NCBI GenBank assembly: GCA_030141605.1 | Contig: JAQGDQ010000165.1 | Coordinates: 1-64,000 of the forward strand | Source: Tubiluchus corallicola | Taxonomy: Eukaryota; Animalia; Priapulida | Reading direction: 5' to 3' | Length of the DNA stretch: 64,000 nt | Shown here: in pieces, positions 1-64,000 of the stretch | Numbering within the stretch: position 1 is the first letter of the stretch | Layout: the number at the start of each line of letters is the position of its first letter | Made by a program: the position numbers and the translations under genes | The notes under the pieces: model-generated | Told to the model about the DNA's origin: nothing | Seen by the model: only the letters and a program-made list of their open reading frames with translations | Database searches by the model: none

Positions 1-500
1 CAACAATGACGAGAGCAGCATTAATGACAACAATGACAAGAGCAGCATTAATGACATCAATGACGAGAGCAGCATTAATGAAGACAATGACAAGAGCAGC
101 ATTAATGAGAACAATGACGAGAGCAGCATAAATGCGAACAATGACGAGAGCAGCATTAATGATAGCAATGACGAGTACAGCATTAATGAAGACAATGACA
201 AGAGCAGCATTAATGATAGCAATGACGAGTACAGCATTAATGAGGACAATGACAAGAGCAGCATTAATGAGGTCAATGACGAGGGCAGCATTAATGAGAA
301 CAATGACGAGAGCAGCATTAATGAGGACAATGACGAGAGCAGCATTAATGAGAACAATGACGAGAGCAGCATTAATGAGAACAATGACGAGAGCAGCATT
401 AATGAGAACAATGACGAGAGCAGCATTAATGATAGCAAGGACGAGAGCAGCATTAATGAGAACAATGACGAGAGCAGCATTAATGATAGCAAGGACGAGT
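1..500. repeat. 27-bp minisatellite (GCAGCATTAATGAGAACAATGACGAGA)n, running off the window start
   Basis: About 18 tandem, slightly variable copies are directly visible. They explain the RAALMRTMT-repeat ORF 132..509. Confidence 0.95.
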
Positions 501-912
501 GTTGGATGACACCACTGAATTACAAACGTCTATTGTAAAGAATTTGTAAAAAAGGAAAAATAAACAATAAACTGCATGTTTATTGCCAAACTGTCTCCAA
601 CTGTAAACATTTTATTCGCTCGTCAACGTCATTTTCTTCTCCTAAAATGTTTCAATCCATCCAATTTCGTTTTTATTGTCGCACGAGTAGATTACATATG
701 ACACCTGCTACTAGCGTCATCTAACGTGATACGATTACACTGCGACGATTAGAAACGTGAAAATTACCGTCTGCAGCAAAACGGAAATGAGATTTAAACT
801 AGATTTCCTTTTTATCATCAGATTTTCTTAGCAGAAAAGAAGTTCCTTATTACTGGTGCACTCGGCGTGTACTCAATAAAATGATGGCTGAACTTAAAAA
901 CGTGTTGTTTTA

Positions 913-955
913 AAGTTTAGCAAGGTTAGATAAGGAGAGTGATTGGATGGGTGAC
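913..955 (+). mobile_element. 5S rRNA-derived (SINE3-like) head relic
   Basis: AAGTTTAGCAAGG...GATTGGATGGGTGAC aligns with the 5S internal control region (AAGCTAAGCAGGG...CTTGGATGGGAGAC). It is diverged and is not a full 5S gene. Confidence 0.45.
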
Positions 956-1408
956 ATTGTTCTGATTCCGAGTACAACAAGCAGCCTGACTGCAGCTAAT
1001 AACTGTGGACAGCCTCAGTCGACAATGTTTTCTTCTAAAATTTAAAACATTTGATTTTATTTAAATTTGTTCAGTATTTTATTGTTTGTCTAGTCAGAGG
1101 ACAAAAGTCGAACGACGTTCACAGTTCGTGACGTCATGGCTTTTGATGACGTTTGCTTCTCTTCACATTTTATCTTTTCTCATTTCTTTGTCAGTTTAAT
1201 TTCTCTTTTGCTTGTATACACTTGACTGTTTGTATGTTTTGTATATTTGCAAAGTTAGGTTATAATCTCGTGGGGAAAAGTGTTTAAAATTTAATACATA
1301 TATTTCTTTTACTATTATCTGCGCATGCGTCAACAGTAAGCTGTATATAAGTATCAATAATAGGCACCACCCTTGAGCCGATAGTCCCTGTAACGCCATG
1401 CACGGTTC

Positions 1409-2032
1409 CAGTGGCGTAACACGTGCTTGTGACGCCCCGGGGGCAGAAAGACTTCTGGCGCTCCACCCTTTTAATATTTTGATCATTTGTTTCGTGGGCA
1501 AAGCCAAAAATTATGCATTTTTTGAGTCAGCCTTGTTGTTCTTAGTCAGTCATTCTTAGAAAAACAAATTTTTTCTAAGAATCAGCCTGAGTTTGATTTG
1601 CGGTACTGCACCAAAGTAACTCTTTTCTATGCATAAGTTGTTCATAGCACAACAGTGCTTAACATTCAGCTCCAGCATTAACTGCATGCTATGACTGTGA
1701 AAGAATACTACAAGTTTCAAAATAATACAAACGCTACTGTTTCTGCCAAAATTACCGATCTGTTAAGCGACATGACACCTTACACGCACCTTAAGTAACA
1801 ACATCAGCCTTTTTCTAGACTGTATGTAGTAAGTAAGTCAGCTACGATGATCTCTGATTAGACAGTTTTGTTGCAGGTTGAAAGCTTTTGTTAATTGTTT
1901 TGTTACTGTCGCATTGGTAATTAATAATTAACAGTCATTGAGCTCTAGAAGAATTTTGCGCCCTCTCACCCTTGCGCTCGGGGGCGATTGCCCCCTTGTC
2001 CCCCCTCCCCCTCCCAACTTGCGACGCGGCTG
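1409..2032. mobile_element. hAT-like MITE
   Basis: Termini CAGTGGCGTAAC...GCGACGCGGCTG form an imperfect TIR. Flanks CACGGTTC / CACAGTGC are a 6/8 match to an 8-bp TSD. Confidence 0.6.
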
Positions 2033-2612
2033 CACAGTGCTTCACAACCTCAGGACGACGCACCTGTTTATTACGCATGTGAAAATTACGTTAAAAATAA
2101 CTACCATAATGTTACGTTTCCAGGGCATTATAAACGCTTACCATAATCCAAAGTCAGTGAACCTTTTCTCGAGGTGGGGAAATTTTTAGTAAAGTAATCT
2201 GATTTCCCTCACACTTTTCTAAGAATACAATTGCAAAGAATGTTTTTAGCTTTTAGAGGGTAAATTACCATATCCGACGTAATTTTCCTGTATAAATTCT
2301 CAAATTCCAAGTTCATTCAACCAAATTGAGCTGCAGAAATTATACACGCCTGTCGACTAAAAGCTCCAAATCGCTTTGTGGTAAAAGATGAAAGTATTAT
2401 TGTTATTATTATTATTCTTCTTCTTTTATTTCTGTAGGGTTTGCCAGGCCTAAACCTAGCTGATTATCAACGCTAGTTCTGCTGAGCCACTGGACCAGCA
2501 GAAGCGGCCCATTCACGATCAGATGTGACTGCATCCTCCTCAGCAAGGTAAACAATCGGAATCGGTATGGTGGATTGATTTGCTAGATCCCCTAGCGAAA
2601 ATTGAACCTTGT

Positions 2613-2655
2613 GGTCACCCATCCATTCATAATGAGTTTTGGCTTTGCTTAACTT
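2613..2655 (-). mobile_element. 5S rRNA-derived (SINE3-like) head relic
   Basis: Minus strand reads AAGTTAAGCAAAGCC...GAATGGATGGGTGACC, with 5S box A / box C spacing. Confidence 0.45.
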
Positions 2656-3469
2656 TAGTCATGATAGTCACTTTAGTCTGTCAGTTTAGGTGTTTCAATT
2701 CCTAATTTAAGTGAATACCTATCTTTTCATCTAACTGTAATGCTGCTACTAGTTATTACACATATATTATGCAATTAGTTTTTATTAATTTTATTTAAAA
2801 TTTATTGACGTGCATTAAAAGTACTTAGCATTTTAAAAATTTAAACATTCAGCTACACAAGTATGACCCTATATAAAAATGACAATAAATACATTTACAT
2901 AAAAATTATGTATCTGTACATATAATACGTGTATTTACATTATGTAAGGTATACATACATATGTCAAGCATACTGGCCTATCGCTCCGCCTCCATTGTGA
3001 CGTAAGCACGCTCATGGGAAATACCACAGTTACGTAGCAGAAAAGAAAAATTTTTCGCTATTGAAAGTTTATTTTATAGGCTCCCTTCGGCCAGTCGTTA
3101 TATGTTTTTAGACTATTGACACGTCCGCATGCTTGTTGAGTTGTTGGTAAAAAATAAAAACGCACGAACTATCAACCGTTCCTTCGTTTGTAGAAATCGT
3201 CATTTCTTTTCTACTATGACCGTCAAACTTTTTCTATGTAGAATCTACCGTAGAACGACAGGACATTTGGTGCACAGATTCTGCGTAACCTGTCCTCAGT
3301 AGCTTCCAGAATTAAAGTTGCGTGCGTAGTGAGTTTCTGGGTATTCACGTGCATATTTTTTTCTTTTTTCTAGCTGACAAATTGCTACTGCCAAGTTAAC
3401 AGATCAAACCAATTAGCAAAGTAGCCGTGATCAACGGTTCAAAATCTGGAAATCTACTAACTTAATTTT

Positions 3470-3960
3470 GTTCCATCTTTGTACGTTTGTGGAATGAGTT
3501 ACCAGATTATATCAAAAATTCTTCCTCTGTAAACATGCTCTCACGTCGCCTCAAGTCACGCTTCAATTTTGTTGAAACTCGTAAGTTTTATTCAAGATGA
3601 GGCTTGGATTCTCACAATTGAACAGCAATTTAAATCTTCATGGTTGTAAATGTAGTGATAGTAACTTAGTTTCAAAAACTTGTGCTTGCGGCTTCTATAG
3701 TAAAAGTATTGAACATCATTTACTTCACTGCCTATGGTACGTTGCTGCTAGACGTTGCATGTTGTTATCAATATCGAATGAGTTTCTCAATGAAGACCTT
3801 GGAAATTTTGAAAACTTCAATAATAATGTCAAAATGCACGTTTTATTTAATGGTTTCCAAGTCGATAATATCCCAATAAATTGTAGGGTATTTACTGCTG
3901 TACACAGTTATATTGGAGAAACTAAACGTTTTAAGTTAAGCTAAATACAATATGTTAAGT
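3470..3960 (+). mobile_element. Decayed non-LTR retrotransposon (CR1/L2-type) ORF2 3' end
   Basis: Translates to SFVRLWNELPD..., RLGFSQLN..L, CACG....IEHHLLHC..Y, typical of LINE ORF2 C-termini. No RT core is present. Confidence 0.75.
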
Positions 3961-5747
3961 TGGTAATGTTATATTACTATTCATTCGCTTGCCTCATATT
4001 CATTAGATTGCGACTATTTTCATTTATTAATTAATAAGCTTGTTTAATTGTTACGTAGATTTTAATTCTTCACTTGTTCTTTCAAGTATTGTATTTGTAT
4101 TACTTCTGAATTACCACTGTGGTGTCCAAAGGTTGTAAAATAAATATATTTAAACTAATTTTGTTCCAACGTTTGCGATTTTAGTCTTTACACGTCGCCG
4201 TCTGAGCCGTGGCTATGAAGCAACATATTTAGAAAATCAGTCAACTATGTACGCTACTTTAATTTCAGTTTTATCTTCAGAACTACTTCCGTCAACCATT
4301 GAGTGAAAATTCCACCGGCACATAGTCACTTTACGCATATAATTACAGATTAAAAAAAGAAATAAATTTGGGCTTCGGAGACAGGATGTTACATATCGCC
4401 CCTGTCTCAAGTAATTTCTTCCATTCAAAACTAAATGTCATCGAATGGCGCTATTGTCTAGAAGGAGAAACTTTTATGTTTTAAAAATCAAAAGGTCGAG
4501 TTCGGAGATCGGATCAACCTGTCGCTCCCGTCTCGCAAACGGGCGCATGCACAGTTACAGCTGGGTTCATCACAGTGTAGATCATAGCTTACCCTCTATT
4601 ACCTATTCTGTGGTTCTCCAGTTCACAGCTGGCTGCACGATGCACCTTGTGACTTACAACAGTGAAGGGCTGATCGTTGAAAGGATAAGCCCTTGCTGAG
4701 GCAACATTTGCTTGACTGAAGAAGCAAGGATCTCTACTCCAACTCTCCCCAGTAAACTTAGTCTTACCAAAATGTATATATGAGCAATCAACTTTTAAAA
4801 CAACAGCTTGTGGCGTCTTAGATGCGTTGTGCAACTTCAATAAAACACCTTGTGGTGTGTTAGTTGCAACGTCTAAGTTATTTGCCGCGTTGTTATCAGG
4901 TTACTACGAAACAGTCAAGGTAGAGTACCTATATATTTACTGCGTAAGTGGAGTTACGCGTCGTTTGACATGACCCTCCTGATCACTTTATTCCATGCTC
5001 ACCTGTCACATGAGCAACCTCCCATTTCTCTGTATCTTTGATATCTAATGGTGTGTTGATAAGACCTTTTTGGATGAAATTGATGTAAGTCAGCAGCTGT
5101 CCTCCTTGCTGTTTCTTTTCTTTCTGCAGTTGCGCAAAACTATTCGAGTCTACTGTCCCAGAAATGAACTAGTAACTGACTCCCAGGAACCTGGGCCTCG
5201 CGGAGGCAGAACAGAATCACATTTAGCTTTAACAAAACTCTCCGTGTCAGAGTGAAGCTTCTCTTTTGAAACACATTTTATCTCAAGAAATCAGAAACCA
5301 TCTTCAAGTCAATAAGTTTTTTCTTTATTTGTGTCATATCAATCGATTGTGGGGTTATGGGTGGCAGAGCTTTTAGCAACAAATACCGGCTTTACTTTTA
5401 AATTACTTAACCTTTGACCTTTCATGATTATCGTCAATCGCTGGAACTGTGAAAATGCTTATTGCTTTGATTGTTTTTAATTCCTATTTATGTTTCGAAA
5501 AACGGACAGAAAAGGTGGTCTAAATTAGTCTAAATATCTTGAAAAAACGATTCTATTCAGTAATTCACAGTCGGCGCTGCATTTTGGCTTCGCAAAGAAC
5601 TTTGAAATGGTATTGATGCAGCCACTGCAAACAAATTTCTAATGACTGGAATAAGAAATATGCCATGACACACAGTAGAAATCACATTTTTGCAGTTCGC
5701 AGTGGTCCACCGTAGTCTGTCAGTGCGATTTTGCTTACTTCTCAAAG

Positions 5748-6288
5748 TTAAAAGGAAAGACCAAATCAGTCAGTATGTTGGGTTTATTTTACAGTTATCA
5801 CTCAAACTTAGAAAAATATAACAAAAAAATTTGCAAAAGACTGTCTATAAAGCGTAAGCTTAAAATGTACTACCTCTGACTAAAAATTTCTAAGCGTGCC
5901 CCCAATCACTTGAAAATCATGACGTAAGTGGGAGACTTCATGACTTTTCGTAAGCGTGACGTGACTTTGACTCATTCAAACTTTTGCAGCTTTCCTAATA
6001 TTCAAGCACAAATGTTACAAAATTAGCTAACTAAATTTTTTGTAAAACGTTATTGTACCTTTAACAAAGATTGACAGTGCGCTACTTTTCTTCAGGGCGT
6101 ATGACGTCATTGGAAGAAGAATGGGCGTTCAAAATGGGTAGAGCCCAAGTATGAAGTGACCACGATTTTAAAGTTATTTTACTAGTTACACGAAGTGCTT
6201 GTTGCAGTTTTATTACTAAATTTTTCTAAGATTTTTCGCGAACACTGAAATAGGCCTAATCTTCTATACGGCTTGGCCTTTCCTTTAA
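5748..6288. mobile_element. TTAA-flanked (Kolobok-like) MITE, family 2
   Basis: TTAAAAGGAAAGACCAA...TTGGCCTTTCCTTTAA termini. An inverted partial copy lies at about 33470-33685. Confidence 0.6.
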
Positions 6289-7662
6289 TCAATAAACAGA
6301 AAAGTCAGGATATGTGTTTATTACGGTTATACCATCAGGCAGGTGTGAGATTCACACTACTCAATGTAAATACTGTGAACAAAGAAACGTAATAGTATCT
6401 AAAAATAGGATTCTAAGATACGTCATATTGCTAAATTAGCATAATTTACAACTAATGCCACTTAACTTCGAATAAGTACCTCTCTCTTGTCTACTTATCC
6501 CTATAAATACGGTGTTTTACCTTGACTAAGTTAACGAACAGGACGTTGTGCTTGCGTCATCACGAGCAGGTGTGTAATAATCAGAATCAAGTCATCCTGA
6601 AACAGAGGTCTAGCTATTGCGTTACAGGAATAAATAGAATAGATAAATAGGATAATGCAAAGAATTATTATTTAGAAATATTAATAGTTATAATATAATT
6701 TCAGTTGATTCTGTTAAAAAACAAGAAAAGGGGTTCTTGAAGTAGGTTTCAGAAAAATCGCTTTAAAAATTATAATTATTACTTTAAAGCAGTTTTATGC
6801 ATATATCGTACTCGTGTTAAAAGGAATTTTAGTTTGTTTTCATTTTAAATCTCCCACAGTACTGTTCCGACCGCGCCATTACGTGACGTAATATACGCAC
6901 AAGGTAAATCAGAGGAAGAAAAGGAAATGTTAAATTATATCCCAAAAAACTTTCTATGCAAATCTTTATTACTTAGCATTTCGCTTACCTACTGAAAAGA
7001 CTTACGTAACTAAAATAATAATTTAAAATGTTCGTGCCGATTGGTAAAAAGCTGGCTGACTCACTCTGCAGGGTGCACCACTCACTAACCAAAAACGTAT
7101 TTTTAATCTTATTGACAAGATACAGAAATTTAAAATTTTACTTAGTTGTAACGTGTGTGCTACGAATGCTCTGATTATTTTTCCAAACTTCACGCAATGT
7201 TATCTAAACATGTTTCAAACAACCTACCATCAAATTGGCTGCGCCCTACAGTCGTCGTGGGAGTTTAAATATACAGGTTTTATACAGTGTTACTGGCGAC
7301 GCAAGCCTGGATGTAAAATGGCAGTTTGTAAGTGGTACAAAATTTCAAGACGATTTTTTAAGATTTATGTAAGTGGAGGGTTTTCTTGTGCACTAAGCTT
7401 CTTGTAAACTACACTAGTATAACTGATTATAATTTTAATCCTAATTATTGAAATCACACAATAACTGCACATAAAATTCTCTTCAGTTAGAGTTCTGAAG
7501 TGGAAAACAAGCGTGTTCGTGAAGTCGTTATAATTTACATAATTTTTTAATGAATAATACTTAAGAATTTTACGTAAGAATCGATTGATTCGTGACATAA
7601 AGAATTTTATAGTACTTACATAATATCATATTGATTCTATTTACCCTGTAGTGCAATGGCTA

Positions 7663-8492
7663 GGGTTAATGTCGGACAATGTGTTTTGCGGTTTCCTAAA
7701 ACCCATTAAATTACCTGGACGTTGTTTTTTCCTTTCATTGTTAATACTTTAGACTGTCATTTTCACTATTGTTTGGTAGTTCATCATTTGGCAAACCGTA
7801 TGGTTGTGAACATACAAGCTCACTTAATGAGTACGCTTATTCCTAACTGTATTAACGTTTTTTAATTTGCTCATAAACAGACCTAACGCATTATTTACCG
7901 CATCCGTTTCAGAAATGGTTTATTTTCTAAGTTAGTTTTTCCCTGATACTTTCATGCCACACTTGTAAAACACCATATTTGTTTGTTTATTACACAAATA
8001 ACCGAAGCAGTGTCCGACTTTACCCAAAAGCCTAGGCTAATCTCGGAGAATTGAACTTTTGGTTCCGACTTTCCGCCGGAATTAATTTTTTTAGATAAAT
8101 AACATAGATTTTTGGTCATTTGAGCCAAAATGTAAAAATAATATGATTCTGATCGTTTTAGAAATATGGGGAGAAAACCGTTTATCGAAACGGTTGGTAA
8201 AATGTTGCAAATGTAAAAAACGCAAAGAATAAAAGAGGAAAACTTCAACGATTGAGCCATGATTGAAAGTAATCTGTTATCAAAGCATATTATTCACAAG
8301 TGAACAACACAGAGAAAAATGTCTGTGAGGAGGGTGGCGCTTGCTTATTCTATTCTATAATATTTCTCTCATCTCATCACTGATCAATCTCGATGTTTTA
8401 AACCATTTAAATGCCACAACCACTTTGTTAATTACGTTCGACGTTGCCCTATTAACTGTCCGACATTACCTGCAAGTGTCCGACATTACCCC
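7663..8492. mobile_element. Putative non-autonomous DNA transposon
   Basis: GGGTTAATGTCGGACA at the left end and TGTCCGACATTACCCC at the right end form an inverted pair. The interior is non-coding. Confidence 0.4.
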
Positions 8493-10799
8493 ATTTTTTG
8501 AAATGACGTAGCAAAGCATTTGTCGAGAACAAGAATAAATCTGGCATTCGCCGAGAACGGAGAATTTATTTTGGTTCCTAGATCTCGCTTATTTCGGGTT
8601 TAGCCCAGAAAGGTGGGAGAGTCCCTGTATCAAACTAAATGTTTTATCTAAAATTTGTTCTCGAAAGGTATTTAATTACTGTTTGATGTCCATTGCCTTG
8701 TCACCTATATATGCTTGTAAATGAAAGCAGTAAACAACTGAGTTAAAACATCACGATGTACTTATTTACATTATCACTTCATATATAACGACATAACATA
8801 ACAACATAATAACTTCACAACATGACCTGTAACTGAAACAAAATAGTGTTAGTCAGTGTCACGAAGTTAACAATTCAATATATGAATATCCAGATATTGA
8901 GCATACCACGCAACATATAGAACATACAACACAAGGAGAAAAACATTGATGCTGTACATAGGATGAAGCGACTCAAACGTAGTAGGGACGTTTATATAAA
9001 AAATACAATACTAACAAAAGCACAATGATAACAAACGCACAATGATAACAAACGCACAATACTAACAAAAGCACAATAACACATAAAAAGCAACAATAGA
9101 AAGAATACATTTATAGGCTGCGAGTTCAAATTAAAGTTATTTGCTATCCTGTTTCTCTTCCCTTTTCTTACTGATGTCGTGTATAAAATTTATTACTAAG
9201 GTTCTCATCTTTACTTCATTTAGGCCATTAATAAACATAAACTGTTCACTTACCGGCATTTCTGCAAAACGAGGAAATATTTTTTAAATATTTTCAAATA
9301 CAACTTTTCTCTCATTTTAATAAGCAGGACATGTGATTTCGTCTTCTACTTGATTCATCTCACATATTCTTTGGTGAGCAGGTATGTTTGTTTATGATAC
9401 CTTCGCTCTCAATATCCAATTTGTGCGCACTAATCCTGAATCTTGTGTATATAGTATACGTTCGCTTGGAATATATCATCCTGGGATTCTTTATTCCCGA
9501 CACACTTAGTGTCTTTATTGCGTGAAGAAAACTGGCTCCTATACGTGGAGAAAAACTAACTTTCCTTTAACTACAGTTAGTACATAATAAGTTAAGAGAT
9601 AGCTTTGCCTCTTAACGTGGGGAAAAACCTACTTGGTCAACTTTCAAAGCCGTCGGGTTTTTCCCAACGAGGTATTTCCTGCCTCGGACTTTATACCAGG
9701 TCTATTCGTTAAACCATTACACGATTAATGACGCGATAAGACAGGTTTCCTGTATACATACTTGCACAATAAAACTACAGAAGTAATTATGTATTCCTTC
9801 TTTAAGTACTTCATACAATTATCTATACAGAGCAAATAGTAATTTTCGTACTTCGGAAATGAGTTTCCAACAGCATTTAATTGTCACAGCTTTTTACATT
9901 TTGTACACCTACCCCATTTTCTGTACTTCCTGATTTCTTAACAGCATAACTTTAGTTTACTGGGCAGTATTCGTAGAAGATTGCAACAATATGTATAGGA
10001 CCTTGAAATAAGCTATTTTTGTTTCACATTACCCCATTTTAATAACATCTTACAATTTTCAATTCCTTACTGCTTGAAAACCATATAGGCGGAAAAACAG
10101 ACGCACAGACGAACGGTCGGTCACGTGCACATATCTCATTCCTCGTTTAGGAAGCGCATTTTCGACTTTTTTGATTATCGATTATAGATTCGTTGGAATT
10201 TTCTGCGATTTTTGCTCATTTTTTTCCACTATCAAAATATAGTGTTCACAATTACAAAGTCCTACTTCTTCTACTGTTTATATTTTAAGAGAAAGTTTAT
10301 GTGGGTAAAACTCTTCTACTGTTAGTTTAGTCACTCATTTCACATGATTTGCTTGTTAACTTGTCAAAACCAAACCCAGTCCAATTTTCGCTTTTGCAAA
10401 CACGTGTAACATATTCCACAAACTCGTGGAATATGTTTGATTTTGAAAATTATGTTTATTTGTGATGTCATTACTAGTTGGGCTGGCCCACCGTTAATTA
10501 AGATTTTAATCTATTATGTAATTATTGGAACCGCATTATTAAGTGTGTTAAAATGTATACTTTTTACCGGACTTCCTTTATATCCCGGTTCCGCCATTAT
10601 CATCAGCATCCGTAGACATAAAGTTAAATGATGGATACGGATTTGCAGTTTGCAAAGTTGGACAATTGGTTATTGGTCGTCTACTTGCGCAATATAATAG
10701 CGACACTTTGTTCCTTCTAACTTGGAGGTCGTTCCTGAACTCCGAAAAGTGAAATTTTTGTTACGAAAGGAAAATTGTCCTCATTCTCTTTTAGACTGA

Positions 10800-11330
10800 G
10801 GTAACAGCAACAGCAACTGCAACAGCAAAAGGAATGGCAACAGCAAAACAACAGTAACCGCAACAACAGTAACAGCAACAGTAACAACAACGGTAACAAC
10901 AATAATAACAGCAAGAACAACAGTAAGAACAACAACAACAACAGCAATTGCAACCAGCGCTAACAATAGATTAGCACCAACACCCGAACCAGCAGAAAAA
11001 TCACAAAATACGATACGAAAAAGAAGCATTCAGAAAATGGGTAAATAGGTAAACGTGCCTGAAGAACAACGACGAGAGCGGCGATGGCGACAGTAATATC
11101 AACATCAGCAGCAGAACAATGACAGCGACTACGAAAACAACAATAATGACAACATAACGACAACAACATAATCATTAGCATCTTCACTATCATTATCGTC
11201 ATCGTCGTCGCTGCCATCATCATCGTAATCATCATCAACATCATCATTACTATCACCATCGTCATCACCATCATCATCGTCATTAACAACGGTAGCAGCA
11301 ACAATGGTGCCAATGGTGCGACAGCAACAA
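10800..11330. repeat. Compound CAA/CAG and CAT/CGT trinucleotide low-complexity region
   Basis: Directly visible. Source of the poly-L/V/M/D ORFs. Confidence 0.9.
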
Positions 11331-11597
11331 GACCTAAAATCCCACAAAGAACGTAATTTGGAAAATTAAACGTGATGTAAGCATAAAATTAAAGAACTAT
11401 TATAAAATCAGCTCGTGCAAATGGGTGTCGTGCTGATGCATAAAATTAAAAAACCTTTTAAAAATGGGTTCGTGGAAAACATTGGGAATTCGTGCAGAGA
11501 TACTCGTGAATTCGTGCAGAGATACTTGTGAATTCGTGCAGAGATAATAAAATTTACAAATTTACAAGTTTTCAAATTCAGGACAAGTTGACAACAC

Positions 11598-11698
11598 TAT
11601 AAATTGCGACCGAACGACCAGTAACGACGAACGTTACTGAAGACACAGATATCTGAAGTTTGACAGAGGAAGGCGTAGAAACTTCATACAGCCAACAG
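11598..11698 (+). promoter_or_regulatory. Candidate core promoter and non-coding exon 1 of Spaetzle-like gene A
   Basis: TATAAA at 11598 and a strong donor CAG|GTAAGC at 11698/11699. Shares CGAACGAC..GT and ATC.GAAGTT with the equivalent region of gene B. Confidence 0.5.
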
Positions 11699-11779
11699 GT
11701 AAGCTAGCTAGGTACACATTAACATTGACTGCAAGTTATTCTAAGTACACATATCAGTTGACGCAGAAAGAAGTTTAGA

Positions 11780-12260
11780 CAATAATATTCATAATCATAT
11801 TTGTTAGTGCCAAAATACATACAATACAAGCAAAAACAAGACATCATACAATTTCAATTTTGGAATATAGCGACACTGCAGGCAAACAAAACAATTACTC
11901 ACAAAACAAAATTAATGTTATAAAATCGCTCCTGTTAGTTATTTTAGTTATTTAAATCAAGAGTTTAATGATTAGTATTTAAAATAAATTGTCACACATT
12001 TGGCCTCACTTTCAATGATATGATCACGGCATGGTATATTCATCATGTCTAGAAAACGCTTTTTCAATAAATGCCTTAAATACTTCTATATCATTACTTC
12101 TCATTAAGAATAAAAATTTATCAGCATCGCTCATAAGGAAAAATTCTGGTATAATTCCATTGATGTGATTATATAATTTTCCTCTAAGATCATTGTAATA
12201 TGGGCATTTTATAACAAAGTGTAATTCGTCTTCGATTTCATTCCTTAAACAATATGTGCA
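11780..12260 (-). mobile_element. LINE ORF2 3'-end fragment
   Basis: Minus strand encodes EIEDELHFVIKCPYYNDLR. Closely similar to 18865-19335. Confidence 0.75.
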
Positions 12261-13334
12261 TGAATAATATTAGAAGGAAGGGCTCTACAAAACTGAAACC
12301 TACATCAGTTTTAGGCTGTGATAGCTACAAGTTTGTGGCATTAGCGGTTTTTAAGTTTTGGCTACAAATTTTTTGCATATTAAAAAAATAAATGGCTGAA
12401 CAATGTCAGCTAATTGTCAGCTGAAAAACAACGGCATTGATGTATAAATCACTCAAAATATGGCAGCAAAACGATAAAGAAATCAATCAGTTTGTGACGT
12501 ATTAGGTAAAAATGACACAGCTAAAAATACATATCATAATTATTTTAATTGCTTTCTTATTAGTGAAGTTATCTGTATCAAAGCAATACATGTACCATTT
12601 TCTCCTACTTTTTGATTTGTGCCGTTTTTTCTTGTGCCAGTTTTTCCAACTTTTCCATTTGTGCCATTTTTCCTATGTCATTTTTACTTACTTTTCCATT
12701 TGTGCCATTTTTCCTGTGCCATTTTTGCCTGTGCAGTTTTTACCTACATTTGTTTATGTCATGATCTTCACCATAGCATAGATAATTAGGCATTGAAAAA
12801 GATTTGTTACCAAGAAGAAGAGGGACTCAATCTTCTGGATTACAGTATCTGCAATTCTTTTAAAGAGAAAGAGTACAACGGCCACGCAGAGCTGTTTGAT
12901 GCAAATGAACTAAAGAGAAGAGCTGTTGATAGGGTGGGATCAAAATTAATACCCCTTAAAGAATTGAAAAACTGTGTCAGCTATTGATGAAAACGCCTTA
13001 GCCAAATTTGCAATGAAAAGGATAAACGCATAGAGCATTTGCTTTTAATTGTAACAATAGTGATTAGGGACAAAAAATTTTCAGCATTTTCATTTCCGAC
13101 ATATTCACTTAAAACTTCTGTATTTTTGGATAAATTTATGGGAATGACTTAAGATTTTTTATGTCTATACTTAATGTCTGTAATATCAATGTGGCAATTT
13201 TCAAGCAATTCTATTGTTTTGATCTTATAATATCGTGATGAAAACTTCGGTACATTTTTTCTATACCACCCGGTGCATTTTTGCTAAAACCACAAATAAT
13301 TCTTTTTGCCATTAAACTTTATAGAATCTGAACA

Positions 13335-15002
13335 ATGAAATCGTCTGTGACTGCAATGTTGCTGGCTATGCTGGTCTGTACACTGTTTTCGCTAACCAGC
13401 GGTCAAGCTGTGGGTTTCAGAAGTGCTTCAAGAAGCAGCTCTGTGGGTAATAGAGTCTGCTGTGTGCGGTTGAGCGATCTACTTGGAAACAACGGACAAC
13501 TGAAATCCCCCGACAAGATCATCAGTCCGTCAAAAACATGCATCGAACTGCAACCCTCACAAAAGTAAGTTCTTGCTAGATTACGCAAACGCGCAATGCG
13601 GTCCAAAAATTGTTCAGGTGCGACTTCGGTGTAGAATCAAAAATGACAGGGTGAGGCATAAGGGCGATCCTGCATGGGTGCCTTGTTATAGATTAATCCG
13701 CAAAAAGTAGTCTCATTAAAACAGCTAGCTAGTAGGCGGAGAATAATTACAAAAAGTGACGTCACAGTGGGTCATGGGTCACCACATTGTGGAATAACAC
13801 TGTCTGTAGATTAAATACTCTATATCACTAGAGTAAAATTATATTCTTCGAAGCATACTTGTTTGTTCTAGACGAAAATTAAAACCTAAAAAATATAAAA
13901 GTATTGAAACTATCTCTTAGAAATTACCTTTTTGCTACAACTGTGAGGTTGTGAGGCCGACGAAGCCATCCCGCGACTTCAAACTGGTACAGAAAGAGGT
14001 ACATCATTACGTATAGCCCCTCAAGTTGGTACAAAAAAAGATGTACGACATTGGGTAGAGCCCTCAAGTTCGTACAGAAAAAGAGGTACGTCTTTGCGTA
14101 GAGGCCCTCACCTTGGTACAGAAAGAGAGGTACGTATTTGCGTATGACCCCTCAAGTTGGCACAGAAAGAGAGGTACGCCACTGCGTGAAGCCCTCAAGT
14201 TGTTACAGAAAGACAGGAACGTCTTTGCGTAGAGCCCTCAAGTTGGTACAGAAAGAGAGGTACATCTTTGCGTATAGCTCCTCAAATTGATACAGAAAGA
14301 GAGATGCGTCTTTGCGTAGAGCATTTGTAGGTCGGTAAAACTCTTCTGCTGTTATTTTAGTCACTCATTTTACATGATTTGCTTGTTAATTAACAAACCC
14401 AGTCCAATCTTAAACTGTAGGTCAAAACAATTTACTTTTTAAAATATTGAAAGGAAACATACTATTTTTTCAAATACGACTTACGTGAAAGAATTATTAC
14501 TCCACAAACATAATTTTGCATTCACGCCACTAGTTCTTCGCTGTCACATGCATTTCACCATTCGCTAGTTAGACGAGCACTAGGGCCTGCATTTTGGAAA
14601 CGCATTGCACATTTAGCCATTTTAGCCGTAATTTCCAACCAAGCTTTGAAAAGCAGCTCTGAATAAGATGCATAAAATTATCATTACGATCTCTATCTAT
14701 TAATTTTGCAGAGCAGCGATTGATTCATACGGAAATCGTCAACCGGCGAGTAGAGGAATAAATGACAATCGAGCTGCTCTAGTGCTGCCAGGCTGCCCGG
14801 CATGGAACTTCTTGTATAATATAAATCAGCCGATTTGTGCACTTTCTTGCAACGGTCACAACGTTGTCATTTTCCCTGGACAAAATCTCTTCGTAAGAAA
14901 ATGTCAGACGTAAGTTCATATACCAATGATTGTATTTGTGAAATGTGAAATGCTTATACATTGCCAAAGCATCATTCTCTCCCTCCCTCTTTCTTCCCTC
15001 TT

Positions 15003-15057
<55 letters not shown>

Positions 15058-15506
15058 GTCTCTCTCTCTCTCTCCCCTCTCGCTCTCTCTTGCTCTCTCT
15101 CTCTCTGTCTCTTTTTTCATTCATGCATTTTCTCTCTCTCGCTCCCTGTTCTCCCTCTCCATGTCCTTCTACTGCAGTTTGCAGCATAATTGTTGTCTAA
15201 TTAGCAACAACGACGACGACGACAACAACAACGAAGACGACAGCAGCAGCAACGGTGATGACGATGACGACATTAACAGCAACTACACCAACAACAATAA
15301 TAAAAATTATCCCTTATTGTTATAAAATCATTGTAAAGAAATTATACTATTTCAGTCCTGGTGCAAACTGTGTTTATACGAAGCATTGCCACGGTCAGTG
15401 CACTCAGTTCGTCGGAGAAATACTTCTGAATGGTTTCGATCTCTCCACAAATCAATTTGGTCAATATGGATTCAAATATCCCAGATTCTGCTACTGCAAA
15501 ATCTGA
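13335..15506 (+). CDS. Secreted Spaetzle/neurotrophin-like cystine-knot precursor A, 192 aa; join(13335..13564,14712..14909,15356..15506)
   Basis: Canonical GTAAGT donors and (T)nCAG acceptors, both coding introns phase 2, frame open throughout. Signal peptide MKSSVTAMLLAMLVCTLFSLTSG. C-terminal ...GCPAW...PIC...RKCQTPGANC...GQCTQ...FKYPRFCYCKI* has C-x35-C-x6-C-x9-C-x29-CxC spacing. Exon structure is identical to paralog B. Confidence 0.88.
13978..14322. repeat. Intronic minisatellite, 8 copies of about 43 bp (TCAAGTTGGTACAGAAAGAGAGGTACGTCTTTGCGTAGAGCCC)
   Basis: Head-to-tail diverged copies with no unique spacers. Confidence 0.9.
14975..15300. repeat. (CT)n microsatellite plus CAA/GAC tract in intron 3 of gene A
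   Basis: Directly visible. Confidence 0.9.
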
Positions 15507-15765
15507 ACTTCTCAGCTGTTACCTAGCAACAATATCAAAAAGGAAAAACGGTTTATTCTTTATCACAATATTGAAGAAACAATGTCATCTTGAGATTTTA
15601 GATTAAAAAACACTAACGTTATGCAAAACATACTAACTTAAGGAGACACGTGTATTTTCGTTGTTTTGGAATAGGGTAAACGATAATGGCAGTCTAATAA
15701 TGACAGTGTAATAACATATAAAAGTTAGTAGTAACAACACTATAGTATATAACATGGTATAGATA

Positions 15766-15771
15766 AATAAA
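15766..15771 (+). terminator. Candidate polyadenylation signal of gene A
   Basis: AATAAA 260 nt after the stop codon, followed by a T/GT-rich tract. Confidence 0.45.
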
Positions 15772-16559
15772 GTTGATTAAAATTGCTCTCTGTAGCTTTT
15801 GTTTTTATTGTAAAAGACGGTGATTTCTCTAACGATTATCAATGCGAATTTAAATGCAATATAAACTCTGCATTTTCACTTAGCATTTGTTATTATAATC
15901 ACCACATTGTATAAACAGAACATTGTATAAAACTAACTTTAAATTTGTTTAATAAACTTACTTCATTTGCTGTGCGCAATTCATTTACTTTGATATAAAA
16001 TGTCGAGTTTGTGTTTTTTCACGTGAATATCATATTACAGAAGTGTATTTGTTTAATTTTACCATGGACACGGTGGTTAGTCAACCACTCGGCTCATGAG
16101 CACTTCACTAAAAACTGACTGGCCAACAGACTGACCACCAACAATCAACCAATAAATCAATTAACAGCAAACAAAACCTACCAGCTAATCAACCAACCGA
16201 CTAACGAATCAACCAACCAACCAAATAAACCAACCACCTAGCAATCCTGCAGCCAGCTAAGCTACCCACCACCAATCAACTATCCAACCCACAATCAAAC
16301 AATCAGCCAGCCTCAGCCGACTAACCAGTATACCAACCGATTGCAATAACAATAGTGAACATGTAATCTTCGTTACGTATTTGACCCACCATGAAGGCCA
16401 CACGATTCAAGCAGTGGACCAAACCATTCCCCAAGGGGGGGGGGAGCCCGAAGTCGATGTGTGCTTTTCACAAAGCTTATTGTTTTTAATGTAATCAAAA
16501 TTGCAAGAGTAAGTTTAATTTGTAATTGCAGTAATTTTGTTCTTAAAGGGGAACAGTTT

Positions 16560-17560
16560 CAGTTAACGCAATTAGTCGGACTTGGGTTTGTAACATTTTT
16601 AACTGTACTGCTGCAGAAGTTACAAACCCAATTCTCACTAATTGCGTTAACTGAAACTTGATTAAATGAAGATACAGAATAAGTGTTTAATATACTCGCA
16701 AATGCTCTGGTAAACAGAACTGGAAAAACATAATTAGTAATAATAGTATCAAGAAACTCAGCCGTGACTTGATGGGAAGAGTGATTTAATAAGTTCAAAT
16801 TGTAGTCCCCTAACAAAAATAACTGCTTATTTTGTTTATTTATTATTGATAGTCTAGTAGTCAACTGTTCAGTAGGTAAATGTCTGTGGATTTTGCCCGG
16901 CTGGTCTGTAGATCACGCCGACTACTATGTTTTTGCCTTTAACTATATGAATATCAATAAAATTAAAGTACTTTCAAGGTCAGAATTGCTTGATGTTAAA
17001 GCGTTTCTCACTACATCACCGGTGTGTCTCATTTAATGAACAGCCCTACACGCCCGCGTTTTTATTGCATCAGCATAGAGCTGATAATTTCTTACTAGAT
17101 GTCATCGATCACTTACCAATATTATTAATTATTGATTTAAACATAGCAATATGTCAAACTAATAATATCGAAAAAGTAAAATACAATAACCATGTAAAAA
17201 ATAAATTAATAAGTGATACAGAATCAATTAACTGGGAGCAATTATGTAGTGTTTCAGATCCTGAAAAAGCTTACAATCTATTTTTAGACAAATTTAATGA
17301 AGCGTACTTTAAAAATATAAAAGCTACTGATGCTTCCAAGAAAAAGAAAACTAATATCATTAGCCAGTACATTCAGGCGCAAAAATGAAATGTACAATTC
17401 ATTAAACAAAAAAAACCTCAGACGCATCTGAAACTGACTATAAACAATACCGCAATAAACTAAATAACATTATTAAAAGTGCTAAATCCACTTATTATCA
17501 AAATAAGTTAAATAATGTTAAAGCAAACATGGGGAATTATGAAGCAAATAATGCATTCTA
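16560..17560. mobile_element. Decayed LINE APE-endonuclease region with an internal inversion
   Basis: + strand IALTET*L (about 16640) and DHLPI (about 17105) flank a - strand block with VGVIYRP and GDYNLNLL. Confidence 0.7.
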
Positions 17561-17579
17561 GGAATTCATGTTAACTGCA

Positions 17580-18201
17580 TTAAAGGAAGACAGGGTGATT
17601 TTTCGTATACTGCCCCATTTTCAAATCCGGTAACAAGTATAGATTTTAACACAATTAATACAGCAAAAGCGCTTCTGATAATTAGATAATAGACTAAAAA
17701 CTTAATTAACGGCGGGCGAGCCCAACTATTGATGACGTCACAAACTAACATCATTTTCGACAACAAAAATATTCCACGCGTGTCGCACGTGTTTGCAAAA
17801 GCGAAAATTGAAGACAGCGCTACTGTAAGATATTCAGTGTGTTGTACTAAAACTAAGCAAGTTTTTTAAGTTAAAAATTCAAATTTTAAATTTACCGCTG
17901 TGCTCACGCATGAGCTATCGAACGTGTGCAGTTCGTCACAAACTAACACATCTGAACTCAGAGGTACAGCACCTGTTTTCGGGAAATGCGTTCCTGAAAT
18001 GCAGGCGCTAGTGCCCGTCTAACTGACGAATGGCGAAATGCAACTAACAGCTAAGAACTAGAAGCGCTAACGCAAAATTGTTTTTGTTTTAACAATTCTT
18101 TCACAAAGTTATTTTGAAAAAATAGTAAAATTTCCTTTCAATATTTTAAAGAGTAGATTGTTTTGAGCTACAGTTTAAGACTGGGTCCAGTTTTGCTTTA
18201 A
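17580..18201 (+). mobile_element. TTAA-flanked (Kolobok-like) MITE, family 1
   Basis: TTAAAGGAAGAC...GTTTTGCTTTAA. Homologous copies or fragments at about 38030-38603, 61395-61802 (inverted), 10370-10580, 14395-14610 and 62116-62520. Confidence 0.75.
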
Positions 18202-18524
18202 ATCAATCCAAATCAAGGATTCCCACTAAACGTTCAGAACACGTTTGTTTCGATTATTTTACAATTCACTCTGTTTTGTATTTATTAGCCAAGTTCATTT
18301 TAATGTGGCATCCGATAATTTATGATTTTTTTCAAATTATTTTATGGCATGAAAGCTGTTTATGCTTACTGTTTTATATGCATTCATCATACATGTACAC
18401 ACGACTGGTGAGATTAAGTTCAATTTCTAATTTTAGTAATTCTATTCCTAATGTAAAAGCATTAAGAATACATTACAATAGCTAACAGTACTTTTAATCG
18501 TGTGCCTATTAAACTTATATATAT

Positions 18525-18748
18525 AGTTTGTAATGTAAATGCTTGTAGCAGGACCGGAAATCAGCTAACTATCAAGAATAGGTTCCTGTAAAATCAGGCA
18601 ATGAACTGACAAAATTAATGTCTCTTATCTACATTTTGATTGATTAAAACTGCGCAAAGGTAGTTTTGCTAACATTCACCCTAACATTTGAAAGGGGAGG
18701 AAAGGGAATTTTAAAGTACGTCCCTGTAAACTTTCCATGCGAAGTTTG
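18525..18748 (+). repeat. About 225-bp segment duplicated at 23387-23609
   Basis: AGTTTGTAATGTAAATGCTTGTAGCAGGACCGG...CATGCGAAGTT is nearly identical in both places. Confidence 0.9.
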
Positions 18749-18864
18749 AATAGTTTGAACAGAGTGAACAGAAGATGACGTATCTACTTTCTGAAGGAAT
18801 TTTATGTAGGTTTTGCCTGTTACTCAATCAGCGTTTGATTAATTGTCCATTGTTTTTATATTTA

Positions 18865-19420
18865 TAGTTATATATTTATTAATGCCAAAAATACACACAA
18901 TACAAGAAAAACAAGACATACATACAATTTCAATTTTGAAATATAATAGCACTATATTTCAAGCAAAACAATTACTGATAAAACAAATATTATCAAATCT
19001 TCCTGTTAGTTATTTTAGTTATCTTAAATGAAAAGTCTAATGATCAGTGTTTAAAATAAATTGTCATTCATCTGGCCTCATTTTCAATTATATGATAATT
19101 ACATAGTATTGATCATAGTATTTTCATCGTGTCTTAAAAACGCTTTTTCAGCATGATTAATAAATGCCTTAATTATTTCTAAATTATTATTTCCCATCAA
19201 GATTAAAGATTTCCCAGCAGCGCCCATAAGGAAAAATTCTAGTTTAGTTACATTGATGTGATTATATAATTTTCTAAGATCATTGTTATACGGACATTTT
19301 ATAACAAAGTGTAATTCATCTTCGATTTCATTTCGATTCTCAGCTGGGATTTTTCTAGGTTTAACGTACCTCTCTCTTTCAATATACAAAGTATGAGAGC
19401 TGATTCTCAGTAATTTTCAG
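18865..19420 (-). mobile_element. LINE ORF2 3'-end fragment
   Basis: ORF 19099..19389 contains EIEDELHFVIKCPY, a LINE C-terminal Cys/His motif. Same family as 11780-12260. Confidence 0.75.
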
Positions 19421-20157
19421 TAAATTTGTAAATTTTGTTATATAAGTTTTTGTTATTTTGTCATATAATCTGAGATATATCAATGTACTTATGATTGCAA
19501 TGTTTCTCATCAAATAAAAATATTGTTTAAACTAATATGAAAATACACTATTAATCAAAAGAGAACTTTTATGCAATCACATTATTTTTTTATCATTACT
19601 TTTCTAAACCGAAGCTTATAGAGATAAAACAGCCATTTTGTGCTTTAATCATGAATATTTATGGCGTGCATTTATGGGTGCAAATTTTAGCTTTAATAGC
19701 TTCAAAACAGCTTGTAACAAATCCATATATGGCAAGTGCTTTTAAAGTTCCAAAAACAGACTGTTCTTATTGGATAACGAAGCGAATCTCTCATAGTGTT
19801 AAAATCGGATTTTGCGTATTTAAGTTTTGTACTTGAAAAGTCTTTTTAGAATATCTTTTTAAGTTATAGTCGATGAGATATGTAAGTGTCTTTTGTTTTA
19901 TTCGTGTATCAATTGTCAGAAGACGTGCCTAATTTGCCCCGGGGAAGACGATGTTGACAACTTTCCTAAGCCAGTTTTAGGGAGATTGTCAACAGGCAGA
20001 GACATTCCCTATTGTTTCAACCAACCATTACAATAGCTTGTTTACCTCGTCTGGAGGTGCCCTTGCCGGACCTGCCCAGATGTTCCTACCCTCTACGTGA
20101 TCGTCTGCACGTCAATTCTGCTAATCACGTGTTTAATTTCTTTTGTTCTACCATGCA

Positions 20158-20314
20158 TATATAAACAACTGTGAGAGCATTTTTCCAAAGTTTTCAACAT
20201 ATCGTATGTCTATAAGCGAACGACGAGTTATAAAATCAGAAGTTGAAGAGTAAATCTTGTTACGATTTGACACTTTTAAAGAGTTTGTTGTGTTTGCTGC
20301 CATTGTGAAGTTCG
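20158..20314 (+). promoter_or_regulatory. Candidate core promoter and non-coding exon 1 of Spaetzle-like gene B
   Basis: TATATAAA at 20158 and donor TCG|GTAAGT at 20314/20315. The acceptor before the ATG exon (ATTAAACTTTACAG|AAT) matches that of gene A (ATTAAACTTTATAG|AAT). Confidence 0.55.
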
Positions 20315-21481
20315 GTAAGTTACAAGTTACTCTGTAAATTTTTCACTTAGAATTTTGTTAAAAAGCTGAATTTTCGTTGAATTTTAGTTTTATTAATTTA
20401 ATTTACTTTAACAATTTATGTATATATACGTTTTGCTTCAATTTCCAATTTGTAATGTGGAGGGACCTCAAGACAAGTTTCAGGAAACAGCGCACTTATT
20501 GTTTGGTATCAAGTGTCATACAATCCCATTATAACTCGACATAACCATTGAAAACAAAGCGTAATTTTGTGATTTACATGTGACAAAATAATACGTTATG
20601 TTCATCACTGTTGATAATATAAATCGTAGGTCTAAACGAATGGCAGTAGTTATCGCATATTCCAACAGAATGTTAAATAGAAATATTAATAACATAATCT
20701 AATATTTTAGACTTTACGTAATCGGTTACGAATACAAAGATATATGCTAAGCTGCTGCTTCTATGGATGTTCAATTAATGATTTATCAAAGAATTATTTA
20801 CTGAATTTCAAAAGCACTGAGACGAATCATAAGCTAGCCCAGAAATTCTCATTCCAGCGTGACATTATGTATTGCTGATACATATCCTCTATATTACTTT
20901 TCCATAAGCGAATTTTAAAACTCTATTCACACATAAATTTATCTGTTAATCGAGTTCTTTGCTCACTGGCTGTGTTAAATAACAATACTAGTATAAGAAC
21001 GTATATGTATATTCTATGCAGAAACCGTATTAGAGCACTCTTGGACCACTATACTTATGGTTATAGACTTGTTGACATAATAGCGTGCATTCTGTTCTTG
21101 ACTTTGCATGATGAATATGTAATTGAAATGATATTAATGAAATGTTGTATTCGCTACTGACAACATAAAGTTTATACCAATGTACATAAAACTACTTACC
21201 CTATTGTATTACATCTAATGTAGCATTATGTGTGAATAAAGATGATTATATTAACTTGTGTATATATATGCTGTGTGCTGTGGTCATATTTATCTAGTTT
21301 TTTATTGCTGTTGTAGATTCGACTTCTAGAAAACTTTTTGCAAGAACGATTTAACTTACTGCAGAAAGACCGTTTCCTGCAGGACTAACTACTACGAAGT
21401 TACTCTAAATTACATGAGACACCCGCATCAAGAGTAATAGTTTTAATAATTTTTTCTATTAAACTTTACAGAATTTACATA

Positions 21482-24397
21482 ATGAAGTGGTCACTGACAG
21501 CCCTGTTGCTGGTCATATTGGTCAGCCTGGCGGTCACGTTGGTTGATTGCTCAGTGGGTAGTAGAGTTTGCTGCGTGCCCATAGAGGATTTGATTAGCGC
21601 AGACGGGCAACTGACAACGCCCGATAGGATCCCAAACTGCTGCGGATCATATGATTGTAGGAGCTTGGATCGTTCACAAACGTAAGTTAATAAGAACTGA
21701 ACAAAATTACTAATTCCCGTTCACATGAGGCGATCACCGATCAGTGTAAACTCGGTTTCATCTTAGACCAGAATCAATTCTATTTATACAAATTAAATGA
21801 AGCAAAACAGTTATTATTATTAGTAGTAATCTTTTATTCGAGTGAAATTTTTATACAGCAATATAGTGTTAGTACATATTAATACAACAAAAAACAATTT
21901 TTGCTATTAACTAAAAAACAAGAAATGATGAAATCCATTTGCATATCGCCATCATGCTTCATGTAGTTGCTTACACATTCATAAACTGTTTTTCTTGCGT
22001 CTCACATAAAATTTAAGCAAAGAGTACAACCATACTTTATTCTTAAATCAACATCTGAGTCATTCATAAAATATAACATTTTTGGCATAACAAGCGAGTC
22101 GGTATTGTGAATCTTCTTAAAAATCCCAATTTACGATTATCAAAAAATTTGCTGGCATGGTACGACAATAATACATAAGTAGTTTTACATTTCGTTTTGT
22201 TTAGTGGAATGTTTTTTATACGCACAGTTCCAATTTATTCTAATTACATTCGCATCTATAGTGGAAATGCCATCAATTTCACACCTGTACAACAAAATAG
22301 CAAGACAGTAAAAACTAATTAGTGCTTTGCTACTATTGGTTTGAGTTCGGCCCCATTGCCTACAATATATTATTTAAACAACCGAAATATTTACGCTTCA
22401 GTCTCGTAATGTCAACTGCAAAGTCTTTGTCAGTTTTAATATCACATCCTAAATAATTTACACCATTTTTCCACTTCAATGCCATGCTGCAAAACAAAAT
22501 GCTCCCATGTCCTGGCGAGCTTCTTCCGAACTATATCAACATCGTCTTCTTCGGATTAAAAGTCATACCCCAATATTTACAATATATTTCGCATAATTAT
22601 CTTTAGCCTTTCTCTAAGAAGCCTACAAATGTTTCTCTAAAATAATATCCATACCCTGCTTTACGTAATTGTTTTATAAGATCGTCAATGTATATACAAT
22701 AGAGAACTGGAGACAGTACTCCACCATGTCTTACTCCGGATTTAATACAAAATTCATCGCTCTTTACAGTCTCCTATTTCACATATGCATATAATTTGTT
22801 GCTACGTTATTAGACGTATGTTAATATGTTCTAAGCACAATGAAATGTGTCTATAGATTATGGGTTGCCACATAACGTAATTCAAAGTACATCAGGTTCT
22901 ATTAGCTCCACAATAATTTTAATAGATGGTAACACTGGTCCTGTAAACAATACTGTTAGACCCAGTATAGCGACATCTATCTTCCGAGAAAAGAGGCATT
23001 ATAAGCTGTTTCAAATTTAAAATCGGTGTTTTTTCTGAGACCAGCTGTAATGGCAAATTTCGAAATGTCCAATGTTACTGTTACGTCTGAATGGGGTTTT
23101 CCAAAAAATCTTTAATATCACGTATTCACCGATTAATTTTGCAGATCGACGATTGATACATTCATACAACAGCGCGGAGAGGAAGAGGCAGAAGCAACTG
23201 ATGAGGATGGAGAAAGAGGATGGCCAAGTTGTCGCTCGTTCAAGCGGCTGTTTCGAATTCGTTTTCCAATTTGTTTGCCATCTTCAAATGGGCAATACGT
23301 CATCGTATTCCCGAGACAATGGCTTTACCTAAGAATATGCAGAAAGTAAGTTTATTTAAAATTGTATACTCCCACGTATTGTTGTACAGTTTGTAATGTA
23401 AATGCTTGTAGCAGGACCGGAAATCGGCTAACTATCAAGAAGAGGTTCTTGTAAAGTCAGGCAATGAACTGACAAAATTAATGTCTCTTATCTACATTTT
23501 GATTGATTAAAACTGCGCAAAGGTAGTTTTGCTAACAGTCACCCTAACATTTGAAGGGGGAGAAAAGGGAATTTTAAAGTACGTCCCTGAAAACTTTCCA
23601 TGCGAAGTTATATTAAGTAGCATTAGGCTTAGCTATTTGAATGACTTTGCATAAATGGAAAAGAAAATTCTTAGTAATTTAAAATGTTTGTGCCACATTT
23701 TGAAATGTCACTGACTCACCTTTCCAGTGTGTACCACAGGCTCGCCAAAAAACGTATTTTAATATTTTTAGTATATACAGTATACAGTAATTTATTCTTT
23801 TCTTTAAATTATTTATTGTTAGCGAAGAGTGTTCTATGAATACTGTGAGTATTTTTGTCAAACTTTACACAATGTTATCTAAACTTGTTTCAAACGAGAT
23901 ACCGTCACAATGACTGCTCCTAACGGTCACCGCGGGAATTTAAATTTCACGTTTTATACAGCGTTGCTGCTAATGCAAGCCCTGTGCGCAATAAGAACAG
24001 TGTGTAAGTGGTGCAAAATTTCAAGATGATTTTTTAGCTTTATAAGTAAAGGGTTTTCTTGTGATTTAAGTTTGTAAGAAATTATAGACCTAGCAATTTA
24101 AATGTTCCTCTTGCCCAATTATAAATTGTCTGTAAGTCTTAAATTTCATAAAGCTCAATTTTTTCCTCCTTAAATTTAGCAATAAAGAAATAAACTTCAG
24201 TTTAAATTATAATGGTTGTTACTACAGTTATTCTATTGTACCATTCCAGCTTGGGTGCAAAGTGTTTTTCTGCTGGGCAACATGGTTTCTGTGAACAACT
24301 ATTTAGACAGAAACGGTTATATGGTTACAACTTGACAACAAAAAAAGTTGGTTACTATAAGTTCAAATATCCCTCGTATTGCCATTGCCAGATCTAG
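21482..24397 (+). CDS. Secreted Spaetzle/neurotrophin-like cystine-knot precursor B, 182 aa; join(21482..21681,23145..23345,24250..24397)
   Basis: GTAAGT donors, CAG acceptors, phase 2/2, open frame. Signal peptide MKWSLTALLLVILVSLAVTLVDC. Knot domain PSCRSFKRL...PIC...RICRNLGAKC...GFCEQ...FKYPSYCHCQI* (C-x35-C-x6-C-x8-C-x29-CxC). Confidence 0.88.
21900..22800 (-). mobile_element. Decayed LINE reverse-transcriptase fragment in intron 2 of gene B
   Basis: Minus strand gives SGVRHGGVLSPVLYCIYIDDLI (RT GVxQGxxLSP motif) and VNYLG. The frame is disrupted. Confidence 0.8.
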
Positions 24398-24475
24398 ATT
24401 TCTATATACCAGCCAACCAACCACAGTTAGAAGACTGATTGATTAACGTCTTATCTGTTTCGTCGTAGATTTCAA

Positions 24476-25015
24476 TTAAAGGAAAACCGGACGATTAATC
24501 TCATTTTAATTTACTGTCCAAAATATACACTTTCTTGCCTATGAAATTTAACAATTGTTTCTAATAATTGAATAATTATCTTGGAAAGTTAGTTAACGGC
24601 AACGGAACAGCTAACGCTTACGTCACAAACTCACCACAGTTTGTGTTATGGTAGGCATCCTCCCCGCGTCAAGCACGTTTGCGTGAGCAAACGCTGTTAT
24701 AAGACGCTGATGTGATGTCACGAAAAAATGAGTTCTACCTCACACTGACGTCACAGGCGAACACTGCAGTTGACCATACTTATCACGGTACCACACCTGT
24801 TTGTTGTTCTCGCAAATGTAAGAAAACGGCGCCATTGCTAGTCTTAGTCGATGTGTGCTGACTACACGTAGCTTTGAAAGTTTAACAAATTTAGCTATCC
24901 GCTATAATTATTATTTAATCTGAGCTTTGATTTAAAAAGCTGTTGTAGTTTTCAATATTTTAGGGTACACTTTATTTTGAACTAATGTCTACACAATCGT
25001 CCGGTTTTCCTTTAA
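24476..25015. mobile_element. TTAA-flanked (Kolobok-like) MITE with perfect TIRs
   Basis: TTAA-AGGAAAACCGGACGATT ... AATCGTCCGGTTTTCCT-TTAA. Confidence 0.85.
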
Positions 25016-26184
25016 TAGTACGTATAATTGGATGGAAGTTGATATATTAATAATATATTTAATAACAGAAGATAAAAGAGTTCCTAGATGATACCAGTCC
25101 CTCAAAGTTGGCCAGTAGAAATGTCTAAATAGTAAAAATTGCATTAAAGCTTTGAATTAAAACTTATTCGAAGGTAGATTATTTTGCAATTACTAGTTTA
25201 GAGCTAATTAGGGCTAACGACAATTAGATCTAATTAGAAAATTAAGAAATTAATAGTATTTATAGACATGGGACGTTTAATTATGCATGATTTTGTAGTT
25301 TTGACGAGGTAAATGTTAATCAGTGTCTAAGAAATGGTACTCAACAACGTCATAGATATTATAGACAGAAAGTTAAAATTATAGATACTAAGTTAACAAT
25401 GCTCTTAGTAGGTTTTTGCTGTACTTGTAGAATGAAAGCCTTGATTTAAATTACTAGTCTCTTATTATTTATTTTACTAAATTCTAAAATATTGTATAAA
25501 GTTAAGTATAAATTTTCTTCGTCAAATTAATGTATTACGTAACATAGTGTATTTACTTATGTTTAAAAATGTCGTCCCAGTGTCTTTCAATTTTTATTTC
25601 CTATTTACTGAGTTTTATTATTTGAATTAAATTGTTTACTGAATAATTTTTTTATTAAATAAGCTTTTCTGAATGAAAAATCGACCGAAGTATTTTGCAT
25701 CTTTATGAACACTTTTCTTCGCCATTATCAAGTTTCATAAATGTTCCCGCTGAAACCACCAAAAACTATTATAAGAATTACTCATTTACCTGTGCCTCCT
25801 GTGATCACTGTCACGAGCTCTCATCATCGTGACGCAGCGTCCTTCCTTCCTCCCGGAAACATCGTCAGCTCAGTAATGTTCCTTGCACGTGGTGCTCAAG
25901 ACACAGTAATAGCATGTCCTCATGTTACCTGTGTACGTGTGCTTGTCTAACATCATTAATTAACAAAGCCATTTTTGGCATTTTTCTGAAACAGAGCTAC
26001 AGAGCTATACTTGTACGTCTTTACTGCTGCATTGAGCTTGGTAATAAGCAGAAAATGATTCACGTGTCGTCATGCTGTGAGCTTACATTAAATCAAACTG
26101 TAAAAATAACATATCAGAATAGGGCATACATAGGCATCCACATTTCCTGCCTTATTAGAGGTACTGGAAGTCGTAAAAGTAGCG

Positions 26185-26303
26185 AGGCAGAGAGAGAAAA
26201 GAAGAAGAAAAGAGCCAAGGAGAATGAGCGAAAAACGCCAGAGAGAGAGAGAGAGAAGAAAAAGAAGAAGAAGAAAAGAGCCAAGGAGAATGTGAGAAAA
26301 ACG

Positions 26304-26354
<51 letters not shown>

Positions 26355-26365
26355 AAAGACAAAAG
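26185..26365. repeat. (GA)n / GAA microsatellite with an internal duplication
   Basis: Directly visible. AAAAGAGCCAAGGAGAATG occurs twice. Confidence 0.9.
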
Positions 26366-26681
26366 ATAATATTGAATGAAATCGTTTACCTTCTGCAAAT
26401 CATAAAAGCGATGAAGAGAGTGCCATGACCTGTAGACTTTTCAGCCTTGCTGACCTACTGCTTTCCTGTTTTAATTGCTGGCATAAATTACGTATAATGT
26501 AACTGACGTCACGTTTAAGACATCTAGCTTTAGAACAATTATTACAAGCTTTAGAAACAATTCGACAAACGCTAAAATTGACAAGACATATATTTATTCA
26601 CAAACATAATCATATCGTGCGAACTAGATATGTTTATAACTGTAGTACACTCAAGTGCTCTTACAAGATTATAACTGCCTT

Positions 26682-26866
26682 ATGGCGCGCTCAGACGTAG
26701 AGACTTCTCTCGCAACTTGTTGCACAACTCAGCGAGAGTTGCTGAGACTTAACTTCCACAATATGTTGCGAGACAAGTTGCCAAGACGTTCACACGTGTA
26801 ACTTTACTCTCATAGAGAAGTTGCGCAACAAGTTGCGAGAGACCTCTCTACGTGTGAACACGTCAT
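26682..26866. mobile_element. Small palindromic MITE
   Basis: Long imperfect TIR: ACGTAGAGACTTCTCTCGCAACTTGTTGCACAACT / AGTTGCGCAACAAGTTGCGAGAGACCTCTCTACGT. Confidence 0.7.
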
Positions 26867-28330
26867 TATATTCCAAGTTGTTATGTTTAAACGGAACGTA
26901 ATAGATAACAGTTCTTAATTTGAGACTGAATTGTGCGACTACACTTGTCAAAGTCTGGAAATCGTACGTCACAAGTCCACAGTTAATTATAATCATGGTC
27001 ACCAACAGTATCAAAAACTTATAAAATACGGTCGTCGTCAACGTTGTCGCTAAAAGTATCATCAAAAAGATGACGTAGTATCAAAGTTGCCATTAAAAAT
27101 TGTAAAAATATCACTGCAACGCTCAATTATTTATAAAATGGTAGCAGATTAGAATAGTACACAATAATTTTAAAAAAAGCCGCACGTTAAAAATTCTTAG
27201 TACATGCAAATACATTGTACTAACACAATTTTGTCAATTACACCTGACAAATATTAGGCGCTAAAGTTTTAATAAAATGATTTAACTGAATACGAAATGT
27301 AAACTACCAAACGTCTCAAATGAAAGCCATTCACCATCAGTCATTTGCAAGGAAGGGTGTTCTAAAGCACTGAAAAGTAACAAGTTAATAAACACCAGAT
27401 TTATTAAACTAAGGTTATTACGCACTGCAAGGCATTTTAAAGCAATCTACGACATCAGGGTGATCATTTCCCTTTTATTTTTTACGTAAGCAGATTTTCA
27501 GTAACAGGTTTTCAAGATTTAGAACTTTTTTTACAACCGACTGGGGAAAAATACAGCTCATTCAAAACGTTTATGTGTTTGTATTCTGCACTTAGTTTGT
27601 TCAATATGGTACTATTTATTAGAAATTTTAGAAATTTATCATTAATGTTTTGGATTATTGTTTAACGAAGAACACAATATTGCAATTCAAACAACAACAA
27701 TAATAATAATCACATGAACATTAATATACCATAATAGTATTATTATACTGCAATAATAATATATATATATAATCAAACACAAATTAGTGACATTTCTTGC
27801 TCAGTGGTGAGTTATACTGATGGAGATGTGAAAACTTCTAGCCACATCAACAATTCAACAAAACAGAGAACAAACAGTCGCCAAAAGCAGAAAAACTTTT
27901 TGCTAATTACTCTTATACTCATTTACTCATTCAGCGTGGCTTCATCAAACTTCATTGCCGTAATAATTATCATTTGAAATTCTTTACCCCATCACCATGC
28001 ACTCACCATTACAATCCCATTTGCGTCATTTTCATCATCACCTCATATCATCAACAGACTGAAGAGATTATCACTTTCATACTCATCATCATAATTACCG
28101 ACGTTGCCTTGACGACATCCACTTTGCACGCCCCAGCATCCAAATTTGAATAGATAAGCGTAAAACTGAAAAAATCAAAATAAGCGAATTTCGATGAAAA
28201 AGTGTGAGAAGTTCGTTTTAAGTAAAAAACTGAGATGATCAAGACTCGGGGTAGATATTCCTGTGTTTGTTGATAAAGCTGCCCTAATGTTAGAAGAAAG
28301 ACACAACAATGCACAAACAAATGAAAATAA

Positions 28331-28696
28331 TAAGCCTTTTCACAGTTTCTTTGTGCGCACGCGCAGCTGCCATATGTCAAATATTAAGTATACCAAAGTA
28401 ACGGGTCTTAACTACAACCGTCACGTTATGTGAGTGTAAAGAAAAGCCGTCTGTCGCATCACTACAAAAACGTCAGTAGTCTTACAAGGACTTTACTTAA
28501 TTAATTATTAGAGTGATTTGCTAGCAGGATCTTGCTTGGGAAGAAGAAAAAATGAATTAGGTAAGGTTCTAGCTAGTTGTTAAACTGTTACTATTACGCA
28601 AGGCGTTGTCAAGTGTACACAAATGCGGCGTCTGGTACATGTGAGCTTTGACCTTTTTGCGATCATCATCAATCACTGGAATTGCGAAAAGGCTTA
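28331..28696. mobile_element. PIF/Harbinger-like MITE
   Basis: TAA-GCCTTTTCACAGTT ... AATTGCGAAAAGGC-TTA. Further copies at about 37351-37740 and, inverted, about 43791-44170. Confidence 0.75.
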
Positions 28697-28899
28697 TTAA
28701 ACCTGCTTTTTGATCAGAAATGGCAGCAGAACATGTTTTGCAAGTAACTTTCTTCATCGGACCAACATCCGTATATGATGATGCCTTTTCATATTGAGAT
28801 TTGCATTGTTCACACGAAGAACACGCGAAGCGAAGTTTGTCAGAATCATCAAATATCTTGTCGTGGCGAGAAAATCAACTGAATAAATGTCTCAGGACA

Positions 28900-29160
28900 A
28901 ACACACATCCTTGCATAATCCTCTATACAAGTCAGTTAACTGAAGCATTTTTAATTTCAAACCAAGCCAGAGGGCGCTACCAACCAGAATGAATGAGTTT
29001 GTCATTAATTTTTGTAGAACAGAAGTGTCACGGCAATTCACTGCAAATTTTGGTCCAAGGCTTTGGAATGGCATGATGAACTAAAAACTATTCAGCCAAT
29101 TCAGAAATTTAAGAAGAAATATAAAGCGATGATTTTCAATAAATACAATACTTCTTAATA
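28900..29160 (+). mobile_element. LINE (L2/Crack-like) 3' fragment
   Basis: Encodes a GPRLWN motif followed by ..FKKKYK, typical of the ORF2 end. Confidence 0.55.
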
Positions 29161-30642
29161 TCATACACTTACTGTCATACCACAATCTGAGTACAAATTA
29201 TGCAAAAAATGCATAATTGATTACTTTTTCGAGCTGATGTAAACATGACACAATCTACTGTCATATTCCGCTAACACAATCTTCCTCCGGTCCTGTGTGA
29301 TCGAACCTTTCTTCCTGTTCTTTTTTGTTCACGTATCTATTCCTTTTTGATCTGGTTCACATGACAGTGGGCTAATACAAGCCTTTGCTTCTCTAACCCA
29401 CTGCAGTACATTTATACTTTTACGGTAATGATAATCTATGAAAGATGACATTACAATATGATGTAACAATATTGATAGTTTGTCGCCATGTATTGATTGT
29501 CACTATTGTACTGAATGTGGTAATAACAAAACTTCAAACTTCAAAATCAAAGCTTACCTGTCCATGGGAAAATACATTATACCTATATCTTCTTGGCGAG
29601 ACCTCTAAAACACTGCAGAAGATTTATGGACGCTGGAGTCTGCACACCATCATCAACATCATCGTTTCTGATTATCCTCTCTACAACACCTCTCCTAACC
29701 ACTCAAAACATGATCAAAGTTAGTTTCTAAAACTTTGCTAATAAGTGGACACAAGTTGTACCATAATAAGACATTGAAATGTTTAATTAACATAAACATT
29801 AACGATTATTAGCACGTCTAAACTAGCTAATGGTTGATTGCCTGACAAAAATGCCTTGTTAATTGGTGCATATCAGTCCCCTAAAGAAATAATTTTTACT
29901 GATTTTTTTAAACTCGATTTTTGTCAAACTTCATGAAGTTGGCGCCTCTATTCGAGGCGTTACAGCTAGAATGGATTAATATTACGAAATCTGATGCCAC
30001 TTTGAGAACCGAACCCACTTCTTTCGCAATACAATATACGCAGTGATCACCTTTCTCAGTTGCAACAAAACTGCGATGTAATTAAATGTAACGCCCTTTT
30101 AATGCTTGGAAGAATTTTCTTAAGGTTTAGTTTACTTCAATAGTTTCAGTCTGATGACCTTCATCAGTTTATTTGTTTATTCTGATTGCATCAATCAGTG
30201 AATATTGATTTTTTTCTGCCTGAGCAAATCTCTCTTCACAAATTCACAACTCTCTAGCAGCCAGGATAAACATACAAATGGACGAAGGTCATGACACCGA
30301 AAGCTTCCAGGAGTATGAACCAATGGACAATTCTTGCATTATCTTTCAAATAGCAACGCTTTAAAATGCCCGCTATCAACTATTTTCAGAAACGTCTAGT
30401 ATTTTAGATGATAAATTGTGCAAAAATGACTTGAAATGAATCTTCCTGAGAAGGCAATAGTTGTAGAGAAATATTAAAATAAGATTTGGAATGGGTGTGC
30501 AACATCAGTTAAATTTAATTAGATAATTTAGCTTCTTATGAGAACAACAACCATCAGCCAAGTGTAGACAAGCTATTGACAAAGCAAGAATATTAAAAAA
30601 AAACTTAGTGCAATAAGCGTCTACTGACATTTGCAATAATAC

Positions 30643-31279
30643 TAAGGCCCCTTTCACAGTGAGGCCGCAAGGAAAAATGACGCACTGAATTGCTGTCAGA
30701 AAATTCTATGAAAGTCTGATTTTTCTCGAAAGATAATTCATTTCAGAGTGAAACCGCGCGCCCAGTTAGCTGCAGCTACTTTGCGAGTTTTATACTGTAT
30801 AACCATGTCCAAATTAAGTTACACTTGCCGTATTTCTCATATACAAAGTACAATTAATAAGTGTTAGTCAATGGAATGCTGACTTGTTTGTTTTTTAGTA
30901 AAGTTCTCCTAAGCACTTTAAAATCTGAAAATATACATATGTAAAATAAATGTATGTATGAATTATTTTTCTTTTTCACGAATATAGCCATCGATGTTCC
31001 ATTAATAAAACACAAAATCATTAGTCTGTTAAAAGAGAAACTAATCCTATAATTTTTTATTGAAATGTCTTAATTTTTGTTCATTAAATAAGAAAGAAGT
31101 AATTGATAGCTAAACTTAACTTTACGAGGATTCCTCACGAAAATGGACCACGTAGTATTTCTACCATGCGTTAAAATCCCTCACGAGGAGGACGCATAGC
31201 TTCTAGCTGGCAGCACAATTCCTCACGAGGAATTGCATGAGAAATTTTGCCGCTTGTCCTCACTGTGAAATTTGCTTAA
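30643..31279. mobile_element. Harbinger-like MITE
   Basis: TAAGGCCCCTTTCACAGTGAGG ... CCTCACTGTGAAATTTGCTTA imperfect TIR, with internal CCTCACGAGG repeats. Confidence 0.55.
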
Positions 31280-31815
31280 ATCTACGTAAGTAACACGTTA
31301 TTTTGTTAATGACAGTGAAATAGCTTAAATCATTTAAATGAGTTTGTGAGGGTTAATCTTACTCATTTCATTAATGTGAATCTGTTGGAAGGAAAATACG
31401 TTCAAAGTGATAAGGAAACACTTCATTATTGTTGATGTCGAGGCTTACCTCACAAAGCCAGACAAAAAGGACAAATAACATTAGACTAGTACATCTAAAA
31501 TTATTTATACATACATTGATTTGATTTTACCAGCAAAACTGGCTCATTGTGTATCCTGAACCGACTTGTATTCTCTATATTATGAATACAAAAGGCGTTC
31601 TGAAAGTTTTATAGTGAGTGAGTTAAGCAGTGCGGGCTTTGTGAGGTATTCTGGACCACTTATGAAATAAAAACTAAAGGGTACAGCTTGAAATGTCAAG
31701 GCTGAGTTAAATGACTGTAAGTAGCTGTGTATTAACTATTAGATAATTATTACTATAAGTAGTTAACTAATTTAACACAATAATGTATCTTAGTGTGCGT
31801 GAGTGAATGCACAGT

Positions 31816-32751
31816 TTACCCTAAAGAGAAAGTTACGTTGGTGGGTGTTCTCCTTTCCTTCCTCCTCATTACCACAGGCGGGTTCTTTGGAACGGTTCTA
31901 GGAGGACAGTCATTAAATCCCGAATCTTTGGAATGGTCCATGTCATCAGCTGTATGGTGGAGGCGATCAAACTGAACGTCCAGGCAGTCTTGCGATGACG
32001 TCCTGTCACTGCTGATGTTACTGTCGCTGCACGAGGAGAGTGACAGCATTGAATCGCCACCTATTCCAAGGCTGCTGCCTTTACTGGTGTTGGGCAACAA
32101 CAACCCGTCTTTTTCCTGCGCGTAATTCTTGTCTTCTGTTGAGGCTTCTTGGGTTTTCTGTTTCTTGGCTCTCGTGCCGTTAATGTTGTCCTTGAATTGA
32201 GCGCTAGTAGCATAGACGTCGCACAACTGAGATCTGCAGAAAGGAGTAAAGAGATAGATGCATTCATTCAGATGAAATACGGAACTTTTATTCGACGCCT
32301 GCTCTCGATCATCATGCGCGCCGTCACCTTGAATGGAAATTTTTAACTTCGTTTCAATGCATTTCGTGCCAAATTTCTTGGAGACCGTCACAAATGATTT
32401 CAGCCAGTAGGAGACGCCACCTTCGTCGCCCGGAGCGGTAAAAGACAGGGCGATGTTTTTCGGTATCCGATACTGGAAAAAGAAAATGTGACCGCCAGGA
32501 GTCAGCAGGGTAGCCTTTAATTGTCTTTTGTCAATCACAAGGATGGAGTCCTGGAATTTGTAAAAAGTGCTGCTGTATCGTTTCCCGTTCTGCTGGGTTA
32601 CGGCAAACGTTCCCACCCCATTTACCGTCACCTCCAGACACTTTGAACTGACGGGTTTACCCAGAACGAGGCACACTCCCCCTTTTAAGAGTTCGCCTGG
32701 AGAAAAACTTGATTTTTCCAGTAATATTTTGAAGTCACTCAATGCCTTCAT
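31816..32751 (-). CDS. Intronless arrestin-N-domain protein 1 (alpha-arrestin/ARRDC-like), 311 aa from the first ATG
   Basis: Long uninterrupted ORF. Arrestin_N hallmarks: FKILLEKSSFSPGELLKGGV, LLTPGGHIFFFQYRIP, SF...GGVSYWLKS. The ATG at 32751 aligns with the paralog's start. Confidence 0.85.
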   Translation of the reverse strand: MKALSDFKILLEKSSFSPGELLKGGVCLVLGKPVSSKCLEVTVNGVGTFAVTQQNGKRYSSTFYKFQDSILVIDKRQLKATLLTPGGHIFFFQYRIPKNIALSFTAPGDEGGVSYWLKSFVTVSKKFGTKCIETKLKISIQGDGAHDDREQASNKSSVFHLNECIYLFTPFCRSQLCDVYATSAQFKDNINGTRAKKQKTQEASTEDKNYAQEKDGLLLPNTSKGSSLGIGGDSMLSLSSCSDSNISSDRTSSQDCLDVQFDRLHHTADDMDHSKDSGFNDCPPRTVPKNPPVVMRRKERRTPTNVTFSLG

Positions 32752-33020
32752 TACAAAGTCATTTTGATACAGAAACAAGTGCAATTCTCGTCTACGCTGT
32801 TCAAGTACCGCTTATTAAACGACTTTTTATCATCCAAGTTAAAATACGAAAAGTCGTGTGTAACATCATTGCTATGCAGTAATTTAAAATGTACGAAAAG
32901 TAGGGTGTAACATACAATACTGCATATAAACGCTCTCTCATGTTCATCTGTTCAATCCAGACTGATATTCAGAATTATATAACATTAATTGATGCTCAGC
33001 GCAGCCAGAATCGTGCAGGC

Positions 33021-33071
33021 TTGTGACGTCACAATCGGTTTGCACCTGGATAGCCTTATCCGCTGACGTCA
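33021..33071. promoter_or_regulatory. Two perfect CRE sites (TGACGTCA) upstream of arrestin-N gene 1
   Basis: TGACGTCA at 33024 (within the 14-bp palindrome TTGTGACGTCACAA) and at 33064. TATATAA on the - strand at about 32980. Confidence 0.45.
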
Positions 33072-34724
33072 GTGCGCTAAGACAAAACACAGTGATAATC
33101 TGTCTAATAATTAAGATTAGTTACTGCAGCTGCATTAAATACTAATTAGCAGTAGCAGGAGCAGCTCTAGGTGGAGACCAGTCTTGAAGGAAAAGCCAGT
33201 CTTTCAACGTTCGCGAAAAATGTTAGAAGAATTTAGTAATAAAAGTGCAATAAGCGCCTAGTGTAATTAGTAAGATCACTTTTAAGTCGCGATCACTTCA
33301 TGCTGGGGCTGAATTAATTTGACTTGAAGAAAAGAAACACACTGTCAATCATAGCCAAAAGTATAAGTTTTTTTTACAAAAAAATTAAATAGCTAATTTT
33401 GCAATATTTTTACGAGAACATTAGGTAAGCTGTAGAAGTTTGAATTAGTCTAAGCAGTGCACGCTTACGGAAAGCTTACGAAAATTCACGATGTCTCCCA
33501 GTTATCATGATTTTCAAACGAAAGGCGGCAACCATCACGCCTAAATATTTTTATTCAGAGGTAGTATATTTTAAATTTATGCTTTATAGGCAGTTTTTTG
33601 CAAATTTCTTTGTTATATTTTTCCAACTGTGAGTGGTAATAATAAAATTAACTCGACATACTGTGTGACTTGTTCTTTCCTTTAAGCTTGATTATCTGTT
33701 ATTGAATGTACAACTTAGTTTAAATATCAAATTTAAGCTCTTGTAGCTCTAATGTTCGCAAAGTGGGAGCAATCTTTGACTCATATTTAAACCGGACTGA
33801 GCATATAAACTCTGTCTCTAACAAATGCACGAAAATATTTGTTAGTATTAATAATATTAAAAATTCTATTCTACAATAATAGCAATTGTATTATAATTGC
33901 TATTGTTAAGTCACCACATAGACTTGTCAGCTCTTGCTTCTTTGTGAAATTGAACGAATTATTACATAATTAGTTTCTAAAATTTATTTAGCTTTTAATT
34001 TACTAATTCTGTATATATATATAATCTTGTAGATTTTTTATTTTATTTTATTTTATTTTAATTTAGCACTGTATTTGTATTTTATATGGTCTAGTTACTG
34101 AAATGAAAATTAAATTTAATTGAATTTTGTGATGCGAATTATAAATTGTCTTGTATTTTCACATGTGTTCAACTGTTTGCCTGTATTTAGTAATGATGCG
34201 AATATTCACTTAAACAAAATTCAAAAGAGTTACCAGTTTTGCTAGCTAGGGTCATATCGAAGCGGGGAAAATATGACCACACATCTAACGATGATCGCAC
34301 CACACATTATCAATCTGAAACTTTTATTTGTTAAAAAAATCAGCTATATCTGCTGATGTTTGTTTGCTCCACAATTATTAATCACTAAACAACCATCGTA
34401 CATCTATAATCACCTAAATTTTAATCGCAATATGATTTTTGGACCACTAGACAATCAAGATGTAATAAAATTACAAATTTTGAAACATTTAAACAGTTAC
34501 ATACAGAACAACTTATAAACAGTCGTCGGTTACATTGTATAGAATTTTCTTTTTATTTCTGATCAAACTTTTAAACATGCTTTTATCTGATATTTTTTAC
34601 CGTACTTCTTTATTTTTTATATTCATTATTTAATATTTTTTTTACTTCTCATCACTGTTGTAAACTGTGCAAAGAAAAAATTCAATGATAAGGACTGTAT
34701 AATTAATATAAAAATAAATATTAT

Positions 34725-35000
<276 letters not shown>

Positions 35001-35672
35001 AATTTACTGATTAAATAAATTTTAGACAATGTCTGGGAGTCAGAGTTTTAGAGTTATAAACCCCGGCCCGCTACGAACCGCCCCTTCATCGCCTTTCCGG
35101 GATCTATGACGTGGCTTCACATTCAACGCGTCTCAAGTAGATTGTTTACGCTTAGCGAAGCCATACAAACATGCTATGCGGAAGTAACTTTGTTTGTCTA
35201 GGAAAGTGGAAACAGTATCGCCTCTCGGGAAAGCGTAAACACTGGAGTTAAACCGGAAACATAATACGACCACGCTCGGTAAAATATTCATTTACAACGC
35301 CTTGCAAAAGCAAGACCATTGTATCTGTATCTATAACTTGACTTTGCTTTCACACAAAAATATAGAAAGCCCCTAGTCTAGAATGCCCCTGTCTTCCAAG
35401 TACAACAACTGCACGGTACTTTGCTGGTAAAATGTCTTCCAGTAACTTATTCTCTAAGAACAGCTGCAGTGGTAAAAAGTAAAACGGTTAATGGAATTTC
35501 TTAATGACTTGTGATGCTACAAAAAGCAGAATTGAGCAGTTTCAACGCGAAACTTGAGAAACGTTTATGAAAGTTTTTCCCTGTAAGTGCAGTTTGTTTA
35601 AATGTTCACTTTAGGGTCGTCACTTTGCATAATTCTTTGTATAGTTTTAGTGTTCTTGTACAATTTTTGTAC

Positions 35673-36308
<636 letters not shown>

Positions 36309-36839
36309 TATTTTCCTTGAGCAGAAAATTGCAGACAGCAGTTGGAGAGCAAAAATCGATAGTGTGCCAGCATCGTGGGCGTCTGCTTCTTTTTAAGAAC
36401 GATAGAACAATCAGGTAAGAACGACTCGCGGAAAAATATTATTGATAAATCAGGAACTGTACTTGTTCGCTAATTTACTTTGTTTGCTCTCCTACAGATG
36501 ACGCCTCAGGCACAGGCTCTGTTATTAATTGATAAACGCGTAGGATGTCTTATATATTTTCCTGAATTGCTTTTTAATAAGTTATTTCCTAGATGGTACC
36601 ACGCAAATAACATTATGGATGTTGAGCTTGAGCAAATCTGGCTTCAGTTTAAAGAAAGAAAGAAATAATAGGTCTCATTTATTGGTATCATAATCAGCAA
36701 CATTTTTTCATAAAATACGAAAATAAAAGTTACAGCAAAAAATGTTATCTTTTTAAACTTTTTATTAAGCAATATAACTTTTTAAATACAAGATAATAAT
36801 TAGATGTTATTCTCTTTACTTGATGCTTGTTTACTAGTT

Positions 36840-37125
36840 TGTCAGTCAGTCAGTCACTAGTCAGTCAGTCAGTCAGTCAGTCAGTCAGTCAGTCAGTCAG
36901 TCAGTCAGTCAATCAGTCAGTCAGTCAGTCAGTCAGTCAGTCAGTCAGTCAGTCAGTCAGTCAATCAGTCAGTCAGTCAGTCAGTCAGTCAGTCAGTCAG
37001 TCAGTCAGTCAGTCAGTCAGTCAGTCAGTCAGTCAGTCAGTCAGTCAGTCAGTCAGTCAGTCAATCAGTCAGTCAGTCAGTTAATCAGCCAGCCGGTCAG
37101 TCAGTCAGTCAGTCAGTTAATCAGC
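36840..37125. repeat. (GTCA)n tetranucleotide microsatellite
   Basis: Directly visible. Confidence 0.97.
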
Positions 37126-38029
37126 CAGCGTAACCATATTGTTCAAGTATCAATATATTTGCTCTTTGTTTGTGTTATATTGTCTGCGTTTGTGCGCCTG
37201 ACTACCTACTGCCTACTGTTTGGTTAAAACTATTAATATTGTCACAATTTGGTCCTGCAAATTCTCAGTACAGATTATTTTTCTGAGTTATACTAGTTTA
37301 AGTAAATCGCCAGTAAAATCAGTTCTAAATTCTACAAAAATTCTGCACAATAAGCCTTTTCACGGTTTCGTTGAGCGCACGCGCAGTTGCTTAGGCCAAA
37401 GGTCAAGTGTGCCACAGCAACGTGTCTTAACTACAACTGTCACGTGACGTGTGGGTAAAGCATAACCTAATGCCACATCAGTTCATGACTTCAGTTATTT
37501 TACGCAGACTTTACTTAAATATGCATTAGTCTGTGCGTAGAGTGATTTAATAGCAGCATTTTGCTCGGGAACAAGAAAAACATGAACTAGGTAAGGTTCT
37601 AGCTAGCTGTTAAAACTGTTACTATTACAACAGTATGGGCTACGAGGCGTTGCCAAGTGTACACAAATGCGTTGTCTGGTACACTTAACCTTTGACCTTC
37701 AACACGATCATCAACAATCGCTGGAACTATGAAAACACTTTTTCTACTAATTTTTTCTTGAGTTATACTGGTTTAAGTAATTCGCCAATAAAATCAATTC
37801 TAAATATTACAAAAAGTTTGCACAGTTTACGTAGCTGGCTGAAGAGGTTTTAATTTTTAAACACGCGATAGAGCTCTACTTGCTGAGTCATTATATTCTT
37901 TTCAGTTTCAATTTTGACTAAATTTATTTTAGAATCAAAGATGCTGCACCAACTTAAAAAATCTAACTTGTCCGGAAGGAAAAATGACTTAAGAACTTAA
38001 TATGATAGTGGAGGCCTAGATTCATCTAA

Positions 38030-38603
38030 CCGGATGATTTTTCATATCCTGCCGCATTTTGAAATACGGTCAAAAGTATGCATTTTAACAGCTATAGTTT
38101 CTGGTAATTGAATAGTAGATTAAAAACTTAATAACGGGCGAGCCTAAGCAGTGAACACGCAATAACTGAACATAATTTTTAACAGTTCATCATTCCGTGG
38201 GCGTGTTGCACGTCTTTGAGAAAGAGGAAATTGAAGTACAGTGCTACCGTGCAACATTCAGTTTGATACACAAAAACGCAAGTTATGTATTTAAAATTTC
38301 AAGTTTATCCCTGTGCTCACGCATGAGAGCTCGAACGTGTGCACTACGTCACAACAAAACATCTCTGAAGTGAGAGGTACAGCACTTGTTTTTGTGCAAC
38401 GCGTTTCCGAGATGTAGGCGCTAGTGCTCGTCTAACTACGGAAAGGCGAAATGCATGTAACAGCGAAGAACTAGCTGCGCGAATGAGAAATTGTGTTTCT
38501 GTGGTAATAATTCTTTCACGTCAGTCATTCTTGAAAAAACAGTAAGTTCCTTAGAATAGATTGTTTTGTGCTGTAGCTTAAGAATGGATCCGGTTTCCTT
38601 TAA
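38030..38603 (+). mobile_element. Kolobok-like MITE family 1 copy
   Basis: Colinear with 17580-18201. Ends CCGGTTTCCTTTAA. Confidence 0.75.
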
Positions 38604-41600
38604 TGAAAATGATGCCAAAAATTCCTTCGCGATGTTCCCCCTTCAGCATTTTGCTGCATATCAAAATAATTACGTATCAAATGTCAAAGGACGGAGACTG
38701 GATGATTTCAGGATATGACGTAATCTCAGTTAATGGACAGGCGGTATAGTTTAGTTTTCAGATTTTCGTTTGCTGGGTTTTTACCATCATCAGGCAACGG
38801 TGTTTTTTTACGTAAACTCAGTTCATCAAGCCTCAATACCTTTCACTTTCACAAATGTCAATATGGTCTGTTTTGCATTTCGTGAAGTTTTTTTGCGTTA
38901 GAAGATGTCCTACGTGCATTTTTGTGGTTTGGTGATATTTATGCAAAACTTCAGTTACTTGTCTATAAATCAGTGTTATTATCAGTTACTCATGTTTTTA
39001 ATCTATTTCATTCACAATATTTTGGTGATTTGCGTTGCATTTTATCGTCTTGAAATTAATTACGTTCAAATTATATTTTTTATTTTTTTTTGCATTTTTT
39101 GGGGGGATGCGTTTTAGGGGGTGCAGATTAGATAAAATCGATATATCTGATTTTCATTGCACCCATTTATGCTGTCTGCGTATACTTTGTTCTTTTTTTG
39201 CAGCTATTTCTGTTGATTTTTTCCCCACAGGTGGAAAACGCATCCGGATGCTACATAAACGCCACTTTGTCCAGTAAAGTAAAATATCTGTTCACATCAT
39301 GTTATTACGAAAAAAGATCATATCAATGGAAATTCCCACGTTTTTGTTGTTCGTCTTTCATTAGCATTTTCTCTGAAAGTCAGACTGGTTCTCATTCACA
39401 GGGAATTTCCTACAAAAGGATTTTCCCGTAAGATTTCATATTTTGTTGACTTATGGTGTGGCTCTAGTGTGAGGATATTGACCCGTTTCCACCTGGGCTA
39501 ATTCTAATTCCCGATTCAAAAATGTTTTTTTATTCACCTCGGTTAAATAAACTCAAATGTAGGCAAGTGGTGTAGCAGGTGTTGCTGTAGCGCGGCTGCT
39601 GCTGCTGCTGCCGCCGCCGCTGCAGCTACTACTGCCTCTGCTATTCCCGATTCGTAGTCGCATTTACCAATTACCTTTGCTAGGTCGTAGATTTTTTTTT
39701 AGTTTTTCGGTTATTTTGTCTGTAAGGTATGCATTGTCACTAATAGATCGCGGTTGCATTGTTGTGTGATTGCATCAGCTAGTAGTTTAGTGTTGTGAAG
39801 CAGGACCGCATAGCTGCGATATTATGAAAGCTTTTGTTTAATTTGTTAGTGTGTAATAACAGCTGCTGTTTATTTCAAAGCATTAAATTGTGATCTTAAT
39901 GAGTCTTACATGACCGACATTAGAGATATTATAATCGTCGTTTATTGATGCTTTGATGTCTTCGCTTAAGGTTTAATTTCATATGTAATTAAGACTCATA
40001 TTCACTTATGAGGCAAGGGCACTGTTAGTGGGAGTTGCAGTGACTATTTTATTATTTGCGGATCCTATAGGAGAATCCAACGCTGATTTTTTTGCGTTTA
40101 ATTTGTTATGATAGGCATCGATTACAGAGTAGATACCTGGAGTAGATTTCTTGGAGGTGGTGAACGGCCAAAGGGTCAAAAACTGGACATCGGTCAGTTT
40201 TTCGATTGCCATTCAACTCTTCTTAGGGTTTTGAGTTAAATTCGATTTTTTGAGGTATTGCATGGTGGATGTGTAGTGCGTGGGCTTTAAAAAGCTGGGA
40301 TTCTTTAAGGGCCCGATATAGGAGCCAGACGGTATAACAATGAATAACCTTAAAACTATTGTAAATGAAGTCACGAATCTTTCAGGGAAGAAGAAGCTGG
40401 GGGCAGGGGCGTCAGATCATTGTAAAAATGGGATTATTTAAGTTCCAGAGACACGAACTAAAATGCGAAAATTAGGGCGTTCACTTTTAATTCATGTTAA
40501 CTTGCAACGCAGAGGGTTAGACACCCCAGGAGAACACCTAGGGTAGGACCTTGAAAGCATTGTGGTAAATGGTGACCTCACTTGGTATCGGTCAGCTTTT
40601 CGATTGCGGTTCAAATCCTCCTGTTTGTGCTCGAACTGGAATTTTGTTTAAGGTTCGAAGTGAAACCGAGTCAGGAGCCCAAATGTAAAAATTAAGGCAA
40701 ACCGTGAAAATTAAGGCAAACCGCACTGGACCAGGTACAGTCAAGTGATAATAACGAGCATTGTGCACACTGGTTACCCACACTTGAACGTAATTATCTA
40801 CAAGTACTGACATGAGCTAAGCACACCCGACCAGGTACAGCCAGGTGTAAACATGGTCACGGCGTTACGCTCGCGGATTTGGATCTAAATTCGTTCAGTT
40901 TTGTTTTTCTTACTAATTTTTCTATGGTAAATAAACGAACAGTTATTAAAGAAAGTTTGGGACAGAATGTATACAGGTTAAACTAGATTAGACTGGAATT
41001 GATTAGATTGATTATGATTAATTGTTTGATAAAGTATATCTCTTGCTGAGTCAATCTTAATATCAATACGTGTGAAAACAATACTCAATTCTACTCAGTT
41101 TCATTTTATGGACGACTCCAGGATTGGCTACAAACGTAGCAGTGTTTCATAGGTTGTGCTATTTTAATAAACACTTAACTTTGTTTATTTTGGGTACCCG
41201 CACCCAACACTGTACGTGCGAATCACGCACAGGTCAACACAAATTAAAATTGTTTTCAAAATGGCGTAACTACTTCACTAATTCCAGTTTGCACGCCAAT
41301 AGGTTGTTTCGATTACAACACTTAACGAAGACGCAATTGACCTATGATGGAGTGCTACACTTTTCCGTGCTCAACGTTTCACCTTGGAAAGGCAATTTGT
41401 TCAAGATAAAAAATGCGAGTCGAGTACAAATATTTAGTTTTTAAATTAGGCGGATTTGTGAGAAAAAATACAGTGACTGCTGTGCAGTTGTCTGTCCAGG
41501 GAAATAAACGTTTATGGAATAATCATAATTATACGTTTGCTAAATATTATTTGCAATTTTTCACGTGAGGTTTAAAAGATCGCGTTATTTTTTGAAAAAT

Positions 41601-41739
41601 TGTGACTAATAATTTTGAAGTGACATGGTACATTTTTCACAGTTCTTTCTGAACAAGGCCAGTAGCTACCTCTTGCAAGGAGAGAGGGGATAAGGGGTCT
41701 GGCGCATAGAAAGATGGACATATTCAATTCAATTCAAAT

Positions 41740-42210
41740 TTTTATTTCGGTAACTAAAGTCATATAAAATACAGATACAGTACTTATATGAAATAAAATA
41801 CAATATAGACATATACAGGGCTAGTAAACTAAGATCCAAATACATTTTAGAGACTAATTATGTAATAATTCGTTTCATTTCACAAAAAAGCAACAGTTGA
41901 CAAGTTTATGTGGGGAGTTAGTAATAGCAGTTATAATACTATTGCCAGTGTACAGTAGTAACCTATTTCGAACCCTATAATATGATATACGTATATGACT
42001 AAAACGGAGTAGAGATGGGTTTACACACATGCTGTAAGCACTACAGTCGTACTTTAAGCAAAACAGTTTTCTGATACCATTGTTGTATGCAATACGCAGT
42101 CTATTTATCACACCATTACTATAATTAGTCCATAAAGAGATACAGTATAGTGTAACTCTTAAACAGTATGATTTTAACACCATCTGAACACAGGAAACTT
42201 TCTTAGTAAA
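41740..42210 (-). mobile_element. LINE ORF2 3' fragment with (TTGAA)n-type tail
   Basis: ORF 41875..42183 contains LYCISLW...RLRIAYNNGIRKL, typical of the post-RT region. AATAAA and a TGAAT repeat lie downstream on the - strand. Confidence 0.6.
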
Positions 42211-42710
42211 GAGTTAATCTGTATATACAAAGACTAGTGAGGACAGGTAAATCGAATACATTCCAAGAGAAAGTAGAATGTTTGTAATTAATATGCTAGC
42301 GATAGGAAACTGTTATGTAACAGCTAAACAATTTCCTGGCAAGGAAAGCTACAGATAAGCAGCCCGAGGAAAAACACTGGATTTATAAGCCAGTCGTTCG
42401 GGAACGTATAGGGTAAAAATATTAGTGAAATGAGTTTACAAGCGAGCAGCAACCAGTGTCGAGAATTTCTAAAAGTCAGTGGCGGTGGCTGATTATTATA
42501 AAGGGTTCTCTGGAGCACAACAGGAATTTCGTCCATTATTAACTATAATCCTTTAAGATAAGATGGCAGGGGGGGGTCTTTATCCACGTATAGATGAGTA
42601 AACGTACTCTTATGACGAAAAAAAGCCAGTGGTATATGATAGATTATAGTCAATCAACAGTACAGATGGTTTGGCAGTTTTTCTGGCGGTAATCTACCCA
42701 GTTACTGACG

Positions 42711-42822
42711 AGGGGCCGGTTCCGAAAAGCCGCCACTAAGTTAACGACGTCGTTATTACATTCACTTAACGATTAATAACGACGTTCGTTAATTTAGTGA
42801 CGACTGTGTGAAACCGGGCCCT
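42711..42822. mobile_element. About 110-bp hairpin MITE
   Basis: AGGGGCCGGTT..CACTAAGTTAACGACGTCGTTATT / AATAACGACGTTCGTTAATTTAGTG..AAACCGGGCCCT. Confidence 0.7.
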
Positions 42823-43043
42823 GGTTCGGCGTTGCGTCAGTCGCTAAGAGCACACATTAACCAGTCAGCTAATCAACGCTGTTTGTTTAGTTCGTATTGA
42901 TATAAAATTCCGCAGTTAAGGATGATTGAAACAAAGCCTGGTCGTGTTGATTTGGGTAATAAAGCGTTTTGTTGTTTTAACTATAGGCTCCAGCGAGAGT
43001 GCGAATTCCAGGGATTCCCTTTAATATTCTCCCACGTCGACGA

Positions 43044-43200
43044 GGGGCATAGCTCAATGGTAGCGTGCTCGCTTTTCATGAGGAAGGTCGGGGGTTCAAT
43101 TCCCGACCGAATCACATCAAAGATTAAAAACAATACCGCTGGTTCTTCGACCAAGCAGGCGGGTTCATCGAAATAACAAGTGGATAATAAATAAAGTATA
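43044..43200 (+). mobile_element. tRNA-derived SINE
   Basis: A box TAGCTCAATGG and B box GGTTCAATTCCC. No acceptor-stem pairing. Continues into a CCGAATCACATCAAAGATTAAAAA core related to the 53.1 and 58.3 kb copies. Confidence 0.75.
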
Positions 43201-46200
43201 CAGATAAATAAAAATTAACTAAAACAAATTTCATTATTTAGCTATCATTAGCAGGCGTTAAATATCACTACCTATCAGCTTACATGATAAAGCATCTCAG
43301 CTTCACTAAGGGTTTCAAATTTCCCCAACCCCAGCACAGCATCGTACGAACTAGAGCTGAGACTGAAATCTGAGCCTGTTAACTTATTCAGTTGCCGGGC
43401 AACCACGTATCAGTCTCTCATTTGTACGGTATCACAGACTCTCTTGACCGTCGAAAATCTAATACATGCGTAATATCACGTATCGTAAATACGCCTGGTC
43501 ATGTAGAATAATTGAGCGTGCATTGTGTGCATGCACGCACTCACACACATAGTACACAGCCGAATGATTTGTTAATTAAGAACTACCGGCGCAATTGTAG
43601 CTTACGAATCAAATCTTTACACTGTCATTATCGGCACCGGTTTGTTGCAAACATAAAAATTCACTAATAACTAATACAAATTCCTCCAGCTAGGATGTTG
43701 AATAAGATAAAATTGGACTCGTATTCATCATTCGCACACTCGTTTAAAAATAGTTTGGTTTTTATTAATTATTGACATTGCCTACCCTAATAAGCCTTTT
43801 CACAATTCTAGCGATTAATGATGATCATGAAAAGTTCAAAGGTTAAGTGAACCAGACAACACATTTATGTACACTTGACAACGCCTCGCAGCCCTTGCTG
43901 TTGTAATAGTAACAGTTTTAACAGGCTGCTAGAACCTTACCTAGTTCATTTTTTCTTGTTCCCAAGTAAGATCCTGCTAGTAAATCACTCTATGCACAGA
44001 CTAATGCATAGTTAAGTCCACATAAAGCAACTGAAGTTACTGAACTGATGCGGCAGACGGCTTTGCTTTCCCACATGTCACGTGACGGTTGTAGTTAAAA
44101 CGCGTTGCTGTGATGCACTTAACCTTTGACCTATAGCAACCGCACAACGCATTTGGAGTGAAGACTTATTAAATCACTTCTCGAGTAAGCTGGTCTGGTC
44201 TGCAACGCAATTTCAATGCACTTCAGTTTAACCATTCTAACTGAATCTAAATTAGATAAAACATAGCTTAAGTATCGCTAACACACCTTTATCTAACTTA
44301 AGCTTACCTAATTTGCACCATTCTAGTCTAATTTAATTGAAATGAAATTAGTTGTCTTGAATTTGAACAGAAACCAGTTCAATTAACATATTTCGAATCG
44401 ATTGCAGTCTTGGTTTATTTGTAGCCAATCGATTCAATTGCGACATACTTGTACGAAAAATAGTAGTTTAAACACTTAACTATTTTCAACTGTTGTGTAA
44501 ATGAAAATAACGTACAATTTTCCAAAGAAAAACACTTTCCAAATCACATTAAAATAAAAATCACGTTTATTTCCAAACTCTTTCAAATTTAATATTTCAA
44601 ATCAATTATTTACAAAGTGCAAATGAAGCTCATAGTTATATAGTCGTTAATATTCGTCATTATAAGTCATCAAGCATACTTTCTGCTGCACAGTAATCAC
44701 ATTCTAACTACACTGAGAACTCACAATCAATTACTGATTTCCTTTAAAAAATCATCCACATCAAACGTTGCTATTATAAACCGAAAAACATCACCGGTTA
44801 CAAAATACAGATTTATATCATACAAAATATTTCCCCAAATAAAGCAAAACTTCTCTGGTGAAGAAATGACGTTTTTATATAGGTCGTGCAGGTTACGATG
44901 TTCTCGCGATAAACGCTGTCACATAGTTACATATACTAAAATATCACTTACATTTTATCAAACCCCATATATTTTAACCAAACTGTTTACAGTGGTATTT
45001 AAAAATTCCCAAAGACAACTCATAAAAACAAACGCATATAAACAAAACTATTGCAAACTTTACATGTGTATTTTACGCGTTGGCAATAATAATGTCGACG
45101 GAAGTTTCGAGACACAGTTCCAAAGGACATATAAAAAATTAAAATTCAAAACTGGTTTAAGACTAAGGTCAATCAATATGCACAAATGTGTTCAAGAATT
45201 TCCTCTGATGCCAAGTCAAAACACCGGCGCTGAATAAAAATGAGAAAATACGGCTGATAATAATTGCTTCCGATACCGGGCGGCGCAAAAATCCGCACTC
45301 CAAGAACTTTTCAACACCTATTTACTTTGTGATTGACGAGTTTTAAATCCGCCTCTTGAAGAGAAATTTTTCGTGTGACCTTTGACATAGACGCATACAA
45401 AGCGACGGCATACTTCTGCTGCGGTTTTCCTGATTTAACGGCATCACCTCAAGGTTATGAATTAATTTCTGTTAAAACGAGCGAGAACTGGTCAAAATGA
45501 AACAGCCGTTAACTACACAGGTGAAGAAATAACCAAGCTGCAGCACGCAGTGATTACGCCCTTTTCTCAGTATGCTGTATAGAAGTTTCAAAGTTTCTAC
45601 AGCAGTTTCAAAGTTTCTAACTAACTCGTATAAATACAAGAATGTCTGTGGGTCAGATAATACAAAAAATAAAAAATTGTAAATTACGATGAACACTTTG
45701 TGCCATTTGCGATCGTTTGATTGTTTTCAACTTCTATGGATTGTGTGTAAATGTAGTCCAGGGATTTGAAACAGTTTGGACTTATATCTTACAGATTTTT
45801 ATGTAAGATATATAACTATGTTTGTAATCAATTATTTTTTCAACTTAACTGGTAGGTGGGAGAGATTTACAACAGCAGTGAATATTCAACGTAGCTACAA
45901 AAATATAATAAAGCAATATTATCACTAACAAGTAATTAGACGGTTTAAAACCGTACAGGTGTTAAAATTTGACCAGGTGTTGGAGTGAAATAAAAATTAA
46001 ACGAGAGCAACATGTCGAAGTGGAGGCAGTAATATAAGAGGTTAAATAGCAGAAAATATATTTTATTACAAGTCGGTCGTCTTTCAAATAATTTTAAGCG
46101 GATACATTAGAGTATATTAGAGTATAGGTAGTCAGGGCGTAACCGTGTAATATATGATTACTGACACGTTAGAATTTTTCATGCTAGAAGCAATGGACTG

Positions 46201-46340
46201 ACAGCATTAAGGACAGTAACTTACTGTGGGCGAAAAACGCATTCCGTAAATTCCAGATATATAGGGATTGAGTAATACTACACATGAATAGATCTAATAA
46301 CAAAAGTTTTCCCTAGGAAACTGATTTCAAACTTATCAAA

Positions 46341-46643
46341 AGCTATCGCCAGTAAGTACTACAAACAGTACTTATTGTAATCTGGAGCAAATTTAACATT
46401 AAGTCAATTGAAAACTTAAAGTTTTACGGTACATTAGGCATATATTTTTTGTTTTAAAATCTAAGTACAGCATGACGTTAAATAAAACAACTAAGAACTT
46501 TTTTAAGATTATAAAGATAGTATATAAATAAAGCTATCGCCAGTAAGTACTACAAACAGTACTTATTGTAATCTGGAGCAAATTTAACATTAAGTCAATT
46601 GAAAACTTAAAGTTTTACGGTACAGTAGGCATATATTTTTTGT
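46341..46643. repeat. About 110-bp direct duplication (46341-46452 and 46532-46643)
   Basis: AGCTATCGCCAGTAAGTACT...TAGGCATATATTTTTTGT occurs twice, nearly identical. Confidence 0.9.
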
Positions 46644-47336
46644 CAGATCAACTTAAATTAGAAACCAGAACTGTTAACTTAAACATAAAATTTCATTAAA
46701 CTTGGTGAAATTAATCCCAACAAGCTGAGCCACACAAAGCGTGGGTCCAGCATACAAACAGTGCAATGATGTAGAACAAGTTTTGCCTTTTCAAAACCCC
46801 ACTACTACTGGTAATAGTTGACGGTACACAATAACTACAATGTTTTCAAGACCTTGTACAATAAAAACAAACTTTGCGCCCACCAGAGAGCAACCGTGTA
46901 GTCAACGTCGTACTGTATTAACAATCAAAGACAAAAGTTTCAAATTTATAAAAAAAGGAGAGGTAAAAATAGTTTTTAAAAATGTCTCAGTAACCTATCG
47001 TCACACGAGTCGTGGCCTTGTCAACTCAAACCTACAGTACCTTAGCAGGCTTAGCTTGTTGCTACAAATTTGCGTAGCTCCAGGCACAAGTTATACACCG
47101 AGTTGCACGTGTATATAAAGGCCTCCAAAAGGCGTATAGACGACCTTTAAAAAACTATAAAAAAAACTTGTAAAACGTTCAGGGCTTGAAACACAATTAC
47201 TTCAAGCATTTCGTTTCTAAAATTATACAAAAGTTTCCCGTAAAATTAACAGCATTCGATTTCAGTTAGTGCAAAACTGTGCAGTGAAGTAATTAAATAT
47301 AAAATTAGGCCTATTAAACTTTACAACAACATACTG

Positions 47337-48299
47337 TTAACTAACGCTTATGACAGTTCTGAATGGACCCACTGGCTGATTTTTGTGCTCATCTTCAGTT
47401 TTCCTGACTTCCCTGTTGGAATTTTCCGGATAGTCACCTGCCAGGTCCTGAACGAATCCCGAATCGTGGGAATGATGTGATTTTCCCGATTCCCGTCGCG
47501 TTCTTTGCATTTGGACGGGTAATTGATAATATTCGGGTGAAGAGGCTCGATCAGAGCTGATGTTACTGCTGCTACGTGACGACAGCGACATTAAATCACC
47601 TTCGTTGAGTCCTAAGCTATCTTTGCTAGCGAAAAACTTAAATTTTTCCAAGGCGCCCTGCACCCTGTTGTTTTCAGTATGCAGCAGACATGCATCTGAT
47701 TTTGACATCTCTTTTTGTCTCTTACACAAATCTTCCTTTTCATTTTCAGTGCCACTGTTTGCTGAATATGCATCGCATAATTCTGGTCTACTAAAGGGCG
47801 TAAATAAGTATGTACAGTCTTCCAAACCAAATTTAGAAGTATCTTTGGGCGGCTGTTTGATCACCTCGTGGTCGTTGAGGACGAACTCTGCCTTCGTTTG
47901 CACGCATTTCGTCCCAATTTTTTTCGGATATTTCATAAAACTTTCTACGCAGTACGAAATGCCACCCTCTTCACAGGGGGCTACGAATGAAGCTGGAATG
48001 TTCTTCGGCAGACGATATTTGAAGAAAAACGTGTGATTCCCTGGCGTGAATAGAGCCGCCCCCACTTGTTTTTTGTCGAAAACAGCGATGGTATCTCGAA
48101 ATTTAAAGAATTCCTGGCTGTAACTTTTGTTATCAGCTTGTTTAACACATACAATACCTTTCCCGTGTATGCTTACGTTTATACATTTCGCCACTATTGG
48201 TTCACCTATAATAACACACACTCCTCCTTTTAGAAGTTCTCCTGCCGAAAATTCGGATTTTTCTAACCGCAATTTAAACTCTTTCAGTCCTTTCATCAT
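47337..48299 (-). CDS. Intronless arrestin-N-domain protein 2 (alpha-arrestin/ARRDC-like), 320 aa
   Basis: Long uninterrupted ORF with FSAGELLKGGV, FTPGNHTFFFKYRLPKNIPASF and GGISY. Colinear paralog of 31816-32751. Confidence 0.85.
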   Translation of the reverse strand: MMKGLKEFKLRLEKSEFSAGELLKGGVCVIIGEPIVAKCINVSIHGKGIVCVKQADNKSYSQEFFKFRDTIAVFDKKQVGAALFTPGNHTFFFKYRLPKNIPASFVAPCEEGGISYCVESFMKYPKKIGTKCVQTKAEFVLNDHEVIKQPPKDTSKFGLEDCTYLFTPFSRPELCDAYSANSGTENEKEDLCKRQKEMSKSDACLLHTENNRVQGALEKFKFFASKDSLGLNEGDLMSLSSRSSSNISSDRASSPEYYQLPVQMQRTRRESGKSHHSHDSGFVQDLAGDYPENSNREVRKTEDEHKNQPVGPFRTVISVS

Positions 48300-48540
48300 C
48301 GGTAGGAATTCTACATCTAACTGTTAGTAAATATACGAGAAAACGACGAGTTTGCTTTCTCGCTAAGTAGCATCAAGCACTTGTTCAAAAAACTTCATTT
48401 GATCATCGATGCGTGTACGCTGCATTTTCCAAGCAAACAACTCATCACCTACCACCGAACTGACTCATCTGATGGATCATCTGACTTCTGAATAAGTTGC
48501 GCCGGGTGCATTTAACGGCACTAAACTTATCCGCGCCGCC

Positions 48541-48580
48541 ATTGGGCAGCAGCAATGACGTCACTACTGGCTGAGCCAAT
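48541..48580. promoter_or_regulatory. CRE and CCAAT boxes upstream of arrestin-N gene 2
   Basis: TGACGTCA at 48556, flanked by ATTGG (48541) and CCAAT (48576). Confidence 0.45.
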
Positions 48581-51500
48581 ACATACTGTGCTACAACCAG
48601 ACAGGCTGTTCCACTTATCGGGGGTTTTGCATTTTTTATATATTTATTTACACCAAATAGCAAAATACAGTCTATAATAAAAACAATATACATAAAACAC
48701 GTTGGCAAAAAACATACAAATACGATATTTACAAGAGTGTGTTAAAGACACAAAGAGATTAACTGCTTACATATGTCTATTATGTACAAAAAATTTTATA
48801 TAAGTTAACCGTATAGAAGCGACTTTTAAATAACTTAATATTTTGTGCATTTACGATGGGTGCACCATCAACATGTGCAGGCAGTGAATTCTAAATCGGT
48901 GCAACTCGATTTGAGAAAAAAATTGACTAACTGATACTTTAGCAATTCGAGCTTCAGAGAATGATTCTATTGCAAGATACACGAGTAAAATATTTGTCAA
49001 AATCAAAATCAGCCTCATCTATTGTTTGATTTGCCCACGCAGTGACTCGTTCACGTATTTTAGTATAAACGAGTAACGTCAGCATTTTACCATAACTTAT
49101 TAAGTCATCGCGTGCACACCCGAAGCGTGTTTTGGGCATTAACCCTTTCAATACGGCTTAAATACATTTCTATTTCAGCAGGTACATTCCTAAACCGATT
49201 CCAGCACGCAGGTGTGTCTCACCAATTGTTGCAAAGCGAAGTAGTAAAGACGCAGACGTGATATCACACATGTAAGCTTTTCATGCACGAAAACCGTGAA
49301 TGTTAAAATAAATATTAACTTATTACCTGCGTAATTTCACGACTTATTAGATTTTGATGTTTGATGTTATCGCGCGCCATCTATTGGCAGTTTCGAAGAC
49401 ACTTTAGTTGTTGTTGTTGTTGCTGCTGTTTTCTTCTAAGAAGCTTTCCGTTGGTCAGAGTTTTACATGAAGCCAAGTAACACACAAACAGGAAGCCAAG
49501 GAAGCTGGAGGAAAGTAAACAACACAAAAACAGCATCCGTTGCAAACAGATGTGGATGCAGTGTTTCCTTTCAAAAGGCCAAGTAAAAAGCAAATTGTTG
49601 TGCACTCAGAATTTCTCTTACAAACATCTTCGTTTCTATGATTTGAGTAGGAAATTAGTAACTCAAAGTGTTAAATATTGGAACTTTAAATTGTTCAGAA
49701 CAAAGCAAAAGTAATGCTGTCCTTTGTGAGTCTGCGACAAGGCCTGATTTATCAATGTGCCAAGTAGGTCACTGGCCTAGGACTCACGGGTTCCGGCGGC
49801 CCGCTGAAACTAATTTGTGGTGCAGCGTGTCAGCGTATAACCTTGTTTCAAGTGTAAACCGGGTATTTCATTATAATTACAATATGATCAAAACCATAAA
49901 GGTCCTCTAAGATAAGTATAGGCCTAAATTTGGGGTCACACTTATGAGTTGGGCACACAAGTAGGAATACCCGGCCCTTGTCTACGAGGAAATGTAGAAT
50001 TTGAAATTGGATTTACATTCTATATAAAACACTAGTTAAAAAGTACAAAATAAAAGAAGTACCACCATACAAAAATTAGAAAAACACAATACTACATACA
50101 GCACGTACAGACATCCCTCCCAAATTTCATTCGCATCTACGTTACGTACAACAAAGTATCAATAATTTATTATACTGCATTGTGTTGTGTTGTGCTGTGC
50201 TGTGCTGTGCTGTGCTGTGCCATATATATTGCGTTGTATCGTACCGTATCATATCGTACCGTATCGTATCGTGCTGTGCTTGATTGTGTTGTATTGTTGT
50301 TTATCATAATGATTATAGAGAATTATTTGCATCTACGTGAGCAAAACTATGCCTATTTTGTATATGAGCTACATCATTGAAAATTTCAGTAGAGCAAGAA
50401 AATGAACTAAATTTTGTAGGTCAATTGATCATTTAGATCTTTAGTATAATGTCCATAATAGAATTTTTTTTACAATTTTTACAAAAGCTTCAATGAAAGA
50501 TTTCCTTTTTAGCATGTAAATATTGGAAATAGCGCCATCTGCCAGTTCTCTCCAGAAGTTTAGTTTCTTTTCTTGGTTAACAAAATCACAGCGTAGTAAT
50601 GAACGTTTAAATGTTTGTTGCTCCAACATGCCAAAGACACAAATTATTTACACTATTCAATCCTAGACAAAATGTGACGAATGTGTTTCAGTAGGTGTGC
50701 CATCCTCGTTCCATGCTTCTGATCTCAAACACACTCGGTGTTGATAGATGCACGACTTGTGGTCTTCTGTTGGCTGTTGCCTGGCAATCTTAAGGGCCCA
50801 TAAGGTTGGAGGGCCTCAAGCTTTCGTAAAATTTGGTAAAAAATCACGAGCTAATTTGGTTTGCAATAAATAGTAAAAGAGCGGCATTTCTTAAAGAACA
50901 TTCTTATTGACAAACAAAAGATGGCTATTCTAGTTTACTTAAAGAACCAGCAATAAATTTGCTTCAAGAGGTCTAAATGACGCTAAAATATATCACAAGT
51001 AAAAAATATTCAAGTTAAGAGGGTGGCTCCGTCTGAGAGAGGCCCCATAATTTCATTAGCCTAGCCCAACAGCTTATAAACGATTGTGACTCATAATCGG
51101 ACCCTGCGTATGACACAAATTTAATGGCGACCTGGTTGCGTTTTTCTCATCCAAAACCTTTAGCACCATCAGGTAGTGCAAAAACCTCGAGGCTTGTACA
51201 CTAAATACAGAGTTATTTATTGATTTACAGACGTCTCGTGTGTCGAAGACGCTAGGTTCTCGGAAAAATAATTGGTTCTTTTTTATTTGTGTGTCTGAAA
51301 GGATAGGTAGAGCTGGAAGCTGGAATAATGACTTTGTCATTCACTAAAAGTTTGTAGGTCGAAATAGGCTCAGTTAAATGTGAAATGTTGAATCTGTAAG
51401 TTTGTCGATTACTTGTATGCTAAAAACTGCAAATTGAGAAAAAGAATCAAGATTAAATTGTTATTATTTACATGACTAATATTTAGTTTTGCAGTACATT

Positions 51501-53084
51501 ACAAACGATTATATATTAGTTTGCAATACATTACAAACGATTACAATACAAACATACAATGATGATGATGATTAAGCTACATAATGCGGTGTTAGTAAAT
51601 TTCTCATTTACGTACTTAAATCACAAACTTAATTGAGGAATGCCTAGGCACCTAAATTCTAAAAATCTGTTTAACATTATATTAACGTTAAGTTTCTAAC
51701 ACATATTAGTACGCAAAAAACACATGACATTGATCAAATGATAGTGAAGCAAAAATTGGTCATGCACCCAACACGAAATCTAGTAAGTGTATGACAAGTA
51801 ATTAAGGCTAGAACAAGTTTTTATAACCAACGTATTCAAAACTACAGCTTAACAAGTTATGTAAACGCTAATTCAAACTGATTCGTACAGTACATTCAGG
51901 TTTGCTCCTGCTGTAGTGTTCAAACTAGAGACGTGCACTGATGCGTCGTAAAAGAAGAAGAAATTTAGACAATCTCTGTTCAATACCGACATCTTGTATG
52001 ACTTGTTAAATTTTACTGCACAAGTTCTTAAAAAATGCCAATACAATAAACTTTAAATTGAATTTTTTTATCACTTTAAATTACTATTTTGTTCTGCTAA
52101 ATAAAATAGACGCTGTATAATAAACACCCGAACTATGGCTTTTCTTTTTCCTGTACAACTATAATAAGACATTAAGCTTAACCCCCCCCCGACCCCGACC
52201 CCCACCCCGTTCACCACCCCTTTATTGGCCAGTCGGCTATTATCCATAGGCGTACGGGAGGAAATCTCACAAGGAGGGCAGAAAGAATTTGTGAAAGCCG
52301 TGTACATATATACTTGTATAGAATATAGACTGACAAAAGTGTCTAAACGAAACATTTATAGGGCTACTCAGGGCAAGATTTAGATGAAGAGAGGCACTCA
52401 ACTTGTGTATGCATCGCCAAGATGGGAGTGTTTTTTAAACAAAGCTTACAGCCGAGGGTAATGACAGATGTTTAATGAAGTTATGCAATTTGCAACTCTT
52501 TCTAATCGGAATTCCTATTCCAAATGATGCAACGGCATTGTTAAATACTGCAGTGAATGCAGACATGTGTAAATTTAATGTTAAAATAAAGACTGTGAAC
52601 ATTTTTTTGCAAAACTGAACTTTACAAATATTTTCATTTTTCAAGCAGAAATTAGCAGAATTTTTTTAAAAAATGAAACTGTAAGTTTACTTTTGCATTC
52701 TTTAAAGCCCCTGAGCTTACAAATTTTATTCTTGTGCATTTTAAGCATTCTTTTGTATTTAATATTAAATTTGGAAATTTTATATACAATTATTTGTCCT
52801 AGAAAAGAATAGTTTTGCCCTGAAAAAGTAAAATTCATTTACCTTCGGAGGGCAACCGCCCCTTAACCCCGTCTGTTTTGCTTTCCATGAATCAACTCAA
52901 CATCGAAGAAGCCATTCGAAGGTACATTCCTCACGTGATTGGATTTCATACAAAAAGACCTCAATGGAACATCTCTAATTGTGAAAGATCTTTCATTGCA
53001 GAGAGTAGCAAAAGAACATACCGATTGACGAGAGAAGCGGGACGGTGTAATATTATTGGACGATTGATACACGTCACGTGATCA

Positions 53085-53325
53085 TAAATAATAATCTTTA
53101 TTTAAAGTAGGTTTTTAGATAAACGATTAACATAAGCTCAAAGAGCTTTCAACCGACTGTAAATGATAATTCTACGACTACATAACAGAGACTCTTATTA
53201 CCCCACTTTTGCACTAAATACCGTGCGCCAGGCAGGGCAACAACAGGTACCATTTTTAAAGTCTTTGGTATGACTCGGCTGCAGCATCGAACTCACGACC
53301 TTCCGGACGGAAAGCGGACGGCAGA
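53085..53325 (-). mobile_element. tRNA-derived SINE
   Basis: Minus strand has B box GAGTTCGATGC, core GTCATACCAAAGACTTTAAAAATGGTACC and a (TTA)n tail. Homologous to 58262-58505. Confidence 0.8.
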
Positions 53326-55259
53326 CTATACTCTCTGGTGTAATGATATTAGTTACTTTAGCCCGTCATTCCCCTGATATGGATTTTTAATATTATGAAC
53401 CACCCGTAGATTTCTAAGACTAGGAAGTCCCGCAAAACAGTTAATGTTTGAAGGTCGGACAAGCCAGGTTCCTACTTATAACTTCCTAGCTATACGTCGT
53501 AGAATGGAATTAGAAACCTCTTTGGTGCCGGATCGTGTGAACACGGCTTTACCTGGACAGACTAGATTCAGATAAGAACGTGCGTGCTGGCACGTTGATT
53601 AATATCTTTGCCGAGGCATCAACCTCACTAAAGCGGATTCTCTAATTATACCTTTATTATTCAACTCGGAAGCACAAATGATGCATAAGCATGCCTGCTG
53701 CAATCTAAGCGTAAGATATTAAAATCAATCTTCTGCATTTTTATTATAAGCTTTCCTACTACATGGTTCAGTGACCGTTACTAAACGATCAGGCTGCTAA
53801 TAGATTGTACCGTCTTGCTTGTTTTCCAATAATCCTCGCTCGTGAAGCGAGCCGTGATTGCGATGCTGTTATTATGGTTTCAGTTTTGCAGAAAAAGTAA
53901 TTTTACGAAAAGGCTTTATCAAACCGCGAAGAGTTTCAAAATTACTTTAACAGTAAGTAACTTTCACAACTCGTTTGGACCTTTGGGTAATAACAGACCC
54001 GGGAAAGGGCAACTCTCCCCCACCCACATTTGTGGACACACAAATGTTGAAGGAAAATCGGACCCAATTTTAAAGTACACCCTAAAACGATCTACCCTGT
54101 AAAATATTGATAGAAAACGTACTAATTGTTAAGAATGACTTACGTGAAAGAATTATTACCACAGAATGGTAATTTTGCGTTTAAATTCAATTCAATTCAA
54201 GTTTATCTATTGCATCATGCAATTCAATAGAAGGTTTTCTTAAATATGTTTAGGTCGTCATAGAAAATAAACAGAAAGAGGCGAGAAGGTGAAAGGTCCT
54301 CAGGTCACTTGGCAACACCCCTTAGCAATCACTAAGTTCGATGAATGTTTGGAGAGAGACATATTGCTTTTTTATAAAAAGGTACATTTGCTCACATGGG
54401 AATTCAATTATTCAAGTATCAGTATGAATTATCAATTTATGAACTAAGTAATGGTAGCAAAGCTTGTAGTAACAAAACATTAAGGGATTTATGAATGGCT
54501 GACTCTAAGATTTCAAGATTATGTTTTTCAGTGTGCAGCCTGCACCTCAACTTCAACATGGATTATCTCAGCTTAGAAATAACATAGAGTGATGAGTTTG
54601 GTACCAAAATGATCCCTTATGAAATGGACATTCGGGATATGTGAATAACTAGAAAAGCTTGATTGCCGACTTATGGACGATTTTGCTATGCATTTATGGT
54701 TTTTGATTTTAGCACATTAACGAACCTCAAGCAATTTTTCATTTTATTTGCTTTCAGTTGGTTGTGTAGTAAACAGACCTTCTCTTTGCTGTGTCGCTGT
54801 TTTGCGTGTGATCATCTACAATGTCTCTTACTGCTAGGAAGTTGTCTTTTGGAAATACGCCAATGAGAACAGCTACTAAGTGAGTAATAGTTATCAATGG
54901 CACAAATAATTATCTACATACTAAAAAAACTTGTTTATTTTAGGAATGGCTGTGTAAAGCAATAAAAATCGTCAGCGTCTATTCCATGATGGCGTCCATC
55001 TTCTGGACCTTTGTCGAGGGTCTCTTCTTGCATAATCGCATTGCTGTCGCTGTTTTCCAGACAGAGGCGCCCTTTCTTCTCTTTTACTTCATTGGTTGGG
55101 TCAATTTCAAAGCAATAATTCATAATGTAATGAAGTAATAATTAAAAAAACTAAAAAATGCAGCAAAACATAAAAGCTGTTAAAGATATGGCAGTCAGCA
55201 AAAGTGTGATAAGGCAGAAAGTTCGTGAGTTACCGTACTGCAAAATAAGTACGCAAAGT

Positions 55260-55348
55260 AAGCAGCAACAGCAGCAACTACAACAACAGCAACAACAGTA
55301 GCAGCAGTAGCAGTAGCAGCAGCAGCAGCAGCAACAACAGCAACAACA

Positions 55349-55384
<36 letters not shown>

Positions 55385-55450
55385 GCAACAACAACAACAA
55401 CAGCAACAACAACATCAACTACTACGATCTTTCGTACTATCACTACAACC
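55260..55450. repeat. CAG/CAA trinucleotide tract
   Basis: Directly visible. Confidence 0.9.
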
Positions 55451-58261
55451 CGCCAGGGCATGAACACGACATTCAACTACTACCATTCAGTATCGTTACC
55501 ACTAAGCATCATTACGACTCCACTGCTTACTATGGTGACACTACCGCCACAAAAAGCAGTAACGATTAACTGCAGGAAAACATGGGACATTAAAATTCAA
55601 ATCGCGAAAGCCTTTAGGCAACTCAGCAGTCTACTTATGCGTAAATTACAGCAGGTACTTTCACTAAATATTCTTTTGACTAAATAAACCCTGAACTTGG
55701 AACACCAGATTATTATCAAATGATCAGGCAAATAATAACTATTATGACTGCATGAGGCGTGCTTGCTGTCAGCACAAGAACTTGTTAGTGGTCACTCCGC
55801 ATCATATCTTGTACTTTCAATAGCAAGGCCACCCGCTTGTATGACAAGTTGTGGTAACAATCTGGCTGTTTATGGCTGTAAAATTCAAGTGTGTGTTGTA
55901 GCAATGCATGGTCAAGGTTTTCCTTTCTTACTTCCGTGACCACATTATCTCAAGGGTCAGTGTTGATTATGTTCAACTGACAGAATGCATTAATACAAGA
56001 GGTTTTTAATGGGTCTGGGCCATGCATATACAACTGGTATACATATTGTATTAGCTTGAAAAAGAATTAGACATATCAATATCGCGAACATCAAAGAATT
56101 TCCCAGAAATGAGAAATTTTACCATTTATTTGAAACGCATAATATAATTCTATAACTAATTACATATTCATTTGAAGAACAAAATTGTAAATTTCTGGAA
56201 ACCACTGAAAACTTAGGGTACAACTACTGCATCACTGTAGCAACAACAGATAAACAATTGAAAAGTACTAAAAAAATCTGTTCTCGGGTACTAACTATAA
56301 TTCTTAAAGCAGATACGTCTGGAACACACTTATTGGGTAGATTATGAAACGATCAAATAGAATTTGTTTAACTGTTTTTTTTTCAATTTACTTAAATTAA
56401 ACATTTTAATTCGTCAGGAATGTTCAACCAGTATTTTACAGCATTATGTTTAGTTGTTTGATGAAAAATATTATTCGAGTGCCGTGGCATAAAATAATTA
56501 ATAGATGCTAGTCTGGTACAGTAATCATGAGTATGGTGAACTGGAGGAAAATTTTTAACATAGAGGCTTATCTACTGAAACTAAATGAGCTTGTTTGCTG
56601 TAGTGTGAGGAAAAACAATTTATACGATTAGCAAATGTGAAAGGGCCAGCTACTGTAAGATTCAATACAATTTTATTTATAGTAGCAACAATAGTTTCAG
56701 TTTAGAACCGTTATGTAACTGAAGAAAGACCTAAAACAATCTTTATTAATATTATCACAAAAAATAATCAAATGGCCTAAAAAGGCTCCAGAAATAGCGA
56801 AGTCGGGTTTTAATCTGGAACTGATTTCACTATTCCTGTAGCGAGTTTCGGTCTTTCGAAATTTTTTGTGATAATTTTACTAAAAGTTATTTTCGCTTTA
56901 TTTTCAGTTTAAAAATGGTTGGAAATTAAAACAATCATCACTGTTGTAAATAAAAGCGCATTGATTAATAAATGTCTTATTAAGAATTGCCTTTTTATCG
57001 ATTTCCGCTCTCTGCAAGACACGTTCTGACATTCAACAAAAGGGACATTGTGCATTACTTTGTGAGAGCAGCCTAACATTTTTTTCAGTTTTGTAGGTAG
57101 TGCTGCCAAGGTTAGAATACAGGCTTTGTGGCTAGCTCGTACCTTTGTGTTTTATTCTTTGCCAAATTTTTCTTTTAGGCAGTGCTAGGAAGTGCGGAGC
57201 CCAATTAGAAAATTGTTATTGGGGCCCTCTACCCTTCGGAAGCTGAAGACTTTATCTTTTATGCCACATGTAGTATGCCAGTTTTTGCCAAAAGCGTTGA
57301 GAGTTTGAGATTCAAGTAGTAGTCACAATGATGTATAAAAATTGAAAAGTAATTATTATTAGTAATTTATTACAATTAAAGATAGCTACTGGCATACTGT
57401 TTGTGCATACATCTTCTAAAATCTTTATTTTTCAGGCATTTTTACCCAAGAAATTTTTCAAAATCATTTCAAACTTAGTGCTTTTGTAATGTCATTTTCT
57501 ATACATAGCATCGCCAAATTTTTTTTAGTCGCTCTTGTGAAATTGTTGACCGGTCTCTCTTGTGAAATTGTTGACAGGTATGTTTCAATCTGTGTTTTTG
57601 GGTTTGAGTATTGTCCACAAATTGGTAAAATTAAAATCTAGTGATGATCTAACTAATGCGTCGCCAGTTGTTTTACTTTAAAATGCCGACGATAAACTGA
57701 AATTTAAAATAAATAAACTAACGATCAGCATCCTCCGCTCGAGTTTGTGCGCGGGGCTCAGTTTGAACAAATCTGTGTAATTGGCTTAAAAACCGGCTCT
57801 GCGTTTAGGAACGCTTGAGAGAGAATTAATGTAGTGCCAGTGAGAGGGAATTAACGAAAGGGAAAGACAGTTTCCTCTTTTACAGTAGCATGCCATTCAA
57901 GCGAACACTCAGTAGCACTTGCTGCAGCCTCCCATCATGTTTTATTCGCTGAATTGTATTACAGTTTATTTGTAAGTCTGTACATATTAAAATTTGTATA
58001 CAACTTCGAATGTATATACTGTAGACATATTCTATTTTACTTAAATTTGTAGCCTACACACAAAAATTGAAAAATTATCTCTAAATTATTAAAGACTTAT
58101 AAAAGCTTTGTTTATCAATTAGCTTGCTACTACTAAGCTAATTAGAAAAAACCCTTTTTGCAATTACTGACACAAAATTCAAACACTATATCATAATCGG
58201 TTTGTGCTAAATCTGAACCGTTGAAATGTGGGCTCCATAAATTGAAAAATAAAGATATAAC

Positions 58262-58505
58262 GTGTCCGCTTTTCGTCTGAAAGGTCGTGAGTTCGATACA
58301 GCGACGTATAACAGTGTAAAACAAAAACGTTAAAAATGGTACCTATTGTTGCCCTGTCTGGGCGAGTGATATTTAGGGTAAAAATGGGGTAATAATAGTC
58401 TCTGTTATGTATTGTAGATTGTTATTTACAGTCGGCAAAAATCTCTTTGAGGTTATGTTAATTCTTCATCCAAAAAGCCAACTTTAAATAAAGGTTATTA
58501 TTATT
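58262..58505 (+). mobile_element. tRNA-derived SINE
   Basis: GGTCGTGAGTTCGATAC B box, TAAAAATGGTACCTATTGTTGCCCTG core and TTATTATTA tail. Confidence 0.8.
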
Positions 58506-59365
58506 CTTTTACATAACAAAGCATCGACCACTCAAGAAACGGAAGTAAAAACCGGAAGTAAACGTTTCACAGATTTCGTTTTTGGGAACAACTGAAAGTC
58601 AAGCGAGTGAAATTCAAATTTAAACCTGCTTTAAAAGCCTTGATCACCTTGACAACCAATTAGCGTCAAGTTTACTGGCTTTTACCATGTTACCTTGGCA
58701 TTCAGAACATCAATTATAATTTTTGACAAGCCAATGTGAGGAAAATCACGCACTAGTATTGTGCAAAATCTGAATTAATTTATCAAAATCAACAGGTCAG
58801 GTCTAATTACTAACGATTATGTCACTATTGTCATTATCACAGGAAATTATTCAAATTATTCTGAATGTGTGTTGAAGAAATGAGATGACAGCGCCTGCGC
58901 AGTGACGGAGGTCATTTAGTCCTAGAGAATAGGTATTCTCTTTCCAAGGTTTTTACAGTACAACAAAAAACAATGTATTTTTTTACATTACGCTGTTCAT
59001 TTGCACATCTTCATGCATGAATAATGATTGTTCAGAGAATATTTCAACAAAAGATAGTTTATTACTCAAAATAAATTCAAAAAACATTCACAATTTGATG
59101 TGCTCATTGTAAAAACAAAGTTCTATTCTAAAAACAATTTTTCATTAATTCTAAAAACAATTTTTCATTAATACATGTCCAGGAAAATCAAAATATCTCA
59201 AAATGGACATCAAATTCACAGATATACTTCAAAATGTCGCTGATCTTCCATTTTAGTGGGGTGGTAACAATGTTAACTTAACAGCACGACTATAAGAAAA
59301 TTCCTCCTTGTGTTTTTGTCGCATATGAAATTAAATAATTAACGCAGCGTTAAATTGGTTTTAAG

Positions 59366-59836
59366 CAGAGGCGTAGTCAGGTTCTAAAGTTAGGGGAGCA
59401 AGCACATAAAAAGGCGCCATGGCTACACCAAACATTTTTAACACATTGACTATACATGTTCATTTTGTGTTTAAAATCAAAACACGAAGAAGATATAGTT
59501 TTAAAGGAAGTACCTAACTATTATTTTGCATAACAAATACAAAATAATACGTATAATAAACACAAGTACACTGAAACTTGCCTTTGCAAAATATAATTGA
59601 CTGTAGGCCTACGTGTAGATAATCGTTTGACAAGAATATATTATAATAATTAGTCTTGAGGCAATTTGATCCTTGGTTCAATCAGTCAACCTTGGCAAAT
59701 AAGTTGCGTAAATGCACACTCGTTTCAAAAACACGGGAGGCAAGTTAGTCAAATAAAGTAATGACTCCATTGTTGAAAAGCCACAAATTTGCTCTAGGGG
59801 AGCTGTTGCTCCGGACCCCAACTAGCTACGCCACTG
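59366..59836. mobile_element. hAT-like MITE
   Basis: CAGAGGCGTAG ... CTACGCCACTG TIR. Confidence 0.65.
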
Positions 59837-60473
59837 CATATAAGTTCGTAAAAAACAATATGATAGTTTCATAATAAAGCGTTTCATTAACATTGAAATC
59901 TGCCAGATGGTCGCTCTGTAGAAAGCCAACATCTTGGTCATATTTGGCTTGGAGCAATTTCGCTCTGCCCAAAGGTCAGCTTCTTGGTCATACTTGGCTT
60001 GGAGCAGTTACATATAGTTCCTCTGTTACCTTTATGTTTGTTCAAAGGCGGTGGCAGATTATAAATAAGCAGTTTTATGGCGAATTTTGTAGGTTTTGAG
60101 TAGTATTAAAGTAACACGCCTCTCATGGTTGATATTATTTTGCCAGGTCATTAAAAGGAAAACGGTACCTAATTTTAAACAATATGCAGCGTGGTCTCAG
60201 CCGTGCATATTTAGATGGGTTAGAGCGCCTGCTTCTGGGAAAAGTGTTGCGTAAGAAACACGTCAGCAGATCACATCCCATTCACGACAGTTTAGCAAAA
60301 TTCACGCGTCATCGAAGCGAGGAACTTGAAATTTGCAATTTTGAATTCAAAACTAGCGAAGTTTTTTTATGATTCCATTTGTTAGTGCCATATAGCAGCA
60401 GATTATTTCAATGTTCGTTTTCAGCTTTTCGCGAACAAGTGCAAAATAATAATGGAAGGTTCATATCGTTCAT

Positions 60474-60504
<31 letters not shown>

Positions 60505-60505
60505 C

Positions 60506-60892
60506 CAGGGCTGCGGAGTCGGTACATTAAACTCCTGACTCTGGCTCCGACTCCTAGAATTCTAGAAGATCCAACTCTGACTCCTAAAATTTTAGGAGCC
60601 CCAACTTTTACTCCTGCCTTTAAGTAATAGTTTGTAGTACTCTCGACATTTAGCTAAAGTGGCATTTCATCACTACTTCTTACGATCGAAGAACAGTCTA
60701 GCTGCGTAGACTCCAATACGAAGCGTTGCAAAATGGAAAAGTATTGCATAAATGTGTTAAAAGTAACTGGAGTTCGTCGATTTTTTACTGACTTCAACAC
60801 CGACTCCTTTAACAATAAGTGTACTCCCGAGTCCTGACTCTGATTCCCAAACCCTAAGTTTTAACAACTCCGACTCCGACGCCACAGCCCTG
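60506..60892. mobile_element. hAT-like MITE with GACTCC subterminal repeats
   Basis: CAGGGCTGCGGAGTCGG ... CCGACGCCACAGCCCTG TIR. Flanks TATATACC / ATTTTACC. Confidence 0.75.
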
Positions 60893-61394
60893 ATTTTACC
60901 CGTCGCGGCAAGATCCATATGTAATAACTTGTAGTTTTGTTCATGCGTGCGTTTACCAAACTTTACTATGAACAGGTTTCAAGTTTTTTTAAAGGTACTT
61001 AATTTTCCGCTTCGTACAAGCCCATCTTCGGCCTGTGCGCCAGGCGCAGCTATTTGCATCAATAGATCAGATCAGACCATCAACAATTTTGTCATTTCTT
61101 CTAGCAATTTTACTGTGGTGAGCTATACAAAAGTAGCTATGTCGTTTCTACGCAAATTCTGTGTGAGTTTGTTGCGTTCAGGAATTTTTTGCTGTGTGCG
61201 ATTATTACTAGAAAGTTGTACGCAATGGTGACGGCATTGTTAGTTTTTTGAGCTTTTCTTTACTAACCGCGCTCATCGGCTATTAATTAGCTAAGTCCCT
61301 AAACTAACATAAAGCTTTGAACCATTTCAATATGAGTCATCGAAACAACCACATAGGCAACTTGGATGATACTAACTCGATTTTAAAATTTCAC

Positions 61395-61802
61395 GTTCGC
61401 GCTGCTTCATGCATTTCGCCATTCAATAATTAGACGGGCACTACCGCTTGCATTTTGGAGAGTTGCACAAAAACAGGTGCTGTACCTCTCAGCTCAGAAG
61501 TTTTAGTTTGTGACGAACTGCACACGTTTGACAGCACATGCGTGAGCACAGCGGTAAATTTGAATTTTTATCTTAAAACTGGCCCAGTTTTAGTACAACA
61601 CGCTCGTGGAATATTTTTCTTGATGAAAATTATGTTAGTTTGTGATGCCATCAATAATAGGCTCGCCCGCCGTTAATTAAGTTTTTAATCTATTGTTTAA
61701 CAATCGGAAACCCTTTTGCGGTATTAATTGTGTTAAAATGTCTACTTTTTACCGGACTCGAAAATGGGGTAGTATATGAAAAATCATCCTAGTTTCCTTT
61801 AA
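61395..61802 (-). mobile_element. Kolobok-like MITE family 1 copy (inverted)
   Basis: Reverse complement of 17580-18060. Ends GTTTCCTTTAA. Confidence 0.75.
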
Positions 61803-64000
61803 TACTGTACAAACAGTAGCAAACACAGGCAATACAGTTTACTGCTTACTCATTATAAATCACTATGATTATACTGTAGTAATTCAATTCTAATGAAATT
61901 ACTTTTAACATTGAATAATCTTTTCGGGTTACTTTCTATGACATTTCAGACTCGAGCGAGGACGAACAGGTTCTCTTTCATACCGCTATAGTACTTATAT
62001 ATCTACTGTATAGGCACTCTACATGCCACGATCTCTTTCCGCCATCTGCTGGTAAATTTAGAAAACAAAAGTTGGGTTTAAATTGAAGTTGTTCAAAGGA
62101 ATAACTTCTGGTTCATTAAAGGAGAACCAAACGATTTTTCGTCTTAGCTCTATTTTGAAGTACGCTAAAAAGTATATATTTTAATACTTACATTAAAACC
62201 AAAGTGTTTCTGTTAATTAAATATTAGCTTAAAAATTTAATTAACAGCCAGCAAATGTAGCAAACTTGACGTCAGAAATAAAGATATTCGTTGCAAGCGT
62301 TGCAAAGTGTTTGGAATTGCGAAAGTGAAAATTGAAATACAATGTTACTGTAAAACATTTACTATAATACACAAAAACTTGGCAAATTTATGTTTAAAAA
62401 CAAAGGTTATCACTGTGTCACTGTGCTATTTCACAAGTGTGTGAGACGTCAGAAACGAACTGTGAGGTACAGCACCTATTTTTTGTGCAACACTGTTCTG
62501 AGATGTAGGAACTGTGAAAAGGCTGATTGGTAAGTTATCATTGTAACAAAAATATGCAAGACTTCTCGTTGATTTTATATTCTTAGTGCACTGCAGCATA
62601 TATACAACAATTTCTTATTTAAACAAGTCAACAATTTTTAAATACATATTTCTACATCAACTGCTTACTCCCACTTAAAAAGCACGTGACAAGTATTCTA
62701 CAGTATAAAATTTCATAAATAATAAAACTGTTAGTTTGGATACACTTATTTTATGCCACAATTTAAATAGAAATTTTGTACAAAAATTTTGAAATAAATC
62801 ATATTCAGTTTAGGTTTAAATAAAACCAAGAATACAATGTTACAGAAAAATCTATTGAGGTACACACAGTGGCTTCTTTTGTTGTTATAAAAACCATAGT
62901 CATGCAAAATTGCCTAAAGACACTAATAGCTCCTATTACTTTTGCAGTCAATAATTTAGCAATAGCAAAAAACGTCCACTTACAACTGACAAATACTAAA
63001 AGCCATATTTGGTACACTTTACTTTGAACTCTTGCAAAAAATAATTATACCTTACATCTTATATCAAAAAATATTCGTAGATAATCTAAAGAGAAACATA
63101 TTGACATACAGAAAGCGCGGGGAAAATTTGCCAAAAAATTCAAATGACCTTATGGTCTTAAATCAAACAAAAAAGTGGATTATAATGAATTACTATCAGC
63201 CTAGGCCAGGAATCAAGAAGCTTAACTGTATTTTAGTTGTTAATGCTTATGGTCCTGAAGGAGCTAAACATGATATCCAAATGGAAATAATTTTACCATT
63301 CCAAGTGGATTGTTTATTCATTTGCCTGTATTTTACAACCAGTACTAATATTTTATAATTTTGTATTTTTGGCTTTCTTCTTTTAATGTCTGATGGGATA
63401 AGTAGCTTAAAAGTATGTGCACAGAGATTTCCAAATCAACTTTCTGGCTCGGTAAGTATAAAGTTTGAATTATGTCCTAAATATTTGTAAAAATTTGTAC
63501 CTAAATTTAAATTTTGACTCTAGAATTTATTAGTTTAATACGTCCTTTTGCTGTTCATATCTGAGCATTTTCAGTCACTTGTTTTAGTTTAGTTTATTTA
63601 TTTCCAAAATGCTGTTATATAATGCATTGTTACAGAAATTACAATACAGGCTATTGCTGCTAGAAACAAAATAAAAATTAAAGTGTCACCAGATATTGAG
63701 ATAATTTTATTGGCTCAGGCCAAAAAGATAAACTTGTAGAGGCTTAAACAGAAGGCAAAATGTAAAGACAAGAAGTAGAATGTGCGAAATAAAATAAACA
63801 AGGAGAATGAAGTATCAGGTTGATAATGAGGGTAAGAAATTGACAATGAAAAGTGAATGAGATGATGATGAAAATGAAGATTATTAGATTCACATGAGAA
63901 TCCAAAATAAAGCAGATCAATCAGCTGAGATTAATCAATGACTGCAGAAATTAGTACAGAGTTATGCCAGGAGTGTACTTTCTATGCTCTTTGGTTAATA

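What the first reader, a model, noticed from the sequence alone, without database searches (positions are those of the whole stretch)
13335..24397. Hidden tandem pair of spliced genes encoding Spaetzle/neurotrophin-type cystine-knot ligands
Seen: splicing at canonical sites gives two intact secreted precursors with identical exon phases. Their C-terminal domains share C-x35-C-x6-C-x8/9-C-x29-CxC spacing, a CxQ motif and FKYPxxCxC. Knowledge: this is the layout of Spaetzle C-106 (recalled as C-x36-C-x6-C-x13-C-x29-CCxC, with CRS..L, CKQ and FKIPSCCKC). B even begins CRSFKRL. Spaetzles are Toll ligands of the NGF/coagulogen fold and are best known in arthropods. Inference: if the host is a tunicate or other non-arthropod, as the repeat landscape hints, this is a poorly described Spaetzle-like signalling or immune ligand family.
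Basis: partly seen in the sequence, partly recalled or inferred. Interest (0 to 1): 0.85.

Follow-up and report, generated by a model that had tools for sequence, protein, structure and literature searches.

The report
Orphan Spaetzle-like ligand gene pair
Two neighbouring, intact sister genes of an invertebrate that is likely not an arthropod are predicted to splice into small secreted proteins with the knot fold of the insect Toll ligand Spaetzle, and they likely act as protease-activated signals, which would supply candidate Toll-receptor ligands in animals where published surveys found none.

Summary
Two three-exon paralogues (192 and 182 aa, 40% identical) splice GT-AG with identical phases, intact frames, signal-peptide-like starts and dN/dS 0.34-0.44. 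Exon 3 of gene B matches Pfam Spaetzle (E 1.5e-5, 25.9 bits; cut-off 27). Its exon-2 and exon-3 parts are predicted to fold together (score 0.65, best control 0.03), possibly by likeness to solved knots. They are very likely Spaetzle/neurotrophin/coagulogen-type cystine-knot precursors, but fit no named subfamily tested: no Spaetzle interchain cysteine, no neurotrophin motif, no furin site before the knot. They add a conserved cysteine-bearing N-terminal segment and a seventh knot-domain cysteine, which hints at a disulfide-tethered pro-segment. No homologue was found. Best reading: ligands released by a trypsin-like cut at a single arginine, probably for a Toll-type receptor (0.45). Main rival: coagulogen-like or cationic effectors (0.27). 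Splicing, expression, receptor and host are untested. Nothing supports a tunicate host; unreviewed scan notes on this genome suggest a priapulid-like worm, a group in which one published survey found no Spaetzle. The scan noted Spaetzle-like pairs before in mussel and oyster DNA.

The parts
13335..13564 (+). Gene A coding exon 1: signal-peptide-like stretch (predicted cut after G23) and conserved Cys-bearing pro-segment (C42, C43, C69)
   Evidence: hydropathy peak at residues 8-20; 21 of 41 residues identical to B in the mature part
14712..14909 (+). Gene A coding exon 2: variable Cys-free linker, R97 (candidate cut site), knot Cys I (105), extra Cys 119 and 123, Gln 134, knot Cys II (141)
15356..15506 (+). 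Gene A coding exon 3: knot Cys III-VI (148, 158, 188, 190), extra Cys 154, stop
   Evidence: no Pfam family listed for this exon alone
21482..21681 (+). Gene B coding exon 1: signal-peptide-like stretch (predicted cut after C23) and pro-segment with C30, C31, C53, C54, C59
23145..23345 (+). Gene B coding exon 2: acidic linker, R91 (candidate cut site), knot Cys I (96), extra Cys 110, Gln 125, knot Cys II (132)
   Evidence: residues 91-133 co-fold with exon 3
24250..24397 (+). Gene B coding exon 3: knot Cys III-VI (139, 148, 178, 180), N-glycosylation sequon at 161, stop
   Evidence: Pfam Spaetzle PF16077 positions 54-96, E 1.5e-5, 25.9 bits; Atlas top three clusters Spaetzle, 0.85/0.83/0.81, lead only
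13305..13334 (+). Acceptor-like site 10 nt before the ATG of A (last intron base 13324), conserved in B: likely a 5' UTR intron
   Evidence: blastn 13297-13376 vs 21444-21523, 75% over 80 nt; sequences; inferred
21452..21481 (+). Acceptor-like site 10 nt before the ATG of B (last intron base 21471)
   Evidence: inferred
11598..11704 (+). Candidate TATA box and non-coding first exon of A (donor after 11698)
   Evidence: motif match only, weak
20158..20320 (+). Candidate TATA box and non-coding first exon of B (donor after 20314)
   Evidence: motif match only; GTAAGT occurs 30 times on this strand of the window, so weak

Best explanation
Two intact tandem paralogues are predicted to encode secreted precursors whose C-terminal cystine knot is likely freed by a trypsin-like protease and likely signals through a Toll-type leucine-rich-repeat receptor, as insect Spaetzle does. 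Steps: (1) three coding exons with canonical, phase-matched splice sites and open frames (shown in sequence; splicing itself predicted); (2) secretion by an N-terminal signal peptide (predicted); (3) a Spaetzle-type knot of about 85 residues (predicted, about 0.9); (4) a cut at the single Arg just before knot Cys I, R97 in A and R91 in B, in or after a poorly conserved linker (inferred); in B the acidic pro-region (pI 4.1) would mask the basic knot (pI 10.0) until then; (5) because the Spaetzle interchain Cys is missing, any dimer would be non-covalent or use the extra Cys 119/110, or that Cys would tie the knot to the N-terminal segment (inferred from Cys counts); (6) binding to a Toll-type receptor in defence or development (inferred from family kinship only).
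For: Gene models and selection: linker 4 of 25 residues identical against 21 of 41 in the pro-segment and 37 of 90 in the knot. Pfam Spaetzle is the only family listed for B exon 3; the top three Atlas clusters are Spaetzle and the fourth NGF 57%/Spaetzle 24%, all under 0.9, a lead only. Co-folding of B residues 91-133 with 136-182: score 0.65, best of 3 controls 0.03; the mark was reached by 51 of 78 solved complexes and 2 of 108 mismatched microbial pairs, and by 39 of 65 solved and 2 of 126 unrelated eukaryote pairs; runs agree in at least 95% of contacts, partner pLDDT at least 87; all six knot Cys positions lie in the listed interface, with an antiparallel register between residues 118-122 and 158-162; the pass may come from likeness to solved knots. 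No RxxR or dibasic site lies before the knot in either protein, only a single Arg, which fits the trypsin-like processing described for Spz1 rather than the furin-type processing of Spz2/Spz5 (PMC9427763 passages). Priapulids are reported to have 3-4 Toll-like receptors (PMC8609888 passages); this bears only if the host notes are right.
Against: No call touches the receptor. Only 1 of 6 coding exons gave a Spaetzle match, below the curated cut-off, and none of A's three did. The Cys next to knot Cys V of Spz1/Spz2 is absent. The pro-region is short and holds 3 (A) or 5 (B) cysteines, unlike the natively unstructured Spaetzle pro-domain described in PMC9427763. The same fold serves clotting in coagulogen (PMC2586362, PMC7023112 passages). 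B has a furin-type motif (153-156) inside the knot, so other processing is possible. PMC7056985 (section 10) did not detect the upstream recognition proteins of Spaetzle cleavage (PGRP-SA/SD, GNBP1/3) in its non-arthropod ecdysozoan samples.
Confidence: 0.45

Rival explanations
1. They are coagulogen-like or cationic effectors, not receptor ligands: a protease cut would remove or displace the linker, the N-terminal Cys segment would stay tied to the knot by a disulfide, and the exposed basic, aromatic knot would polymerise, trap microbes or build an extracellular matrix.
For: After the signal peptide both proteins have 12 Cys split unevenly (A 3+9, B 5+7), and four non-knot Cys are conserved (A42/43/69/119, B30/31/59/110), so full intrachain pairing needs a pro-to-knot bond (inference). 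Mass about 18.4-18.5 kDa; B knot has 16 K/R, 1 D/E and 18 aromatic residues behind an acidic pro-region. Coagulogen has a Spz-like knot, is activated by a serine protease and does not need to dimerise. Its Cys-bearing N-terminal chain tied to the knot is recalled, not from a call. Unreviewed notes describe a coagulogen-like oyster pair and a mussel pair with acidic pro-region and cationic knot.
Against: No significant match to coagulogen: Pfam lists no Coagulin family for any exon (filters drop weak matches) and PDB sequence searches list none. A lacks the charge contrast (pro pI 9.9, knot pI 8.6). By my recollection the excised peptide and extra cysteines of coagulogen lie at other places.
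Confidence: 0.27
2. They are divergent neurotrophin-like factors acting on the host's Trk, p75 or another receptor kinase in the nervous system.
For: Six knot Cys and a conserved Gln seven residues before Cys II; no Spz interchain Cys, as in neurotrophins (recalled); the fourth Atlas cluster is 57% NGF (0.79, lead only); an unreviewed note reports a Trk gene in this genome.
Against: The neurotrophin consensus motif quoted in PMC2772990 section 10 is absent from both; Pfam NGF is not listed; no furin-type site before the knot; Cys II-III spacing is 6.
Confidence: 0.15
3. The exons are real paralogous coding sequence but are spliced otherwise, or the genes are recently silenced.
For: The model rests on sequence alone; dN/dS between old paralogues does not prove present activity.
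Against: Six intact exons in two genes, consensus donors at 4 of 4 introns, matching phases, conserved acceptor before both start codons; the two knot halves co-fold.
Confidence: 0.05

Closest known systems
Arthropod Spaetzle family (Pfam PF16077; Drosophila Spz1-6, Daphnia Spz7/8, Aedes Spz1C)
   Same: Signal peptide, pro-region, C-terminal six-Cys knot ending in CxC; Pfam match of B exon 3; single Arg before the knot as for trypsin-like activation; an intron inside the knot (Spz, Spz2, Spz3, Spz5 have one per PMC8296651 section 11; whether at the same position was not tested).
   Different: No Cys next to knot Cys V; an extra conserved Cys 14 residues after Cys I; short pro-region with conserved Cys; no Spz2 C-terminal tail; the Spz3/7/8-type Cys between III and IV in A only; Pfam score below cut-off on the half domain tested.
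Horseshoe-crab coagulogen (PDB 1aoc)
   Same: Same knot superfamily (PMC2586362 passages); 175 residues against 169 and 159 here after the signal peptide; serine-protease activation. Cys-rich N-terminal part and similar late Cys spacing are recalled.
   Different: No significant sequence or fold match in any call (1aoc only at Foldseek rank 38, E 3.8, rmsd 15.8, on a wrongly folded fragment); 12 Cys here, 16 recalled for coagulogen; no evidence of gelation.
Neurotrophins (Pfam NGF PF00243; Platynereis, Capitella, Lottia, Daphnia NT)
   Same: Pre-pro layout, six knot Cys, conserved Gln before Cys II.
   Different: Consensus motif absent, no furin-type site, shorter Cys II-III loop, no Pfam NGF listing.
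Trunk/PTTH/IL-17 T1A cystine knots (PMC11087794 passages)
   Same: Six-Cys knot in secreted invertebrate ligands.
   Different: No Pfam or Atlas listing points to them; all listed leads point to the Spaetzle/NGF branch.

Membership tests
Cystine-knot growth-factor superfamily, Spz/NT branch | Six Cys in knot order ending in CxC | tested here: met
   A 105/141/148/158/188/190, B 96/132/139/148/178/180
Cystine-knot growth-factor superfamily, Spz/NT branch | Conserved glutamine of the knot (PMC2586362 passage) | tested here: met
   Gln seven residues before Cys II is invariant (A134, B125). That this is the paper's glutamine is my inference from its position and recall.
Cystine-knot growth-factor superfamily, Spz/NT branch | Signal peptide and pro-region before the knot | tested here: met
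   One hydrophobic stretch at the N-terminus only (mean hydropathy 2.5 and 3.1); no dedicated signal-peptide predictor was available
Cystine-knot growth-factor superfamily, Spz/NT branch | [quoted passage not shown] | tested here: inconclusive
   The halves of B co-fold with an antiparallel register, but bonds are not listed and no whole-domain model went to a fold search; exon 3 alone gave no meaningful match
Spaetzle (PF16077) | Pfam score at or above 27 bits | tested here: inconclusive
   25.9 bits from profile positions 54-96 of 96 with B exon 3 alone; nothing for the other five exons; whole domain not scanned
Spz1/Spz2 | Extra Cys next to knot Cys V (interchain bond) | tested here: not met
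   Phe in A, Tyr in B; feature from PMC2772990 section 7 and PMC9427763 passages
Spz1/Spz2 | No further Cys within the knot domain | tested here: not met
   A119, A123, A154; B110; feature
Spz2 | C-terminal extension with its conserved motif | tested here: not met
   Both end two residues after Cys VI; motif absent
Spz3/Spz7/Spz8 | Extra Cys between Cys III and IV | tested here: inconclusive
   Present in A (154), absent in B
Spaetzle (PF16077) | Cleavage at the pro-domain/knot junction and binding to Toll | not testable with these tools
   A single Arg lies there in both; no host receptor sequence was available
Neurotrophin | Consensus motif between Cys III and IV | tested here: not met
   Motif from PMC2772990 section 10 absent in both
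Neurotrophin | Furin-type pro-peptide site before the knot | tested here: not met
   No RxxR or dibasic pair before Cys I
Coagulogen | Sequence or fold match to coagulogen | tested here: inconclusive
   Not listed by Pfam or PDB sequence searches of single exons; whole proteins not compared
Coagulogen | N-terminal Cys chain disulfide-tied to the knot (recalled) and gelation after cleavage | not testable with these tools
   Cys counts are compatible; bonds and gelation need experiment
IL-17/Trunk/PTTH | Match to their profiles | tested here: inconclusive
   Not listed for single exons; HMMER filters drop weak matches

The most novel reading that the evidence does not exclude
These are endogenous, protease-activated Toll ligands of a priapulid-like worm, a Spaetzle branch outside panarthropods that keeps a disulfide-tethered pro-segment and so bridges Spaetzle and coagulogen; ligand-gated Toll activation would then be at least as old as the ecdysozoan ancestor.
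Probability: 0.22. Interest if true: 0.8.

Novelty: new variant of a known kind. Interest (0 to 1): 0.52.

Why it matters
Whether Toll-like receptors outside arthropods have endogenous cystine-knot ligands is open. A survey across Ecdysozoa found Spaetzle only in panarthropods and none in Priapulus caudatus, with a caveat about search stringency (PMC7056985 section 10); none was found in the nemertean Lineus ruber (PMC9835746 passages) or in three lophotrochozoan genomes, again with a caveat (PMC2772990 section 12). These two genes are divergent enough to be missed by such searches: no relative appeared in any protein search here. If the host is a priapulid-like worm, which has few Toll receptors, two candidate ligands make the question directly testable. 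If they are effectors instead, they would be the kind of protease-triggered knot protein known from horseshoe crabs.

Tried and rejected
RNA: no RNA holder was listed for gene A; one run (X1, guessed RNA, contigs) came by species label. Laid on 13000-25000 it gave depth in 8 of 30 bins; none of the 3 joints matches the four introns, and none of the 8 pieces shown (of 33) lies on a coding exon; on 44500-64000 it gave depth in 9 of 30 bins. This is no evidence on expression. Homologues: B exon 3 found no candidate among longer proteins; the exon-2 alignment had 187 candidates, 0 at E<=10; the exon-3 profile against 1.84 billion representatives gave 2 hits, both repetitive microbial-type proteins without the Cys pattern, rejected; 0 of 595 metagenome and 0 of 93 viral pattern matches were confirmed; Atlas gave no usable hit for the exon-2 part. 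All used single exons of 43-66 aa, so sensitivity was low. PDB sequence searches of exons and exon alignments listed no cystine-knot protein. B exon 3 folded alone (pLDDT 66, pTM 0.42) gave no match at E<=0.001 in Foldseek and best Z 3.8 in the wide search: the fragment cannot form the knot, so this says nothing. The model of the exon-2 alignment was not finished when last asked. Further copies: the ORF 49481-49711 matched Pfam Spaetzle at E 0.015 (2 of 238 ORFs had that family, the other being B exon 3) and B at score 56 (0 of 2000 shuffles of the ORF), but 4 of 25 shuffled windows and 3 of 40 shuffled queries reach 56, the trimmed ORF lost the Pfam match, it lacks the final CxC, and there is no DNA similarity: unproven. 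Stretches at 41312-41401 (-) and 51060-51200 (+) hold stops and show no DNA similarity: unproven. Host: no genome held; the only relative of the neighbouring arrestin-domain ORF is unnamed (86% identity); a tunicate host is neither supported nor excluded by my calls. My notebook entry 2 recalled the place of coagulogen's extra cysteine; I no longer trust that detail and do not use it. Entry 3 gives R92 for B; the correct residue is R91. Papers: ten searches listed no paper describing these proteins or a priapulid Spaetzle; words printed with an accented letter cannot be searched, so such papers may be missed. PMC452504 and PMC11138774 (coagulogen structure) were not held; the supplements of PMC2772990, which hold its knot alignment and bear on Cys spacing and subfamily placement, could not be read; PMC12849515 had no occurrence of the terms.
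Full report
What is there. Joining 13335-13564, 14712-14909 and 15356-15506 gives an open frame of 192 aa (gene A); 21482-21681, 23145-23345 and 24250-24397 give 182 aa (gene B). All four coding donors are GTAAGT, all four acceptors end in CAG, and both introns are phase 2 in both genes. Each exon of A finds the matching exon of B by tblastn (E 6.5e-9, 2.0e-6, 5.1e-7). Over 179 aligned codons 72 residues are identical; second codon positions are the most conserved (0.65) and third the least (0.47); dN/dS is 0.34 by NG86 and 0.44 by LWL85. An acceptor-like site ten bases before the start codon is conserved in both genes, which suggests a non-coding first exon; candidates lie at 11598-11698 and 20158-20314 but are motif matches only. 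These are two old, intact tandem paralogues. Splicing and expression were not observed.

Anatomy. Both start with one hydrophobic stretch of about 23 residues and have no other. A conserved segment follows (21 of 41 residues identical) with a Cys-Cys pair and a further Cys; B has one more Cys-Cys pair. Then comes a Cys-free linker that is barely conserved (4 of 25), and a C-terminal domain (37 of 90) with six cysteines spaced 35, 6, 8-9, 29 and 1. A seventh cysteine 14 residues after the first is conserved (A119, B110); A has two more (123, 154). After the signal peptide each protein has 12 cysteines, split 3+9 in A and 5+7 in B between pro-region and knot domain. If all pair within the chain, one bond must join pro-region and knot; alternatively the odd cysteines join chains. 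This is inference from counts. No RxxR or dibasic site precedes the knot; a single Arg does (R97 in A, seven residues before Cys I; R91 in B, four before). B's pro-region has pI 4.1 and its knot domain pI 10.0; A shows no such contrast (9.9 and 8.6).

The fold. Library and fold tools saw single exons only, which halves the domain. Of six coding exons one matched a relevant family: exon 3 of B, Pfam Spaetzle, profile positions 54-96 of 96, E 1.5e-5, 25.9 bits against a cut-off of 27. In the Atlas the same exon's three best clusters are Spaetzle (0.85, 0.83, 0.81) and the fourth is NGF/Spaetzle (0.79); under 0.9 this is a lead only. B residues 91-133 and 136-182, folded as two chains, form one confident unit: score 0.65, best of three controls 0.03; the mark was reached by 51 of 78 solved complexes and 2 of 108 mismatched pairs of microbes, and by 39 of 65 solved and 2 of 126 unrelated eukaryote pairs; the three runs agree in at least 95% of contacts and the partner's pLDDT is at least 87. 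The listed interface holds all six knot cysteine positions and an antiparallel pairing of residues 118-122 with 158-162. The pass may come from likeness to solved knots, and the disulfides are not listed. Together I put a Spaetzle-branch cystine knot at about 0.9. Against: A's exons gave no match alone, no relative appeared in any protein or contig search, and exon 3 folded alone matched nothing meaningful.

Membership. They work like Spaetzle in layout but fail tests for the named groups. Spz1 and Spz2 have an extra cysteine next to knot Cys V and no others (PMC2772990, section 7 part 1); here that cysteine is absent and others are present. The Spz2 tail is absent; the cysteine between III and IV of Spz3/7/8 is in A only (passages). 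The neurotrophin motif (section 10) is absent. Coagulogen shares the knot and protease activation (PMC2586362 and PMC7023112 passages), and by recollection has a disulfide-tied N-terminal chain; but no search gave a significant match, its only appearance being Foldseek rank 38 at E 3.8 and rmsd 15.8. I file them as an unnamed branch of the Spaetzle/neurotrophin/coagulogen group.

How it likely works. The precursor would be secreted, cut by a trypsin-like protease at the arginine before the knot, as described for Spz1 (PMC9427763 passages), and the exposed knot would bind a Toll-type receptor, as a non-covalent dimer, a dimer through Cys 119/110, or with the N-terminal segment still attached. 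The steps up to the knot are predicted from sequence and models; cleavage, dimer state and receptor are inferred from kinship. I give this 0.45, a coagulogen-like or cationic effector role 0.27, a Trk/p75 ligand 0.15, and silent or otherwise spliced genes 0.05. An A/B heterodimer is possible but untested.

Host. No genome is held, the run list is coded, and the one relative of a neighbouring arrestin-domain ORF has no name, so I could not place the host. Nothing I ran supports a tunicate. Several unreviewed notes of this scan on other pieces of the same genome call it a priapulid or close relative; I take this as a lead. It matters because PMC7056985 (passages and section 10) detected Spaetzle only in panarthropods and not in Priapulus caudatus, while noting that its search was stringent; PMC8609888 (passages) lists 3 and 4 Toll-like receptors in two priapulids; PMC9835746 (passages) found no Spaetzle in a nemertean; and PMC2772990 (section 12) recovered none from three lophotrochozoans but called that premature. 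Other papers seen as passages: PMC4812194, PMC11087794, PMC6043800, PMC8296651 (passages and section 11). Unreviewed notes report Spaetzle-like or coagulogen-like pairs in mussel and oyster; a look-up with B exon 2 found no look-alike in other windows, so kinship with those is untested.

Surroundings. No third intact copy was shown. An ORF at 49481-49711 resembles the middle of the knot but fails window-wide controls. The window also holds two arrestin-domain ORFs and one exon of a secretin-family receptor; nothing links them to the pair.

Verdict. Real, intact, very divergent cystine-knot precursor genes; a new variant of a known kind. Interest 0.52: the fold class is familiar and host, expression and receptor are unproven, but the pair offers concrete candidates for an open question on the age of ligand-gated Toll signalling.

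Noticed in passing
window 49481-49711 (+): 77-aa ORF with C-x6-C-x12-CxQ and a weak Pfam Spaetzle match (E 0.015); lacks the final CxC and good splice sites; may be a decayed third copy or chance.
   Followed up: yes
window 41312-41401 (-) and 51060-51200 (+): Weak protein-level resemblance to A (score 66; 0 of 25 shuffled windows and 0 of 40 shuffled queries reach it; tblastn E 0.031) and to B (score 54, not above controls); both hold stops and show no DNA similarity.
   Followed up: partly
window 31819-32811 (-) and 47340-48323 (-): Two long single-ORF arrestin-N-domain genes, 43% identical over 308 aa, with Ser-rich tails; one unnamed relative at 86% identity.
   Followed up: partly
window 54944-55100 (+): Lone exon of a secretin-family GPCR (Pfam 7tm_2 positions 76-125; closest solved: CGRP and calcitonin receptors, E 5e-7). 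No other exon of it was listed among 238 ORFs and 87 exon candidates, so its introns may be long and may span other genes.
   Followed up: partly
window 22606-22773 (-): Reverse-transcriptase fragment (Pfam RVT_1, E 3.7e-5) inside the first coding intron of gene B.
   Followed up: no
window 18522-18746 and 23385-23609: 225-bp segment duplicated at 96% identity between the intergenic region and the start of B's second coding intron.
   Followed up: no
window 13979-14322: Tandem repeat of about 43 bp in A's first coding intron.
   Followed up: no
window 16555-16658 and 56662-56964: Imperfect palindromes (83% over 104 bp; 68% over 304 bp), likely non-autonomous transposon relics.
   Followed up: no
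window 1-500: 27-bp tandem repeat at the window's start.
   Followed up: no
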